Virus record (IMG/VR): IMGVR_UViG_3300018494_004239
DNA length: 64,000 bases
Strand: one strand, 5' to 3'
From: an uncultured virus (IMG/VR IMGVR_UViG_3300018494_004239)
Lineage: Duplodnaviria; Heunggongvirae; Uroviricota; Caudoviricetes
The notes under the pieces were generated by a model. The model had not been told where the DNA came from and did no database searches. It was given only the letters and a program-made list of their open reading frames with translations. A program made the position numbers and the translations under genes. Positions within the stretch are counted from its first letter, which is position 1. Every line of letters starts with the position of its first letter. Below, one piece after another: positions 1 to 64,000 of this stretch.

Positions 1-200
1 CTTTTTCTGAAAAAGTCAAGTATTGAATGTGTTTTTTATAATTAAAAAATAAAATCCCTCTCATTACGAGAGGGATTTTTTGTTTTAGATTAAATGATTA
101 TTTACATTTGTTTCGGAATAAGTTTCAAACCTACTTTTAGAGAACTTTCCTATGTTTCAGAATAAGTTTCTATGTTTCGGTTTAAGTTTCTATTTTACAA

Positions 201-647
201 TTACATCATCTTGTTAACGGTGTCTGCTACGAGTTTGCCATCTGCTTTGCCCTTAACCTTTGGCATAAGGTTCTTCATAAGCAAACCACGAGACTTGTTA
301 TCAAGAGTTTCGATGCCACACTCTGCCATCGTTTCCTTGATGACAACGACGATTTCATCTTCGGTCATCAAAGTTGGAAGGAATTGTGAATAGATTTCCA
401 TTTCGAATTTTACCTTCTCAATGAATTCTCCACCTTTGCCTTCTGGCACAGAATCAATGCTGTCCTTGCACTGCTTGACCATCTTTGTGACTACGGCAAT
501 CTCCTCGTCGTCCGTAAGTGGGTGACGGAGGTCGATTTCTTTCTTCTTAAGTTGGTCGTAAAGCATTGCATAGGCATCTTTCTTCTGCTTGTCGTGCGCC
601 TTCATAGCGGCATACATATTCTGCTTTGCAGTTTCTTGAATGCTCAT
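201..647 (-). CDS. GatB/YqeY domain protein
   Basis: 148 aa; 'MYAAMKAHDK', 'EMEIYSQFLP..MTEDEI', 'GLLMKNLMPKVKGKADGKLV' match the YqeY pattern. Confidence 0.85.
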   Translation of the reverse strand: MSIQETAKQNMYAAMKAHDKQKKDAYAMLYDQLKKKEIDLRHPLTDDEEIAVVTKMVKQCKDSIDSVPEGKGGEFIEKVKFEMEIYSQFLPTLMTEDEIVVVIKETMAECGIETLDNKSRGLLMKNLMPKVKGKADGKLVADTVNKMM

Positions 648-724
648 TGGTATAACCTCCTTGTTTAGATTTCTCGTTTATTATATCATAAACAATTTGG
701 TTTGTCAACTGGTTTTTTGCATTT

Positions 725-1723
725 TTATTGGGTGATTGGAGTTACAACAGTTGATGTATAGGCATATCTTGTTTGACCATTTTCTTCATATTCATAAACT
801 AATCTAAAATATTTATTTATATTTTCATTTGATGTGCTATATGTGATGCTGAAGTTAACAACTTTTTTGTCGGGATTCTGTAACGAAGCAAAATCTCCTG
901 CATCAATTCTGTCTTTTAATAAGATTTTTGATGCGGCGGTATTGATATTGAGCGCTCCATGATTTTCGCTATGATATATAATATATATTTTGTCAAAATC
1001 AACATTTATGCCTTCCTCTTTTACAAGCACCATGTCATATTTTGTATAGTAAAGTCCATTTTCTTTTCCAATATAGGAATTTTCTATAATTGAAATATTT
1101 GGTATTTTAGTATCCGAAGATAAATCAATCCATTCATTTAGAGAAGTTTTTGTATGTGAATAATTGATATTGGAAGGTAATAAATCAGATAAAGTGGAAG
1201 TGTCGATATTCTTTTCTGCAACAAGTGTATAACCCGTTACAGTATTGTACCAATAAGTCATGTCGCTTTGCTTTGGTTCGAAAGTGGAAGAACTGGTCTT
1301 CATATAATTCTGCATAACTGCTTTTGCGGTTTCATGGTTTTGTGCATACTTATTATCAATATCGATGCGAATGCCGTTGAAACCTGCCAAACTTTCGAGT
1401 TTTTCAATATCAGCACGGGTTACTGCTTTGGTAACATTATATACTCTGCCTTGTGCGGCATCCATATTATCAGGAACTCCATCACCGTCTCCATCTTTGA
1501 TTGCACCAGATGCGATATCCTGCTTATATAATTCGTATTCGCTTACAAACCTTTCCATCGCATTCGTCATTTCACTGGCATTGGTGTTATCCGCAGATAC
1601 ATTTGCTCTGTCGATAAGTCCAGCAACGGAAGGAATAGCAATTGCCGCCAACACAGCAAGAATTCCGATTACCACAAGTAACTCGATAAGTGTAAAACCT
1701 TTTCGGGAAGTTAAAATTTTCAT
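725..1723 (-). CDS. Type IV pilin-like protein (copy 1), orphan C-terminal domain
   Basis: Class III signal RKG|FTLIELLVVIGILAVLAAIAIP; shared module through 'FEPKQSD..YWY'. Confidence 0.9.
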   Translation of the reverse strand: MKILTSRKGFTLIELLVVIGILAVLAAIAIPSVAGLIDRANVSADNTNASEMTNAMERFVSEYELYKQDIASGAIKDGDGDGVPDNMDAAQGRVYNVTKAVTRADIEKLESLAGFNGIRIDIDNKYAQNHETAKAVMQNYMKTSSSTFEPKQSDMTYWYNTVTGYTLVAEKNIDTSTLSDLLPSNINYSHTKTSLNEWIDLSSDTKIPNISIIENSYIGKENGLYYTKYDMVLVKEEGINVDFDKIYIIYHSENHGALNINTAASKILLKDRIDAGDFASLQNPDKKVVNFSITYSTSNENINKYFRLVYEYEENGQTRYAYTSTVVTPITQ

Positions 1724-1754
1724 AAAAAATCATCCTTTCATTTATGTTAAACAT

Positions 1755-1782
1755 AGCATAGATGATTTTTTTTTCTTGTCAA
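1755..1782 (-). promoter_or_regulatory. Pilin-1 promoter TTGACA-16 bp (contains A9)-TATGCT
   Basis: Read on the minus strand; RBS GAAAGGATGA downstream. Confidence 0.6.
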
Positions 1783-1804
1783 AGATATTTACAAATAATT
1801 ATTT

Positions 1805-2075
1805 TTCCGCCCACCCTTCTCCCCAAAACCCCCTCAAAAAGAAAAAACTCTTTCCCAACCCCCTTAAAAAAAGAAGAATTATTCTCCTTAAACTTCTTAA
1901 AAAGAAACACTGTTCTCCATAAACCCCTTTGGGGAAGAAAAACTATTTCCCCAAACCCCCTCAAAAAAGAAACACTGTTCTCCATAAAACCCTTTTGGGG
2001 AGAGACACTGTTCTCCACAAAATCCTTTGAAAAAGAAAAATTATTTTACTTAAACCACTTAAAAAAGAAACTTCT
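1805..2075. repeat. Degenerate tandem repeat, about 8 units of ~31-33 bp
   Basis: Recurring TTCTCC(A/C)..AAACCCC.T.AAAAAGAAACACTG; AAAAAGAAACACTGTTCTCCATAAA occurs twice. Confidence 0.75.
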
Positions 2076-2103
2076 TTTATCTTCCCAAAACGAAACTTTT
2101 ATG

Positions 2104-2132
2104 TTGACATTGCCAACTATTTATGGTATAAT
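2104..2132 (+). promoter_or_regulatory. Sigma-A promoter TTGACA-17-TATAAT with extended TG
   Basis: ttgacattgccaactatttatggtataat. Confidence 0.8.
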
Positions 2133-2216
2133 ATACTCACACTCCCCCAATACAATCCTGTAAAAGAATTCACTACATAACCATAATACACTATAAGAAA
2201 GAAGAGAGTATTAAAT

Positions 2217-2813
2217 ATGACAACAGACTATTATGGAACTCAAAAATATCTAATAACATTCTATAAAGGAGAATATCCTGATATAGACCCTAATGTAACA
2301 TATAGTGATGGGGAATTACTCAAAGAGGGACTAACGATGAAACCCATAGGAAATAATTCTTATATAGAGGATGAAACAAGACATTACTTTGGAATTCCCA
2401 TCAATGTAGTTACCCAAGATTATGACTATGATAAAATCCAAAGAGTTTGTGGATTTAAGAAACTTCCCCGAATTGAAACCGCTTCGAGAAAAGAGATTAC
2501 CTTTACCGACGGAAGAGATTCCTATACTATGGGTAAGCACGAAAGTGTTCATTTCCTCAAAAAGGAAAACAAGGATATGCTGGTTTTCCGAAAGAAGGAG
2601 ATTTGTAAGGTAAAACAGAAAAGTTATGAAATGTATTCTTTTCTTTGTTCTATCTTTAAGAAGGAAAGAGGTTTTACTCCTCTGCTTGGTAATACCTATG
2701 TGCTTTCCGATGTTTTGATTGATAAACTTGAAAGATATGAAAGAAAAACATGGTTGTCTCATTTGTTTGATGCAGAACACCCTAATATTTTCTTTACCGT
2801 AACCGATGCTTAA
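2217..2813 (+). CDS. Hypothetical protein, 'PDIDPN' paralog family
   Basis: 198 aa; aligns by eye with 36426..37049 and 40999..41574. Confidence 0.75.
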   Translation: MTTDYYGTQKYLITFYKGEYPDIDPNVTYSDGELLKEGLTMKPIGNNSYIEDETRHYFGIPINVVTQDYDYDKIQRVCGFKKLPRIETASRKEITFTDGRDSYTMGKHESVHFLKKENKDMLVFRKKEICKVKQKSYEMYSFLCSIFKKERGFTPLLGNTYVLSDVLIDKLERYERKTWLSHLFDAEHPNIFFTVTDA

Positions 2814-2828
2814 TAAGGAGGATTATAT

Positions 2829-3200
2829 ATGAATGTACTGGCGGCAATTACTATCGTTTTAGCAGCACCTTTAATTTGGGTATTTATTGTTTTTTCTACG
2901 AAGAAGAAATGGGTATCCATTCTTTGTTTCGTACTCGCTTTTTCTATCGTTGGAGGTTTTTGCTTCTATATTGAAGGGGCAAGAGATAACTTCGTAGAGG
3001 GCTCTAATATTGTTTGTACCTTTGATGGTGAAAAGGTATATGAAGATGATGGCGAATACTTTATTGTAGTTACCAATAAATATAATCCACTTAATATCTA
3101 TGAGCGACAGGTCGTTGACAAAGAGTTCGTTGATGAGTGGGTGTCTTTCTCGGATAAATATGGAGATACCATTACGAGTATTCAGAGCAATAATGAGTAA
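2829..3200 (+). CDS. Hypothetical membrane protein
   Basis: AGGAGG RBS; two N-terminal hydrophobic segments. Confidence 0.75.
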   Translation: MNVLAAITIVLAAPLIWVFIVFSTKKKWVSILCFVLAFSIVGGFCFYIEGARDNFVEGSNIVCTFDGEKVYEDDGEYFIVVTNKYNPLNIYERQVVDKEFVDEWVSFSDKYGDTITSIQSNNE

Positions 3201-3266
3201 TATCTTCTTATCTACTTCGGGTTAAAATGTAATTCTGAATAATATATGCTAAAATAAGACAGTGGG

Positions 3267-4076
3267 GTGAATGATATGTTTTTTATATTACAAGCGCAAG
3301 ACGATATGAAGTTGATGCAGGTTGATTATGCTATATTAAAGGAACTTCTTGAATATTCTCATTTTGACTATGCTGAAATGCGTTTAGCAGATTTTTATAA
3401 CGGTGATAAACAATTGAAAAAATCTACTGAATTTCCAAATGAATATAAAGATGCTATTCCGCTCGGCACTATCAATTTCGTTACTGCATATCTTAATATT
3501 TTCAAAAATATAGAGAAAATGAATCCAATAGAGATTCCCAAATGCTTACGGACGGATGAGTTTTTGAAAAGAAAATATAGTATAATGTACGGCAAAGATA
3601 TTCCAAAGGACAAAGCATATTTTATAAAAAATGTTTCTACCTTAAAAACATTTTCTTATACTGGTCGAATAGATGCTATTTACAATGAACCCGATGCACT
3701 GTCGCAAAAAAGACCTATTGAGGATGATGATTTGTATCAAGTTTCTGATATTTTGAATATTCGTTCTGAATATCGAGTTTACTTTATCGCTGGAGAGTTA
3801 TATGCTATTGCTTATTATGATGGTGATGCAACGGTTTTTCCCGATGTTAATTTGATACAAAAGGCAAACTTAATCTATTCTATGCAGAAAGATTATCCAA
3901 GAAGTTATACTATGGACGTTGCGGTTTCTGATAAGGGCACTGCAATTTTGGAATGCCATCCCCTATTTAGTTGCGGTATTTATCAGACAGTTTTGGGAGT
4001 AGACTTTCTCTATGGGTATCGTGACTCTATGTATTATCTTGAGCGATACAATACAAAACATGAAGCGGATACGTGA
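3267..4076 (+). CDS. ATP-grasp domain protein (DUF4343/R2K-like)
   Basis: 'FIKN', 'SEYRVYF', 'YTMDVAV..GTAILECH...CGIY'. Confidence 0.7.
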   Translation: MNDMFFILQAQDDMKLMQVDYAILKELLEYSHFDYAEMRLADFYNGDKQLKKSTEFPNEYKDAIPLGTINFVTAYLNIFKNIEKMNPIEIPKCLRTDEFLKRKYSIMYGKDIPKDKAYFIKNVSTLKTFSYTGRIDAIYNEPDALSQKRPIEDDDLYQVSDILNIRSEYRVYFIAGELYAIAYYDGDATVFPDVNLIQKANLIYSMQKDYPRSYTMDVAVSDKGTAILECHPLFSCGIYQTVLGVDFLYGYRDSMYYLERYNTKHEADT

Positions 4077-4087
4077 GGAATATAAAA

Positions 4088-4135
4088 ATAGCGGTCTTAT
4101 CTGCCTTTTAGGGCGGGTAAGACCGTTTTTCTTTT
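4088..4135 (+). terminator. Intrinsic terminator
   Basis: gcggtcttatctgcc/gggcgggtaagaccgt stem followed by T-run. Confidence 0.75.
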
Positions 4136-4308
4136 ATTGGGGATATTCGGTTATTGGTTATATATTGGATGTGTTATAGGGTGTTCTGTGGGGTTATGGA
4201 AGTATTGGGTATTTAATATTGTGTCGTTATTAGTATATTTAAGGCTGGTTAATGGAATGTAGTTAATAGTTTTCTTTTTTATGAGTCGTGAACAAAGGGA
4301 TTGGTGGG

Positions 4309-4404
4309 TGAACTATTTTAGTGGGTTATGGGAATAGGCGAGGGGATGTGAATTATTTTAGTGGGTTATGGGAATGGGGTTGGATGGTGGGGTGGGTGGG
4401 TAGG
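4309..4404 (+). repeat. G-rich tract with a 27-bp direct repeat and G-quadruplex-capable motif
   Basis: TGAA(C/T)TATTTTAGTGGGTTATGGGAAT twice, then GGGG-N9-GGGG-T-GGG-T-GGG. Confidence 0.75.
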
Positions 4405-4467
4405 TGATATTTTTCACGAGCATGCATAAAAAAATCGGGGAACTTTCGTTCCCCAGATTATATATGA

Positions 4468-5775
4468 TTAACTGATGACGAAGGCAGGGTAAACAGGACG
4501 ACTATCGTATGCATTGACATGGTATTCATCGCCACGACCATAACAGAAGAAATCCTCATAACAGCGAGAATAAGGCGAACGAAGCCAGAACCAATCGTCA
4601 ACATAACCGTCGTCGGCAAACCAATCAAATGTTTCGCCTTCTGCTTCAATTTCAGTTATATACTCGTACCAACCAGACATGTCGTCATTAAAACCAACCT
4701 CTTTGATGGAAGGTAAGAATAAATAACAAGTTACACACTTTGAGCTATTCAAATTATTATCACCATCGGCACATGTAATGGTTGTAGGACTAATTACTGC
4801 TCTTAAATTTGCATCGAGATTATTATATACTTCTCCATCCAACCATGTCTTCATTTCTGTATCTGTATAACCATTGATATTATCGCCCCAAGGATAATCT
4901 GTACTTGGTGCAGTCATTCTGTGGTTGCCAATGTTTGATGTAAGCATAAATGTAACTTTATCACTATCAATGTCAACAATCCGTGCTTGTCTTGTATTCC
5001 CGTTGATTGTAAAACTTGGAGTCAAATCCCCTGTTTTCCAACCTGCATCGGTAACTTTTCCTGCACGAATTACTGCTTGAATTGTTGTCCAGTCGTTATT
5101 GGCAAGAGTTGAATCAACGGTGGACATATCAAGAGAAGTGTCTCCACTTAACGTAGCACCAAGTGTAAGGTCAATCCACTGTGCATTTACACTGTCTGAT
5201 GTGATATCATTACCTTTTGCATCCATACCAGAGATAGCATACTTATCTAATTCAGCAGCAGTTTTTGTCGGTTCTGCAACTACAACAACACCACAATCTG
5301 GTGAATACCAATAGTGCACATCTGATTGCTTTGGTTCAAAGGTGGAACTGGAAGTTTTTGTATAGTTTTCTACAACTTTTTGCATAGTGTAAGCATTCAT
5401 AGGATATTTGGTGTCTCTATAAATTGCAATCACATCATCAGCAACTGTTGCATTTTGAGCGAACTCGATTCCTTCAATACCAGCACGAGTTGTCACATCA
5501 ATTACATTTTTAACTCTACCCTGTGCACTGTCTAAATTATCTGGGTCTAATGTACCAGAGGCAATGTCCTGACAGTAGAGTTCATACTCCGAAGCAAATC
5601 TTTCGAGTGCATTTGTCATCTCGTTGCTATTAGTTTTATCAGCAGATACATTTGCTCTGTCAATAAGTCCTGCAACTGAAGGAATTGCGATAGCGGCAAG
5701 AACTGCGAGAATGCCAATAACTACGAGTAATTCAATTAAAGTAAAACCCTTACGGGATTTAATATTTAGTTTCAT
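4468..5775 (-). CDS. Type IV pilin-like protein (copy 2) with DUF6273-like/C-lectin-type C-terminal domain; candidate DGR target
   Basis: Prepilin signal; C-terminus 'YLFLPSIKEV', 'WFWLRSP', 'VYPAFVI'. Confidence 0.85.
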   Translation of the reverse strand: MKLNIKSRKGFTLIELLVVIGILAVLAAIAIPSVAGLIDRANVSADKTNSNEMTNALERFASEYELYCQDIASGTLDPDNLDSAQGRVKNVIDVTTRAGIEGIEFAQNATVADDVIAIYRDTKYPMNAYTMQKVVENYTKTSSSTFEPKQSDVHYWYSPDCGVVVVAEPTKTAAELDKYAISGMDAKGNDITSDSVNAQWIDLTLGATLSGDTSLDMSTVDSTLANNDWTTIQAVIRAGKVTDAGWKTGDLTPSFTINGNTRQARIVDIDSDKVTFMLTSNIGNHRMTAPSTDYPWGDNINGYTDTEMKTWLDGEVYNNLDANLRAVISPTTITCADGDNNLNSSKCVTCYLFLPSIKEVGFNDDMSGWYEYITEIEAEGETFDWFADDGYVDDWFWLRSPYSRCYEDFFCYGRGDEYHVNAYDSRPVYPAFVIS

Positions 5776-6064
5776 AAGAAATCATCCTTTCACATATAGT
5801 ATATTTACTATACGTGATTTTTTTCTTGTCAATGAAAAATCTCTACGAACTTTTCGTGGAGATTTGTATTCACCGTCGTCTACTTCTTTGTTTTTTGTTA
5901 TTTAATGGTGTCTATTGCATAAGTTTAATTTTTGTGGGGTTTTGAAGTGGGAAGATAGATAATATTATAGGGATAAAAGGCAAAAATGTTTGAATTTTTG
6001 GGAAGTGCTATTGGGTAGTAGAAAACATAAAAAGGACATCGATATCGATGTCCTTTTTGGAAAA

Positions 6065-7435
6065 TTATTTGCAACCTGCATTGTGGACAACTACACCATT
6101 AACAATGTAATTGTGGAAATTTGCAACACCTAAATTGTAAGTGTTATAGTTATCTATTGCAGGTCTGGTTTCAATAGAAATTATTGTGACATTGTTGTTG
6201 TATCCGACCAAGGTGTCTCCAACTTCTAACATTGGTACAATTCCAACATCAGTAATTGTCTCAACCATTTCTGGTCTCAAAGATTTCCAGCCATCTGTGG
6301 TGAGGAGTGGATGATATGCTCTCATTCCGATTTGTGTACCATCAGAAAGATTTACATATACAAGGTCATCAGAATTGTGCTTGATAATGGTATTGGTTAC
6401 TGGTTGTGCAACAAATTCGCCAGTAGTTTCATTGAGTGACATTACCATATCACCAACAATAACATCTTCAATGTTCTTGGTTGTTCCATCTGCCATCAAA
6501 ACTTGTGAACCAGCATCAAAGCAACACCAATGGATTGGTTGATAATCTCTTCCATCAACTATAACATGGGTTCTTTCGACCCAATAAGAATCTGGCGCAC
6601 CACTTAAACTCCAAGAATCAGCGGATGTATGTTTTGGTGTATAAATTCTTATAGCATCATCATGCATAAAGTCAAAGTAAATTTCTGGTGTTGGAGTTGT
6701 TCTTTGATATTCTGGATGTTCATTCAACCATTCTTCCCAAGTTTGACCTTCTTTTGCTGTAAATCTATAACCAGCAAAACTAAAAGTTATTGTTTTTACC
6801 ATTGGTACTTGCGAGTCAGATGTTACATTACACCAATTTGCATAATTATCATCAAGTGCATTTCCTTTTGCATCCTTGCCAGAAACCACTAAATCATTAA
6901 GTTGTGCAATAGAGGCATTAGTATCAGCAACTACAACAATACCACAATCTGGATTGTACCAATAACTGCAATCTGATTGTTTTGGTTCAAATGTTGCGCT
7001 TGATGTTTTTGTATAATTTTGAATAATGGCTTCAAGTGTATATGTATTTAGTGGGTATTTAGTATCTCTACTAATTTTAGAATTTAAGTGTCCATTGCTT
7101 TCTAAATTAGTGATGTCTTCACGAGATACAGCACCAGTTACATTGAATACTCTACCTTGTGCACTATCTAAATCGCCATCTGGTTTGCCATCGCCATTTT
7201 CGTCTTTAATGACACCACTGGCAATATCCTGACAATAGAGTTCGTATTCGCTTGCGAATCTTTCGATTGCATTAGTATATTCATTAGCATTGGTATTGTC
7301 GGCAGAAACATTTGCTCTGTCAATCAAACCAGCAACACTTGGAATGGCAATTGCTGCGAGCACAGCAAGAATACCAATGACCACAAGTAGTTCAATTAGT
7401 GTGAAACCCTTACGGGATTTGTAATTAAATTTCAT
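6065..7435 (-). CDS. Type IV pilin-like protein (copy 3) with C-terminal Hint (intein-like) domain
   Basis: Prepilin signal; Hint 'CFDAGSQVLMADG..KNIEDVIVGDMV', 'HPLLT..GW', 'TYNLGVANFHNYIVNGVVVHN' (6080..6523). Confidence 0.9.
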   Translation of the reverse strand: MKFNYKSRKGFTLIELLVVIGILAVLAAIAIPSVAGLIDRANVSADNTNANEYTNAIERFASEYELYCQDIASGVIKDENGDGKPDGDLDSAQGRVFNVTGAVSREDITNLESNGHLNSKISRDTKYPLNTYTLEAIIQNYTKTSSATFEPKQSDCSYWYNPDCGIVVVADTNASIAQLNDLVVSGKDAKGNALDDNYANWCNVTSDSQVPMVKTITFSFAGYRFTAKEGQTWEEWLNEHPEYQRTTPTPEIYFDFMHDDAIRIYTPKHTSADSWSLSGAPDSYWVERTHVIVDGRDYQPIHWCCFDAGSQVLMADGTTKNIEDVIVGDMVMSLNETTGEFVAQPVTNTIIKHNSDDLVYVNLSDGTQIGMRAYHPLLTTDGWKSLRPEMVETITDVGIVPMLEVGDTLVGYNNNVTIISIETRPAIDNYNTYNLGVANFHNYIVNGVVVHNAGCK

Positions 7436-7537
7436 AAGAAATCATCCTTTCATACTTGATAAACTAAATATAAATGATTTTCTTCTTTTTGTCAATGAAA
7501 AATCTCCACCATAAAGGTGGAGATTTGTATTGTGTAT

Positions 7538-8161
7538 TTACTTTCTGTTTTCCCAAGACTCAACAACCATACATCCAGCAATTTCTTTTAGAATTTCAAT
7601 ATCATCGCCCTGAAGGATTAAATCAAAAACAGTTTCCTCATTTCCTGCTTTGGTAAAAAGTCTATACTTTGTTTGTTCTGATGTAGTTAACTTTTTAATT
7701 GTCCAAGCATAATCTGATGAAATTTCTATATCTTTCATTTCTTCGACGGTAAATTCGCTGCTAATAGAAAGATACTGCTCTTGATACAAAGAAATAACTC
7801 CAAGAATGTTTCCGTCATCATCCCTAAATATACGAGAATAATCGCCTAATGTTTCGGAATTTCCATATTTTTTATTCGTGAAATGGAGTCTGACTGTTGA
7901 ACTATTGGACAAATCGTTTGTTAGATTATAGATGATGTAAGTTTGACTTTTGTATTCACCGTCATCCACTTCTTCGTTTTTTGTTATTTCATCCTCAACA
8001 GGTTTGGTATCTTCTGTTGTGGGTTCGGTTTGTGTTTCGTCTTCTGTGGTGTCTTGAACAATACTTTCATCAGTGTTATTGGTAGTATTGTTGTTTTGAC
8101 CACAAGCAACTATAGAGAATAGCAACAAAACCGATAAAATTAAACATAATATTTTTTTCAT
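7538..8161 (-). CDS. Putative lipoprotein
   Basis: Lipobox IVAC followed by a T/E/D-rich linker. Confidence 0.75.
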   Translation of the reverse strand: MKKILCLILSVLLLFSIVACGQNNNTTNNTDESIVQDTTEDETQTEPTTEDTKPVEDEITKNEEVDDGEYKSQTYIIYNLTNDLSNSSTVRLHFTNKKYGNSETLGDYSRIFRDDDGNILGVISLYQEQYLSISSEFTVEEMKDIEISSDYAWTIKKLTTSEQTKYRLFTKAGNEETVFDLILQGDDIEILKEIAGCMVVESWENRK

Positions 8162-8196
8162 AAGATATACTCCTTTTTGTATTTTATTTAGAAAAA

Positions 8197-10653
8197 TTAT
8201 GAAAAGTTATCGCTCGACATAATAAATTCTCTTCTTGCTGGCACATCATTGCCCATAAGAATAGAAGTGATATTATTTGCTTCGATAGCATCTTCAATTT
8301 CAACTTTTTTGAGTTTTCTTGTTTCTGGATTCATCGTGGTTTCCCACAATTGTTTTGCATCCATTTCGCCTACGCTTTTATCCGATATTACTATCGGTGC
8401 TGACTATTTCTTGTCTCTGGCTGGTAACTAACTGCCTTCATAGACTCTACCTTTTCCAACTGTGTATCAATAACAGTTGTACTCTCCAACAACGGAGATA
8501 GTCGATACATGATTAAAGATTAAAAATCTTATTTCACACGAGACCATCCTCATTCACAACTATATGTTGTAGTAGGAATATCCCTCGTTAGCCACACATT
8601 GTGTGACCCCTCTGATAGAGGAAAAGTAGATAAGGGCCAGACTACTCGTACCCTTTGTACCGTTGTATATCAAAATTCTTATGTGTTTTTCTGTATTCTT
8701 CTAATTCTTTGTCGGAATACATATAAACTTCAGACTTTGATGTTTTTGCTCGATATAGCGGAGGCATCGCATTATAAACTTTACCAGCATAAATAAGTTC
8801 TGGCATAAATCTATAAAAAAATGTTAATAAAAGTGTTCTGATGTGCCCGCCGTCAATATCCGCGTCAGCCATGATTATGATTTTATCATAATTGAGTTTT
8901 GAAATATCAAAATCATTACCAAGACCAGTTGAAAAACCACAACCGAAAGCATTTATCATTGCCTTAATTTCGGCATTGTCTAAAATTTTTCCAATCGATT
9001 GTCTTTCAACATTAAGAATTTTACCTCGAATTGGGAGGATTGCTTGATATTTTCTGTTTCTTGCGGTTTTTGCTGAACCGCCTGCAGATTTCGTTACAAC
9101 CACAATTTCTTATGGAACTGACTATTTCTTCACTCCGACTTGTCAGGTCATCATCGTGTCCAACATTTCCCAGTGTGTATCAATAACACCAGTACTCTCC
9201 AACAACGGAGATAGTCGATACAGAGTTGTATTTTACAACTTCCACGAGATTAACTTCGCCTAACCTTGTTTTGACATTCAAGGATAACGGTCAGTCTTCC
9301 TCGTTAGCAAATACATTGTATTTACCCCTGTGATAGCAGGAAAGAAGGATAAGGGCAAATCTTTCTCTCACCCTCAACGATAAAGATTTCGCATTTTGAG
9401 GCATCATTGGATTCTTGTCTCGAAAGTTTTCCGTTGCCTTCAAATGAGAATTTCTTATCGGCAATATTTGTTTTGATTTTTTCTTCTTCTCGGCGTAATT
9501 TTGCCGATTTTTCAGCACTTGCAATAATTGTCTTCAATACATCAACATTTCTATCGAAGAAAACCTGCAGTTCTGTGTTTAATATGGATTGAATTATGTT
9601 TTTAGCATCCGTATTGTCTAACTTTGTTTTTGTTTGACCTTCGAAACGAGGTGCTGGGTGTTTGATAGAAAGAACACAAACCATACCATTTCTTGTGTCA
9701 TTGCCTGTGAAGTTCGGGTCTTTTTCCTTGAGAGAACCAATATCTCTCGCATATTGATTGAGAATACGGGCAAATCCTGCTTTGAAACCATCAATATGTG
9801 TTCCGCCTTCAACAGTGTTGATGTTGTTACAAAAACCAATTAGATTGTCTCCAAATTCATTAACATATTGAAAGGCACACTCAAAAATAATTCCATCTTT
9901 TTCACCGTTGATAAATGCAACGGGTGTGCTCTTTTCTTTATCTTTTGTTAACGATAAGACAAAACCTTTTAATCCATCTTCTTCGTGAAATACCTTTTCT
10001 GGTAAATCATCTCTATCATTTCTAAAAACGATTGTTAAGTTTGGATTTAGGAATGCTGTTTCGTGCAATCTTTGTTCAATAGATGATGCCTTGAATTTTG
10101 TAGTATCAAAAATTGTTTCATCTGGGTAAAAAGTAACTGTTGTTCCAGTTTCCTTCGTTTTTCCTTTTGTGGGGAGTGGTTCGTTTTTCTTTAATGGAAA
10201 AGCGGGTTTGCCAAAAGCATATTCGTCATAATGCACAAAACCATCTTTTTTGATAGTTACTATCATCTTTGAAGATAGTGCATTAACAACAGAAGAACCA
10301 ACACCGTGCAAACCACCAGATGTTTTGTAGTTTGAATTATCAAACTTACCGCCAGCATGGAGTGTGGTAAAGATAATTCTTTCTGCTGGATAACCTTTCG
10401 CATGAATATCTACTGGAATACCACGACCATTGTCCTCAATTGTTGCTGAACCGTCTTTGTTCAGGCTCACAATGATTTTGTCGCAATAACCAGAAAGGTG
10501 TTCATCAACGGAGTTATCCACAATTTCAAATATTAGATGGTTTAATCCTTTTACTGATGTAGAACCGATATACATACCTGGTCTTTTTCGTACAGGGTCT
10601 AAACCTTCCAATACGGTAATGCTATCTGCATTATATTGCTTCAAAATAATCAC
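8197..10653 (-). CDS. gyrB: Type IIA topoisomerase B subunit (GyrB/ParE-like), three exons: 10653-9370, 9091-8650, 8372-8197; 633 aa spliced
   Basis: [66 protein letters not shown]...LWETTMNP; exons sum to 1902 nt in frame. Confidence 0.92.
8373..8649 (-). ncRNA. Group I intron 2 of gyrB (277 nt, no ORF)
   Basis: 5' exon ends AAAGGGU and pairs with GCCCUU; intron ends in G; P7 elements AUCGACUA / AAGAAAUAGUC; removal restores YKGLGEM. Confidence 0.9.
9092..9369 (-). ncRNA. Group I intron 1 of gyrB (278 nt, no ORF)
   Basis: 5' exon ends GAGGGU and pairs with GCCCUU; IGS AGAUUU pairs with 3' exon AAAUCU; ends in G; same core as intron 2. Confidence 0.9.
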
Positions 10654-10746
10654 CGTCCTTTATTCTAAATTATAACATAAATTTTTCGTTTTGTCAAAAA
10701 TACAAAAAAGAAAAGTCCGAGAAAATCTCGGACTTAACTTATGTTT

Positions 10747-11019
10747 TTAGTCTTTGTAGACAACCCAGATACCTACGGTATCGCAATCGTCGGCATGTAC
10801 AGAAGTGACTTCATCGACATCGAAATAGTCAGTCAACTTTTCAAGCAGGACATTTTCGATTTCATCTTCGACTGCTTCTTCATTGTATTCATACCAGATA
10901 CCATCAAGGTCAGGATGAACGGTTACATCGGTTCCGAAGATTTCGATAAGTGCCTCTTCATACTGTTCTTTTTCCAAAAAGATTGCCTTTTTCAGTTGGG
11001 TTTCTTTAACATTCTTCAC
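10747..11019 (-). CDS. Small acidic hypothetical protein
   Basis: 90-aa ORF with GGAGG RBS, overlapping the upstream gene. Confidence 0.65.
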   Translation of the reverse strand: MKNVKETQLKKAIFLEKEQYEEALIEIFGTDVTVHPDLDGIWYEYNEEAVEDEIENVLLEKLTDYFDVDEVTSVHADDCDTVGIWVVYKD

Positions 11020-11602
11020 AGCAGACTACCTCCTTAACGTGTTTAACGATTGCATTGTAATCGTTACTTCTGAAAGCATCTCCGACCTTCAAATCTCTAT
11101 TATGGAACATAGAGAAAAGAATCTTGGTGTCGGCAACAGAAGCATCCAGATTCCCCATGTGGTCATCAATGATGATGTCGGTTTCAGCATTGACCTTTAC
11201 CTTACCAACAGAAATGTTGTAGGTAGGACAAATGCCGAGTTTTGCGGAAATGGTTTCCAACTGCTTACGGCGAACATCGCCAACTGCCTGATTGAAGCAG
11301 TGAGTGTTGAAGATGAATTCACCACCATGACTGGTAATGCAGTCATAGAGTTCCTTAACGAACTTCAAACTACCTTTCTTGAAAGTGTACTGCTCAACAA
11401 TTTCTGCATCTCCCATGCAGTCAAGAGCGAAACGACGAACTTCTTCGGGAAGTTCCATCATATTCCAACTTCTTACTACTCGCTGGATACGGAAATCTTC
11501 GGGCATATCGAACTTTGCGATAATTCGTGCATTGATAGGCGGGTAACATTCCATCAATACGCCATCTACATCGAGGGCAAGGGACTTTCTTTCTTTACAC
11601 AT
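11006..11602 (-). CDS. HAD-family 5'(3')-deoxyribonucleotidase-like protein
   Basis: Motif I 'ALDVDGVL', motif 'IIIDDH..NL', 'HN'; start placed after GGAGG RBS. Confidence 0.7.
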   Translation of the reverse strand: MCKERKSLALDVDGVLMECYPPINARIIAKFDMPEDFRIQRVVRSWNMMELPEEVRRFALDCMGDAEIVEQYTFKKGSLKFVKELYDCITSHGGEFIFNTHCFNQAVGDVRRKQLETISAKLGICPTYNISVGKVKVNAETDIIIDDHMGNLDASVADTKILFSMFHNRDLKVGDAFRSNDYNAIVKHVKEVVCCEEC

Positions 11603-11722
11603 AATTACATTCCTCCTTTTAGAATTTTTGTTTAAATGAAAGTCTGTGAAGATTTTAAAATAATCTTTGTTTTTTCTCAAGAAAAGAAACGGTTTCCTTG
11701 CGGAAACCATTTCTTATTACTT

Positions 11723-12121
11723 TTAGTCAGTATCGAACAAGATTGCATTTTCTCCAAGAGATTCAGCGAAAATGGAAACAAACGAGGTCAAACCATCGTC
11801 GCCATATCCGATATCCTTTGTGAGAATGACGAAGCCTTTTTCGATGCACTCCAGTTCCTTGTTGTACTGTTCTTCGAGATATTCATCGTCTTCGAGAATT
11901 TCTTCAAGAGTCTTACAACGAGAAGACTTGAAATTTTCAACATAATACTTGTCGAGTTCTTCCTTTGTCTTATACGAATGACCCTTGCGAGTTTCATTGT
12001 AATCTTCCGAATCCACAAATGCCTTCATAAAAGCATTTAGAGTTTCAGAACCGTCGTCCTTTACAGCAACGATAAAAGATGAACTCGAACTGTTGGTAAC
12101 AAAACCTTTTCTAAATTTCAT
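11723..12121 (-). CDS. Hypothetical protein with N-terminal GFVTNSSSSSF motif
   Basis: MKFRKGFVTNSSSSSF. Confidence 0.8.
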   Translation of the reverse strand: MKFRKGFVTNSSSSSFIVAVKDDGSETLNAFMKAFVDSEDYNETRKGHSYKTKEELDKYYVENFKSSRCKTLEEILEDDEYLEEQYNKELECIEKGFVILTKDIGYGDDGLTSFVSIFAESLGENAILFDTD

Positions 12122-12139
12122 ATCTTTTCTCCTTTCAGA

Positions 12140-12844
12140 TTAACCCATGTGATTGCAGGCAAAAGTTGACAAACCAGACAACCTCTGCACAACATAATCG
12201 GGAATATAACCGCACTCACTTGCAACACAGAACTGTCCAAAGACTTCAAACACAACATCGATATCACCGTTTGCATCTTTAACCTTATCGATTAGGTCAG
12301 GACACTTCTTATTAAAGTCGCAATACTTGGTGTACCTACAAGTGTTGCAATTTCTGCTGTTGTCGTCATAGCAAGGCATATACCAGCAAAGGATGCTCAT
12401 AAGACTTTCTTCCTCATCAGAATCTCTATCTTCTGGTTTTGAGAAATCGAGAATTCTAAAAGGACCATATTCACCTTCAAACTTCTTTAAGAAGTCTTGA
12501 TAGGTGGGGCAAGTCTCCATCCAAGTAAGGTTATAACCCAAATAATCGAGAAGACCAATTCCGAATTCTGCTTCAAAAGCATCGGTTTCGGTCAACCAAT
12601 CATAACCTTTCTCTTTCGTGAGAGTAATGTGAACAACCTTATTGTTGTCGTCCTTATCTCTTACGATAGTATATTTGGGATTATCTTTGCAAGCATTTAC
12701 TGCATTGTCAATTACATTTTTGAATTCAACATACAGTTGTTTTACGGTTTGATAAACATCTTCGACCGAATTGAAATTGTCCTTCTTTTTGATAATGAAA
12801 GAAGAACTCGAACTGTTTGTTACAAAACCATATCTAATTTTCAC
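12140..12844 (-). CDS. Hypothetical protein with N-terminal GFVTNSSSSSF motif, Cys-rich C-terminus
   Basis: MKIRYGFVTNSSSSSF; CxxCxxxxxC cluster. Confidence 0.8.
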   Translation of the reverse strand: MKIRYGFVTNSSSSSFIIKKKDNFNSVEDVYQTVKQLYVEFKNVIDNAVNACKDNPKYTIVRDKDDNNKVVHITLTKEKGYDWLTETDAFEAEFGIGLLDYLGYNLTWMETCPTYQDFLKKFEGEYGPFRILDFSKPEDRDSDEEESLMSILCWYMPCYDDNSRNCNTCRYTKYCDFNKKCPDLIDKVKDANGDIDVVFEVFGQFCVASECGYIPDYVVQRLSGLSTFACNHMG

Positions 12845-12846
12845 AG

Positions 12847-13269
12847 TTATTCCTCCTGTCCAAAATAATATTTTTTCAGATTTTCCTGTCCAACTTCAAT
12901 AATCGCTTGTTCTGCGATTTCTTTTGAGGAGAACACAATATCGCCGACTGGTTCATACACACAAGCAACCACTTCGATTGCATCGATGTTTCGCTTATAT
13001 CGCAGATAAAACTTTTCTGTGTTCTTTTTCCAAGAAATTTCACCATTATTCACATCTGCGAAGCACTTTAACTTTGCAATTACAATCGACTTATTGAATG
13101 CAAAAATTGCATCAGCACCAGTCTTGAAACAATTACCTGTTCGCCATCTAATCATATCGACAGGCGCATCTTCCCAGTTTTGCTTCTGAATTTTACCATC
13201 GGAGACGAAGTAGTATTCGTCTCCTTTGGTGGGACAATTTTTATAAAAACAATCTCTTCCAACAATCAT
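12847..13269 (-). CDS. Hypothetical protein
   Basis: 140-aa ORF in the operon, with RBS. Confidence 0.7.
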   Translation of the reverse strand: MIVGRDCFYKNCPTKGDEYYFVSDGKIQKQNWEDAPVDMIRWRTGNCFKTGADAIFAFNKSIVIAKLKCFADVNNGEISWKKNTEKFYLRYKRNIDAIEVVACVYEPVGDIVFSSKEIAEQAIIEVGQENLKKYYFGQEE

Positions 13270-13280
13270 AATATCACCTC

Positions 13281-14630
13281 TTAATTCAATTCTTTTGTCT
13301 GACGATTACACAAAACGGTCTGTCTGCGAATCGGGCAACCACCGTAACAAGATGTTCTGTTCGGGCAATTAGGACAAGAGTTCAAAAAGTGACTTCTAAA
13401 ATCATTGAAACTGTCGCTATTCCAAGCATCTTCGATGAGCCCGTTGGAAATATCAACTGCCCACTTCATGTCCTGATTGTCAAAAGAGCAAGGAAGTGCT
13501 TTCATATCGGAAGTGATATACATAGAGAAGCGACCGCCCTCACAACTGTCAATGCTTTCGCCTGCGATGTTCTTTGTGCAGTTGATAATGCCAGGAACTG
13601 TGCAACTATCAAAACCAATCTGGAAAGGGAACTTTCCAGTATCGATAAGGTTGAAAAATTCCTTTACTCTGACATCATTGATGTCAAGGACATTATCTTC
13701 CTTGCCAAGACCAACAGGTTTGTGGAGCAGGAAAATAACTGCATTGATTCCAGTCGGAAAACCATTGTACTTCAATCTTGCGATTGCCTCATCAATGGTG
13801 TTGTTGCCAATTACATAGTGAATGTTGGTAGTTACACCAGCATCAATAAGCATATTAACTGCATTGATAGTGTAATTGGGGATGTCGTTCTTTGCGATAG
13901 AGTTCTTTTCGTTGAAAATTCGGAAATATTCGTACTCCTGCTCTTCATCGGAGAATACAATGTGATGAAGTTCATCCCACTCGTATGTCTCACCGTTGAT
14001 GATGTAGTTGGGAGCATCCCAATAACATTCCTTATTTTCATTGTTGAAGGTAAACAGAACAGGAATATCGTCAACAGAACGATAAACTCTCTTGCTACCA
14101 TCAGTCAACTTTCTGCGAGCAATATCGGGAACGATATTATCGAGACGAGAATACATACTTACGGCAACTGCACCACAGTAAGTCTTGCAAGTCTGTGCGA
14201 TTTCTTTGGTCATACCAAGACCAGATGTGGTGAAGTTGGGAACGATGTGATTTTCCGCACAATAACGAAGAATTTCTTCAAAGTTCTCGTGCTGGTCAAC
14301 ATCTCCACGACCACCAAGTGCAAACTGGAAGCACTTATCCTTGCACTCGTCAACAATTTTCTTAAAGTTATCGAGAGACATATTGGGTTCGTAAGTCTTA
14401 AGACCGTTCTGGTAACACTGAACACCAGACTTTGCACAAAGACCAGATGCACCATGTACACAGTGTCCCATTACACCGATGTCAATTAGTGCAGGGAAGT
14501 CTCTCATAAAGGGGTCTACTCCAGTATCCTTGCCATTTGCATCAAGGACACCTGTACGGAAGTAAAATCCATTTACGGTATTAAACATTTCTCCAAAGCG
14601 ATTTTTCTTATCAAAATACTTCTTAATCAT
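13281..14630 (-). CDS. Radical SAM/SPASM domain protein
   Basis: Expanded Cys motif CVHGASGLCAKSGVQC, 'ALGGRGD', SPASM 'CEGGRFSMYI..PCSF' and 'CPNCPNRTSCYGGCP'. Confidence 0.85.
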   Translation of the reverse strand: MIKKYFDKKNRFGEMFNTVNGFYFRTGVLDANGKDTGVDPFMRDFPALIDIGVMGHCVHGASGLCAKSGVQCYQNGLKTYEPNMSLDNFKKIVDECKDKCFQFALGGRGDVDQHENFEEILRYCAENHIVPNFTTSGLGMTKEIAQTCKTYCGAVAVSMYSRLDNIVPDIARRKLTDGSKRVYRSVDDIPVLFTFNNENKECYWDAPNYIINGETYEWDELHHIVFSDEEQEYEYFRIFNEKNSIAKNDIPNYTINAVNMLIDAGVTTNIHYVIGNNTIDEAIARLKYNGFPTGINAVIFLLHKPVGLGKEDNVLDINDVRVKEFFNLIDTGKFPFQIGFDSCTVPGIINCTKNIAGESIDSCEGGRFSMYITSDMKALPCSFDNQDMKWAVDISNGLIEDAWNSDSFNDFRSHFLNSCPNCPNRTSCYGGCPIRRQTVLCNRQTKELN

Positions 14631-14738
14631 AGTATTTCCTCCTTTATTTGTTACTATTATTATACCATAAATCACTTTCAATGTCAACTGTTTTTTGAGA
14701 AAAAGTAAAGGGATTCGAACAAGTCGAATCCCTCTGCT

Positions 14739-16877
14739 TTAGTTGATTTTGTACTTCTTAAATACAGCAGAAAGGGCACTATTTGCTTTTACAATTCTGT
14801 AATAATTATTACGGCCATGCAGTGCTGTATTTCCGAAAGCATAAAACTGAATCAGTTTGGCAGATGCGAGTGTATCGTCAACGAACTCTCCATCGAGGTC
14901 AATCAAATACTTGATGCAATCTCTTCTTTTGTCGTAGACAACGAGAGAAATTCGATTGACAACATTGTGGTAATAGAGTGCCTGTGAATTCATAAGAGCA
15001 TTTTTGTGCTTAATGAATTCATCAATGTTTTCAACGGTTTTGATACACCATCTTTCGTCTTCGTAATGCACATTTGCCTTTTTAGCATTTTCTGCATACT
15101 CTTCAATTTCTTGTTCAGAAAGATTTCTTTCACGAAGGGTTCTGCTTAAAACATCGGAAGTCATTTTTAAGGACTTCGGGAAGCAAACGGCATCTTTTGT
15201 GAGGTCCAACTTCAAGTTCTTTGCGGTATTGAGGTATCCACACCACAAAGGAATGCTTTCAACAGGAGAGAGTGCTTCTTCGCCATTGAGATATGCAATA
15301 TAGTTATATGCCTTATCAAAGCGAATGTCGGGGATTCGACGATAGATTTCTGCAATGGAGTTCTTTCCAGCAACATCAGACAGAGCACAATAATCTCCGT
15401 AAAGGATAGTGATATCCTTTTTGAAAATCTGCATAAAACCAACAAAGTAGTCAACCATTACATAATGAAGTGCAAAGTCTTCAATCTGCTCTGGTGTAAA
15501 CATATTTGCGGTAAACTTACCGTTGTTTTTCTGCAAATAAACGGGGAGTTTTGCCGAACTCGGTCTCGCCATATCGAAAATGAGAGAATGGAGGTTGCAA
15601 GCAACCAATTCTTTAACGAGTTCTGTCTTCATACATCCGAAGAAGTACTGAAGAGAGAAATTGTCATTCATCTTCGCATAATCTACAAACCCAATGTTCT
15701 TGGTAAAGTTATCATTTTCGAGGATTTGCTCGATATCGGAATTAGCAACAGATTCAACAAAAACCGTATTCTCAACTTCAAACGGAGTGAGAGGTTCATA
15801 GTTTTCGTTAAATACTGCTACTTTACCATCGGCAAAGCAACAAACATAATAAATTTGCTCAATTTTTGCAGACAATTCTGTCTTCGCATCGAACGAAGGG
15901 ATGAACGCCTGATTAACAAGGGAAGAGATAATGCTGAAATTTGTGTATCTCAATACCGTGCAATCATTTTCAAACTGCACATCGATATACACATTCATGC
16001 CTCCATTGGTAACTACCTCATAGCGGTTTGTTCCAACATAAACTGAACCGATAGCACAATCGCAGGACAAATCTACACGGGGAGACGTGTAACTTGCAGG
16101 AAAAGTTGCAGTAGCAAATTTACCGCATTTGCCACACCATGCATTGTAAACAGCGGCATTGCCGATGTTTTGTTTTTCAACATGGTGTATGATTTTGGAG
16201 ATGTTTTTATAGTTGGTTTTCAAAAGAAAATCTTCGGTAAGAGGAGGTTTGTTGAAAACGGGACAAGTATATGCAACAGAGTTTTTTGCTGCATTTTTTG
16301 CTATGTCCTTAAATACATTTTCAAGAATCGTGTCTTCATCAAGAATGGCAAGAGTTTTGATGAAATCATCGCTACAGACATTTGCTTCATAATTATGATG
16401 CTCGTAAACATCCATATCTTTGAAATAGCGATTATAATCCATTTCTGCACTTGCATGCTTTTTGAGAGTCTTACCGTCAGACAACTTGTAAATCTCGTAA
16501 TCAACCTTGTCGGTATAAATACGATACATTTCTTCTGCAAAGAAATCTTCACCATTTTCGTTTACATGGTATTCAAAACCAATAAAACGGAAAATAATTA
16601 CTCCATCTCTCTTGTCGATAATCAGTGTTCCCTTATAAGACTCCGAAGAGTACATATAGGCATTCTTGGTTTCTGCGGCATTGCAAATAGGGCAACTGTA
16701 TCGTGCTTTTTCGAATTCACTATATGCTCCTGTCCAACCACAAGAAGCACAGTGTGCTTTTCCACTATACGAAGAAGTATAAACACCCTGAAAGTGGAAG
16801 TGCTTTCTGTACCAATTCAACATTTCATCATAGATGGGATGAGAACTGTCAAATGGTGCAATTTTAGGTTTTTTCAT
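14739..16877 (-). CDS. PcfJ-like domain protein with zinc ribbons
   Basis: CASC/CPIC and CGKC; C-terminal 'W.GYL..AK.LKLDL....FPKSLK..SD'. Confidence 0.6.
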   Translation of the reverse strand: MKKPKIAPFDSSHPIYDEMLNWYRKHFHFQGVYTSSYSGKAHCASCGWTGAYSEFEKARYSCPICNAAETKNAYMYSSESYKGTLIIDKRDGVIIFRFIGFEYHVNENGEDFFAEEMYRIYTDKVDYEIYKLSDGKTLKKHASAEMDYNRYFKDMDVYEHHNYEANVCSDDFIKTLAILDEDTILENVFKDIAKNAAKNSVAYTCPVFNKPPLTEDFLLKTNYKNISKIIHHVEKQNIGNAAVYNAWCGKCGKFATATFPASYTSPRVDLSCDCAIGSVYVGTNRYEVVTNGGMNVYIDVQFENDCTVLRYTNFSIISSLVNQAFIPSFDAKTELSAKIEQIYYVCCFADGKVAVFNENYEPLTPFEVENTVFVESVANSDIEQILENDNFTKNIGFVDYAKMNDNFSLQYFFGCMKTELVKELVACNLHSLIFDMARPSSAKLPVYLQKNNGKFTANMFTPEQIEDFALHYVMVDYFVGFMQIFKKDITILYGDYCALSDVAGKNSIAEIYRRIPDIRFDKAYNYIAYLNGEEALSPVESIPLWCGYLNTAKNLKLDLTKDAVCFPKSLKMTSDVLSRTLRERNLSEQEIEEYAENAKKANVHYEDERWCIKTVENIDEFIKHKNALMNSQALYYHNVVNRISLVVYDKRRDCIKYLIDLDGEFVDDTLASAKLIQFYAFGNTALHGRNNYYRIVKANSALSAVFKKYKIN

Positions 16878-16993
16878 TTTGTATTCCTCCTTTATAAAAA
16901 CTGTAAATAAACCTATAAAAATTATATCATATGGGGTATTTTTTTCAAGAAAAGACGAAACCCCCGCTTGTGGCGGAGGTTTCTTTTTTGGGG

Positions 16994-17593
16994 TTACTTG
17001 ATTACATTTGCAAAGAACCAAAACTCGTATTCAGGGAAGTAATTATCAACTTCTGTTTTTCTGAATGCAGGTTCAGTAGGTTGGGTTTCCTTCGTGGCAA
17101 CATTGGAGAAAGTAGTAACTACATCTCCACCAGAAAGGATGACCATTGCCTTTCTAACCATAACTTCTTCGCCCAAAAGGACATAAGACAGAGCCTTTTC
17201 GTCTGCCTGACCCTTGAATTCAAAAGTGTGGTCAGCGGCAGGTTCGAGAACCTTACCATCGAGGTCCGTTACAATGTAATGCTGACGATACACGGCATCA
17301 TACTGATGCACATCTCGCTTAACATGGATAATGCGGTAATGTACACGACCCATGTTGATAAAGTGAGCGACATTGTCATCACCATATCCGAGTTCTTTAA
17401 TCAGGCGCATGGCCTTGCTGTCGTTGTACTTAAGATATCTGTCAAATTCCATCTGACAGGTACCCATAGTACAAGTAGCGATTGTACCAGAAAACGGATT
17501 TTTGCCATACATTTTTATCGCTTCACGCTTTGCTTTGTCAAAAGCAATTTTTGCGGAAGGTGCAATGACCTTCACTAAAATAGGTTCTTTCAT
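16994..17593 (-). CDS. Hypothetical protein
   Basis: 199-aa ORF with GGAGG RBS and downstream terminator. Confidence 0.75.
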   Translation of the reverse strand: MKEPILVKVIAPSAKIAFDKAKREAIKMYGKNPFSGTIATCTMGTCQMEFDRYLKYNDSKAMRLIKELGYGDDNVAHFINMGRVHYRIIHVKRDVHQYDAVYRQHYIVTDLDGKVLEPAADHTFEFKGQADEKALSYVLLGEEVMVRKAMVILSGGDVVTTFSNVATKETQPTEPAFRKTEVDNYFPEYEFWFFANVIK

Positions 17594-17712
17594 ACTATAT
17601 ATTCCTCCTTTATATTGTATGTATAAAAAATACCGTATAAATATTTTATATTTTTAAATGTTTTTTATCAAGAAAAAAGAATTGCCGTTTTGCAACGGCA
17701 ACTCTTTGTATA

Positions 17713-18333
17713 TTAGTGCATCATATGATTCGCAACAGAAACATAGTAGGGATAATAGAACAATGTGTTTTGTTCAATAGAACTTTCTACATCTCTGCAA
17801 TATTTCTTCTTTTCTTGTACCAAGTTCATCTTGCTTGGAACTGGGTCGTAAGTGAAAGTGTCCTTGATGTTTTGAATAAAAGCAAGTGCTTGCTGTCGGT
17901 TCCATTTTTCAACATCTGCAACGGAAACCGCTAACGAGAAGAAAATGTCTGCACAAATTTCATATAGATGGAATGTGCTTGCAGAAAGAGGACAAACATT
18001 TGCATTTAATACATTAGCAATGCTTGTGCAATCGCACTCTCGTCTATCACACAACATCATTGTGTCAAACGGAGAACGATTTCTGCTTACACTTTCCATT
18101 ACTTCATTTGGAATGACCAAAAAGACATCTCTGTCCGTATGAGAATTTCCCATAGAAATATACGGGGAACAAATCAAATATAAATCCTCTGTCTTTTCGT
18201 CTGTGTTTGCGAGCAACTTATCCAATCTCTTATTGAATTCATGCTCTGAAAAACTACCAAGATTGTGATTGTCCTTCAAAAAACAATATATCTTGTGTGG
18301 GTCGCACTGACCAAATAATTCTTTTACTACCAT
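17713..18333 (-). CDS. Hypothetical protein
   Basis: 206-aa ORF, co-oriented in the ung operon. Confidence 0.7.
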   Translation of the reverse strand: MVVKELFGQCDPHKIYCFLKDNHNLGSFSEHEFNKRLDKLLANTDEKTEDLYLICSPYISMGNSHTDRDVFLVIPNEVMESVSRNRSPFDTMMLCDRRECDCTSIANVLNANVCPLSASTFHLYEICADIFFSLAVSVADVEKWNRQQALAFIQNIKDTFTYDPVPSKMNLVQEKKKYCRDVESSIEQNTLFYYPYYVSVANHMMH

Positions 18334-18336
18334 ACT

Positions 18337-18948
18337 TTAATAACGCTCCTTACCGCTGCACCATTTTCCAAGTGCATTATATAATAATTTTGTTTTTGTT
18401 TCTTCCGACACTTCCTGAAAATCTGATTCTTTGACAGTGCGAAATTTATCTGAATCTGGATAATATGCTATAATTCCAATCCCTTGCGGAACCAATGGTT
18501 CTATTTTCTTCACAAGGTCTTTTGGAACAACATAGTAATTTTTATTTCCGTGAAAATTGTGACCGTTTGGTGATTTGAAATCTTGTAGTGTTATCTTACA
18601 TTCATAACAAGTGATTAGCATTCCGATATCATAAGACCTTGAATGCCAAAAACAACCCGTACAATGTTCATTAGGGTAAGTGCATCCAGCAACTTTACAT
18701 TCTCCTAATTTTTGATGTGGGTGCATTTGCTGCCAAGTTTGTTGATAACTTTTATCGAACTTTTGATAATCGATTACAGAACAAAATGAATAGTCTCTTG
18801 ATTTGTAATCTTCAAATCGGATTGCATCCACAATTCCACTTGGTGTCCAAACCTCTGTTGCGTGCCGTATAATTCGCATTTTAGTTGTTAATGCGGGTTT
18901 GTGCCATACAACACCGTGTTTCATTTTCTTTGTTAAATCTGTTTCCAT
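18337..18948 (-). CDS. PD-(D/E)XK / MmcB-like nuclease
   Basis: 'EV..PSGIVDA', 'CYECKITLQDFKS...NFHGNKNYYVVP'. Confidence 0.55.
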   Translation of the reverse strand: METDLTKKMKHGVVWHKPALTTKMRIIRHATEVWTPSGIVDAIRFEDYKSRDYSFCSVIDYQKFDKSYQQTWQQMHPHQKLGECKVAGCTYPNEHCTGCFWHSRSYDIGMLITCYECKITLQDFKSPNGHNFHGNKNYYVVPKDLVKKIEPLVPQGIGIIAYYPDSDKFRTVKESDFQEVSEETKTKLLYNALGKWCSGKERY

Positions 18949-19697
18949 TAAGGCAACCTCCATTCAATCGGAGATTGTCCATTTTTAATGAGAAAATCAT
19001 TTGTTTTGCTGAATGGTTTACTACCAAAGAAACCCCGATATGCTGAAAGTGGACTTGGATGAGGTGCTGTGAGAATCATATAGTTTTTATCAGCATGTTT
19101 GATAGTGCTATTTAACTCTCTGAAATTTTCCGTTAACAAAACATTTCTAAATACTTCGTCATCAATTGCCGATGCAAAAGATTGCTTCGCTTGATTACCC
19201 CACAAAATAAATACCTTTGGAGTATCAGTATTTAATACTATTTTTAGAATTTCTTTTGTGAAGTTTTGCCAACCAAAATTGATATGAGAATTTGTTTCAT
19301 TTTCTCTAACAGTTAATATTGTGTTTAATAGCAACACACCCTGTTCTGCCCATTTTTCAAGGCAACCAGAGGTTGGGATTGAACAATTCTGGTCAACGCT
19401 TAATTCATTAAAAATATTGATTAGAGATTTTGGGAATGCGATACCATCTTGAACTGAAAAACTCAAACCGTGTGCTTGCCCCTGTTTAATATAGGGGTCT
19501 TGCCCCAGAATTACGACTTTGATATCTTCTGGTTTAGAAAAAGAAATGGAATTAAAGATATTTTCTTTTGCTGGGAAAACTGTATGATTTTTATATTCTT
19601 CATTAATTTTATTTTCTAATTCTAAAAAATACGGTTTTTCAAATTCTGCCGACAATGCTTCATCCCAAGTATCTGGAATTAGATTTCGTAATTGCAT
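18948..19697 (-). CDS. ung: Uracil-DNA glycosylase, family 1
   Basis: VVILGQDPY, QAHGLSFSV, QGVLLLNT, FILWG, HPSPLS. Confidence 0.95.
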   Translation of the reverse strand: MQLRNLIPDTWDEALSAEFEKPYFLELENKINEEYKNHTVFPAKENIFNSISFSKPEDIKVVILGQDPYIKQGQAHGLSFSVQDGIAFPKSLINIFNELSVDQNCSIPTSGCLEKWAEQGVLLLNTILTVRENETNSHINFGWQNFTKEILKIVLNTDTPKVFILWGNQAKQSFASAIDDEVFRNVLLTENFRELNSTIKHADKNYMILTAPHPSPLSAYRGFFGSKPFSKTNDFLIKNGQSPIEWRLP

Positions 19698-19977
19698 ATT
19701 TGTCACCTTTTCACGAATTATTTTTCTTAATTTTACCATAAAGTGTTCTAAATGTCAACTACTATTTTTGCAAAAAGTTTTCTTTTTTGGTTGACACGGT
19801 TTCGAGAATATGGTATAATAAAAACAACAAAATAGCATTTAGAAGGCTTATATGGGAAGAATTTGGGGTAAAGTAGATTTAACTATATTAAAAAGAATTA
19901 CAACATCAAAAGATATTATTAACCTTTGCAAAAAGGTAAAATATCTTAAGACAGTAAGTGTATATGTTCCTTCTTAT

Positions 19978-21539
19978 TATTTAAGTGTCAAAACATCCGT
20001 CTTTGACGGTGGATGCAGGCACAGCGGTCGCACTTGAAGTGCAAGACCGCATATCTTAAACAAACAGTAGAGCGGTAGCGGTGCTGTTTGTTTATTGGAT
20101 TCTATTGACATTTTCTTACTTTTTAAGTATAATTTATACATATAAAACTTATGAAAGGAGTGATAAAAATGTTTAAGAAAGGTTCTTTCAAAAGCAATGG
20201 AACGAATACTGTTAATATTAAATGCAGTATAGACATACCCGTTTCAAAATTAGAACTTCTCAATAAATATTTTGGTCACTCTCGTTTTATATATAACTGG
20301 GCAATTGATTTTAATACCGATAGGTACAAGAATAACTTGCAACAGTATAATTTTGTAAATTTGGCAAAAGAATTACCAAATTTAAAGAAAGTAAACCCAT
20401 TTCTTAAAGAAGCAGATGCTACTTGTTTACAACAAGCGTTGCAGGACTATTGGACCACAATGCAACACTTTTATCAAAAGAAATGCGGTTTACCAAAATA
20501 CCGCAGCAAACACAGTAACCAGAGTTTTCGTATAATGAATGTTACAAATGGCATTCGTTTTGATGGTAACAAAATTAAGTTGGGAAAATTTGGTTGGGTG
20601 AGAACCAAACCTAATCAAGCGATACCTAACGGCACTATTCAATCTGCGACTGTTAAAAAAACGAAATCTGGTAAAGTTTATGTAACTCTTACTATTCGTC
20701 GTGCAGATAGAATTGAACAGTTTGATAAAACTGGCAAAGAAGTAGGTATCGATATCGGAATTAGTCATTTCACTACATTTTCCGATGGAACAGTTATCGA
20801 AAAACCCAATTTTATCAAGCAAAACGAAAAGAAAAAGAGAAGACTCTATCGGCAACTCTCTAAAAAGCAAAAGGGTTCAAAAAATAGAGAGAAAGCAAAA
20901 CTAAAATTAGCAAAATTCTGTGGAAAAGATGCGAACTGTAGAGAAGATTTTCTTCATAAGTTATCTCTTGATATAGTAAGAGAATATGACTTAATTGCGG
21001 TAGAGCATCTTAATGTTAAGAAAATGCTAATGGACAATTCTTTGCCTTACAGTAAGGAATTGCATAAAAACATTGGCGAACTTGGTTGGTATTCATTTAT
21101 ATCTAAATTAAAATATAAATCTGAATGGTATGGTAAAACTTTCATACAGGTTGATACCTACTACCCAAGTTCACAAATCTGCAGTTGCTGTGGATACAAA
21201 AATGCAGAAGTAAAAAATCTCTCCGTTAGAAATTGGATATGTCCCAATTGCAATACTGCCCACGATAGAGATTTTAATGCTTCTGTCAACATATTGAACG
21301 AAGGCAAGAGATTGCTCACTGCCTAATTATATAAACAGTACCGTGGGACACACGGGAACTTACGTCTGTGGACATCGTGTAAGACCAGTTGAGTTATGCT
21401 CAATTGGCAGTGATGGAAGAAGCAGAAACCTTGTAATTCCACTTTAATGGTGGTTTCTATAAAAAATGAACAACCCGTGGTTAGACCGTTAGGGTTGTTC
21501 GTAATGGAAACTACCGCTTGAAGCGGTAGAGGATGTCAT
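19978..21539 (+). mobile_element. IS200/IS605-family non-autonomous element (tnpB only)
   Basis: Subterminal hairpins catccgtc..gacggtggatg and ctaccgcttgaagcggtag; inserted after TTAT, ends TCAT (boundary may shift 3 nt); removal restores the deoC frame. Confidence 0.85.
20169..21326 (+). CDS. tnpB: RNA-guided endonuclease TnpB
   Basis: 'FGHSRFIYN', RuvC GIDIG / IAVEHL / HDRDFNASVNI, zinc finger CSCC..CPNC. Confidence 0.93.
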   Translation: MFKKGSFKSNGTNTVNIKCSIDIPVSKLELLNKYFGHSRFIYNWAIDFNTDRYKNNLQQYNFVNLAKELPNLKKVNPFLKEADATCLQQALQDYWTTMQHFYQKKCGLPKYRSKHSNQSFRIMNVTNGIRFDGNKIKLGKFGWVRTKPNQAIPNGTIQSATVKKTKSGKVYVTLTIRRADRIEQFDKTGKEVGIDIGISHFTTFSDGTVIEKPNFIKQNEKKKRRLYRQLSKKQKGSKNREKAKLKLAKFCGKDANCREDFLHKLSLDIVREYDLIAVEHLNVKKMLMDNSLPYSKELHKNIGELGWYSFISKLKYKSEWYGKTFIQVDTYYPSSQICSCCGYKNAEVKNLSVRNWICPNCNTAHDRDFNASVNILNEGKRLLTA

Positions 21540-21989
21540 TATGTATCACAGGCAAAGGCACATCTTGAATGTAGTGATGTAAAAGTTTGCACTGTTGTTG
21601 GTTTTCCAAATTGGGATTGTTCTACTTTTGCAAAAGTTGCAGAAGAGATTAGAACAATCGTTGAAGCGATTGATGACCACAAAAGAGGTTGCGACATTGT
21701 AATTCTAAAAGTTATTGTCGAAACCTGTTGTCTCACGGAATGGCAGATTAAAAAGATGTGTCAGATTTGTGCGGAATGTGGTGCTGACTACATTAAGACA
21801 TCTACTGGTTTTGCAGAACACGGTGCAACACCAGAGGCAGTTTCTATTATGAAAGAAATGATTGATAGAAACAATTTTGACCTTAAAATTAAAGCATCGG
21901 GAGGTATTAGAACTCTTGTAGATGCTAAAAAATATATTGATATTGGTGCCGATAGAATCGGTGCGAGTAATCTATGCTAAAAGAAAGGG

Positions 21990-22700
21990 GTGTTCGTTGT
22001 GTCCACCTATGTTATGTCGGATATTCACGGTAGATACGACGAATATCTCGAAATGTTACTAAAAATAAATTTCTCCCACAAAGATAAATTATATATTCTT
22101 GGGGATGTCATTGACCGTGGGCAAAATCCAATCAAGGTCTTAAGACACACAATGTATGCAGACAATATTGTTCTTTTGATGGGTAATCATGAAAAAATGA
22201 TGCTCGATTCTGCAAGCACAGACGAAGAGAAAAGAGCAGAAGCAAACGATATGTGGGAGTGGAACGGTGGTTATACCACAAAGAGAGAATTCTTTGAATT
22301 ATCAAAAGAAGTTCGACAAGAAATTATTGATTATATTGCCGAACTTAAATGGTACGAGTTTGTGGAAATTGGTGATAAAAAATTCTTTTTATCCCATGCT
22401 GCTCTTTGTATGAGAGATGGAGATAGTTTTGAAGAAACTCTTGAAAATGAAGTTAAAAGTGAAAACATCCTCTGGAATAGAGGAGAGTTGAGATTTTGGG
22501 AGAACACTTCCGATTATATATTTGTACATGGTCATACACCAAGTGGTAAATGGCATCCTTTTGGTTTTTATGAAATTCTCACTTACGATGATGGGAAAAA
22601 GATAAATATTGATTGCGGATGTGCAAAAATACAGAGACTTGGTTGCTTGAGACTTGACGATATGTGTCAATTCTATGTTGAGTGCGACAAGAGTTTATAA
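21990..22700 (+). CDS. Calcineurin-like metallophosphoesterase (Ser/Thr phosphatase-like)
   Basis: SDIHG, GDVIDRG, GNHE, HGHTP, IDCGC. Confidence 0.9.
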   Translation: MFVVSTYVMSDIHGRYDEYLEMLLKINFSHKDKLYILGDVIDRGQNPIKVLRHTMYADNIVLLMGNHEKMMLDSASTDEEKRAEANDMWEWNGGYTTKREFFELSKEVRQEIIDYIAELKWYEFVEIGDKKFFLSHAALCMRDGDSFEETLENEVKSENILWNRGELRFWENTSDYIFVHGHTPSGKWHPFGFYEILTYDDGKKINIDCGCAKIQRLGCLRLDDMCQFYVECDKSL

Positions 22701-22755
22701 AAAAATTTTTCTTAAAATACTTGACAAATGTAATTTTATGTTTTATAATAGCAGA

Positions 22756-23264
22756 ACGATAACAAAAATGTTATCGAGCAATCTCCTTCGACTGGGTTGA
22801 AAAATGAGTTGAAGGTCGTGGCAAATAGAAGTAATTTGGATTTTGACCTGAACTTCTTTGGAAACATTGGAAATTCCTTGGGAACTTCTACACGAAGCAT
22901 CTATTGAGATGTGGACGTATTGGGGAACACTGAATGGAAGGTGCGGAAAAAGTGGGGATGCGATAATGAAGGATTAGTTTCGGTCCTGATTGCATTGCTA
23001 TTCGCTTGTCGAATAGTTACAAGGAGACACTTACCGCAGGTTTCCTCACCGAAAGGTTCGCCTTTCGATTGTGCACCAAGAATGGTGCTTGTGGTATATT
23101 GGAGATGAATGGGTTGAACTTCTCCACTAACTTGCCTTCATACTTGGGTTGAAAATGAGTATGATGACCGTAAGGGCATTCGGAAACGAATGGCAAAATA
23201 ATAAAGTACAAAACTTAATTGTTTGTATAAATTAGGACTTAATCGAAAGGTTAAGTCCTTTTTT
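22756..23264 (+). ncRNA. Candidate ~500-nt structured noncoding RNA
   Basis: Promoter TTGACA(22721)-17-TATAAT; terminator 23234-23264; many hairpins; GGGUUGAA loop three times; no credible ORF. Confidence 0.65.
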
Positions 23265-23345
23265 ATTTTATTTTTTGAAAAAATAAAGTCCATATGATAT
23301 TGTTTTTGTATTGGTATATTAAACACAATATTAAGGAGGAATAAT

Positions 23346-24059
23346 ATGAAAGCACAAATTAGCCAATTTATCGTCGAGGTAGGAAGAAAATGCAACCGTC
23401 AATGTGCTCATTGCCTGCGCGGTGCTATGGAAGATGTAACGATTGATATTGAATATGTTAAGCATATCATCAATCAGGTAAGTTACATTGGTTGCATCAC
23501 TTTCACTGGTGGCGAACCTACTCTCTACAGCAAGGAAATTGCTGAAATTGTCGATTACATCGTAGATAATCATGTCGAGGTTGGCGGTTTCTATATCGCA
23601 TCCAATGGAGAGATTTACAGTCACGAACTCATGACTGCTCTCATCAAACTCTATGCACATAGTCTGGAGTTTGGCGACAACGAATTGACTGCATACGATG
23701 TATCAAATGACCAGTTCCACTCTCCAAATCCCGACGTTATCGCAAAACTGAAGGCATTTTCTTTCTTCAGTCAGCGAAATGAGATTCCTGCAAAGGGTCT
23801 TATTGCAGAGGGTTTTGCAAAGGACACTGGTTATCGTTATCTGAACTACGACAAGAAGTTCTATGTAAGTGAATATCCAGATTACGATGGCGAGGATACT
23901 GTGTATGAGTTCGATATGCTTTATCTTAATGCCCTTGGCAAGATGCTTACTGATTGTGATTACTCTTTCGCCTCTCAAAGAAACATTGATGCTCCCGCAT
24001 ACAATGAGATTTCTCTCGTTGACCTTGCTTTGAACGAAAAGTATTCCAATATCGAGTAA
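23346..24059 (+). CDS. Radical SAM protein
   Basis: CNRQCAHC, FTGGEP. Confidence 0.85.
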   Translation: MKAQISQFIVEVGRKCNRQCAHCLRGAMEDVTIDIEYVKHIINQVSYIGCITFTGGEPTLYSKEIAEIVDYIVDNHVEVGGFYIASNGEIYSHELMTALIKLYAHSLEFGDNELTAYDVSNDQFHSPNPDVIAKLKAFSFFSQRNEIPAKGLIAEGFAKDTGYRYLNYDKKFYVSEYPDYDGEDTVYEFDMLYLNALGKMLTDCDYSFASQRNIDAPAYNEISLVDLALNEKYSNIE

Positions 24060-24103
24060 AAAAGAAAGTACCAGACATTTGTCTGGTACTTTTGCTTTGT
24101 ATG

Positions 24104-24940
24104 TTATTTAATTTCTGATTTTTTGAATTTTGCATAACCAAACCATACAAATAGTAGGATGTATAAAAGTGTACTACCATATATTGTTGCATAGTTGATT
24201 GCTGATACATCAAAATTAACAAGTTCAATACACTGATATAGAGGGAAAAGAAGTGTTACATTCATGTCCCAACCAAGCACCATATTGAACATTGGTAAAA
24301 TGGTGTTAAAAATCATAAAAGAAACGATAAATAAAGAAACAGATGCTACCGTTGATTGTGTCGCAAATACGAAACAATGTGCGGCGGCGATTACACCGAT
24401 ATAAATCGGAATTTGCCTAATTCCTGTAAATAACAATTCTCCAAGTTGGGATGCAGAAATACCTTCCCAATATACAAGCATACTACTTAAAATTGCAAAT
24501 ACGAAAAATACTAAATAGTAACCAATCGTATACAAACAAGAAAGTGTAAACTTTGAAAAATAGATATTTTTTCTACTGATACCAGCAGTAAGCGAGTTTT
24601 TAATCGTTCCCGATGAAAATTCAACCGCAGAAACCAAAATGAAAATCGCAATTAAGCAATAAATAAGCGTATCGGATTTTAGAATTTCCTGTGCCGTTGT
24701 AAATGCTGTTGAAGAACCAAAACTTCCTACCAGCATATCTCCCATTTCGGCGATATCTCCGCCTTCAACGGGGGTTTCTTGCATAATACTTTCACCTGGC
24801 AACAAAGTGTTGGCAACAATATCAATGCCTTTATAAAGTAATGCGGAAAGCAATACAAAAACAATACATACAATTGCCGTTACATAAAGAGATTTTGATT
24901 TACTTGTTCTATACAAGTCTGCTTTCAATAAGTTTGTCAT
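24104..24940 (-). CDS. ABC-2 type transporter permease
   Basis: Six hydrophobic segments; 'EFSSGTIKNSLTAGISRKNIYFSK'. Confidence 0.85.
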   Translation of the reverse strand: MTNLLKADLYRTSKSKSLYVTAIVCIVFVLLSALLYKGIDIVANTLLPGESIMQETPVEGGDIAEMGDMLVGSFGSSTAFTTAQEILKSDTLIYCLIAIFILVSAVEFSSGTIKNSLTAGISRKNIYFSKFTLSCLYTIGYYLVFFVFAILSSMLVYWEGISASQLGELLFTGIRQIPIYIGVIAAAHCFVFATQSTVASVSLFIVSFMIFNTILPMFNMVLGWDMNVTLLFPLYQCIELVNFDVSAINYATIYGSTLLYILLFVWFGYAKFKKSEIK

Positions 24941-25842
24941 CATGCATTACCTCCATTACTCAAAATAGTTAAGAACAAATCTTCCAAAGTGATTTTCTTA
25001 TGATAAATTGCATCGATAACGATTTCTTTTTCAACCATATCTTTTGCAAATGTGTGAGTTTGCATATCTTTACTCTCAACCTCAACAGTGTTGTGGTCGA
25101 TTTCTTCGAATGCCAATTTCTTTGATGTGAGATATTCTTTTAATTTATCGAATTCTGGTGAAGCAATAATAATCTTATCACTTGTCATTTCTGCCAATTC
25201 ATCCTTTGTAAATTCCTTGATGAATTTACCTTCATTGATAATGCCAAACTTTGTGGCAATTTGAGAAAGTTCTGACAAGATATGACTACAAATGATAAAG
25301 GTAACACCATTATCATTAAGTTCTTTGATAATTTCTCTTAATTCGGAAATGCCGACTGGGTCAAGACCATTTGTGGGTTCGTCCAAAATTACAAGTTTTG
25401 GATTATTCATCAAAGCAAGAGCAATTCCGAGTCTCTGTTTCATTCCGAGAGAATATTCTCTAAACTTTTTCGTGTTTTTAACACTGGATAACTTCACTTT
25501 TTCCAAGCAAATATCAACAATTTCTTCTTTGCAGTTAAACTGTTTGCAATAGAAAATCAAATTTTCTCTTGCTGTTAAATTTTTGAAGAATACTGGTGTT
25601 TCGATAATAGAACCGATATTTCTTCTTGGTTCTTCTAAATTAGCAGAATCAAAAATAGTTAGTTCGCCAGTTGTTGGCATTGTAAGACCAGTAATAACCT
25701 TGATAAAAGTAGATTTACCAGCACCATTTGGTCCGATTAAACCGTAAATATCACCTTTGTTGATTTCAATAGAAAAATCATTCAATGCTTTTGTATTTCG
25801 ATAAACTTTCGAAATATTTTTCATAGAAATTACACTGCTCAT
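24940..25842 (-). CDS. ABC transporter ATP-binding protein (BcrA/lantibiotic-immunity type)
   Basis: GPNGAGKST, YSLGMKQRL, ILDEPTNGLDP. Confidence 0.92.
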   Translation of the reverse strand: MSSVISMKNISKVYRNTKALNDFSIEINKGDIYGLIGPNGAGKSTFIKVITGLTMPTTGELTIFDSANLEEPRRNIGSIIETPVFFKNLTARENLIFYCKQFNCKEEIVDICLEKVKLSSVKNTKKFREYSLGMKQRLGIALALMNNPKLVILDEPTNGLDPVGISELREIIKELNDNGVTFIICSHILSELSQIATKFGIINEGKFIKEFTKDELAEMTSDKIIIASPEFDKLKEYLTSKKLAFEEIDHNTVEVESKDMQTHTFAKDMVEKEIVIDAIYHKKITLEDLFLTILSNGGNA

Positions 25843-25845
25843 ATA

Positions 25846-26463
25846 TTACCCTCCATTGTTACTTGTATATAGTATATAGTTTTCTGTTGGCATTTCATTT
25901 GTTAGTCCGTTTTCAACAGATGAAGTAATATTAATCCACATTCCCGTTAAATCATCTTCATCTCTTGTACTCATTAAAATTTCTTTTAATACATTTCTGT
26001 CTGTAATGCCTTTTTCTGCTTTTACAACGAGACCTGTATCTACATTGTAATAGTAATCAAAACCAAATTGAGATGGTGTTGTTAATTTTTTGTTTTCAAC
26101 TTGACAGTAATTAAATACGACTGCTGAAAAACTTTTTGCAGTTATTGGTAAAAAGTCTTTATCAAATGTCGCATTACATCTGTTATTGATTAGTTCTTCA
26201 TAATTCGTTTCTCCATCTGTTACCTGTCTTAATACTGCTTCAACTTTTGGCATATCATAAGTCGCAGACAAATAAGAGCGACCATCAATAGCGTAGTGAT
26301 TTATTGCGATTTCCATTGCTCTAATCTCTTGCATATCGCTTGATGCTCTTGCCTTTTCTATAATTCCAGCAACAGAAGGTACAGTTACGAATGCTAAAAC
26401 AGCAAGAATGCCGATAACTACTAATAGTTCGATAAGGGTAAAACCCTTTTTAGAAGTGAGCAT
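25846..26463 (-). CDS. Short, divergent type IV pilin-like protein (copy 4), no tip domain
   Basis: MLTSKKG|FTLIELLVVIGILAVLAFVTVPSVAG; first gene of the ABC operon. Confidence 0.85.
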   Translation of the reverse strand: MLTSKKGFTLIELLVVIGILAVLAFVTVPSVAGIIEKARASSDMQEIRAMEIAINHYAIDGRSYLSATYDMPKVEAVLRQVTDGETNYEELINNRCNATFDKDFLPITAKSFSAVVFNYCQVENKKLTTPSQFGFDYYYNVDTGLVVKAEKGITDRNVLKEILMSTRDEDDLTGMWINITSSVENGLTNEMPTENYILYTSNNGG

Positions 26464-26611
26464 TTCAAAAGCACCTCCATAAAAATTTTCTACAGTATAA
26501 CATATTTTTTTCACAAAATCAATACAAAAAGTAGTTGACATAGGCACTATTTTGTGATACAATAATGGAGGTAAAACCGAGCACACAAAAGATAAAGGAG
26601 ATTAAAATTTT

Positions 26612-28015
26612 ATGAAGTATGATGTAGCGATTATTGGTGGTGGTGCAGGCGGTCTGTTTGCTGCCTACGAGTTCACGAAGAAGTACCCCAATATGAAGGT
26701 TTGTATTCTCGAAAAGGGAAACGAACTGAATAAGAGAAAGTGCCCGATTGACGGCAAGAAGATTAAGAATTGCATCGGATGCAAGAACTGTTCTATTACT
26801 ACTGGTATCGGTGGTGCAGGTGCTTTTTCCGATGGTAAGTATAATATCACCAATGATTTTGGTGGAAATCTTTTCGAGTATGTTGGTCGTGAGACCGCTA
26901 TCGAGTTGATGGAGTATGTTGATGCTATCAATATGGAAATGGGTGGCGATGGTTCTACCCTATATCCTTCTGCAAGTACTGCATTGAAGAGAGAGGCATT
27001 GAAGCACGATTTGCATCTGCTTGATGCGAATGTGCGCCATCTTGGTACTGAAAAGAATTACAATATTATCGGCAACATTGTCGAATATCTGTCTGATAAG
27101 ATTGATATTTTCTACAATGCTTCTGTTGATACTGTAAAGCAGTTTGAGGATATTTGGTACATCGGTGCTGGCGAAAAGTTGGGCGTCTATGCGAACAATG
27201 TCATTGTTGCAACTGGTCGTAGCGGTTCAAAGTGGACTTCCCAGTTGTGTGAGAGTTTCGGTATTGCTGGTAGCAATAACCGTGTAGATATCGGTATTCG
27301 CTTTGAGTGTCCTGCTGAAATTTGGGAACATATTACCGACGAGGTCTATGAGAGTAAGATTATGTACAGAAGTTCCAAGACTGGTTGTACTTGTCGTACT
27401 TTCTGTATGAATCCTCACGGCGAAATAGTTGCCGAGAACACCAACGGTATCGTGACTGTTAACGGGCATAGTTATGAAGATAAGTCTCTGCATACCAAGA
27501 ATACGAACTTCGCTCTGCTTGTCACTCATAAGTTCACAGAACCTTTTAAGGATAGTAATGCTTATGGGGAAGCAGTTGCAAGCATGGTAAATATGCTTGC
27601 TGGTGGTGTTATGGTTCAGCGATTTGGTGATTTGCTTGCAAATAAGCGAACCAATGCTGACAGACTTGAAAAGTCTTTTACTCGCCCCACTCTGTCTGCA
27701 GAACCTGGCAACCTTGCCCTGTGTATGCCGAAGATGACCTTGGACACTATTATCGAGATGATTTATGCTCTTGATAAGATTGCTCCTGGTACGGCAAACT
27801 ACGACAATCTGCTATATGGTGCAGAAGTTAAGTTCTATAATTCCGTTGTCAATGTTGATAATAATTTTGAGAGCGAGAAGAAGGGACTCTACTTTATCGG
27901 CGATTGCAGTGGCACTACCCACTCTTTAGGTCAGGCCAGTGCAGAAGGTGTATATGTAAGTCGTGTAATTGGCGAAAAAACGGCTGATGATAATGTCCAA
28001 GTCGATATGAAATGA
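26612..28015 (+). CDS. FAD-dependent oxidoreductase
   Basis: IIGGGAGG, GGAGAFSDGK, RTFCMNPHG, GLYFIGD. Confidence 0.85.
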   Translation: MKYDVAIIGGGAGGLFAAYEFTKKYPNMKVCILEKGNELNKRKCPIDGKKIKNCIGCKNCSITTGIGGAGAFSDGKYNITNDFGGNLFEYVGRETAIELMEYVDAINMEMGGDGSTLYPSASTALKREALKHDLHLLDANVRHLGTEKNYNIIGNIVEYLSDKIDIFYNASVDTVKQFEDIWYIGAGEKLGVYANNVIVATGRSGSKWTSQLCESFGIAGSNNRVDIGIRFECPAEIWEHITDEVYESKIMYRSSKTGCTCRTFCMNPHGEIVAENTNGIVTVNGHSYEDKSLHTKNTNFALLVTHKFTEPFKDSNAYGEAVASMVNMLAGGVMVQRFGDLLANKRTNADRLEKSFTRPTLSAEPGNLALCMPKMTLDTIIEMIYALDKIAPGTANYDNLLYGAEVKFYNSVVNVDNNFESEKKGLYFIGDCSGTTHSLGQASAEGVYVSRVIGEKTADDNVQVDMK

Positions 28016-28076
28016 TACAAGTCGATATGAAATTATAAAAAATTCAAAAAGTTGAAAGTCCAAGTCGATATGAAAT
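27994..28076 (+). repeat. Three 16-bp direct repeats CAAGTCGATATGAAAT behind a terminal TGT (Tn7-like transposon end candidate)
   Basis: Exact copies at 27998, 28018 and 28061. Confidence 0.75.
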
Positions 28077-28271
28077 CATAATAACATTATCGATGAAAAA
28101 AATAAATATAAAAATAGGCATCTTGCATAAAATTGCAGGATGCCTATTATTTTTTTTATCATTTTTACTTGACATTTTTGAAAAAATGTTAAATTATTTT
28201 AATATTGTAATTATACATATTCTATATTTAATATAAAAAATAATTAACAAACATATAGAGGAGTTACCAAT

Positions 28272-29003
28272 ATGGCGAAAGGATATATTTACATAATGAC
28301 CAATCCAGCATTGACAAATATGGTTAAGATAGGATATGCCACGGATGTTGAGGAGAGACGAAAACAATTGAGTGGTACTGCTCTCCCTTATGATTATGAG
28401 GTGTATGCCACTTACGAAACCGCTGGTAATCTGGAAGATAAGAAATTGCATTCCCTAATTGACTTATTAAATCCAAAATTAAGAGTTTCAAAGCACAGAG
28501 AGTTTTATATCATGACACCAGAAGATGCTTTTGCTATGTTAACTGCAATTGCAAGAATCAGTAATACTGCAGAACCAAAGTTTTGGACACAAAATAAACC
28601 ACAACACATCCAAGATGTTGATGGTGATGGTTCAAACAAAGGTAATAATCTTGCCGAAGAAGAGTGGCTTGCAGAAAAAACACCAGAGATGGTTAATTGG
28701 TATCGAATGTTAAAGCGAGACATCTTTGACAAGGTTTCGGGAACATCATTGCGAGTCACACCTAACTATATCTTATGGTTGGCAAACGGCATTGGTTTTT
28801 GCGAGTTCCATTTGCAAAAAAACAAAATCCAAATGTATACTCTTCCTCCTATTGATGACCACGAATTGGGAGACCTGCTCCCAGATAGTTACAATTGGAC
28901 AATGAAGTACCGATTATATATGAATTCATTAGATGATAAAGAAAAAGTAAAAGAAGTATTGATGGATTCTTATAAACAAAGAAATCCTAATTGGAAGGAG
29001 TAA
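28272..29003 (+). CDS. GIY-YIG (T5orf172) domain protein with DUF5655-like C-terminus
   Basis: 'GYIYIMTNP..MVKIGY..VEERRKQL', 'REFY'. Confidence 0.8.
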   Translation: MAKGYIYIMTNPALTNMVKIGYATDVEERRKQLSGTALPYDYEVYATYETAGNLEDKKLHSLIDLLNPKLRVSKHREFYIMTPEDAFAMLTAIARISNTAEPKFWTQNKPQHIQDVDGDGSNKGNNLAEEEWLAEKTPEMVNWYRMLKRDIFDKVSGTSLRVTPNYILWLANGIGFCEFHLQKNKIQMYTLPPIDDHELGDLLPDSYNWTMKYRLYMNSLDDKEKVKEVLMDSYKQRNPNWKE

Positions 29004-29008
29004 ATGAT

Positions 29009-29272
29009 ATGTCAAATGTGAAATATTTTACAAACGATAAGTTTCGTGCATTAGCATACCTTTATGATGTAAAAGGCAATGATAATCGCGCACGTATTAC
29101 ACAGCAAGAGGTTGCCGATGAACTCGGTTTAAGTAGAGTAACAATGAATGGCATCTTCAAGCAGTTAAAAGAAGATGGATATTTAGAACAAGATACAGTA
29201 CACATTGGAAGATATTTGCTGACTGATAAGGCTATTTCAGCAGTAGAAATGTTTAGAGCATCTGATAAATAA
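29009..29272 (+). CDS. Small helix-turn-helix regulator
   Basis: 'ITQQEVADELGLSRVTMNGIFKQLKEDGYL'. Confidence 0.8.
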   Translation: MSNVKYFTNDKFRALAYLYDVKGNDNRARITQQEVADELGLSRVTMNGIFKQLKEDGYLEQDTVHIGRYLLTDKAISAVEMFRASDK

Positions 29273-29291
29273 GAATTAGGAGGCGCATTAA

Positions 29292-31391
29292 ATGACTGAT
29301 ATTAAAAATATGATTTGGGACGAAACTCCCGTAGATGTAACTGCGGAGGCTAACTTTATTTGGTCTATCGCAAACAAATTAAGGGGTTCTTATATGCCCG
29401 ACAAGTATGGTGATGTAATCATCCCTATGGTTATCATTCGCCGTTTTGAATGCACTCTTGCTGATACAAAGCAAGCAGTAGTTAATAAATTTAAGGAAAA
29501 TCCACTGTATCCTTACAAGGCAATGTGCCGTATATCTGGATATCAGTTTTATAATACCAGTGAATTTGATTTGAAAGAACTTTGCAATGATGCTGACCAT
29601 ATCGCCTCCAACTTTAATGCATATATTGCTGGATTCTCCAATAATGTTCAGGACATCTTAAATGAGTTAGAAATGAAGAAACACATCGAAAAGATGGACA
29701 AGGACGGTTGTTTGTATTCTGTTGCAAAGGCATTCTCCGAACTTGACCTTAATCCTTCTACTTACGATAGCATTAAGATGGGTTATATCTTTGAAAATCT
29801 GATTGGTCGTTTTTATCAGAATGTTGATGCAGGTCAGTTCTACACTGGACGTGACATAGTAAAACTGTGTGTATCTCTCTTGATTGCAGAAGGTTGCGAT
29901 GATATCTTTGATGATAAGAAAATTTTGACCGTTTGTGACCAAGCATGTGGTACTGGCGGTATGTTGTCTACTGCTTATACATATTTGAAGCACTTCAATC
30001 CTACTGCCGATGTTCGTTTGTTTGGTCAGGAATTTATGGGTCCTTCTTATGCTGTTGGTCTTGCTGAAATGCTTATCAAAGGTCAGAATGCAGAGAACTT
30101 CCGTCATACAGATACTTTGAAGAATGATTGTTTCCCTGAAACCAAGATGAGATTCTTGTTGGAAAATCCTCCTTTTGGCACACCTTGGTCTGGAGAAAGT
30201 GCCAAGGCAGGTCAGGAAGATGCAGTTAAGACAGAACATGCAAAGGGTATGGTTGGTCGTTGGGGAGCAGGTCTTCCTGGTGGTGGCGACTCACAGTTGC
30301 TCTTTATGCAGTCGGCAGTTCATAAGATGGATGATAATGTTGGTCGTGCTGCTATTATTTCCAATGGTTCTCCATTGTTTACTGGTGGCACAGCATCTGG
30401 CGAATCTCAAATTCGTAGATGGTTGCTTGAAAACGATTTGATTGAAGCAATTATTCAGTTACCTACCGATTCCTTTTATAATACATGCATCGCAACTTAT
30501 ATTTGGTTACTTTCCAAGAACAAGAGACCTGAAAGGAAAGGCAAGATTCAGTTAATTGATGCATCTGCCATTTGCCATAAATTAAGAAAACCTCTGGGCA
30601 ATAAGAAAAACGAATTCTTGCCAGAGGATAGAGCAATGATTACAAAGTTGTATGCTGATTTTGTCAATACCGATGTCGTTAAGATTTACGACAATACAGA
30701 GTTTATTTATAAGGAATATGCAGTAATGCAACCGCTTCAGAGAAGTTATTCCATCACAGAAAAAAGTATTGCTAATATGCTTCAATCTGGTGCATTGAAT
30801 GGTCTTTACGATGAAGCAAAGGTTGCTGAATTAGAAAACAAGGGTGTTTCTATTAGTGGCAAGGAACAAACAAAGTTGGATGGTTTTAGAAAGAACAAAC
30901 CACTCTATGATGCCGTTCTCGAAGCATTAAATAATGCCATTAGTACAATTAAACACCTTTCTGTAAATGATTTCATGCCTGTTTTGAATGATATTCTTGC
31001 TGATACTGGCATTGATGCTAAACTTATTGCAAAGATTGCCGATGGCTTATCTGTGATGGATAAAGAAGCCGAAATTCAGAGAGAACCCAAGGGCAAAAAC
31101 AAGGGAGAAATTATTTATGATAAGACAACAAAAGATACAGAAATCGTTAAGTGGGATGAAGATATTGAAAATTATATGGCAAGAGAAGTTCTTCCTCATG
31201 TTCCTGATGCGAAGTGGTTCTGGGAAGAAGATATGACCAAGAAGAATCCTGTGATTCGTGTTGGTGCAGAAATCCCATTCACCAAATATTTCTATCAGTA
31301 TAAGCAACCCACTGCAAGTGAAGAACTTGAGGCAAGGTTTGCAACATTGGAGAATTCCGTATCAGAGAGAATCAAGAAGTTATTTGCTTAA
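29292..31391 (+). CDS. hsdM: Type I restriction-modification methyltransferase subunit
   Basis: 'FIWSIANKLRG', 'AGQFYT', DQACGTGGML, NPPFG, 'SNGSPLF','ESQIRRWL'. Confidence 0.9.
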   Translation: MTDIKNMIWDETPVDVTAEANFIWSIANKLRGSYMPDKYGDVIIPMVIIRRFECTLADTKQAVVNKFKENPLYPYKAMCRISGYQFYNTSEFDLKELCNDADHIASNFNAYIAGFSNNVQDILNELEMKKHIEKMDKDGCLYSVAKAFSELDLNPSTYDSIKMGYIFENLIGRFYQNVDAGQFYTGRDIVKLCVSLLIAEGCDDIFDDKKILTVCDQACGTGGMLSTAYTYLKHFNPTADVRLFGQEFMGPSYAVGLAEMLIKGQNAENFRHTDTLKNDCFPETKMRFLLENPPFGTPWSGESAKAGQEDAVKTEHAKGMVGRWGAGLPGGGDSQLLFMQSAVHKMDDNVGRAAIISNGSPLFTGGTASGESQIRRWLLENDLIEAIIQLPTDSFYNTCIATYIWLLSKNKRPERKGKIQLIDASAICHKLRKPLGNKKNEFLPEDRAMITKLYADFVNTDVVKIYDNTEFIYKEYAVMQPLQRSYSITEKSIANMLQSGALNGLYDEAKVAELENKGVSISGKEQTKLDGFRKNKPLYDAVLEALNNAISTIKHLSVNDFMPVLNDILADTGIDAKLIAKIADGLSVMDKEAEIQREPKGKNKGEIIYDKTTKDTEIVKWDEDIENYMAREVLPHVPDAKWFWEEDMTKKNPVIRVGAEIPFTKYFYQYKQPTASEELEARFATLENSVSERIKKLFA

Positions 31392-31403
31392 TAGGAGGGT
31401 TTT

Positions 31404-31615
31404 ATGGATAAATATTTCAAACAAAAACTCGACCAAATAATTGGGATTAGTGATGAGAAAACAATAACCATTCAAATAGATAAGTACCCACGATATTTGT
31501 ACAAATATAGAGACTGCAATAGTGTTTACAACTTCGATATGATAGAGTCTCAATATTTATGGGCAGATATTCCACAACGTTTTTATGACCCCGCCGATTC
31601 TTTGGTGCATTTGAA
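31404..31615 (+). pseudogene. Truncated gene (DUF2971-like N-terminus)
   Basis: 'PRYLYKYR...LWA..P..FYDPADS' then runs into antisense serpin sequence. Confidence 0.55.
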
Positions 31616-32611
31616 ATTGTCTTTGTGTGTAAGACCTTTGCTGAATTTCGAAGTCCATTGTGCTTTTAAATACAGAGCATTTATCAAAACTGTGTTTTTA
31701 TTGGCAACGGAATCATCAACCATATTCTTAATCATTCCATTTGTTTCTTTTTCAATCCAAGTATTGATTTCGTTCTTTAATTTATTTCCGTTTACATTGA
31801 ATACTTCTGCACCGCATGCTTTGTTTATAGCATTTATAAAGGTTGTTTTGATTTTACCACCCTTATTTGCATTGTGCCATACGGAGTTTGCAATATTGAG
31901 AGTTGTTTTGTCCGAACCACCAATAATACCAGGTGATGCGATAATACCATCTTCCTGCGGAGGAGTTTCTGTAATGAGATTATCGAGTGGTTTCGTCATT
32001 TCGAGGTAAGATTTTGCCCAATCTTCACACTCTTTAATAGATTTGAAACCCAAAACCTGTAAAAGTTCTTTTTGAGTTTCTCCATTAGAACCAATTGCTG
32101 CCATAGTAAGCATATATTTTAGAGAAAGAGGAGAAGCAAACATATTTTCTTTGACACCGTATTTTTGTTCCAAATAACTAATCATCTTACTATCGAATAC
32201 TTGAAGACCAACATTAGATTGCTTCACTTCAACTTCATCCTTTACTACAACACGGTCAGAACTGGAAGTCGTATTTTCTTTTTCTGTTTCTGTTTTGTTG
32301 TTATTTACTTTTTCTTGTTCTTTTTCTGTAGTGTTTTCTGTTTCCTTATTTGTATCTTGACTTGGTTTGGTCTCTTGTTCTGTGGTTGATTCTGTTGGTG
32401 TTGTGGCATCTTCTTCTGTTGTGGTATCAGATGGTTCTGTAACAGTTGTGTCTGTTTGTGTGTCATCTGGTGTCGTGTCAGAAGGTTCTGTAGATGTCTC
32501 TGTGTTTGTTGTTTCTTCGTTTGGTTTTGTGTCGTTTTTACTTGTTGCACAACCAGTAACGGAGAAAACTAAAATAATTGCTAAAAGCAATGACAAAAGT
32601 CTTTTAGTCAT
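31583..32611 (-). pseudogene. Secreted/lipoprotein serpin, 3'-truncated
   Basis: Signal with VTGC; 'NMFASPLSL', 'GETQKELLQVLG', 'INTWIEKETNGMI', 'VLINALYLKAQW'; no reactive-centre loop. Confidence 0.8.
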
Positions 32612-33062
32612 AAAAAAGACCCCCTTCTTTAATTGATGAAAAAATTGTAAATCATTTTTTCGCTAATATCAAAAAATATTTCAACATTTTTCCACCCACC
32701 CAACCACCACTCATAACCCACTCAAAAAAATAAACATTATCATTTCACAACCCTCTCGAAAGGTTTAACCCATTCAAAAAACATTCCCAGCCTTCCTCAC
32801 TTTTAATCTTCCGAAAAATAACACCCAAAGGCACTATTCGCCTTTGGGTTTCTTTTTGTCCATCCTCCTTTCCTTCCATCACGACCCCTTAAAAAAAGCA
32901 AACATGCCTCCTAAACCAGTCCTCCCTCCCAAACTATTCCTGTTTACGATTCCAACAACCATCTAATATACAATAATCCCTATGCCAATTGACAAATCTA
33001 CCAAAATATACTATAATATTTCTATGTAACAACCACAAAAATAAAGGCAGGCGAAACATTCC

Positions 33063-34649
33063 ATGATAAATCTCTTTATATACCAAAACACACCAAAGAT
33101 TAACTTCGATAACTATACCGAAGAACAATACTATAACGATATTACCACTTACGGTATCAAAGAAGTATGGTATGCTATTATAAAAGAGAATATCAACAAG
33201 AAACCCGATAATACATCTATTATTCATATAGATAACTTCGGAATGCTTTATGAGTTAGGACTTGCCTTTGTTAATAAAAAGAGTAAGCAGGAAGCAGGCA
33301 TCTACTATACTCCTTCCGATGTAGCAAATGTTATGGCAGATTTCTTTAATGAGTTAAAAGGTGAGAATATTGGCGATGTTGCCTGCGGTACTGGCAACCT
33401 TATTATTTCCGTATTAAGCAGAATAGATAATGCAAGAGATATTTTATTGAACGGTAATGTTTATTTGTATGACAATGATGAACTTGCACTTCTTATTTGC
33501 CGTCACAAAATCGCCATTTTATTTGGTCGAGAAGTCTTTGATAATATAAAGTGTTATTGTGGAAATTTCTTGGATGACAAAACTGCATTGCCTTCTAATT
33601 GCAAGGTAATTTCTAATCCACCTTATTATAAGATTGATGTGAACAATTGTGATTTCACCTTAACGGATATTGCAAAGCAATGTAGGGAGTTATACGGTGC
33701 TTTTATGGAGAAGATTATTCGCTATTCAAAAGCATCCGTGCTTATTACACCTTATAGTTTTCTATCTGGTAATAAGTTCTCTAAAATGAGGTATTTCCTT
33801 AACGACTATTCTGGTTATTTCTTCTCTTTTGATAATGTCCCTGGTAATATCTTTTGCGGTAATAAAATAGGTACTTTATCGTCCAGTAATAGAAACTCTG
33901 TAAGAACTACTATTACAGTTGTTAATAATGAGGGTGATAAGGGTTTCCGTACTTCTCAACTTATTCGGTTTCATAACAGTGAAAGAGAAGGTTTGCTTAA
34001 TAGGGACTTCTTATATGGTTTATTATCGGATAAGAAACAGATTATTGATGGTAGTAATCCTATCTATTGTAAGCATATAAAGGATTTGGAATGTTTGTAT
34101 GATTTATGGGTTAGTAAGTCTAATTCTACTCTTGCAGAGTGTACTGTGAAAAAGTCTTCTTTTACAGGGCAAGATGGGGAGGGGTGGGTGGTGTATATGC
34201 CACACGCCTGCAGGTACTTTACCTGCGGAGTTACTTATCCTATGAAACGAGCAATGCGAGATACTATATATGCCAAAGACGAAAAGTCTTTCTACTATAT
34301 CTATACAATGCTTAATTCCAGTTTCGCTTATTGGTACTGGAGAATGTTCGATGGCGGTATCAATTTCTCGTCTTCTCTTGCTCTTAAAATGCCATCTTTT
34401 ATAGATGTTATTTCTGACGAACAGTATCAGAAAATGAAAGAATTGGTTGATGAGATAATTGCAGATGAAACAAAATATATCGTTAAAAAGATGAATGCTG
34501 GGGAATATCAGGAAAATGTAAAGTTTCCTATTGAGTATCGAAGAAAATTCGATGAACTTATTTTGGAGATTTTAGGTTTGGAGATTGATTTACATATACT
34601 CGATGTGCCTTATAGTAAAACTATACTGGGAGTGTCAGGTGTTGAATAG
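33063..34649 (+). CDS. N6-adenine DNA methyltransferase (orphan)
   Basis: 'GIYYTP', DVACGTGNL, ISNPPY. Confidence 0.85.
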   Translation: MINLFIYQNTPKINFDNYTEEQYYNDITTYGIKEVWYAIIKENINKKPDNTSIIHIDNFGMLYELGLAFVNKKSKQEAGIYYTPSDVANVMADFFNELKGENIGDVACGTGNLIISVLSRIDNARDILLNGNVYLYDNDELALLICRHKIAILFGREVFDNIKCYCGNFLDDKTALPSNCKVISNPPYYKIDVNNCDFTLTDIAKQCRELYGAFMEKIIRYSKASVLITPYSFLSGNKFSKMRYFLNDYSGYFFSFDNVPGNIFCGNKIGTLSSSNRNSVRTTITVVNNEGDKGFRTSQLIRFHNSEREGLLNRDFLYGLLSDKKQIIDGSNPIYCKHIKDLECLYDLWVSKSNSTLAECTVKKSSFTGQDGEGWVVYMPHACRYFTCGVTYPMKRAMRDTIYAKDEKSFYYIYTMLNSSFAYWYWRMFDGGINFSSSLALKMPSFIDVISDEQYQKMKELVDEIIADETKYIVKKMNAGEYQENVKFPIEYRRKFDELILEILGLEIDLHILDVPYSKTILGVSGVE

Positions 34650-34761
34650 AAAGTTAATGGAGATATAAAAGAATTGCCCGAACAGAATGTTCGGGCAATT
34701 TGTGATTCTTGAACAATGTTGAAATGGGTTATGGGGAGGGGTGGAGGGCTGATTGTAAAAA

Positions 34762-36177
34762 TTATTGTGGGTTTTTTATAAATTCAATTCTTGGTGCACT
34801 ATTAGAGGTTATTTTCTCAACTTCTATGTCGTCGCCGTAAACAGTGATTTTTGAAGCACCGACATTCATAAACCAATCTGCATGAGAAACGAGATTGGTG
34901 CCTTTGCTAATTGTTATTGTTCCTTCAAGGTTTGAACAACCAACAAAAACTCCGTTTGCATCTTTAACAGATGATGGTATTACAAAATTTTCAAACCTCT
35001 TAACAGAAGAACATCCTTGGAATAAATAGTCAATAATTCTTGCACTTTGGGGGAGTTTAAAGTTATCTATGTTTGTTATGTTTTTACATTCTTTGAACAT
35101 TCCATACACATCAAAAACATTGTCTGGTATAATCAAATTATCAATGTTTGTTAAATTTGCACAACCTGCATAACAACCTCTCATTGATGATATTGGGACT
35201 TCATTAATGGATTCGATAACTGGTGAGTATGATGTTTTGTTTTTATCTATAGTTGTTACATACCATCTTGCCCACTTATAATAATAGTAATAATCTCCAT
35301 AGATATATACATCGCCTTCTTTAGGTGTATCTGGAAATACATAGACTCGTCTATCTACATCAGGAAAATTGTAACTATGGCCACAACTTAAAGCACTTAT
35401 GTATTTCCCATCCGCAAAGGTCCACTGACATGTCGGGCATATAACACATTCTTTAAGATAGATTGCATCATTTGGAACATTTTTGACTGGATTTAAGTCT
35501 GGGTCATTAGAACCATAATCAAGTTTTCCGTCATTTGCTCCATTTGTTAAATTTATCCAAATGGTAGCATTTTCTCCGTTATCTACAAGTGGTCTCCCCT
35601 TTGCATCAACACCAGAAGTTATCATTTTATTTTTGTCTGCGATAGAAGAGTTTGGTGATGCATAAATAACTACACCACAATCTGGACTATACCAATAATG
35701 CATATCTGATTGTTTTGGTTCAAAGGTTGAAGAAGATGTTTTTGTATAACTCTCAATAATTTTCTTTAGTGTATAAGCATTTGCGGGATATTTTGTGTCT
35801 CTATAAAGTTGAGGAATATTGTTGTTGATAGTTCCGTTATATGCTATTTCTGTTGTTTCTATACCATTTCTTGTTGTTATGCCAGTAACACTATAGACTC
35901 TGTTTTGTGTGGCATCCATATTATCTGGTTTGCCATCATTATTTGTATCTATTAATACACCAGATGCAATGTCCTGACAGTAGAGTTCGTACTCACTTGC
36001 AAACCTTTCAATAGCATTTGTATATTCATTGGTGTTAGTTTTGTCAGCAGATACATTCGCTCTATCGATAAGTCCAGCAACTGATGGGATTGCGATAGCG
36101 GCGAGGACTGCAAGGATACCTATAACTACAAGAAGTTCGATTAGTGTAAAACCTGCTTTTGATTTTAGTAGTTTCAT
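34762..36177 (-). CDS. Type IV pilin-like protein (copy 5) with BspA-like LRR C-terminus
   Basis: Prepilin signal KAG|FTLIEL; repeats 'F.GC.NL..I..F.IP.SV'. Confidence 0.88.
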   Translation of the reverse strand: MKLLKSKAGFTLIELLVVIGILAVLAAIAIPSVAGLIDRANVSADKTNTNEYTNAIERFASEYELYCQDIASGVLIDTNNDGKPDNMDATQNRVYSVTGITTRNGIETTEIAYNGTINNNIPQLYRDTKYPANAYTLKKIIESYTKTSSSTFEPKQSDMHYWYSPDCGVVIYASPNSSIADKNKMITSGVDAKGRPLVDNGENATIWINLTNGANDGKLDYGSNDPDLNPVKNVPNDAIYLKECVICPTCQWTFADGKYISALSCGHSYNFPDVDRRVYVFPDTPKEGDVYIYGDYYYYYKWARWYVTTIDKNKTSYSPVIESINEVPISSMRGCYAGCANLTNIDNLIIPDNVFDVYGMFKECKNITNIDNFKLPQSARIIDYLFQGCSSVKRFENFVIPSSVKDANGVFVGCSNLEGTITISKGTNLVSHADWFMNVGASKITVYGDDIEVEKITSNSAPRIEFIKNPQ

Positions 36178-36303
36178 AAGTAATCATCCTTTCATTCATA
36201 TTGAATATATTATGGATAGCATTCGTTTTATTGTCAATAAAATTAAAATTTGTTTTTGTAAAAAAGGCTTGACAATAGTGATAATGTGTGATATAGTAAC
36301 GAT

Positions 36304-36425
36304 ACAAAAATTGTGCTTTGGAAATCTACTATTAAACAGAGGTTGGATTCGAACCAAAATACAATTGTGGGTGTGAGTAGGAACACACCTATACAGAAAG
36401 ACGGCATCGTTTGATGCCGTCTTTT
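36304..36425 (+). ncRNA. Candidate ~120-nt small RNA
   Basis: Promoter TTGACA(36269)-17-TATAGT; two stems and a terminator; no ORF after the promoter. Confidence 0.55.
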
Positions 36426-37049
36426 TTAATATGATATATATAGTTTTGGGTCTTCTTCTGAATAATAACTCATAAGGTCAAGAGTTTTGTCTTTTTCTTC
36501 CAAAACAGCGATTTGATTTGATGAAAGAAAAGTATATGAGTAATTATTTGTATCGAATTGTCGCTCTTTTTTGAAACTGCTTTCTAAATAATTAATTGTA
36601 TTTTTGCCTACACGACGAGATGCAATTTCTTTTTCTGAAAACACAAAAAATTCTCTAACAGACTGTTCATAAAAATTACAAATTGCGTTAATTGGGACTT
36701 TGATTGTTTTGTCGTTATCGGAGAAAATAGCATAATCATCTTCTTCTCCGTGAAATTTCAACTGACCGTGACAATCAAAATACTTTCTTATTGCCTTGTA
36801 ATTATACTTTGTAACTATGACATTTATCGGTACACCAAATGTTTTGGTTACATCTCTGGGATGCGATTGAATACCGAGGTCACTGTAGTTTGCAACAAGA
36901 GTATATCCTTCTTTCTTAAGAAACTCTTCTCTATATGTTTGGTTTGGGTCAATATCTGGGAAATCTGCTATTCTGTAAGAGATTTTCTTTTTTGAGTGAC
37001 TGATAAAATCACTTCCCTTCGCTTTTTCGTTATCTCTATTATACCACAT
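36426..37049 (-). CDS. Hypothetical protein, 'PDIDPN' paralog family (start uncertain)
   Basis: 'FPDIDPNQTY..EG','FGVPINV','FKKER.F' shared with 2217..2813. Confidence 0.7.
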   Translation of the reverse strand: MWYNRDNEKAKGSDFISHSKKKISYRIADFPDIDPNQTYREEFLKKEGYTLVANYSDLGIQSHPRDVTKTFGVPINVIVTKYNYKAIRKYFDCHGQLKFHGEEDDYAIFSDNDKTIKVPINAICNFYEQSVREFFVFSEKEIASRRVGKNTINYLESSFKKERQFDTNNYSYTFLSSNQIAVLEEKDKTLDLMSYYSEEDPKLYISY

Positions 37050-37165
37050 ATCAAGTTCTATGTCAACGGTAAAATATTATGTTATAAGAATGTGTTTTGT
37101 GTTGACATTGATGTGGTTTTGTGGTATAATATATTTAAGAAAAACGAGAGAAAGAGGATACTAAA

Positions 37166-37573
37166 ATGGGAAAGAAATTCACACGAAAAGGCATTAAATA
37201 CGAACTCGATAATAATGAAATCACTGTTGTCGGTTTGAAAAAGAAAGACATCATTGACCTTATTATCCCTGATGTTGTTGATGGTTTCCCTGTTAAATGG
37301 ATTTACGAACATGCTTTTATGCACGAGTGGTTTGAAACCGTAAGTTTACCAGAGGGCATTACTAAAATTCCCAATGCAACTTTCTATGGTTGTCCCGCTT
37401 TGCGAGAAATTGAATTTCGTGGTGTTGTCGATACTGTTGAAATTGCACAGTGCGGAATTGGTTATTGTAATAATCTTGTCGCTATCAAAAGCAAAAGACC
37501 TATTAAAAAAGTTTGGGGAGATATATCTATTCAACATTGTGATAATCTCAAACATATAGATAATCTTGTTTGA
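37166..37573 (+). CDS. Short BspA-type leucine-rich-repeat protein
   Basis: 'LIIPDVVDGFPV.WI..AF','LPEGITKIP..TFYGC..L'. Confidence 0.7.
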   Translation: MGKKFTRKGIKYELDNNEITVVGLKKKDIIDLIIPDVVDGFPVKWIYEHAFMHEWFETVSLPEGITKIPNATFYGCPALREIEFRGVVDTVEIAQCGIGYCNNLVAIKSKRPIKKVWGDISIQHCDNLKHIDNLV

Positions 37574-37747
37574 TAGGTAAGAGAGGAAAATTCGTTTCTA
37601 AATACGACTAATAGTTAACCTACGATTTTGTTATTTTGCGAAAATGTAGGTTAACTTTTTCTTTTTTAAAGGGGGTTCTTCTATTGAAAAATTATAAAAA
37701 ATGTGATAATATAATAGTGCAAAATATAACAACAAGGGGGCAACTAA

Positions 37748-38683
37748 ATGAAGTTTAGAAGCGGTTTTGTTACGAATAGTTCCAGTTCGAGTTTTCTCGT
37801 ATTTAATGTTAAAAATCCAGAACTGTACAATTTTCTAATATCGTTGGGAGTGAAAATTGAAAATTCTGACGATGGAGAATTTAACGATGGTATGGAAATT
37901 GTTTTACCAACAGGAGAAAAGATGAATTTGTATGATGACGACATTGCTGATTGGATTGCAACACCAGACGAGGCATCATCTATTTCCAGTTGGATTGTGG
38001 AAACTATTCTGTGTGAAGTTGAATCTGTATATCCTGCAAAAGAACTTGATGAATACTCTGATTTCGTAATTGCATTTTTGAAGTTACTTGTTGAGAAAGG
38101 CGTTATTAAGTTCGATATGGACGATGTTGAACATTGGGATAGAGAAACATTAGAAAATGAATTGTCTTGTTTTGATGAAATGGATGCATCCATTGAAGAT
38201 GCTAATATCGAACTCAATACTGGTTTCGAGGGCGAAGTTATTCATCTTCAAGATGTAACTGCCAAGAATGGTTATATGTTGTCGATTTCGATGGACGAAT
38301 ACGATACTGATGAAGATGTCGAAGAAGCAAATGGTCTTAAAGTTCTTATTGTTGGAGAAAAAGATGATTTCGATGATTATGATGAACTTGTTCGTCTAAT
38401 TGAAGAAAAAGGTGCTGTACTTCAAGGCGAAATTGAGGACGATACAGATTATGTAATTTGTAACGATATTTCTATGGATGATGGACAACTAAAACGAGCA
38501 CGAAACATTTGTATTCCTATTATTTCGGAGAATGGTTTTATATATCGTTTTGGCGATAGAAATCCTTCAGAAGAAAATGATGATATTTACGGCGAATTAT
38601 TTGAGTGCACATATGACGGAGATTTTTATAGTATGTTTTATGAGTATGGCATCGGCAAAGTGGTTCGCACAAAGTTAAGATAA
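37748..38683 (+). CDS. GFVTNSSSSSF-motif protein, acidic, with BRCT-like domain
   Basis: MKFRSGFVTNSSSSSF; 'LIEEKGA....TDYVICND...LKRA...IPIISE'. Confidence 0.75.
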   Translation: MKFRSGFVTNSSSSSFLVFNVKNPELYNFLISLGVKIENSDDGEFNDGMEIVLPTGEKMNLYDDDIADWIATPDEASSISSWIVETILCEVESVYPAKELDEYSDFVIAFLKLLVEKGVIKFDMDDVEHWDRETLENELSCFDEMDASIEDANIELNTGFEGEVIHLQDVTAKNGYMLSISMDEYDTDEDVEEANGLKVLIVGEKDDFDDYDELVRLIEEKGAVLQGEIEDDTDYVICNDISMDDGQLKRARNICIPIISENGFIYRFGDRNPSEENDDIYGELFECTYDGDFYSMFYEYGIGKVVRTKLR

Positions 38684-38790
38684 TGTAGAACAACCCGCAT
38701 TTTGCGGGTTGTTTTTTGTATAAATAGGGTTGACACGCATGGTGTTTTGTGATATAATAATAAAAAAATACGGATAACGGAGTGATGCGA

Positions 38791-39495
38791 ATGAGTAGAA
38801 AATTTACATTGCATAAAAGATATTATGGAGAGGATTATGACCTCTATAAAAAGAAAACTATTACCATTAAAGAAGGTTTGACTGTTTTAGTTGGTTGCAA
38901 CGGAATCGGCAAAACAACTCTTCTTCGACAGATTAAAGACCAGTGTAAAAAGGAAGACATTCCCGTTCTTTCTTTTGATAATCTCAAAGAGGGTGGTGGA
39001 CATGCGGTGTCCTCTGCTGGATTTTATGGAGATTTTGGTTTTATGGCAACTGCTATGGCATCTTCTGAAGGCGAAAACATCGTTATGAACATTGGAAAAC
39101 TTGCCTCTAATCTTCGTGGATTTATCAAGAATGGCGAAGTAAAAGGCAATAGTGATGCCCTTGCAAGAGCATTCGCAAAAGCAATGTGGGGCGAAGGCGA
39201 AGAAGATGAAAAAGAAGTACCAAATGAAAGATGGTTGCTTCTTGACGCCGTTGATAGCGGTTTGAGTGTCGATAACATCGTTGACATCAAAGAATATCTG
39301 TTTAAGACTATCTTCGCTGATAAGGGCGACACAAAGGTTTACATTGTTGTATCTGCTAACGAATACGAAATGGCTCGTGGAGAAAACTGTTTCGATGTTT
39401 ATAATGGCAAATATGTGAAATTTAAGGATTACGAAGAATATCGTGATTTTGTCATTGAAAGCAGAAAAATTAAAGACCAACGTTACCCAGAATAA
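38791..39495 (+). CDS. ABC/AAA-type ATPase
   Basis: GCNGIGKTT, SEGE, LLLDAVDSGLS. Confidence 0.8.
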   Translation: MSRKFTLHKRYYGEDYDLYKKKTITIKEGLTVLVGCNGIGKTTLLRQIKDQCKKEDIPVLSFDNLKEGGGHAVSSAGFYGDFGFMATAMASSEGENIVMNIGKLASNLRGFIKNGEVKGNSDALARAFAKAMWGEGEEDEKEVPNERWLLLDAVDSGLSVDNIVDIKEYLFKTIFADKGDTKVYIVVSANEYEMARGENCFDVYNGKYVKFKDYEEYRDFVIESRKIKDQRYPE

Positions 39496-39598
39496 TATTA
39501 AGAAAATCGGCATTCAAAATGCCGATTTTTTGTATTTTGGTTGACATTAGACTTGTTTTGTGATATAATAATTGTATAAAGAAAAAAGGAGAATGATT

Positions 39599-40207
39599 AT
39601 GTCTTACAGATATAGATTTGCTTATGCTGATAAAGAAAAAGTCGATAAGATGAAAGGTATGTCTTACGATGAACTCTTGAATTATATTAAGGAAACCAAC
39701 CCAAGTATCTATGATGAAGAAGAACAGTATTTTGATTGCTGGGCATTATTTGGACAGAAAGAGTTTTTTGATTTTGGCGGTTGCTCTTTTTATGACGAAA
39801 TTGAAAAAACATCTGTTGTTTTGTTTGAAAAAGAAGATACCGAAGAAGCATTCAAAGAGTGTCATTTCCGTCTTTGTGATAGAACGACTTTCCTCGCTGC
39901 AATTGATGGCATGAGAAAACTTATTTACGATTATATGATTGAAATGAGAAATGATGAAAATCGTGCAAAACTTCATTTTGATGAAAAAATTCGTGAATGG
40001 GGAATGTTTAGCGATTACATCGACTGTTCTTCTATGTCGGAAGAAAGGCGAAATAAACTCAATGAAATGCAACTTCCTTACAGTTTGAACCTCGGAACCG
40101 ATGAAATCGTAAGTTCTTGGAGATATGAATATGCGGTTTTTGAACTGGTTCGCTTTTATAAGTCTTTTGACTGGGATAAGCATTATTTAATTTTCTATGG
40201 ATGGTGA
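39599..40207 (+). CDS. Hypothetical protein
   Basis: Own consensus promoter and RBS; ~200-aa ORF. Confidence 0.75.
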   Translation: MSYRYRFAYADKEKVDKMKGMSYDELLNYIKETNPSIYDEEEQYFDCWALFGQKEFFDFGGCSFYDEIEKTSVVLFEKEDTEEAFKECHFRLCDRTTFLAAIDGMRKLIYDYMIEMRNDENRAKLHFDEKIREWGMFSDYIDCSSMSEERRNKLNEMQLPYSLNLGTDEIVSSWRYEYAVFELVRFYKSFDWDKHYLIFYGW

Positions 40208-40213
40208 TATGTT

Positions 40214-40864
40214 GTGAAAAATAAAGCGATTTTTATTACACTCATTGTTTTTATGATTGGTGCAATAGTTTTGGGTGTTGTTGCTAAAAATAAAATGCTC
40301 GATACTGTTGCCCAGAATAAAGCATATGTAGATAAATATGTAGAGAATCTGGATGATAGTTTCGTTTTCAGAAATGAAGAAGTTGTTAGCGAAACGGAAA
40401 AGAGATTTTATTATACTTCTCCAAAATATCCGTCATTCACTCTTATCGTTACATCTAATACTTCTGGAGAAGGTTATGCAATAACCGATAACTATTCTTC
40501 TCTCAATATGAATTTTCAGATTTTTGAATATTTTAAGAATTTCTTTGGAGAAGATGTTTTAGTCAATATTATGAATTTGGGCGAACTCAATGTTCTGCCG
40601 ACAATCGAAGAAGCAATAGATTATAATTATTTCAATATTGCAGTTGGTATTTTAGAAAACGAAGATATTGAAAATCAAATTGCTGGTTATAAAACAAAAC
40701 TTACGCAAAATAAGATAGACTGCAATATTTACTTTTATTATCTTACACAAGAGCAATATGACAGATACAAGGAGCAATTTGTAGTTGTTGATGCTGGTTT
40801 TGTAAACTATCAAATGTGTATAGTTGAAAAAGGAAAAATAACAACTGAAATTAGATACGAATAA
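40214..40864 (+). CDS. Membrane-anchored hypothetical protein
   Basis: N-terminal hydrophobic segment. Confidence 0.7.
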   Translation: MKNKAIFITLIVFMIGAIVLGVVAKNKMLDTVAQNKAYVDKYVENLDDSFVFRNEEVVSETEKRFYYTSPKYPSFTLIVTSNTSGEGYAITDNYSSLNMNFQIFEYFKNFFGEDVLVNIMNLGELNVLPTIEEAIDYNYFNIAVGILENEDIENQIAGYKTKLTQNKIDCNIYFYYLTQEQYDRYKEQFVVVDAGFVNYQMCIVEKGKITTEIRYE

Positions 40865-41007
40865 TAAGAAAGAGACGAGTAATCGTCTCTTTTTTTGTTG
40901 AAAAAACTTTTCATCATTTTGATAAAAAGTAGTTGACTTTGATGATGTTTTGTGGTATAATAAATATACAAAAGATAAAGAAAAACACTTAATGGAGGAT
41001 GAATTTT

Positions 41008-41574
41008 ATGGGATTAGATATGTATGTTTTTAAGGCAGAAGCACCTGCTATCGACCCTAATGTCGTGCATCGTTTTGAAGACATTAAAGACCTTGGCTAT
41101 ACCTTGATAGAAGAAGAATATTTCGGTCAAGATGATACTGTCGCATTAAAGGAGTTTGCAGTTCCTTTTAATGTGATTTATGAAGAATTGGATTATGACA
41201 GAATTCGCAAAGACCATAATATGGGCGAAGGTTTCCATTCTTCGGTTTGCACTGGTCAATACACGATTTTCCGTGATGGCAAAAAAGAAGTTCAGATTGA
41301 TGCCAAGACACTTGATGAGAAATATAAGATTGAAGTCGAAAGACCTATTTGGGGTCTTAAACTGACGGAAGTTGCATATTGGCGGAAGGCATATGAACTT
41401 CAGAGCAAGATTTATAAAAGTTTTGAAGATGACCACAATATTTTGGTTGAAAACTGTGGATACTATCAGTTGTCTATGAAACAGGTGGCAATGATTTGTC
41501 GTGAAGACAGGGAACAGTGTAATGCACTTGTTTCGCACGAAAATGGCACTTTGTTTTATCACGAGTGGTATTAA
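41008..41574 (+). CDS. Hypothetical protein, distant 'PDIDPN' family member
   Basis: MGLDMY start, 'PAIDPNV','EVAYWRK', ends 'YHEWY'. Confidence 0.75.
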   Translation: MGLDMYVFKAEAPAIDPNVVHRFEDIKDLGYTLIEEEYFGQDDTVALKEFAVPFNVIYEELDYDRIRKDHNMGEGFHSSVCTGQYTIFRDGKKEVQIDAKTLDEKYKIEVERPIWGLKLTEVAYWRKAYELQSKIYKSFEDDHNILVENCGYYQLSMKQVAMICREDREQCNALVSHENGTLFYHEWY

Positions 41575-41814
41575 AAACGAAAAAGCACCGATGGCAAATC
41601 GGTGCTTTTTTCTGATATATAGGAGTCTGGTCATTAACATGGCAAAAGAGCCAAAGGAGATGTGCGATGTTCAATCACAATTATATTGTATTGTGTTTCG
41701 TTGCGAAATTCAAGTAAAAAAATAGGGAGTTGATAAAAAATATTTTTCTTCAGATTGACTTTCTAATTGATTTGTGATATAATTATATCATTACAAAAGA
41801 AAGGAGAGATATCG

Positions 41815-42216
41815 TTGAAAACCAAAACTATGGGGCAAATATTTACACCGAAACATATTGTCAATAATATATTGGATATGGTAGGGTTTTGTGATGATAA
41901 TGTCGTAAAAATGAAGATTATGGAACCATCTTTTGGCGATGGTGCTTTCCTTTCTGAAATCATTCGCAGGATAGTGGAATATTGTAAGAATAATGATTAT
42001 AGCATTGTTAAAACAATGGATATTGTTACGGGCAATGTTCATGGTGTTGAAAAAGACAGTAAATATTACGGAATGGCAATAGACAATATTCGTAGAGTGC
42101 TTTTTCAATACGGTATTTCTTATGATGGTAGTTTCCCATACTTGGTAAATGCTGATACATTTGATGTTTATGAAAAATATATGGGCGAGTTTGACATAGT
42201 TTGTGGTAATCCGCCT
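41815..42216 (+). pseudogene. 5' half of an Eco57I/TaqI-like adenine methyltransferase split by the island
   Basis: 'GQIFTP', 'MEPSFGDGAFL', 'FDIVCGNPP', then homology stops. Confidence 0.88.
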
Positions 42217-42316
42217 TTATCAATAAATCTCTTGCTGTGTAAGAAAGATAGTTATATTAGTAATAATCCTTATAAACATTTACACGCTCATTGCGTTAAC
42301 GGAGGTGTTATTGTTT

Positions 42317-43747
42317 ATGAATAACTGTCAAGTATTTACACCTACCTATATAGTTGATTTGATGTTAGATAAACTTAACTACAAAGACGATAACATTAAA
42401 AACAAAACTATCTTTGAACCATCTTTCGGAGATGGTGCTTTTCTCACAGCAATTGTTAAAAGAATTCTTACATATTCTAATGAGAATAAACTTACTCACA
42501 AAGAAACGATAGGTATTCTTAACAATGTGTATGCTGTTGAGATTGATAAAAAGTATTATGATATAACCATTCAGAAGTTGAACAATATTCTGTCTGAATA
42601 TGGTATCAAATACGAATGGAACAATATCGTTTGTGGTAATACGCTTCATTATGTTCCTCCTGTCAAGTTTGACCTAACTGTTGCTAACCCACCCTATCAG
42701 AGAGCGATGCATATGGATTTGTCTACCAGAAATGAAATTGAAACGAATTATCAATTCGGAGTTGGTAATACAGACTTATATGTTGTTTTCTTTGAATATT
42801 GTTTGAAGGCAATGAAACATGATGGTAAGTTATGCTTTATTACACCTAACTCATATTTCAAAAACAGTTCACAGACATTGTTTAGAAAATATCTTTCTGA
42901 CAACAATTTGGTTGATACAATCGTTGATTACTGCAATGTCAAAGTGTTCGATTCCATTGCAACATACACAGCAATTATCTTACTCGATTTTGATAGAGAA
43001 AACAAAACCACCAAATATATCATGATGAAATCAGAAACAGAAGAGGAATATCAGTCCAATGTTGACCTGAAATCTTTTGGGAAGAAACCTTGGGTCTTTA
43101 CAAGTTCATCTGATGCAAAATTCTTGGAGAAAATCGCCAAAAGGAAAACCAAGTTGAAAGACCTGTGTGACATTCAACATGGACTTGCAACGAATGCTGA
43201 TAAAGTCTATGTAGTCAATAAAGATGATGTTGGTAATTTTGAGAGCGACATTCTGCGACCAGTTGCAAAGGCCTCTACATTAAATGTTGATAACAAAATC
43301 ATCTTCCCTTATGAGTGGGACGAAGAAATGGGTCGTTATGTGGTTATAAGTGAAAAAGATATGAGAGAAAAATACCCAAAAACATATCAATATCTCTCTG
43401 ATAACCGCACTGTTTTGAGTAAGCGTGATATGGAAAAGGATTGCTTGTGGTATCAGTATGCTCGCAGTCAAGGCATTCAAAATTCTAATAACAAGAAGTT
43501 TGCTTTGAAACATATTCTTTCCAACGAAGATGCATCTTGCGAAATTAAAGAACTTGATACAAAAACTCTTGTTTACTCTGGTATCTACATTGTCGTCAAA
43601 GAGGAAAAGAATTACAATAGGGTAAAGCAGATTTTATTAAGTAAAGAATTTCACAAATATCTATTTCTTGTTGGGAAGAATATGGCAGGTGGATATCGTA
43701 ATGTAAGTGCTAAATTCGTTAAGGAATTCGGCATCGAGACAAAATAA
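42317..43747 (+). CDS. Eco57I/TaqI-like adenine DNA methyltransferase (island cargo)
   Basis: 'QVFTP', FEPSFGDGAFL, ANPPY, TDLYVVFFE, ITPNSYF. Confidence 0.9.
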   Translation: MNNCQVFTPTYIVDLMLDKLNYKDDNIKNKTIFEPSFGDGAFLTAIVKRILTYSNENKLTHKETIGILNNVYAVEIDKKYYDITIQKLNNILSEYGIKYEWNNIVCGNTLHYVPPVKFDLTVANPPYQRAMHMDLSTRNEIETNYQFGVGNTDLYVVFFEYCLKAMKHDGKLCFITPNSYFKNSSQTLFRKYLSDNNLVDTIVDYCNVKVFDSIATYTAIILLDFDRENKTTKYIMMKSETEEEYQSNVDLKSFGKKPWVFTSSSDAKFLEKIAKRKTKLKDLCDIQHGLATNADKVYVVNKDDVGNFESDILRPVAKASTLNVDNKIIFPYEWDEEMGRYVVISEKDMREKYPKTYQYLSDNRTVLSKRDMEKDCLWYQYARSQGIQNSNNKKFALKHILSNEDASCEIKELDTKTLVYSGIYIVVKEEKNYNRVKQILLSKEFHKYLFLVGKNMAGGYRNVSAKFVKEFGIETK

Positions 43748-43773
43748 AAAGTGGTATGAGAAATCATACCACT

Positions 43774-43965
43774 TTATTTCTTTTTATTAAGTTGATTGAG
43801 AATATTTTGTTGTTCCTCATAAGAGCGAAGATATTGTTGAATTGCTTTTTCTACAACGAATGTTTTATTCGAACCTGTATTTTTACAATGTTCATCAAGA
43901 TTTTGCCAAATTGTAATCTCAACCTTACAATTAAGTGCTTTATAGTTTTTCTTCTGCCTTGCCAT
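43774..43965 (-). CDS. Small ribbon-helix-helix-type regulator
   Basis: 'ALNCKVE..IWQNLDEHC..TG.NKTFVVEKAIQQYL'. Confidence 0.6.
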   Translation of the reverse strand: MARQKKNYKALNCKVEITIWQNLDEHCKNTGSNKTFVVEKAIQQYLRSYEEQQNILNQLNKKK

Positions 43966-44027
43966 TTTGTTTACCTCCCGATATATCATACCACGATGCA
44001 GTAAGGATTGGAAAGATGAATACAACA

Positions 44028-45311
44028 TTATTCATCTTGATTATCCCACTTTTCAATATCAAATGGAGTGTAATCTTTTCCGTCCCAAGGGTTAAACTGT
44101 GTATCGTAGGCAGACTTCTTAATGTTACATTCTGTGCAGAGCATCTGTAGATTTTCTCTTTCTGTTGCTCCACCTTTTGACCAAGGTTTAATGTGGTCTC
44201 CGTGCATTTCAGATTCTTCAAAATGTCTGTGACAATATGGGCATTCTCCACCTTGCTTCTTATAAGCCCAAGATATATCTTTTTTGTCGAATGCGCGAGA
44301 GTGAATAAACTTAATATTTTTACTCAATACTGCTTCATATACACCTTTGGGGTTGCTTATTTCATCAGAAGCATTTTCAAAAATAGCATTTGCCATATCA
44401 TCAGCATTTTTAGGTGTATTGTTGTGATATTTGTTATACAGAATACCCCAGTCCACACCAATCATATGTTTGCGATATGTTGGGAATGTTTCTTTTACCC
44501 ACTCCATAACATCTTCATAATATCTCCATAATTCACGGGCATTGGGGTCTTTGCGATGTGCATCCATATAACTATCAATAGTTTCTTTGCGACCAAATTC
44601 TTTATTATATGCATCAACTGCCCATTCAAGAACAATCTCTAATAATTTTTGACGAACAACAGCATTTTCTTTTTCAGATTTATTACCACCAACGACATTA
44701 AGATAATCACCGTATGTATGACCGTTAGAAACATGACCTTCTGAAAGATAACCTTCTCCATCAATACGAGAAAAATATCTCTTTGCATCAGTTACCCAAG
44801 TTCCGTTATAAATGGCATTTCGCATTTCTTGGTCAGTAAGTTTAATTCCTGAAATGTTGATAATTTGAAACCAAGCAAGTTTTTCATCTTCATCGCCGTC
44901 ACAAATATAAATTGTAACAGGATAATCGAGAAAATCGTCTGTCTTGCTGCCAAGATTGCTGAATGTTTTCGCAACTTCTTTTCCGCCGATGGAGAGAGAA
45001 ACGGAATATTGGTCCTCTGCAAACTTACAAATAGATAAGGTTCTTTGCTGACCATCCATAAGTTCATATTTGCCATCATCAGATTTTGCCCAATACATAA
45101 CATTAAGTGGATAACCCTTTAATATTGTATCGATAACAGCAATTTGCTTTGGGATTTCGTAAACAAATTCTCTTTGATAGGGTGGTCTTACATTGAGATT
45201 ACCACCAAATGCAGTTACTTCACCAGTTTTTGTATTTTCGTTAAATCCGTTAATTAAATCACGAATGGTAAGTTTTTTACCAAATAGTTCTTCATATGTT
45301 TTGACTATCAT
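44028..45311 (-). CDS. DUF262 + HNH nuclease (GmrSD-like restriction endonuclease)
   Basis: RPPYQREFVY, DGQQRT; CPYC..GDHIKPWSKGGAT..NLQMLC..CN. Confidence 0.88.
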   Translation of the reverse strand: MIVKTYEELFGKKLTIRDLINGFNENTKTGEVTAFGGNLNVRPPYQREFVYEIPKQIAVIDTILKGYPLNVMYWAKSDDGKYELMDGQQRTLSICKFAEDQYSVSLSIGGKEVAKTFSNLGSKTDDFLDYPVTIYICDGDEDEKLAWFQIINISGIKLTDQEMRNAIYNGTWVTDAKRYFSRIDGEGYLSEGHVSNGHTYGDYLNVVGGNKSEKENAVVRQKLLEIVLEWAVDAYNKEFGRKETIDSYMDAHRKDPNARELWRYYEDVMEWVKETFPTYRKHMIGVDWGILYNKYHNNTPKNADDMANAIFENASDEISNPKGVYEAVLSKNIKFIHSRAFDKKDISWAYKKQGGECPYCHRHFEESEMHGDHIKPWSKGGATERENLQMLCTECNIKKSAYDTQFNPWDGKDYTPFDIEKWDNQDE

Positions 45312-46295
45312 TTATTTGGTCTCCTTTCTTTTAATTATAATTCTCATATATGGAACAATTGCCTTATTGCCATCATAATAGCACAAATCTGGATGACCCT
45401 CCGTAATTTGTCCAGTATTCCCCTGTGCATAATATGTATCTACAAAATCTTTGGACATTCCGCTACTATCTTTTAGATATCTGCTCAATTCAACAATATC
45501 AAATTGCTCTGGGCAGAATGAATTAAGAAATGTAATAGGAACACCCATCTTTCCAAAATAATCTTTTGGAATTTCCGAAACTTTATTGATATTTATAGCG
45601 TCATAATTTTCATATTTCGGATATCTACTTTCATTGCCTTTATGGTTTTTAGTTAAAATTAAAGGTTCGTGATGCTTATCTAAATCCATATTTGTAAACC
45701 ATGTTTTGTTGCCGAACTTTTTAGTAGTGCCATCTGGTGTTATAAATTCCTTTACATTTGTGTATCCGAAAAACATCTTATTGCTCTTAAATAAGGGAAA
45801 CACTGTTTTGTATGTAATCCAATTCAAATCGCCGATAATGATGAATTTTTTATTATGTTCGATTAGTAGCGGAATAAAACTTTCACGAGCGATTGAAAAC
45901 GGCGGATTTGTAACAACTATGTCTGCTTCTTTCAAAATACTAACACATTCATCACTCCTGAAATCTCCGTTTCCTAAAAGAGGAGTCTTAACAAGATTTA
46001 CCATGTCATCATTCAACATTTCTCCTGCCCACTCCAACTTATATGAAGGAGAACCATCTTTATTAAAATGTGTTGTAATGAGTTTTTTAAGTTTTAACTG
46101 TTTGAAGTGCAACTTAAAGAATTGAAAAAAATTTGACCATTCTGGGTCATCACAATTACAAAGGACTGTTTTTCCTTCAAATTGTTTTACATAATCTTTA
46201 TGTTGAGAAATTTCTGCTTCTATATCTTCAAGACGAGTATAGAATTCATCATTTTTAGCGTCTTTTGCTTTGTTTAAATTATCATGTTTTGCCAT
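45312..46295 (-). CDS. Adenine-specific methyltransferase, EcoRI family
   Basis: KNDEFYT, CNCDDP, GDFRS.EC, VVTNPPFS, MGVPITFL. Confidence 0.9.
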   Translation of the reverse strand: MAKHDNLNKAKDAKNDEFYTRLEDIEAEISQHKDYVKQFEGKTVLCNCDDPEWSNFFQFFKLHFKQLKLKKLITTHFNKDGSPSYKLEWAGEMLNDDMVNLVKTPLLGNGDFRSDECVSILKEADIVVTNPPFSIARESFIPLLIEHNKKFIIIGDLNWITYKTVFPLFKSNKMFFGYTNVKEFITPDGTTKKFGNKTWFTNMDLDKHHEPLILTKNHKGNESRYPKYENYDAININKVSEIPKDYFGKMGVPITFLNSFCPEQFDIVELSRYLKDSSGMSKDFVDTYYAQGNTGQITEGHPDLCYYDGNKAIVPYMRIIIKRKETK

Positions 46296-46368
46296 TTATA
46301 ATACTCCTTTCGTGACATAAAATTGTTTTATTGAAAAACAAAAGAGCATTTTGTCAAGAACAAGAGTG

Positions 46369-46450
46369 TTTTTCATTTATGTTAATAAATGAAAAAAGAC
46401 ATATGTCTTTTTTCATTTATGTTAATAAATGAAAAAAGACATATGTCTTT
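46369..46450. repeat. Perfect 40-bp tandem duplication built from two palindromes
   Basis: TTTTTCATTTATGTTAATAAATGAAAAAAGACATATGTCT twice. Confidence 0.9.
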
Positions 46451-46774
46451 TGAATTTCTAATGTGTATATATTTCTATTTTTGAATTTTATTTCGTGTAG
46501 AAACGACTACACTATTGAGGTAAAAAATATATGACCGCTATGGTCAATTTCTGTTTGAAAATATAAACTAAAGTTTTGTAAAAGTCAAATAAACCGCAGA
46601 TTTTATATTATAGATTGATTATGATAAAATATTAAAAATTTTATCGCAGTTGTTTTTTGATATCATATATAATTATGACATTTTAGTTCAACAAACGGTT
46701 TTACTTAAGATAGAATATCTAAAACATGAATAATAAAATAAGCACCCTGCAAATGCAAAGTGCTTATGATTTTT

Positions 46775-47725
46775 TTATGATACTCTATTGGGGTCATTAT
46801 AAATATATAGCGAATTTTGTGCCATAATCAACATGGTATCATGATTTCCAGTTTGTGTAATGTTGAGCAATTTCATATCTGGATTTTCTTTGTAAAAATT
46901 CGTTAATTCCTCGTTAAGAACAAATGTGTAGTCCTTGTTTCTGTTGTTATAATAGTAAATGTTATCATCTGTTTGTAAGAGAACGCGATAATTTCTTTCT
47001 CTTGAGTATGACATCGATTTAATATCACTTACTACAACTCCTTCTGGTAGCACGAATTCCATATACTCCAAGTCTCCATATCCTTTATGAGTTAGTGTTC
47101 TTTCATCTTTGATTCTAAATTCTGGAATTCCAAGTCTTAATGAACAAGGGAGCGATACGATTTCTGGCATTGGGTCGCCATCATCTTTTATTTTTTGCAG
47201 GGTGCCATTATAGTTGTAAGTAGTCCAAGTATTATCTATATAACACAATGTTAATACTCCGCGTTCAAGATAACCTCTGCCAAGCAAATCAAATCTTACA
47301 CCATTTGCATCGCAATCTGCTATCACTTCTCCAACATACATAAACGCATTATTATCTTCATCTTTAGTGATGTAAAGATGATTAGAGTATCCAGTAAAAA
47401 TTCGTTTATCGTTTCCAGCAAAAATAATCTCTGAACCTTTTACTTTTCTTATTTCTTGTATTTCTTTATCGGTTCTTATGTAATAAAGAAAACCATCTGC
47501 AATAAAGTAATCATTTACAGCATCGGTAATTTTTCCACTATATTCTGTCGCAAATGGTACGAGATTGGGGTATTTATTTTCTGGTTTTTCTTCTGGTTTT
47601 GTTGTTTCCAAATTTGTCGAAGGTGCAGTGGGGGTATTATTCGGAGTTGCGGAACATCCAAATAAAGACAAAAGGGTGCAACAACAAAGTGTGAAAGAGA
47701 GTGCGGTTTTAATAAATTTGTTCAT
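46775..47725 (-). CDS. Putative lipoprotein
   Basis: Signal with LFGC lipobox, P/T linker. Confidence 0.75.
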   Translation of the reverse strand: MNKFIKTALSFTLCCCTLLSLFGCSATPNNTPTAPSTNLETTKPEEKPENKYPNLVPFATEYSGKITDAVNDYFIADGFLYYIRTDKEIQEIRKVKGSEIIFAGNDKRIFTGYSNHLYITKDEDNNAFMYVGEVIADCDANGVRFDLLGRGYLERGVLTLCYIDNTWTTYNYNGTLQKIKDDGDPMPEIVSLPCSLRLGIPEFRIKDERTLTHKGYGDLEYMEFVLPEGVVVSDIKSMSYSRERNYRVLLQTDDNIYYYNNRNKDYTFVLNEELTNFYKENPDMKLLNITQTGNHDTMLIMAQNSLYIYNDPNRVS

Positions 47726-47812
47726 AAAATCATCCTTTCGATAAATTTTCTTAAATTCTATATAATACAAAAATTATTTTCAATAAAAAAACAGGACATA
47801 TAGTCCTGTTTT

Positions 47813-48352
47813 TTATTCTGGTCTTTTTAATTGGATGATTCTTGCTCCAATTTGAGCAGATTGTTTTAATTTTTCATAATCATCTTGTAATTGTTCATAT
47901 TGTTCTTCAAGAGAAGAATTCCTTGATTGTATGTTTTTAATTTCAACCTGTAATCGCATATTTTCATGGCGAAGATTTTCAGTTTCAAAATCTCTTAAAA
48001 GAAATTGTCTGACCTGTCTCTCCAGTTCCTCGCATTTTGATTTTAAGCGCTCTACATCGCCCGCAGAGGCAGTCTTTTCATCAAACGAAGAAGAATACTC
48101 CTCTACAAATAAACGCAGTAATTCGTTATTGTAGAAGGTCTTGCGGGCTATCCCAGTGTCTGCTGCGATAACAGAAACATTAATGGGTCTGCCCTGCAAA
48201 ATCTCCCTTGCTTTATTAACTTCCATAAGTCTTGCTTGTATAGCATCGTCTGCCTTTTCAAACTGTGCTAATTTTTGCTTTGAAATAGTATCAACACTTG
48301 CTCCGTGACGAGCAAGGAATTCATTGATGCGAATTATTTTTTCGTTCTCCAT
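47813..48352 (-). CDS. HTH/coiled-coil accessory protein (GinD/TnpC-like)
   Basis: 'INVSVIAADTGIARKTFY' plus long coiled coil; overlaps the third recombinase. Confidence 0.7.
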   Translation of the reverse strand: MENEKIIRINEFLARHGASVDTISKQKLAQFEKADDAIQARLMEVNKAREILQGRPINVSVIAADTGIARKTFYNNELLRLFVEEYSSSFDEKTASAGDVERLKSKCEELERQVRQFLLRDFETENLRHENMRLQVEIKNIQSRNSSLEEQYEQLQDDYEKLKQSAQIGARIIQLKRPE

Positions 48353-50205
48353 AACTCAATCTCCTTTCTGATTTCTTCACGATTCTCCATAATTTCAACG
48401 AGAGATGGATGTTTATCGAGGATTGTATCGAAACCCTTTAACAATATTTCTTTATCTAATTCATCAAGTTCGGGCAACAATCGTCTATTGATGATATCTT
48501 TGAGTTTAGCCAACTCTTTCTGTGCTGCTTTTGTTTTACCAGCATCAGACATCGCTTTATAAGTTCCTTGTAATGTTTGGAAGTTCAAGTAAGACACATC
48601 TACCATATAATAGAAGTGGAAGAGGTTTGGGCATAAATTATATGCACACATCATTTCATTGGTTCTGGCGTCCTTTGAACAAGGCATGAGAGAGGTTTTA
48701 ATGCAAACGCCACCAGTTTTACCCCTGATAACAACTTTGTCTCCAAGAGCCTTCACAATCGCTTCAATATCGGTGTGAACATTGAAACCATTATCAGCAA
48801 TAAACTTCTGAATATTTTCTTTTAATTCTTGACCAAGCATATTGCCACCAAGAGGGGTCACATTGTCTTCAGCAATCTCACGAATAACTTTTTCTGAATA
48901 TTGAATGTTTTCCTGATAAGTATCTTTTGGTCTCACATAATAACCCAACATATAATCAGATAAGTGACCCATGTATTTTTGAATATAAACAAGTGGAACA
49001 CCACGATTATAAAGTGTTGTACAAAGATGTACACGATATTGACGGGTTTCAGGAACATACAAAGAAACAACTTCATTTTCTTTGTTGTTTTTTGTGGTTC
49101 TATGCAATGTGTATTTGTATGGCGAAATTCCTTCCCATTCTGTTGTGCTTTCAACTGGAAGATATTTATACATAAAGTTGTGATATATTCTTCTCCACTG
49201 CACATTTGTATGTGGGACTCTATTGGTTGCAAAAGAAAGTTCGGACGGATTAAATACACACAAGGTTTTGTTGCCATTAGAAAGAGTGGATTTCTTTCGT
49301 AAATTTTTCATCAAATCAAATGCTTCTTTACCAAGACTGTTACAGAAAATATCAAATTCTAATAATGGTTGATGCGCTTTGCTTGGTTTTCTTTCTGTAA
49401 AATGGATATAATGTGTGCGATTGTCGCTTTTAGATAGTTTTTTCTCAAACAATCTATCAGTAGTTAATTCTAAAAAATCGCCTAACCTTAAACCAGTTTG
49501 AGATAACAATACGATAGATGCAGCCATCATTCGCATATCCGTCTCTTCATTCTTGTTTCTCATCACGGACAAGCATTTGGTCAATATGATATTAAAATAT
49601 GTTTCTGGAATATCTGGTAGTTTGGTATCGGTCTGTTTGTCCAATCTTTTCGATTTAACACTTTCTTCGTCCAAAACAGAAATGTCTACTGGGAGTTTCA
49701 ATTCATAGTATTTGGTGAAAAAATAATAAAACTGATACATAGCTTGATACAAATTGTGTGTCGTGGACATAGATGCATTCCTTCGTTTAATTTCATTCAC
49801 AATGTCATCCGTTGTAACAATATGGATGTTTTTATGAGAGGTGCTATTAAAAATGTGTAACATAACACTGACAAAATTAGCATATCTCACTCCAACTGTA
49901 CTGACTTTTGTCTTTCCAGATATTTTATGTAAGACAAAAAATTTGCAATACTCCGCTAATTCAGATGGGAGTTCCGAGAAATTAAATTTACATGCCTTTG
50001 ACTGTCCACCATTGAAATATGGATTAAAGTCCCAAACATCATCAGCAAAAGAAATCTTAAGGTCTTTTGTTGGTACTTTATCAACCACATTTTCGAAGGC
50101 ATCCAAATATTTCTGGGTATCATCAGAAAAAGCGAATGCTGGACTTTTGTGCCAAGGCACATTATCTACATAATCAAATTTTAAAGCAGATGTTCCATCA
50201 ATCAT
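48334..50205 (-). CDS. Tyrosine recombinase 3
   Basis: TGLRLGD, 'RQYR', YMGH....LGYY. Confidence 0.88.
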   Translation of the reverse strand: MIDGTSALKFDYVDNVPWHKSPAFAFSDDTQKYLDAFENVVDKVPTKDLKISFADDVWDFNPYFNGGQSKACKFNFSELPSELAEYCKFFVLHKISGKTKVSTVGVRYANFVSVMLHIFNSTSHKNIHIVTTDDIVNEIKRRNASMSTTHNLYQAMYQFYYFFTKYYELKLPVDISVLDEESVKSKRLDKQTDTKLPDIPETYFNIILTKCLSVMRNKNEETDMRMMAASIVLLSQTGLRLGDFLELTTDRLFEKKLSKSDNRTHYIHFTERKPSKAHQPLLEFDIFCNSLGKEAFDLMKNLRKKSTLSNGNKTLCVFNPSELSFATNRVPHTNVQWRRIYHNFMYKYLPVESTTEWEGISPYKYTLHRTTKNNKENEVVSLYVPETRQYRVHLCTTLYNRGVPLVYIQKYMGHLSDYMLGYYVRPKDTYQENIQYSEKVIREIAEDNVTPLGGNMLGQELKENIQKFIADNGFNVHTDIEAIVKALGDKVVIRGKTGGVCIKTSLMPCSKDARTNEMMCAYNLCPNLFHFYYMVDVSYLNFQTLQGTYKAMSDAGKTKAAQKELAKLKDIINRRLLPELDELDKEILLKGFDTILDKHPSLVEIMENREEIRKEIELWRTKK

Positions 50206-52390
50206 TTATTATGCCCTCCTTATGTTTAATAATTGCTTTTAAATACAGAACATAGAGTTCTTTTATCGTTACGAGGTCTTCTTTATCGTGGCGATTTTTT
50301 GTGCTTTCAATTAAGCGATTAACATTTTCAATTGCTTTTTTGAAAAACACTTCATGTTTAGTTGTTGTAATAAAATGCTTACATGCCATACAGGGCAAAG
50401 CATTAGTCATTATGCAGGTTTCTGCAGAACATTTTCCACAACCATCCTCAACATCGTTTTCTTCACCAGCGAGATGTTCTGGAATGTCATCAACAATTTT
50501 GGAATCGGTTTCAATCAGTTCTGCTCCGATTGTAATACCGTAAGTGGATTCCAACATCTTTTCTAATTCCATTTCAATATAATGGTTTTTAGTTGTGTCA
50601 AGATGTTTATGTTTGGATAACACAGTCATTTCCATATCGCTCTTACCATTTCGCATGATATGTTCCAAAGATTTAGTCATATGAGTATCACGAAGATTGG
50701 ATGCTGTGTAACTGTGTGATAGACCGAGTTCTTTGCATATATCTGACATATTATTGCTAAATAATTGTGCAGATAAAGCACTGATATTCTTTCCTTTTTT
50801 GGGTTTAAATAGGAAAATGTAATTTTTAATACTATCAACCACACACTCTTCTCTGGCAGATTCCGTGTATTCAATAATATCCATTAGTAAATGATATGTC
50901 AATGGACTAATAACACTCGATATTTTTTTACCATGAGATATCTTTGTATTAGATACAACTATAAATTGATTTGGTTTTATTGTTGGTTTTATACAATCTG
51001 TGGTTAAGGTACATATTTGATTTATTCTAAACTCGGTTTGTAATGCTAAATGAAAAATTGTATGCATAAGTTTAAACTTATCGCTTGTTTGACTTTTTTC
51101 TAACAAATATTCATTTATTTTAATCAGGTCTTCATCTGGAATTGTTTTTGCGGTGTTTTTATTTGGTTCTTCATATTGAGATAGGTAATCGAAAAACAAA
51201 TCGTCGAATTGTAACTTTTTACTGTCTTTTGCCCACATCAAGAACCTTCTAATTGCACCTATTTCGTTATTCTTGGTTGATATGTTAATATCTTTTGAAT
51301 TGATTTTTTCTCTTAATAAAATCGCTTCTTGATTTGTGAAATATTTGGTGTTTTTATTGGGATATTTTGCTTGTTTTTTAAGTTCAACAAAGAATTGCAT
51401 ATAGTTGGCAATTAGCATTGGAGAACTTGATTTGAATATCAGTCCACCAACATTTTTATTTGTCACTATATACTCTAACATCAAGTTGACATAATCTGTA
51501 TTTTGTACAAAACTGAAATCAAATGTCATATGGTCTTCTTTTTTCATTCTTGTAGATTGATTGTCAAGACCTTTCAAAATAATACAAATCTTACTTTTAT
51601 TTTTTGGAATGTTTGTAGGATTTAATGTATAAAAGTAAAAATCGTTTGCTAACCAATGTGGGAATCTTCTTGTGAAGATTATTGGTTGTGTCATATAAAA
51701 AGAATTGGTGAACAGATTCTCTTCTGGGTATAATTTAACCAACTCTCTATAAAAATCCGCTATTGCTAAAGCACAGTCATAAATTATTTTGTTGTAGTCG
51801 TCTATGCCATTGAATTTTTGTTTATAGTAGTTTATCTGTGAGAATAACACATTCTCATTAAAATCGCTGGGTTTGTTAATTTTGTTTTCGTATTCAACAA
51901 AACTTTCAATAAAGTTATGTGATAAAAACTCATGCTTCCATAACTCTTCATTAGGACTGTTGGATAAACATTGGCCAATGACTTGCTTCAAAAATTTATT
52001 TTTAGTTTCTATAAATCGAAGCGAATAACTATTGACAGCTTTTATTACGAACAATGATTCGATTTTATTGCTACACATAATTTTTGGAAGCAAAGTACTG
52101 TTTGCATCAACAAGTGTATTAAACACTGGCAACAATTCATAAAGAGTATCTGCATATTCACCGTGATATAAGTTGTTTTTCAATAAAATATACATAACAT
52201 AAAATGCATGTTTTCGGGAATCGTATTTTACAGAATCATTGCAAATATCAGACCAATTGATTTCAGAAATCTTTTTTTGACAATATTCAACGACAAAGGG
52301 ATTGCTTTTGTGTTCTGTTTTTCGCGTGCTATATAGTTTTCTAACCTCTTGAAACACATCATTCATTGTGTTTAATTTATTCAATAGCAT
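50198..52390 (-). CDS. Tyrosine recombinase 2 (divergent)
   Basis: 'EFRINQI','SNLRDT','KHKHLDTTKNHY'. Confidence 0.8.
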   Translation of the reverse strand: MLLNKLNTMNDVFQEVRKLYSTRKTEHKSNPFVVEYCQKKISEINWSDICNDSVKYDSRKHAFYVMYILLKNNLYHGEYADTLYELLPVFNTLVDANSTLLPKIMCSNKIESLFVIKAVNSYSLRFIETKNKFLKQVIGQCLSNSPNEELWKHEFLSHNFIESFVEYENKINKPSDFNENVLFSQINYYKQKFNGIDDYNKIIYDCALAIADFYRELVKLYPEENLFTNSFYMTQPIIFTRRFPHWLANDFYFYTLNPTNIPKNKSKICIILKGLDNQSTRMKKEDHMTFDFSFVQNTDYVNLMLEYIVTNKNVGGLIFKSSSPMLIANYMQFFVELKKQAKYPNKNTKYFTNQEAILLREKINSKDINISTKNNEIGAIRRFLMWAKDSKKLQFDDLFFDYLSQYEEPNKNTAKTIPDEDLIKINEYLLEKSQTSDKFKLMHTIFHLALQTEFRINQICTLTTDCIKPTIKPNQFIVVSNTKISHGKKISSVISPLTYHLLMDIIEYTESAREECVVDSIKNYIFLFKPKKGKNISALSAQLFSNNMSDICKELGLSHSYTASNLRDTHMTKSLEHIMRNGKSDMEMTVLSKHKHLDTTKNHYIEMELEKMLESTYGITIGAELIETDSKIVDDIPEHLAGEENDVEDGCGKCSAETCIMTNALPCMACKHFITTTKHEVFFKKAIENVNRLIESTKNRHDKEDLVTIKELYVLYLKAIIKHKEGIIND

Positions 52391-53735
52391 TCCCTCCCTT
52401 TAATTCTGGTATCATGTCGTATAATTCCTTTTGGAACTCTGTTTTAATCTTATATTCATCTTCTGGTGTAGGATTGTAATACACCATCGTAGATGAAATA
52501 TTTTTATGCCTCATCATTTTTTGCAAAGATAATGCATCAGCGGGATGCTTTGAAAATCTTGCATGGAACATTGCAAAACCGTGTCTAAAGCGATGACTTA
52601 AATTATTATCACGAACATCAATATCGATAGGGATGCCTGCAATATCAAAATATTTTTTTAGGGCATTATTCCATGTTTGGTCACTCAATACACGACCATA
52701 TCTATTTAAAAACACATAATGATTAGTGTCTGGTTTATCTCTTACAGAAACAATGTCGGCAATGCCTTCTTCATAGTTTGCTGGATATTTTTCAATCATT
52801 TCCGAATGCATTTCTTCAATAAGTTCTACCAGTTCTTCATATAGTGGATAAGTGATAATAATTTTTTGAGTTGCTGCACGATAATCTCTGGATGCATATT
52901 GGCGCTGGTCAACAATATGAGGTAATCCTTTCGCAAATTGGAATTTAGCATCACTCATTCTGTTGCGAAGCATAATGACTGGAACAAGTTTACCATTGTC
53001 GCGTATCTCACAAATGTCTTCAATGGTTATGCCAAGCACCTCTCCGAGTCTCAAACCATACCCATACATAAGATGGACAATTAATCTCGCTTGTTTATCA
53101 TTGGCATCAATGATGGATTTAAATATTTTCTTAAAGTCATCGGGTCCAATATATTTTGGCACAGTATTCGTATTGTAATCGGGTGTTTTTAGGTTATTAT
53201 CATACTTCTTTCTTTCTGGGGAAGAAGGAGTTCCTTCAAAGATATGTTCGCTTTGAACTGTATGAGATTTGAATATTGCCTCACAGTTAACCCTTGCATA
53301 AGAAAAGTAAGAACGATATACAGACAAATATCCGTTAACAGTGTTGTTGCTTCGCTGGGTTTTCATTGCATATTGTTCTGGGTTTGTATTGATACCACGA
53401 AGGAAAAATAGCAATTCATTGAATGCTGTTTCATTTAATGTATTTATCTTATAACCAGAAAGGGACAAGAAGCAATAAAGTAATCTCAATGCAAAAGCTG
53501 ATTTGCTCCTGCTGGTTAGTGGACTTTCTTTTAATTTGAAATTAAGGTAGTTATAAACAGTGGTAATGGGTTTCATATTGTCGTCATATTGGATGAAATA
53601 TGTATATCCGTCTTGTTCTAATTGATAAAGTGGCATTGACACCTTTCTTTCGGACATAACATTTCCTTTTTCGTCGAGTATTGATTTAACAAATACAGAT
53701 TGATTACCTAATTTATTTTCACTATAAATAATCAT
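52377..53735 (-). CDS. Tyrosine recombinase 1
   Basis: GLRLGEVL, SHRFRHGFA, MRHKNISSTMVY. Confidence 0.9.
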   Translation of the reverse strand: MIIYSENKLGNQSVFVKSILDEKGNVMSERKVSMPLYQLEQDGYTYFIQYDDNMKPITTVYNYLNFKLKESPLTSRSKSAFALRLLYCFLSLSGYKINTLNETAFNELLFFLRGINTNPEQYAMKTQRSNNTVNGYLSVYRSYFSYARVNCEAIFKSHTVQSEHIFEGTPSSPERKKYDNNLKTPDYNTNTVPKYIGPDDFKKIFKSIIDANDKQARLIVHLMYGYGLRLGEVLGITIEDICEIRDNGKLVPVIMLRNRMSDAKFQFAKGLPHIVDQRQYASRDYRAATQKIIITYPLYEELVELIEEMHSEMIEKYPANYEEGIADIVSVRDKPDTNHYVFLNRYGRVLSDQTWNNALKKYFDIAGIPIDIDVRDNNLSHRFRHGFAMFHARFSKHPADALSLQKMMRHKNISSTMVYYNPTPEDEYKIKTEFQKELYDMIPELKGGNAIE

Positions 53736-54003
53736 TTTGCCCTCACTCCCTCTTGATTTTTACTATAATATATGGTATAATAAGTATGACAGATTGTCAA
53801 GAATTTTACACACTAATAAATTATAGATATAATATAGACGATTTATTCTATTCTTTTGTACGAATATATAGTGTGTAAATTGCAAAACTAACGAATTTCG
53901 CTTCATTATGTCATTATTATAGTGAAAAACCCTGCAAAATGCAGGGTTTAGACAATATTCTATAAAATTTACACAGTTTTACACATTTGAGAATTACTGA
54001 TAA

Positions 54004-54996
54004 CCACCATATGTGAATCTGCATCAAATTGAAGAAAAAAATGCAATTCGTGATTTTGAATATTCTGCTAATGGTATGACAGACCTCTATATTGCATTTT
54101 TTGAAATGGGAGTAAAAATGCTCAATCAGAGTGGTAAACTTGGTTATATTACTCCAAATTCTTACTTTACCAGTGTCGCTGGTAAAAATATGAGAAAAAA
54201 CTTTGTTGATAAGAAGTTGTTGGTAAACATTGTTGATTTTGGTCATACACAGGTATTTAATAATGCATTGACTTATGCTTGTATCACAATTCTTGATAAA
54301 GACAATAAAAATGATAAAGTGGCATTTGAAAAAGAAAACAAAAGTTATAAACTTTCTTATGCAGATTTCTTTATCAATGAGAATTTCTATTTTTCTGCTA
54401 ATTCTGATTTTAAGAACATTATCAACTACAATGGTCAAAGATTTTGTTCAGTGAAAAATGGATGTGCTACTCTTTGGGATGAGTTTTTTATCAATTCTGA
54501 AATTGCAAAACAAAGTAAATTTTCTATTCCAATTGTTAAAAGTTCTACTGGTAAGCGATATCAATGCTATTATCCATACGACAAAAATGGAAAAGTTATA
54601 CCGTTTTCAGAAATTGAAAAAGATGAAATAACGGCAAAGTTTTTGGAACAAAATAAAGAGCGTTTGCTAAAAAGAAATCTTCACGATGTTTCTTTGTGGT
54701 ATGCATTTGGTCGAACACAAGCACTACCTGATACTTATAAAAACAAATATGGTATCAATGCCTTGTACAAAACACAAGATGATGTACATATTGTTGAGTG
54801 CGAGGCAGGATGTGCTGTTTATGGCGGGATGTATATATTAAGTGATTTAGATATAGGCACTCTTAAAAAAATACTTTGTACAGACGATTTTATCAAATAT
54901 GTATCTACTATTGGCAAGTACAAAAGTGGTGGATATTATACGGTTTCTACAAAAGATATTGAGAAATATCTAAACTATACACTATCAAAAAAGTAA
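54004..54996 (+). pseudogene. 3' half of the split adenine methyltransferase
   Basis: Frame opens CCA CCA TAT GTG (PPYV) right after TAA; TDLYIAFFE, YITPNSYF, GKYKSGGY. Confidence 0.88.
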
Positions 54997-55161
54997 AAAA
55001 TCTACCTATTATTTGACTAAAAATAACATCGCCCATGCTCGTGACTTTAGTCGTGAGCAAGGCGATGTTTCTTGTCTTTCTTTAATAAAAAGGTTGCAAT
55101 TTTAAGTAAAATATGTTATAATATATCTATCTTAAACAGAAAGGAAGTGCCTTATTAAAGA

Positions 55162-56030
55162 ATGAATATAACTACAAGTTATAAAGTTCAAATTGTTGGT
55201 ATTAATAAAATGTTAAGACCAACTGTAAATAAATATAGAGAAGCGCTTACTTTCTTAATTCCCATTGTTGATAAAGAATGGGATATTATCTCCACAGCAA
55301 GTGGAGTAAAAAGAAAAGCAATTGTCGAACATCTTATTCATACGACAAAGGATAATGTAGCAAAATATCCAGAATTTGACCAATTGTTTCATAAGATGCC
55401 GAGTTACTTCCGCAGAGGAGTAATTGCCGATGCAATCGGCATTGTATCTTCTTATAGAAGTAAATATGAAAATTGGGAAAAGAATGGCAAGATTGGCAAA
55501 CCGCCAAGATTGCAGACCAAACATTATAATTGCCCAATTTTTTATAGAGACAATACTTATGAAGAGACAGATAATCCTAACATTGTTAATCTAAAACTTT
55601 ATATTAATAATGATTGGGTTTGGTATCACGTGCATCTTCGTGCTACGGATATTAAGTATATTCAGAAGCATTGTCAAAATAAAGAGATGTCTGCTCCAAT
55701 TTTGGAGAGAAGATATAACAAATACTATTTGAGATTTGCTTTTACTGAAAAGGTTAGACTGAATGAAGTAAAAGTAGAAAACCAAAAAGTGTTAGCAGTT
55801 GACCTTGGCGTCAATAACGATGCAGTTTGTTCGGTAATGACAGCAGACGGAACTGTCCTCAATAGAAAGTTCATTAACTTTAAGAGTGATAAAGACCGTA
55901 TGTATCATACACTGAATAAGATTAAAAAGAAGCAGAAAAAACATCAATCTGTTTCTAAACTGTGGAGTTATGCCAAGAACTGCAATGAACAGCATTCTAT
56001 TAAAATTGCACAAGCAATAGTAGATTATGC
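55162..56030 (+). pseudogene. tnpB: Truncated TnpB (IS200/IS605 remnant) with left-end hairpin at 55025-55069
   Basis: 'VLAVDLG.NNDA.CSVM..DG'; lacks RuvC II/III and zinc finger. Confidence 0.8.
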
Positions 56031-56429
56031 TGCCAACTTTTCAGCAACGAGCAACTGGTTCATAGACGGGGCGGGAGTGTCCATGATTTTATCCAAAACT
56101 TCTCGTGCTTCAACTTCAACGATAATTGTACGAGTGCCATGAGCACACCAGTCCAAGGAAGACTGATTAGGGTCAGAGATTACTCTGATGTACTCGTCAT
56201 TATACTCATAGATGTCGCTTACTACTAAAGTGGCGCTTTCGGGAATTTCGGCGGTATAAGGTTCATTGATGTTTTCAGAACCTATGCAACAAGGAATTGC
56301 AATTGCCAAAAAGATAATGAAAGCAATGAGCGGAAGGGCTTCTTCACAACCACATAAAACAAAGAGAGCGATAGCGATGATTGCGAGTACGGTAAAGATT
56401 CCACCAATGATGCAAAGAGTTAAATACAT
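56025..56429 (-). CDS. Hypothetical membrane protein (3' end possibly truncated)
   Basis: GGAGG RBS, two TM segments; collides with the tnpB remnant. Confidence 0.65.
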   Translation of the reverse strand: MYLTLCIIGGIFTVLAIIAIALFVLCGCEEALPLIAFIIFLAIAIPCCIGSENINEPYTAEIPESATLVVSDIYEYNDEYIRVISDPNQSSLDWCAHGTRTIIVEVEAREVLDKIMDTPAPSMNQLLVAEKLAA

Positions 56430-56641
56430 AATTCCTCCTATGTATGTTATGAATTTGAAATTTTGTTCAATAAGTGGTTTAGCTTAAAGAACAGATTCAT
56501 AACAATAAAAAATAAAAAATTTAAACCAAATATATTTTATTTTTTCTATTGATTTTTATCAAGAAAAAATTATATTCTTTTCAGTTGACATTGACGATGA
56601 AATATGATATAATGTAAATATCAAAAGGTAAGGAGCAATAT

Positions 56642-57109
56642 ATGAAAAAGTTTTGGAATGAAAATAAAGGCATTATTATTTTTGCAACAGTTATGTTTGT
56701 AATAATTTCTACACTTGTCGGTTTTGCTATTAATGAAGGTGTTAAACATCAAAGGTGGTTGGACAGTCTTTCGCCAGAAGAACTCGCTGCATACGAAGCA
56801 GAACAAGAGGCAGAGCGACAGAGTAACATTCACGAATATGAATTAATTAGTGTTTCTCAATATGTAAAAAATGTGACAAATGGTTTTGGTGGTGTTGTGC
56901 GAACAGAAGTCTGCTATACATTTTGTTATCTTGATAATGGTGTCTTGAAACAGGTTGATGATTTTTCACACCTTGAATATGGTTTAACCAAACTGATTAT
57001 TGGCGACAAAGATATGTATATTATCGACACGAATGGTGCAGACGACTATAGATATTTGCAATTAACAGAAGAAACACTTAAAAACATCAAAACACTCGCA
57101 AATGGATAA
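56642..57109 (+). CDS. Membrane-anchored hypothetical protein
   Basis: Consensus promoter, RBS, one TM segment. Confidence 0.75.
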   Translation: MKKFWNENKGIIIFATVMFVIISTLVGFAINEGVKHQRWLDSLSPEELAAYEAEQEAERQSNIHEYELISVSQYVKNVTNGFGGVVRTEVCYTFCYLDNGVLKQVDDFSHLEYGLTKLIIGDKDMYIIDTNGADDYRYLQLTEETLKNIKTLANG

Positions 57110-57146
57110 AAAGAAAGAGGTATGACAATGAGTCATACCTCTTGTT

Positions 57147-58346
57147 TTAATAACCAAATTGTGTGCAACCGATAAATATGTTTGATGGTGCAAATTGTGC
57201 TGGGACATTTGGCATAGATACAAGTGATGTGCATTTTCCGAATAGTTTATTGGCGTTCACAAGAGTTGATGGAATTTGTGGTGCATATTTAAGTGATGTG
57301 CATCCGTAAAAAGTGCCATTGTAAGTATTTATTTCTCCCATATAGTTTACACCATCTGGAATTTTGTAGTTAGACATGTCTACAAGAGAAACACAATTCA
57401 TAAAGGTTTCGTTCATAGCAATTATTGTTTTTGGCATAGCGGGAGGAACAATGAGGTTTCGGCAATCTTTAAATGTTTGGAATGCACTTGTTACATTCAT
57501 TGTTCCAACTTTTTCAAGAATTGGACCATATGTTGTTTGATTTAATGAAACAACATCTTTATTTAAATGTACTTGCCATTGATTTGTTCCGCCCCTACGG
57601 ATATAATAATAGTCTCCATAGTAATATCTGTCCTCAAAACTTATATTTTGGGGGAATGGAGAACCACTATTTAGTACTTCACCGTTTGCCTTTACATAGT
57701 AAGCGCCTGTCGGGATAACATCCTTATGCATAAGAGAAACTACTGCATTATCAGTCATATCTAACCATATTGTAGTTGGACTTAAATCATTCCCTTTGGC
57801 ATCTGTGCCAGATTTTACCATTTTGTTTAATTCTTCAACGGAAATATTTTCATTTTCTGTGCACACAACCAAACCACAGTCTGGTGAATAATAATAGTGA
57901 CAATCTGATTGTTTTGGTTCAAAGGTAGAAGACGATGCCTTCGTGTAATTTTGCACAATTAATGCAAGTGTATTTGTGTTTTCTGGATATTTTGTATCAC
58001 GGTTTAATTTTATACCATTAAGACCAGAAGTTTCTAAATCAGTAATATCTTTGCGAGTTGTTGCTTTTGTAACATTGTATACACGACCTTGTGCACTGTC
58101 TAAATTGTTTGGGTCTAATGTTCCAGAAGCAATGTCTTGGCAATAGAGTTCGTATTCACTTACGAATCTTTCCATTGCATTAGTGTACTCATTAGCATTG
58201 GTATTGTCGGCAGATACATTTGCACGGTCAATTAAACCTGCAACCGATGGAATAGCAATTGCTACTAACACAGCAAGTATTCCTATCACAACAAGTAACT
58301 CTATTAAAGTAAAACCTTTGCGGGATTTGAAACTGAATTTTTTCAT
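57147..58346 (-). CDS. Type IV pilin-like protein (copy 6) with LRR C-terminus
   Basis: Prepilin signal; 'YYYGDYYY' domain and 'TF..C.SL' repeats shared with copy 5. Confidence 0.88.
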   Translation of the reverse strand: MKKFSFKSRKGFTLIELLVVIGILAVLVAIAIPSVAGLIDRANVSADNTNANEYTNAMERFVSEYELYCQDIASGTLDPNNLDSAQGRVYNVTKATTRKDITDLETSGLNGIKLNRDTKYPENTNTLALIVQNYTKASSSTFEPKQSDCHYYYSPDCGLVVCTENENISVEELNKMVKSGTDAKGNDLSPTTIWLDMTDNAVVSLMHKDVIPTGAYYVKANGEVLNSGSPFPQNISFEDRYYYGDYYYIRRGGTNQWQVHLNKDVVSLNQTTYGPILEKVGTMNVTSAFQTFKDCRNLIVPPAMPKTIIAMNETFMNCVSLVDMSNYKIPDGVNYMGEINTYNGTFYGCTSLKYAPQIPSTLVNANKLFGKCTSLVSMPNVPAQFAPSNIFIGCTQFGY

Positions 58347-58586
58347 AAAAATCTCACCTTTCTTATGATTTTTTGTTTAACTAAAATATCATAAGTGATT
58401 TTTCTTTTATTGTCAATGAAAGTTATGATATCTATTCCTTTTTGGTTATATATCATTAAAAACACAAAACACGTAAATAACTTTAAAAAATAACTACAAA
58501 TAATACTTAATTTCAATATTAAAAACACAAAATCCGTTTTTAATAAATTTGAAAAGAAAAAAGAGGCACAGATGTGCCTCTTAATA

Positions 58587-59588
58587 TTAAAACTCGTCTG
58601 CAGGAGCAGAAAGGATTTTGTTTTTAATTTCTTCAAACACTTCTGGATTATTTTTGAGATAATCCTTTGTTTTTTCTTTGCCTTGACCGATATTTTCTCC
58701 ATTATAAGAGAACCAAGCACCAGATTTTCTGATAATTTCTTTATCGACAGCAACATCGATAATTTCATTTTCCTGCGAAATACCACTGTCATAGAAAATA
58801 TCAAATTCTGCTTGTCTAAATGGAGGAGCAACCTTGTTTTTCACAACCTTTACCTTTGCTCTATGCCCAATCACTTCTGTGCCTTCTTTGATGTAATCGA
58901 CTTTTCTTACATCCAAACGAACACTCGCATAGAACTTAAGTGCTTTACCGCCAGTTGTTACTTCTGGGTTACCATACATAACTCCAACCTTTTCACGTAA
59001 CTGGTTGATAAAGATGCATACACAATTTGTGGAAGCAATTGCCGATGTTAATTTTCTTAATGCTTGGGACATAAGTCTTGCAACAAGACCAACATGGGCA
59101 TCGCCCATTTCTCCATTGATTTCTGCCTGTGGAACAAGAGCAGCAACCGAGTCAATAACGACGACATCAATCGTGCCAGAGCGAATTAACATTTCTGCAA
59201 TATCAAGTGCCTGCTCGCCAGAATCGGGTTGAGAAACAAGAAGCGATGCAACATCAACACCCAACTTCTTTGCAAAAGAAGGGTCTAATGCATGTTCTAC
59301 ATCAATATATGCTGCTACACCACCATTTTTTTGTACTTGTGACACAACAGATTGTGCAATCAAAGATTTACCTGCTGCCTCTGGACCATAAATTTCAACA
59401 ATTCGTCCACGAGGCAATCCGCCAACTCCAAGTGCAATATCCAATGTTAAAGAACCAGTAGAAATGGCAGAGACACTCATTTTTTCGTTATCGCCAAGTG
59501 CCATAACAGAACCTTTGCCATACTTTTTTTCAATTTGTGCTAATGCGGAATGTAATGCTTTTTCTCTATCAGCGTTCAATGTTTCCAT
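58587..59588 (-). CDS. recA: Recombinase RecA
   Basis: [54 protein letters not shown]. Confidence 0.97.
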
Positions 59589-59691
59589 CTCCTTATTTTT
59601 AGTAATTATAGCATAATTATAACACATTTTGTTCAAAAAAGCAATAGGTAAACAATTAAAGAAAATACAAAAAGACGGACAAAAATCCGTC

Positions 59692-60324
59692 TTATTTGAA
59701 CAAATGTTTTCTCTTTTTATAATATTTCATTATCAATCTAATTATTAGTATCAATATAAAAGCAATCATATATCCCATTAGGCAAGAGATGACAATCATT
59801 ATTAAAGGCAATGGAAATGCACTTTCAATTTCTAATATGTCGGATGCACTCCCGTAAAGATAATTGTAAATAAGATATATTGTTATTGCTGTTGCGATAC
59901 CGATTGAAGTGACAATGGAATATATATTTCTAATTTTGTTTAAAATGTATCCTATTTTTTTCTTTAATAACAAAAACACCAATGTCAATCCATCATATGT
60001 AGCAAAGAACAAAAATATGAAACCTAAAAACAAAATATTTTTATATTCATTTGGGTTTGCTAATATATCAATTCCCATCCACAACCAAAACAATGCAATA
60101 GTTGAGAGAAATATACAAAACACAATGTGAAATGTCATAGATAATGCAGTTTTTCTTAAGTGTCCGTATGTTCTTCTGTCATATTCTTGGATTGTCATTC
60201 CGTTGGGGAGTGGTTTTAGAAATGGGTTGTCTCTTAATCTTGGATTTGGTTCTATTTCACAACCGCAGTTTTCACATACAAGTGCATCCTGTAAATTCTC
60301 AAAATTACAATTTGGACAAATCAT
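59692..60324 (-). CDS. Zinc-ribbon membrane protein
   Basis: CPNC..CENCG, then four TM segments. Confidence 0.75.
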
Positions 60325-60639
60325 ACTACATCTCCTTTCTTACAGTAAATATCATTATACCCGAAAAAATATAAAAGTGCAAGTGAAAACAAAATTATTT
60401 TTCTTGACTTTTCTTGGAATTTATGATATATTGATTTTTAATGAGTGAAAAACTCACGGCACGAATGCCAAATTATACAAACACATCTTCAGTTATTTAA
60501 GTATGGAATTATTTTTACAGAATTACTATGCCCAAAGTATAGTTTTTTGTATCAATAATCAAAGTACACTGAAGGTGCTTTTTTATGTCTAAAAAAGTGT
60601 CTTCTATACTAAATTAAATAACTTTATGAGGTGATTTGT

Positions 60640-60870
60640 ATGAAAAAAACAAGCATTTACAAAAGTAGTTATGATAACTACGAAATCATTATCAACAAAC
60701 TTTCGAGATTGCTCGAAAAGAACGGATATGTTCTTATTAAGAACACAAGAGAAACCCCAAGTTTCAATACCAATCGCAAACACATCGAAAAGGTGATGGG
60801 CGATTTAAAATACTCGGAATTGCACGAGTATTTAGAATTGCTTGGTTACATTCTCGGTGAACAAGAATAA
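60640..60870 (+). CDS. Small hypothetical protein
   Basis: GAGGTG RBS; terminator follows. Confidence 0.6.
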   Translation: MKKTSIYKSSYDNYEIIINKLSRLLEKNGYVLIKNTRETPSFNTNRKHIEKVMGDLKYSELHEYLELLGYILGEQE

Positions 60871-61054
60871 CAGAATGCCTCCCGAAAGGGAGGTATTTTT
60901 CTATTGACAAAAGAACAAAAATGTATTATAATAAAACTGTTCATACTCGCCGCACCTACGGGGCGGCGGGTTTTTCTATTATAACATAAATTTTCGTTAA
61001 TAACAAAAGAAATGTTATAATGTAAAAAATATGTTATAATAAACAATTAGGTCT

Positions 61055-61648
61055 TCACAACGAAGACCTGATTTCTTTTATTGTTGTTTGTGCGACATCG
61101 ATTAAATCGCAAATCGTAGTTGAGTTATTTATAACAAAATCTGAATTTTCTATGAAAAATTGTTCAGGATATTGAGAATTTAAACGCTTTTCTGCTGCTT
61201 CATAAGAAATTTCATCTCTTTCCATTGCTCTCTCAATCAGTATTTCTCTTGGTGCAATTACGGATACAATTTTGTCACACATCTTGTTTACACCACTTTC
61301 AAATAGTTGGGGTGCATCCAATAGAAAGTAAACACAATCGGTTTCTTTGATTTTGTTTTTGATTTCTTTTGTTACAATTGGAAACATAATTGAGTTTAAT
61401 AATTGAAGTTTCTCTTTATCGCTAAAAACAATTCCTGCTAATTTACGACGATTTAGTGTGCCATCGTCTAAAATAATTGATTTGCCAAAATTGTTTTCTA
61501 ATATTTTTAATACATCTGGGCGAGCAGTTACTTCTCTTGAAACTCTGTCTGCATTAATAACAAAGAAACCATCTCTTTCAAAAAGGTGTGAAACAGTTGA
61601 TTTTCCCGCCCCAGATTGCCCTGTAAGACCAATAATGACTTTATCCAT
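61055..61648 (-). CDS. coaE: Dephospho-CoA kinase
   Basis: IGLTGQSGAGKSTV, 'INAD', 'LNRRKLAGIVFSD','LDAPQLFE'. Confidence 0.92.
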   Translation of the reverse strand: MDKVIIGLTGQSGAGKSTVSHLFERDGFFVINADRVSREVTARPDVLKILENNFGKSIILDDGTLNRRKLAGIVFSDKEKLQLLNSIMFPIVTKEIKNKIKETDCVYFLLDAPQLFESGVNKMCDKIVSVIAPREILIERAMERDEISYEAAEKRLNSQYPEQFFIENSDFVINNSTTICDLIDVAQTTIKEIRSSL

Positions 61649-61663
61649 ATTCGTATACCTCCT

Positions 61664-62059
61664 AAAAGAAAAAAGCGATACAGGCGGTTACACCGTCCAT
61701 ATCGCTTGTACGAGTGCAACACTCGCCTTGCTTATACATTTATGTTTATTCTTTATAGGTCTACTACAAGAATTCACAATACCTGGCAATCACTACTACA
61801 ACGGTCTACATTGCCTTGTGGTTTGCCAATGCATAATCCAATACGTACGGTCTCCCGCAATATTGCCTTTTCGTTTTCCAGTGTAAAAAACTCCGTCAGA
61901 GTCCTTAAGGTGTACATCCTCGTTTCTCTATTTTTCAAAACCACTGGTACTTATACTCTCTCGACATTTTTACTGGTTCGCAATTTCAAAATGACTTGTG
62001 ATGAGAGAATCGTTTATTTAGAAACCACGTGTGCGACCACCAGTTTCCTTCTCCGAAGT
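61664..62059 (-). ncRNA. Candidate ~390-nt structured RNA or leader upstream of coaE
   Basis: Promoter TTGACT(62094)-17-TATAAT; nested stems; terminator 61664-61706. Confidence 0.6.
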
Positions 62060-62158
62060 ATATATATTATATCATAAAAATATTCGAAAGTCAATAGGTT
62101 ATTTTGCATAAAGAAAGAGAACCGCATTGCGGTTCTCTTATCTTTTTTGTTATGTTGA

Positions 62159-62371
62159 TTAGAAGTCGAAGGATGCAATATCCTCGAATGTAATCTTTTC
62201 GGTATATGTGAAGCCGTTAGACGGGTCTTCGCAAGTAACCTCAACTACCTCTTCGTCTTCGTCAACGACAAAAGACTTGTTCTGAATACCATTGATGGCA
62301 CAGATGTTGTCGATGATATCGGCCAACTCCTCTTCAGAATATTCAACATTACCAATCATATAGTGTTCCAT
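62159..62371 (-). CDS. Small acidic hypothetical protein
   Basis: GGAGG RBS, coupled to the upstream ORF. Confidence 0.65.
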   Translation of the reverse strand: MEHYMIGNVEYSEEELADIIDNICAINGIQNKSFVVDEDEEVVEVTCEDPSNGFTYTEKITFEDIASFDF

Positions 62372-62372
62372 A

Positions 62373-62678
62373 TTAAACCTCCTCAATATTTGTGAAACCA
62401 GTGAATGTTGTGTCGCCAGCGATTTCGACATTGATGTCTTCGCTGTTTTCGAGAGTTTCTCGAAGTGTCTTGTTCAGGGTTTGTGCGATTTCTGCAATAG
62501 CAGATTTGCTGGGGATTTTTGCAGCATTCTCAATGGTAAGAGTGTTTGTGATTTCTCTTGCTACATAAGGAAGTGCATAATTTCCACAACCGCTAATCTC
62601 ACCGAGCATCTTTTCGAAAGATTTATCGATGATTTTAACTTTTACAGGTGTTACAAATACCAACTCCAAATTATACAT
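62373..62678 (-). CDS. Hypothetical protein
   Basis: 101-aa ORF with GGAGG RBS. Confidence 0.65.
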   Translation of the reverse strand: MYNLELVFVTPVKVKIIDKSFEKMLGEISGCGNYALPYVAREITNTLTIENAAKIPSKSAIAEIAQTLNKTLRETLENSEDINVEIAGDTTFTGFTNIEEV

Positions 62679-62795
62679 TTGACATTCCTCCTTTATTTGT
62701 TGAATATTTGTAGTTCTTATATTTTAAGTTTTTGTTTAATTTTTTTCAAAAAAATATGAGCGAGATATTCTCGCTCATATTTGTGTTATATATTT

Positions 62796-64000
62796 TTACT
62801 TTACAATTTCAAAATACACATAACCGCAAAGGATGATAGAACTACCGAGTTCTTTCACATCTGTCTGCTTAAGTGCCTTGATAACATCATCAGATTCGAA
62901 GTCTTCATAAGTTGCAAGGAACTCAAGAGAAGTATTGGCCTTTGCATTCTTCTTAATATATGCTTCGAGTTCTGCTTCGGTTGTAAGAGTGCAATCCTTA
63001 TATTTCGAATATTGAGTGCTGGAACTTACATACTTACCCTTTTCATCCTGTGTATAGAAAAGTTCATCTTCGAAATAACCAAGGGCAGTAGCAATTTGGT
63101 CGGGGTTTTCATACATAAAGTCCTTAATACCAAGAGACTTCTCGTTGTTTGTGACATCGACTACAAACCATTCGTTACCAATCTTGACCTTATTCCATGC
63201 ATGAGGGAGATAACCCAACATATCGCCAGTTACCATAATGCATTCGACGCCAGCAAGTTCGCATAGATAATCGAAAGTATATGCATAACTTTGACATACG
63301 CCGACTTTCTTAACGAGAATGCCATAGGTGGAAAAGGAATCACGATATTTATCATCAACCTTCTTGAAGTTGTTCTTTTCGGCATTTTCGAGTGCGGCAT
63401 CATCATAACTTGTATTTGCTTCAAGGTAACTGTAGATTGCACGACGCTTTGCGGCATCGTCCATGTCTTTTGTAATAATTGTTTCAATAACCTTTTTGCC
63501 TTCTGCCATAATTTCGTTTTGGCGAGAAACCATCTCATCGACGGTGTATTCGTACTTAACAACGAGTGTCATAGTACCATAGTCATAACCATATTGCTTA
63601 ACTCCGAGGATGAGGGGGTTTTGATAGATTACTTCACAAAGGACATCGGTAAGAATAGACCAGTTCTGAATTTCGGGGAATGCTGCGATAGAAATTTCTT
63701 CTTTACCAGCAATCATACTGCGAGCAAGATATTCTTCTGCAGCAGAACTTGCATTAACAACTACACCATCTGCAACCTGCACCGTTTCTTTATTCGCTTC
63801 TTCAAGAACCTTTTCGGTATTTTCAACCTGCTGTTCTACAACCGTCTTTTCGGTAGAAGGTTCTGGGTCGGGGTTGTCTGGTGTGGAGGGTTCGTCTGGT
63901 TTTGCAGGTTCGTCGGGTTCATTAGGTTCGACTGGAGGTGTCACATCAGCGGGTGGCATAGGAGCAATATCCTTGTCGGAAGTTTTTCCATCATTAACAG
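62796..64000 (-). CDS. Transglutaminase-like domain surface protein (5' end probably outside the window)
   Basis: GVCQSYA, HAWN, DVT catalytic triad; P/D/E-rich linker. Confidence 0.85.
   Translation of the reverse strand, partial: VNDGKTSDKDIAPMPPADVTPPVEPNEPDEPAKPDEPSTPDNPDPEPSTEKTVVEQQVENTEKVLEEANKETVQVADGVVVNASSAAEEYLARSMIAGKEEISIAAFPEIQNWSILTDVLCEVIYQNPLILGVKQYGYDYGTMTLVVKYEYTVDEMVSRQNEIMAEGKKVIETIITKDMDDAAKRRAIYSYLEANTSYDDAALENAEKNNFKKVDDKYRDSFSTYGILVKKVGVCQSYAYTFDYLCELAGVECIMVTGDMLGYLPHAWNKVKIGNEWFVVDVTNNEKSLGIKDFMYENPDQIATALGYFEDELFYTQDEKGKYVSSSTQYSKYKDCTLTTEAELEAYIKKNAKANTSLEFLATYEDFESDDVIKALKQTDVKELGSSIILCGYVYFEIVK

Follow-up and report, generated by a model that had tools for sequence, protein, structure and literature searches.

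The 64,000-nt stretch of DNA analyzed here (the window) contains an island of 11,787 bp (42217-54003) that is probably a GInt/Tn554-like site-specific element, one that targets the DNA for a conserved motif and brings with it a substitute gene. The sequences on either side of the island, 41815-42216 and 54004-54996, were assigned to a single split gene for a 462-aa N6-adenine methyltransferase, of which they are the two halves, based on their alignment to one intact protein of the same length (P0001): the N-half (134 aa, ending ..CGNPP) is 92% identical to residues 1-134 and the C-half (330 aa, beginning PPYV..) is 95% identical to residues 133-462, with residues 133-134 (PP) occurring in both. 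The split point is G-N-P-P/P-P-Y, within catalytic motif IV (NPPY), after the Asn codon and before that of Tyr, and the halves are also collinear with a methyltransferase paralog carried by the island, meeting at the NPPY of that protein. These alignments upheld two proposals of the initial annotation, namely that the fragments rebuild one methyltransferase and that the insertion lies at its NPPY codons, but nothing was seen to support its description of that enzyme as belonging to a "host element": the DNA on both sides is chromosomal and includes recA (58587-59636). The promoter-like site ahead of the split gene has 11 of 12 consensus matches, as a pattern match only. The window also has four uninterrupted methyltransferase genes with NPP[YF], which implies either that recognition needs more than the motif or that the island is single-copy.

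Table 1. Features of the island, its junctions and the split methyltransferase gene (positions are those of the window)
Feature	Position	Strand	Details
Promoter-like site, host methyltransferase gene	41755..41783	+	TTGACT, 17 nt, TATAAT; TG before second hexamer
Host methyltransferase N-half	41815..42210	+	TTG start to Asn132 (..FDIVCGN); Pfam N6_Mtase
6-bp Pro-Pro copy, junction far from recombinases	42211..42216		CCGCCT; PP overlap of host halves vs P0001
Terminal inverted repeat, end far from recombinases	42217..42242	+	TTATCAATAAATCTCTTGCTGTGTAA
Read-through tail of truncated host frame	42217..42324	+	35 codons, stop TAA 42322-42324
TTTACAC	42279..42285	+	Inverted relative to TGTGTAA at 42236-42242
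Cargo methyltransferase paralog, 476 aa	42317..43747	+	Pfam N6_Mtase + Eco57I; own NPPY at residues 124-127
82-aa ORF	43756..44004	+	Family search: no match
Restriction endonuclease candidate, 427 aa	44028..45311	-	Pfam GmrSD_N/DUF262 + HNH; PADLOC REase_II PDLC03418, 9.4e-102, near full length
EcoRI-family adenine methyltransferase, 327 aa	45312..46295	-	PF13651 3.4e-98; PADLOC MTase_II PDLC03297 2.1e-94; adjoins endonuclease gene
331-aa ORF	46775..47770	-	Hydrophobic N-terminus + Cys; family search: no match
Fourth gene D, 179 aa	47813..48352	-	Small coiled-coil protein, HTH-like region
Recombinase C (third tyrosine recombinase), 623 aa	48334..50205	-	Pfam Phage_integrase; 33 orthologs compared
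Recombinase B (second tyrosine recombinase), 730 aa	50198..52390	-	Pfam Phage_integrase; 34 orthologs compared
Recombinase A (first tyrosine recombinase), 452 aa	52377..53735	-	Pfam Phage_integrase; R229, H381, R384, Y419 invariant
Promoter-like site, recombinase operon	53772..53800	-	TTGACA, 17 nt, TACCAT
Inverted pair TTTACACACTA / TAGTGTGTAAA	53805..53879		53 nt apart; 11 nt, 100% complementary
10-bp perfect hairpin AAACCCTGCA/TGCAGGGTTT	53927..53949		Between island end and operon promoter
Two tandem TTTACACA copies	53968..53985	+	10 bp apart; outer copy part of terminal repeat
Terminal inverted repeat, end next to recombinases	53979..54003	-	Minus strand: TTATCAGTAATTCTCAAATGTGTAA
6-bp Pro-Pro copy, junction adjoining recombinases	54004..54009		CCACCA; PP overlap of host halves vs P0001
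Host methyltransferase C-half	54004..54996	+	PPYVNLHQ.. to stop; Eco57I/N6_Mtase from profile position 133

An operon of four minus-strand genes abuts one end of the island, and the Pfam matches and the gene overlaps (A-B-C-D: 14, 8 and 19 nt) agreed with the earlier recognition there of three overlapping tyrosine recombinases and an HTH/coiled-coil gene. In recombinase B, R455, K483 and R567 are invariant, a Tyr near 603 is present in most orthologs and a Cys cluster lies at 654-670; in recombinase C, R240, K273, R391, H414 and Y423 are conserved and a Cys cluster lies at the C-terminus. The fourth protein scored 24.2 bits against DUF6262, under the Pfam cut-off of 29, and this family was matched by 3 of 18 D candidates, all under the cut-off; the nearest named Atlas clusters to D, VPA1267/DUF6262 (0.90-0.91), are a lead only. 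The recombinase A family was found to comprise 214 clusters at 50% identity (E<=1e-30). The A-B-C order was present in 32 of 40 related loci, from several phyla, with A and C in one locus and the other seven running off their contigs. A tblastn search of 72,556 plasmids with recombinase C identified only nine records from E. faecium and one from C. botulinum.

The island ends in imperfect terminal inverted repeats that start TTATCA, with 42217-42242 pairing with 53979-54003, and the ends of two relatives (L001 and L005) share this design of TTAT.., ~18 nt and TGTGTAA. Neither the terminal repeats nor the 6-bp Pro-Pro copies beside them had been part of the initial annotation. The two copies in the window differ at two synonymous positions. 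Both junctions were available for six elements, and the copies at the far end and the recombinase end, respectively, were CCGCCT / CCACCA (window), CCTTGC / CCCTGC (L005), TTCTAT / GTATTC (L018), GGGACA / GGAAGT (L037), GTGAAG / GTGAAG (L024) and TGCTTT(A) at both ends (L017). In all six elements the two members of a pair lie at one place in the split gene, and in five they are the same two codons; the repeat of L017 is out of codon register, unlike the other five. Mismatches between copies number 2/6 in the window, 3/6 in L037 and at least 4/6 in L018, with intact gene halves on either side. Such non-identical copies fit the carry-over of 6 bp from the previous insertion site that is described for SEs and Tn554 in the available text of PMC10214605, and not a plain target duplication. 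Since the intact allele is known only as a protein 92-95% identical to the host halves and not as DNA of the same strain, the native 6 bp of the window were assigned by analogy, from the SE/Tn554 rule, under which CCACCA would be native and CCGCCT would have been brought from the previous site.

The same observations bear on whether this is a conventional single-integrase island with an identical attP/attB core, in which the other two recombinases would be unrelated passengers and the copies a mutated target duplication. We consider this extremely unlikely: although recombinase A alone has the strongest Phage_integrase match of the three and the flanking copies of L024 and L017 are identical, the A-B-C order is widely kept, the catalytic residues of B and C are retained across 33-34 orthologs, and the copies in the window, L037 and L018 differ between intact gene halves.

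Other short repeats are located near the two ends. The TTTACAC motifs reported previously at 42279, 53805, 53873 (minus strand), 53968 and 53978 were all found, and further sites at 41842 and 42335 are FTP codons of the two methyltransferases; window-wide, TTTACAC is not enriched (17 matches versus 13.2 expected). Locally the TGTGTAA core is clustered, with 5 of its 14 matches in the window falling in the ~340 nt that make up the two ends of the island. The inverted pair at 53805..53879 lies just upstream of the operon promoter (10 of 12 matches, again a pattern match only) and is a candidate for recombinase-binding or operator sites. The hairpin between that promoter and the island end was not called by the terminator scan.

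The cargo, which occupies the remainder of the island, includes a type II restriction-modification (RM) pair (44028-46295), whose prediction in the initial annotation is supported by the PADLOC matches in Table 1, and a 331-aa ORF product that, judged by eye, appears lipoprotein-like. The methyltransferase paralog proved, as had been claimed, to be a full-length homolog that is co-oriented with the host gene and comes first in the cargo, counted from the far end. Its identity to the host enzyme is 39% in the N-half and 29% in the C-half, and the PADLOC model that it fits best is MTase_II PDLC03335 (9e-61), versus PDLC03315 for the host type. At this identity, and with a different best model, the paralog may not replace the specificity of the host enzyme, and the swap of methylation specificity put forward earlier is a putative one. 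The read-through tail of the host frame overlaps the paralog ATG (42317), with GGAGG at 42300-42304. As this ATG overlaps the host-frame stop, transcription of the paralog probably starts at the host promoter, and its translation is probably coupled to that of the host fragment.

Comparison with relatives was used to consider whether the paralog is a replacement or ordinary cargo. The closest relative, L001 (recombinase A 76% identical), adjoins another N6_Mtase gene, whose product begins with PPFSMK at Pfam profile position 133, the same position as the C-half in the window; its 6.9-kb contig has one junction only. The catalytic motif, and not one particular gene, thus looks like the target, although insertions at NPP[YF] were found in these two elements only. 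Those of other clades lie in hsdM motifs, ligA, the Toprim motif of a topoisomerase, AIM24 and other genes, and in a quick tree the targets follow the recombinase clades. The proposal that a catalytic motif serves as the attachment site therefore held for the window and L001 but not for distant relatives, which implies that NPPY targeting is a trait of the clade and not of the family. A full copy of the broken gene was found in the cargo of 5 of 7 evaluable elements, representing four different target genes. L037 splits ligA at RGD/G and carries a full 671-aa ligA as the last cargo gene at its far end. In L018 the split gene is hsdM, and hsdR-hsdM-hsdS takes the corresponding place in the cargo. 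L024 and L033 each interrupt a topoisomerase gene and have a complete one among their cargo. The window and L037 are from distant clades (recombinase A ~36% identical), and in both no gene lies nearer the far end than the carried copy, which is in host-gene orientation and has a start that overlaps the host-frame stop, the truncated frame of L037 ending in ATGA on the start of the cargo ligA.

These relatives lend strong support to the earlier designation of the paralog as a replacement. Alternatively, the paralog could be ordinary cargo (e.g., an orphan or anti-restriction methylase) whose position is incidental, the island merely inactivating the host gene. The low identity of the paralog to the host enzyme and its different PADLOC subfamily would be in keeping with this, as would the lack of a target copy in the cargo of two of the seven evaluable elements, L005 and L017, the former of which splits hsdM yet carries no methyltransferase; E. 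coli GInts are also known, from the available text of PMC10121019, to carry RM and other defence cargo. However, copies of the split gene in five of seven elements and for four targets would be very unlikely for unrelated cargo, and the arrangement shared with L037 also argues against it. We therefore regard ordinary cargo as unlikely and favor the replacement of the target gene.

Under the site-specific replacement model, the recombinases would bind to the ends, which contain TGTGTAA, and strand exchange would take place across the 6-bp spacer, for which no match would be required. The spacer adjoining recombinase A would be the host's own and the far-end spacer would derive from the previous site; as the latter encodes Pro-Pro, the previous site presumably consisted of two Pro codons as well. 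With Pro-Pro encoded by either copy, the gene left after excision would have an intact NPPY regardless of which one remained. The island would target the DNA for an invariant catalytic motif and so have sites in many different methyltransferase genes. The knock-out of the host gene would be compensated by the methyltransferase of the island, and the net effect would be the exchange of one methyltransferase for another and the gain of a new type II RM pair.

Two further possibilities concern whether the island still moves, and to what end. It might be a fixed relic, no longer mobile, and the split gene a dead pseudogene pair. The recombinase A gene of L001 is broken by a ~2.5-kb insertion and the C-part of the topoisomerase split by L024 has an internal stop, indicating that insertions of this family can be old, but the reading frames of the four core genes and of both host halves in the window are open and free of stops, the terminal repeats and promoter match are intact and the host halves remain close in sequence to the intact homolog, making a relic improbable. 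It might instead be a regulated intervening element like skin in sigK, one that at a set time would leave the host methyltransferase gene whole again and so switch the methylome. The in-frame NPPY that either 6-bp copy would give, and the separate promoter match of the operon, with a flanking inverted repeat as a possible operator, would suit such a role. We judged it highly unlikely, as no sporulation or developmental context was seen and the many unrelated target genes and carried substitutes are more in keeping with a selfish element than with a host switch.

The site-specific replacement element that we favor has likenesses to several known systems. Integrative islands of the dusA and prfC type insert in a conserved gene and make good the damage by bringing a new gene end. 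They replace the displaced gene end only, whereas the island supplies a whole second gene and the host gene stays broken. The GInt-like character proposed initially was borne out by layout: as in the available description of GInts (PMC5385486), the island has three tyrosine-recombinase-like genes and a small fourth gene in an operon at one end, cargo directly after the fourth gene, a short other end, imperfect, non-identical flanking direct repeats and a site-specific insertion, which in GInts is often within genes. Defence or RM cargo is also common to both (PMC10121019, in part). GinC is reported in PMC5385486 to lack the first catalytic Arg, whereas protein C of the island keeps R, K, R, H and Y. 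Only two Firmicutes GInts are listed in the text of PMC5385486 available, each located in a DNA helicase gene and listed with undetermined ends, and the available GInt texts contain no mention of a catalytic motif as target or of a target-gene copy among the cargo.

With the Tn554 family (TnpA, TnpB, TnpC), as outlined in the accessible part of PMC10214605, the island shares Gram-positive hosts, site-specific insertion inside a gene, a 6-bp footprint from the previous site and imperfect terminal inverted repeats, but it has three recombinases versus two in Tn554. An element in genome G406 (355, 674 and 127 aa) was assigned to the Tn554 family by its layout and sizes only; its similarity to the island is weak overall (E 5e-06 to 8e-05), with the Cys-cluster region of protein C aligning with its large recombinase (E 5e-06). 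Its 127-aa protein is a clear DUF6262 member (57.8 bits), whereas D falls under the cut-off, and BLASTP detected no similarity between the two. SEs, by their description in the same part of PMC10214605, are found only in Gammaproteobacteria and resemble the island in having four core genes and target specificity. Their second gene product (Tfp) lacks the RHRY residues, whereas recombinase B keeps R455, K483, R567 and, in most orthologs, the Tyr. The fourth protein of SEs has a C-terminal coiled coil, and D is also a coiled-coil protein. In SEs the native 6 bp stay beside intA and the 6 bp of the donor lie at the far end.

The two plus-strand reading frames that flank the island were found to be the halves of a single methyltransferase gene. 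The N-half, identified from an ORF listing and direct reading, starts at a TTG codon and reads ..FDIVCGNPP before foreign sequence begins, and the frame of the C-half opens directly after the TAA at 54001-54003, reads PPYVNLHQIEEK.. and ends at 54996. Pfam assigned the N-half to N6_Mtase and the C-half to Eco57I/N6_Mtase, with 133 as the first aligned profile position. A protein search with the C-half as query identified the intact protein P0001 (462 aa, 18 member sequences), to which the N-half is 92% identical (residues 1-134) and the C-half 95% identical (residues 133-462). Because the two pieces match adjoining parts of this protein, they were assigned as halves of one gene, in agreement with the initial annotation, in which 41815-42210 and 54004-54996 rebuilt a 462-aa methyltransferase; best matches of the halves to different proteins, which it had named as counter-evidence, did not occur, since P0001 was common to both. 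The host gene has the features of a Gamma-class N6-adenine methyltransferase, with an FGDG motif I in the N-half, the NPPY motif IV where the halves meet and a recognition region toward the C-terminus (N6_Mtase and Eco57I domains), and P0001 matched PADLOC MTase_II PDLC03315 (2e-85) across residues 4-461.

The flanks of the island look chromosomal, as they include recA and coaE, and the best named relatives of the RecA are from Clostridia (~69-70% identity). No sign was found that the split gene is part of another mobile element, and a megablast search of plasmids and phages with 41700-55100 identified no near-identical DNA. Further methyltransferase genes are located between 28 and 35 kb, in an RM-rich region upstream of the island. 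Along with a T5orf172 gene, this region has two methyltransferase genes in which the NPP[FY] codons are intact, one for a type I enzyme of 699 aa (PADLOC MTase_I, 1.7e-225) and one for a type II-like enzyme of 528 aa. Two pilin-like genes with an N-terminal methylation motif, nearly identical over their first 65 residues and 41% identical overall, enclose ~21 kb with the split gene and the island. Immediately downstream of the split gene is a TnpB-like ORF of 326 aa that is probably a degraded copy, because its scores fell short of the curated thresholds (NCBIfam TnpB, 46.9 bits versus 100; Pfam OrfB_IS605, 22.5 versus 30.5). A 237-aa P-loop protein encoded upstream had a weak match, through its N-terminal 37 residues only, to mad3 of a methylation-associated defence system (4e-10).

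ORF listing and Pfam confirmed the three recombinase genes and small fourth gene reported by the initial annotation. These genes, A (452 aa), B (730 aa), C (623 aa) and the small D (179 aa), are co-oriented on the minus strand with overlaps of 14, 8 and 19 nt, and this core operon starts 268 bp inside the island's right end. Residues R229, H381, R384 and Y419 of A are invariant in 56 sequences; R455, K483 and R567 of B are invariant in 34 of 34 orthologs, most of which also have a Tyr near 603; and R240, R391 and H414 of C are present in 33 of 33 orthologs, with K273 and Y423 in 32 of the 33. Given this conservation of catalytic residues among orthologs, all three proteins look catalytically competent. 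Both B and C also have a conserved Cys cluster at the C-terminal end.

An exhaustive, profile-free search with A gave a family of 501 proteins at E<=0.001, of which 214 remained at E<=1e-30, both totals being clusters at 50% identity. When a single genome of each species was scanned by pattern, 40 loci were recovered, in Bacillota, Bacteroidota, Spirochaetota and one Pseudomonadota genome; the A-B-C order was kept in 32 of these, one had A and C alone, and the other seven end too early to tell. D was matched by tblastn in nine loci, and six more have an ORF of 176-202 aa in the D position. A metagenome scan with A produced just three loci, weak and unrelated, and among 401 genomes from the order of the genome with the closest relative, L001, three had an A homolog, none of them both new and informative. 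A search of viral contigs for the island end together with CCNCC yielded a single match, attributed to chance and without a recombinase. In L001 itself (2704-5263) the A gene is interrupted, with a TGA stop after residue 403 and with residues 1-401 and 384-452 ~2.5 kb apart. Nine E. faecium plasmids carry a related trio, in which A is 35.6% identical. On one such plasmid record (L060, 6082-23571) it adjoins an hsdM C-terminal remnant, hsdS and hsdR, and an EcoRI-family methyltransferase and DUF262 pair like that in the window's cargo is ~6 kb away; the trio region there is scrambled by copies of IS30 and IS1216. The "three tyrosine recombinases" of Tyrovirus were rejected as unrelated, being dispersed phage genes.

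The flank upstream of A was scanned against Pfam in 35 loci. A conserved gene that adjoins the element and is cut within its profile was identified in 14; the other 21 have a small HTH gene beside A or a flank without a family match. One of the two trio-bearing IMG/VR loci, L053, adjoins a UvrD-type helicase that is likewise cut within its profile.

Coordinates of features in the window, and split genes and junction copies in loci with relatives of the trio (L-numbers)
Locus	Feature or split gene	Position or cut	Sequence or detail	Junction copies, far / recombinase end
Window	RM-rich region	28272-34649
Window	Pilin-like genes (both minus strand)	34762-36177; 57147-58346
Window	P-loop protein gene	38782-39495
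Window	Promoter-like site of host gene	41755-41783	11/12 consensus positions matched, pattern only
Window	Start of host N-half	41815	TTG
Window	Island	42217-54003	11,787 bp
Window	Pro-Pro copies	42211-42216 (far end); 54004-54009 (recombinase end)		CCGCCT / CCACCA
Window	Left terminal repeat, plus strand	from 42217	TTATCAATAAATCTCTTGCTGTGTAA
Window	Right terminal repeat, reverse complement	from 54003	TTATCAGTAATTCTCAAATGTGTAA
Window	Motif upstream of paralog ATG	42300-42304	GGAGG
Window	Cargo	42317-47770	~5.5 kb
Window	Paralog start	42317	ATG
Window	Stop of truncated host frame	42322-42324	TAA
Window	TnpB-like ORF	55162-56142
Window	recA	58587-59636
Window	coaE	61055-61648
L001	HsdM-like N6_Mtase, not the window's gene	begins PPFSMK, profile position 133 as in window	A 76% identical
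L005	hsdM	motif I (YDPC/PCCGSGG)	Pfam halves 2-54 and 53-311	CCTTGC / CCCTGC
L018	hsdM	immediately before TPR		TTCTAT / GTATTC
L021	ligA	RGD/G
L037	ligA	RGD/G	Pfam halves 3-75 and 73-253	GGGACA / GGAAGT
L022, L033	topoisomerase	Toprim acidic motif ..D.GRE/G
L024	topoisomerase	Toprim acidic motif ..D.GRE/G		GTGAAG / GTGAAG
L027, L030, L036	AIM24-family gene	FFGGE/
L017	sodium:solute symporter	between profile positions 94 and 102		TGCTTT(A) / TGCTTT(A)
L004, L026	RtcB, SelO		cut judged solely by profile truncation

The initial annotation had proposed mapping the insertion sites of homologous trios, with unrelated sites speaking against its reading. The outcome was divided: the cut in L001 is at the window's own profile position, but distant relatives hit other genes. 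In the A tree (a quick maximum-likelihood tree of 39 proteins), the target groups with several members, namely Toprim (3), AIM24 (3), ligA (2) and NPP[YF] (2), were each on a single branch with SH-aLRT values of 99-100, and methyltransferase targets arise at three separate places. The NPP[YF] cases are the window and L001, the latter with a single junction. Four shorter methyltransferase matches (P0012, P0014, P0073 and P0094) were rejected as extra insertion cases since they do not begin at PPY. A second NPPY element was sought in two genomes, G001, which had no C match, and G002, whose contigs stop before the far junction. Word searches of the literature, by which absence is not provable, turned up no description of an NPPY target, or of a target copy carried as cargo, for elements of this kind.

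The island ends were located via the split genes, as an ungapped inverted-repeat search gave too much noise at this high AT content and did not pick up the window's gapped repeat. Both termini are imperfect inverted repeats, and the island is flanked by imperfect repeats (GGTAATCCGCCT.. and GATAACCACCAT..), with a short far end of ~100 nt. From the right end toward the recombinases there is an extra TGTGTAA 10 bp inward, then a perfect 10-bp hairpin and, further in, an 11-nt inverted pair (TTTACACACTA / TAGTGTGTAAA) followed by a promoter-like TTGACA, 17 nt and TACCAT. A motif search identified the TTTACAC sites that the initial annotation had named; across the window this motif was not enriched (17 observed versus 13.2 expected). 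The TGTGTAA core was also found about as often as expected (14 versus 14.2), yet five of the 14 fall inside the two ends of the island, which together make up ~340 nt.

A 6-bp stretch (7 bp in L017) was present on both sides of all six elements for which both junctions were available, and the termini of these elements all begin with (A/T)TAT. In five of the six, both copies correspond to one and the same pair of codons in the split gene, those of L017 being out of codon register, and the copies are non-identical in four elements. A plain target duplication is an unlikely source of these copies because they would have begun identical, and there are 2 to 4 or more changes per 6 bp beside intact gene halves. 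In SEs and Tn554, according to PMC10214605, the target's 6 bp stay beside intA and the 6 bp of the donor flank end at the far side. The pattern in the six elements matches a carry-over of this kind, which we infer for them by analogy. If CCGCCT was carried over by the SE/Tn554 rule, the previous site of the window's island would also have been a Pro-Pro pair.

The cargo begins right after D and consists, from D outward, of a 331-aa ORF without a family match, an EcoRI-family methyltransferase (PADLOC MTase_II, 2.1e-94), a DUF262 and HNH protein (PADLOC REase_II, 9.4e-102), an 82-aa ORF and the 476-aa paralog. Both the RM pair and the full-length methyltransferase as the gene nearest the left end, oriented like the host gene, were as the initial annotation described them. 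The truncated host frame continues for 35 codons inside the island and overlaps the start of the paralog, whose ATG has a GGAGG upstream. A copy of the target gene is carried by five of the seven evaluable elements. In L037 a full 671-aa ligA, 44% identical to the split host ligA, forms the last gene of the cargo, toward the far end, and is oriented like the host 5' fragment, itself 3' of pcrA; the host frame crosses the island end and stops in an ATGA at the cargo ligA start, behind GGGAGG, so that the stop/start layout of the window is repeated although A is only ~36% identical. L018 carries hsdR-hsdM-hsdS in the same place and orientation as in L037, without the stop/start overlap. Full topoisomerases are carried by L033, with an N-terminus 44% identical to the host fragment, and by L024, with 93% identity to the split host gene, whose C-part (extended locus, 27185-29044) has one internal stop, whereas the cargo copy is intact. 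No target copy was identified in the cargo of L005 and L017. Around the site in L024, host gene and cargo copy disagree at 11 of 13 third-codon positions, versus 31.5% overall, and the junction-centred 24-nt window is in the top 1.2% of all windows for host/cargo difference, which hints, in this single case, that the carried copy may have been recoded at the attachment site. Beyond ligA, the L037 cargo (15923-20698) includes extra copies of the genes for dihydrofolate reductase, thymidylate synthase (ThyX) and a class I tRNA synthetase of 1032 aa, and on this basis the element carries several spare housekeeping genes.

Multi-recombinase islands (GInts, SEs and Tn554) are known mainly from Proteobacteria and staphylococci, and their choice of target is poorly understood. 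We see about an even chance that the island is a member of a widespread, undescribed "gene-replacing" class of recombinase trios that home to a motif, break the host gene and install their own copy. The proposed class would range across Bacillota, Bacteroidota and Spirochaetota, with one Pseudomonadota genome, and each clade would home to DNA encoding an invariant catalytic motif, such as NPPY, DPxxGSGG or FTPR for methyltransferases, RGDG for LigA and DxGREGE for Toprim. The element would break the host gene, essential ones included, and set its own copy directly behind the truncated fragment, where it could use the host promoter and ribosomes; the carried copy may be recoded at the attachment site and so escape self-insertion. 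For the window's island, strand exchange would take place across a non-homologous 6-bp spacer with carry-over, the paralog would be expressed from host signals and methylation specificity would change, and excision would restore NPPY in the host gene and produce a circle with a predicted joint of ..CTGATAA-6 bp-TTATCAAT... We suggest as a rule that the attachment site is DNA kept constant by selection on a catalytic motif, comparable to tRNA genes for other elements, and that the cost of gene breakage is paid with a spare copy wired to host expression signals. Such a rule would explain islands inside essential genes such as ligA, foreign replacement of housekeeping genes, and one-step exchange of restriction-modification repertoires and methylomes in gut anaerobes. 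If true, it would amount to a dedicated route by which foreign versions displace housekeeping and RM genes, and the island would offer site-specific integration by a compact system whose target can be predicted.

The GInt-like nature proposed by the initial annotation was borne out in part. Like GInts, the island has three tyrosine-recombinase-like genes and a small fourth gene in an operon at one end, with cargo right after the fourth gene, a short other end and imperfect flanking direct repeats. However, GinC is described in PMC5385486 as lacking the first catalytic arginine, whereas C of the island keeps it, together with the other catalytic residues conserved among its orthologs. GInts are excised as a circle, a step for which all four genes are needed. 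A gave a weak C-terminal match to NCBIfam GmtY (34.8 bits versus a cut-off of 340), and no true GmtY was identified among 14 control genomes. D scored 24.2 bits against DUF6262 (cut-off 29), and three of 18 D candidates matched this family, all below the cut-off. Tn554 differs from the island in having two tyrosine recombinases, one ordinary and one large, plus TnpC. An Ornithinibacillus genome (G406) has on contig 2 an element of Tn554 layout (L076:790-1857 and L072:250-2647), a second pair resembling it on contig 33, and a ligA-splitting element. The large recombinase of the contig 2 element (355, 674 and 127 aa) resembles C in the Cys-cluster region (E 5e-06); the 127-aa protein of that element is a clear DUF6262 member (57.8 bits) and had no BLASTP match to D. 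The likeness to Tn554 is in the 6-bp junction copies, which need not match if the carry-over inferred for the island holds, and this behavior also fits SEs as described in PMC10214605. SEs are different in that their second gene product, Tfp, has a recombinase fold without RHRY, whereas B keeps the arginines and lysine invariant among its orthologs. RITs, as summarized in PMC10214605, have three recombinases of ~315-410 aa and terminal inverted repeats of 34 bp but lack both a fourth gene and cargo, in contrast to the larger proteins, fourth gene and cargo found here. With a GInt status that is set by layout and not proven, we file the island among the multi-recombinase islands.
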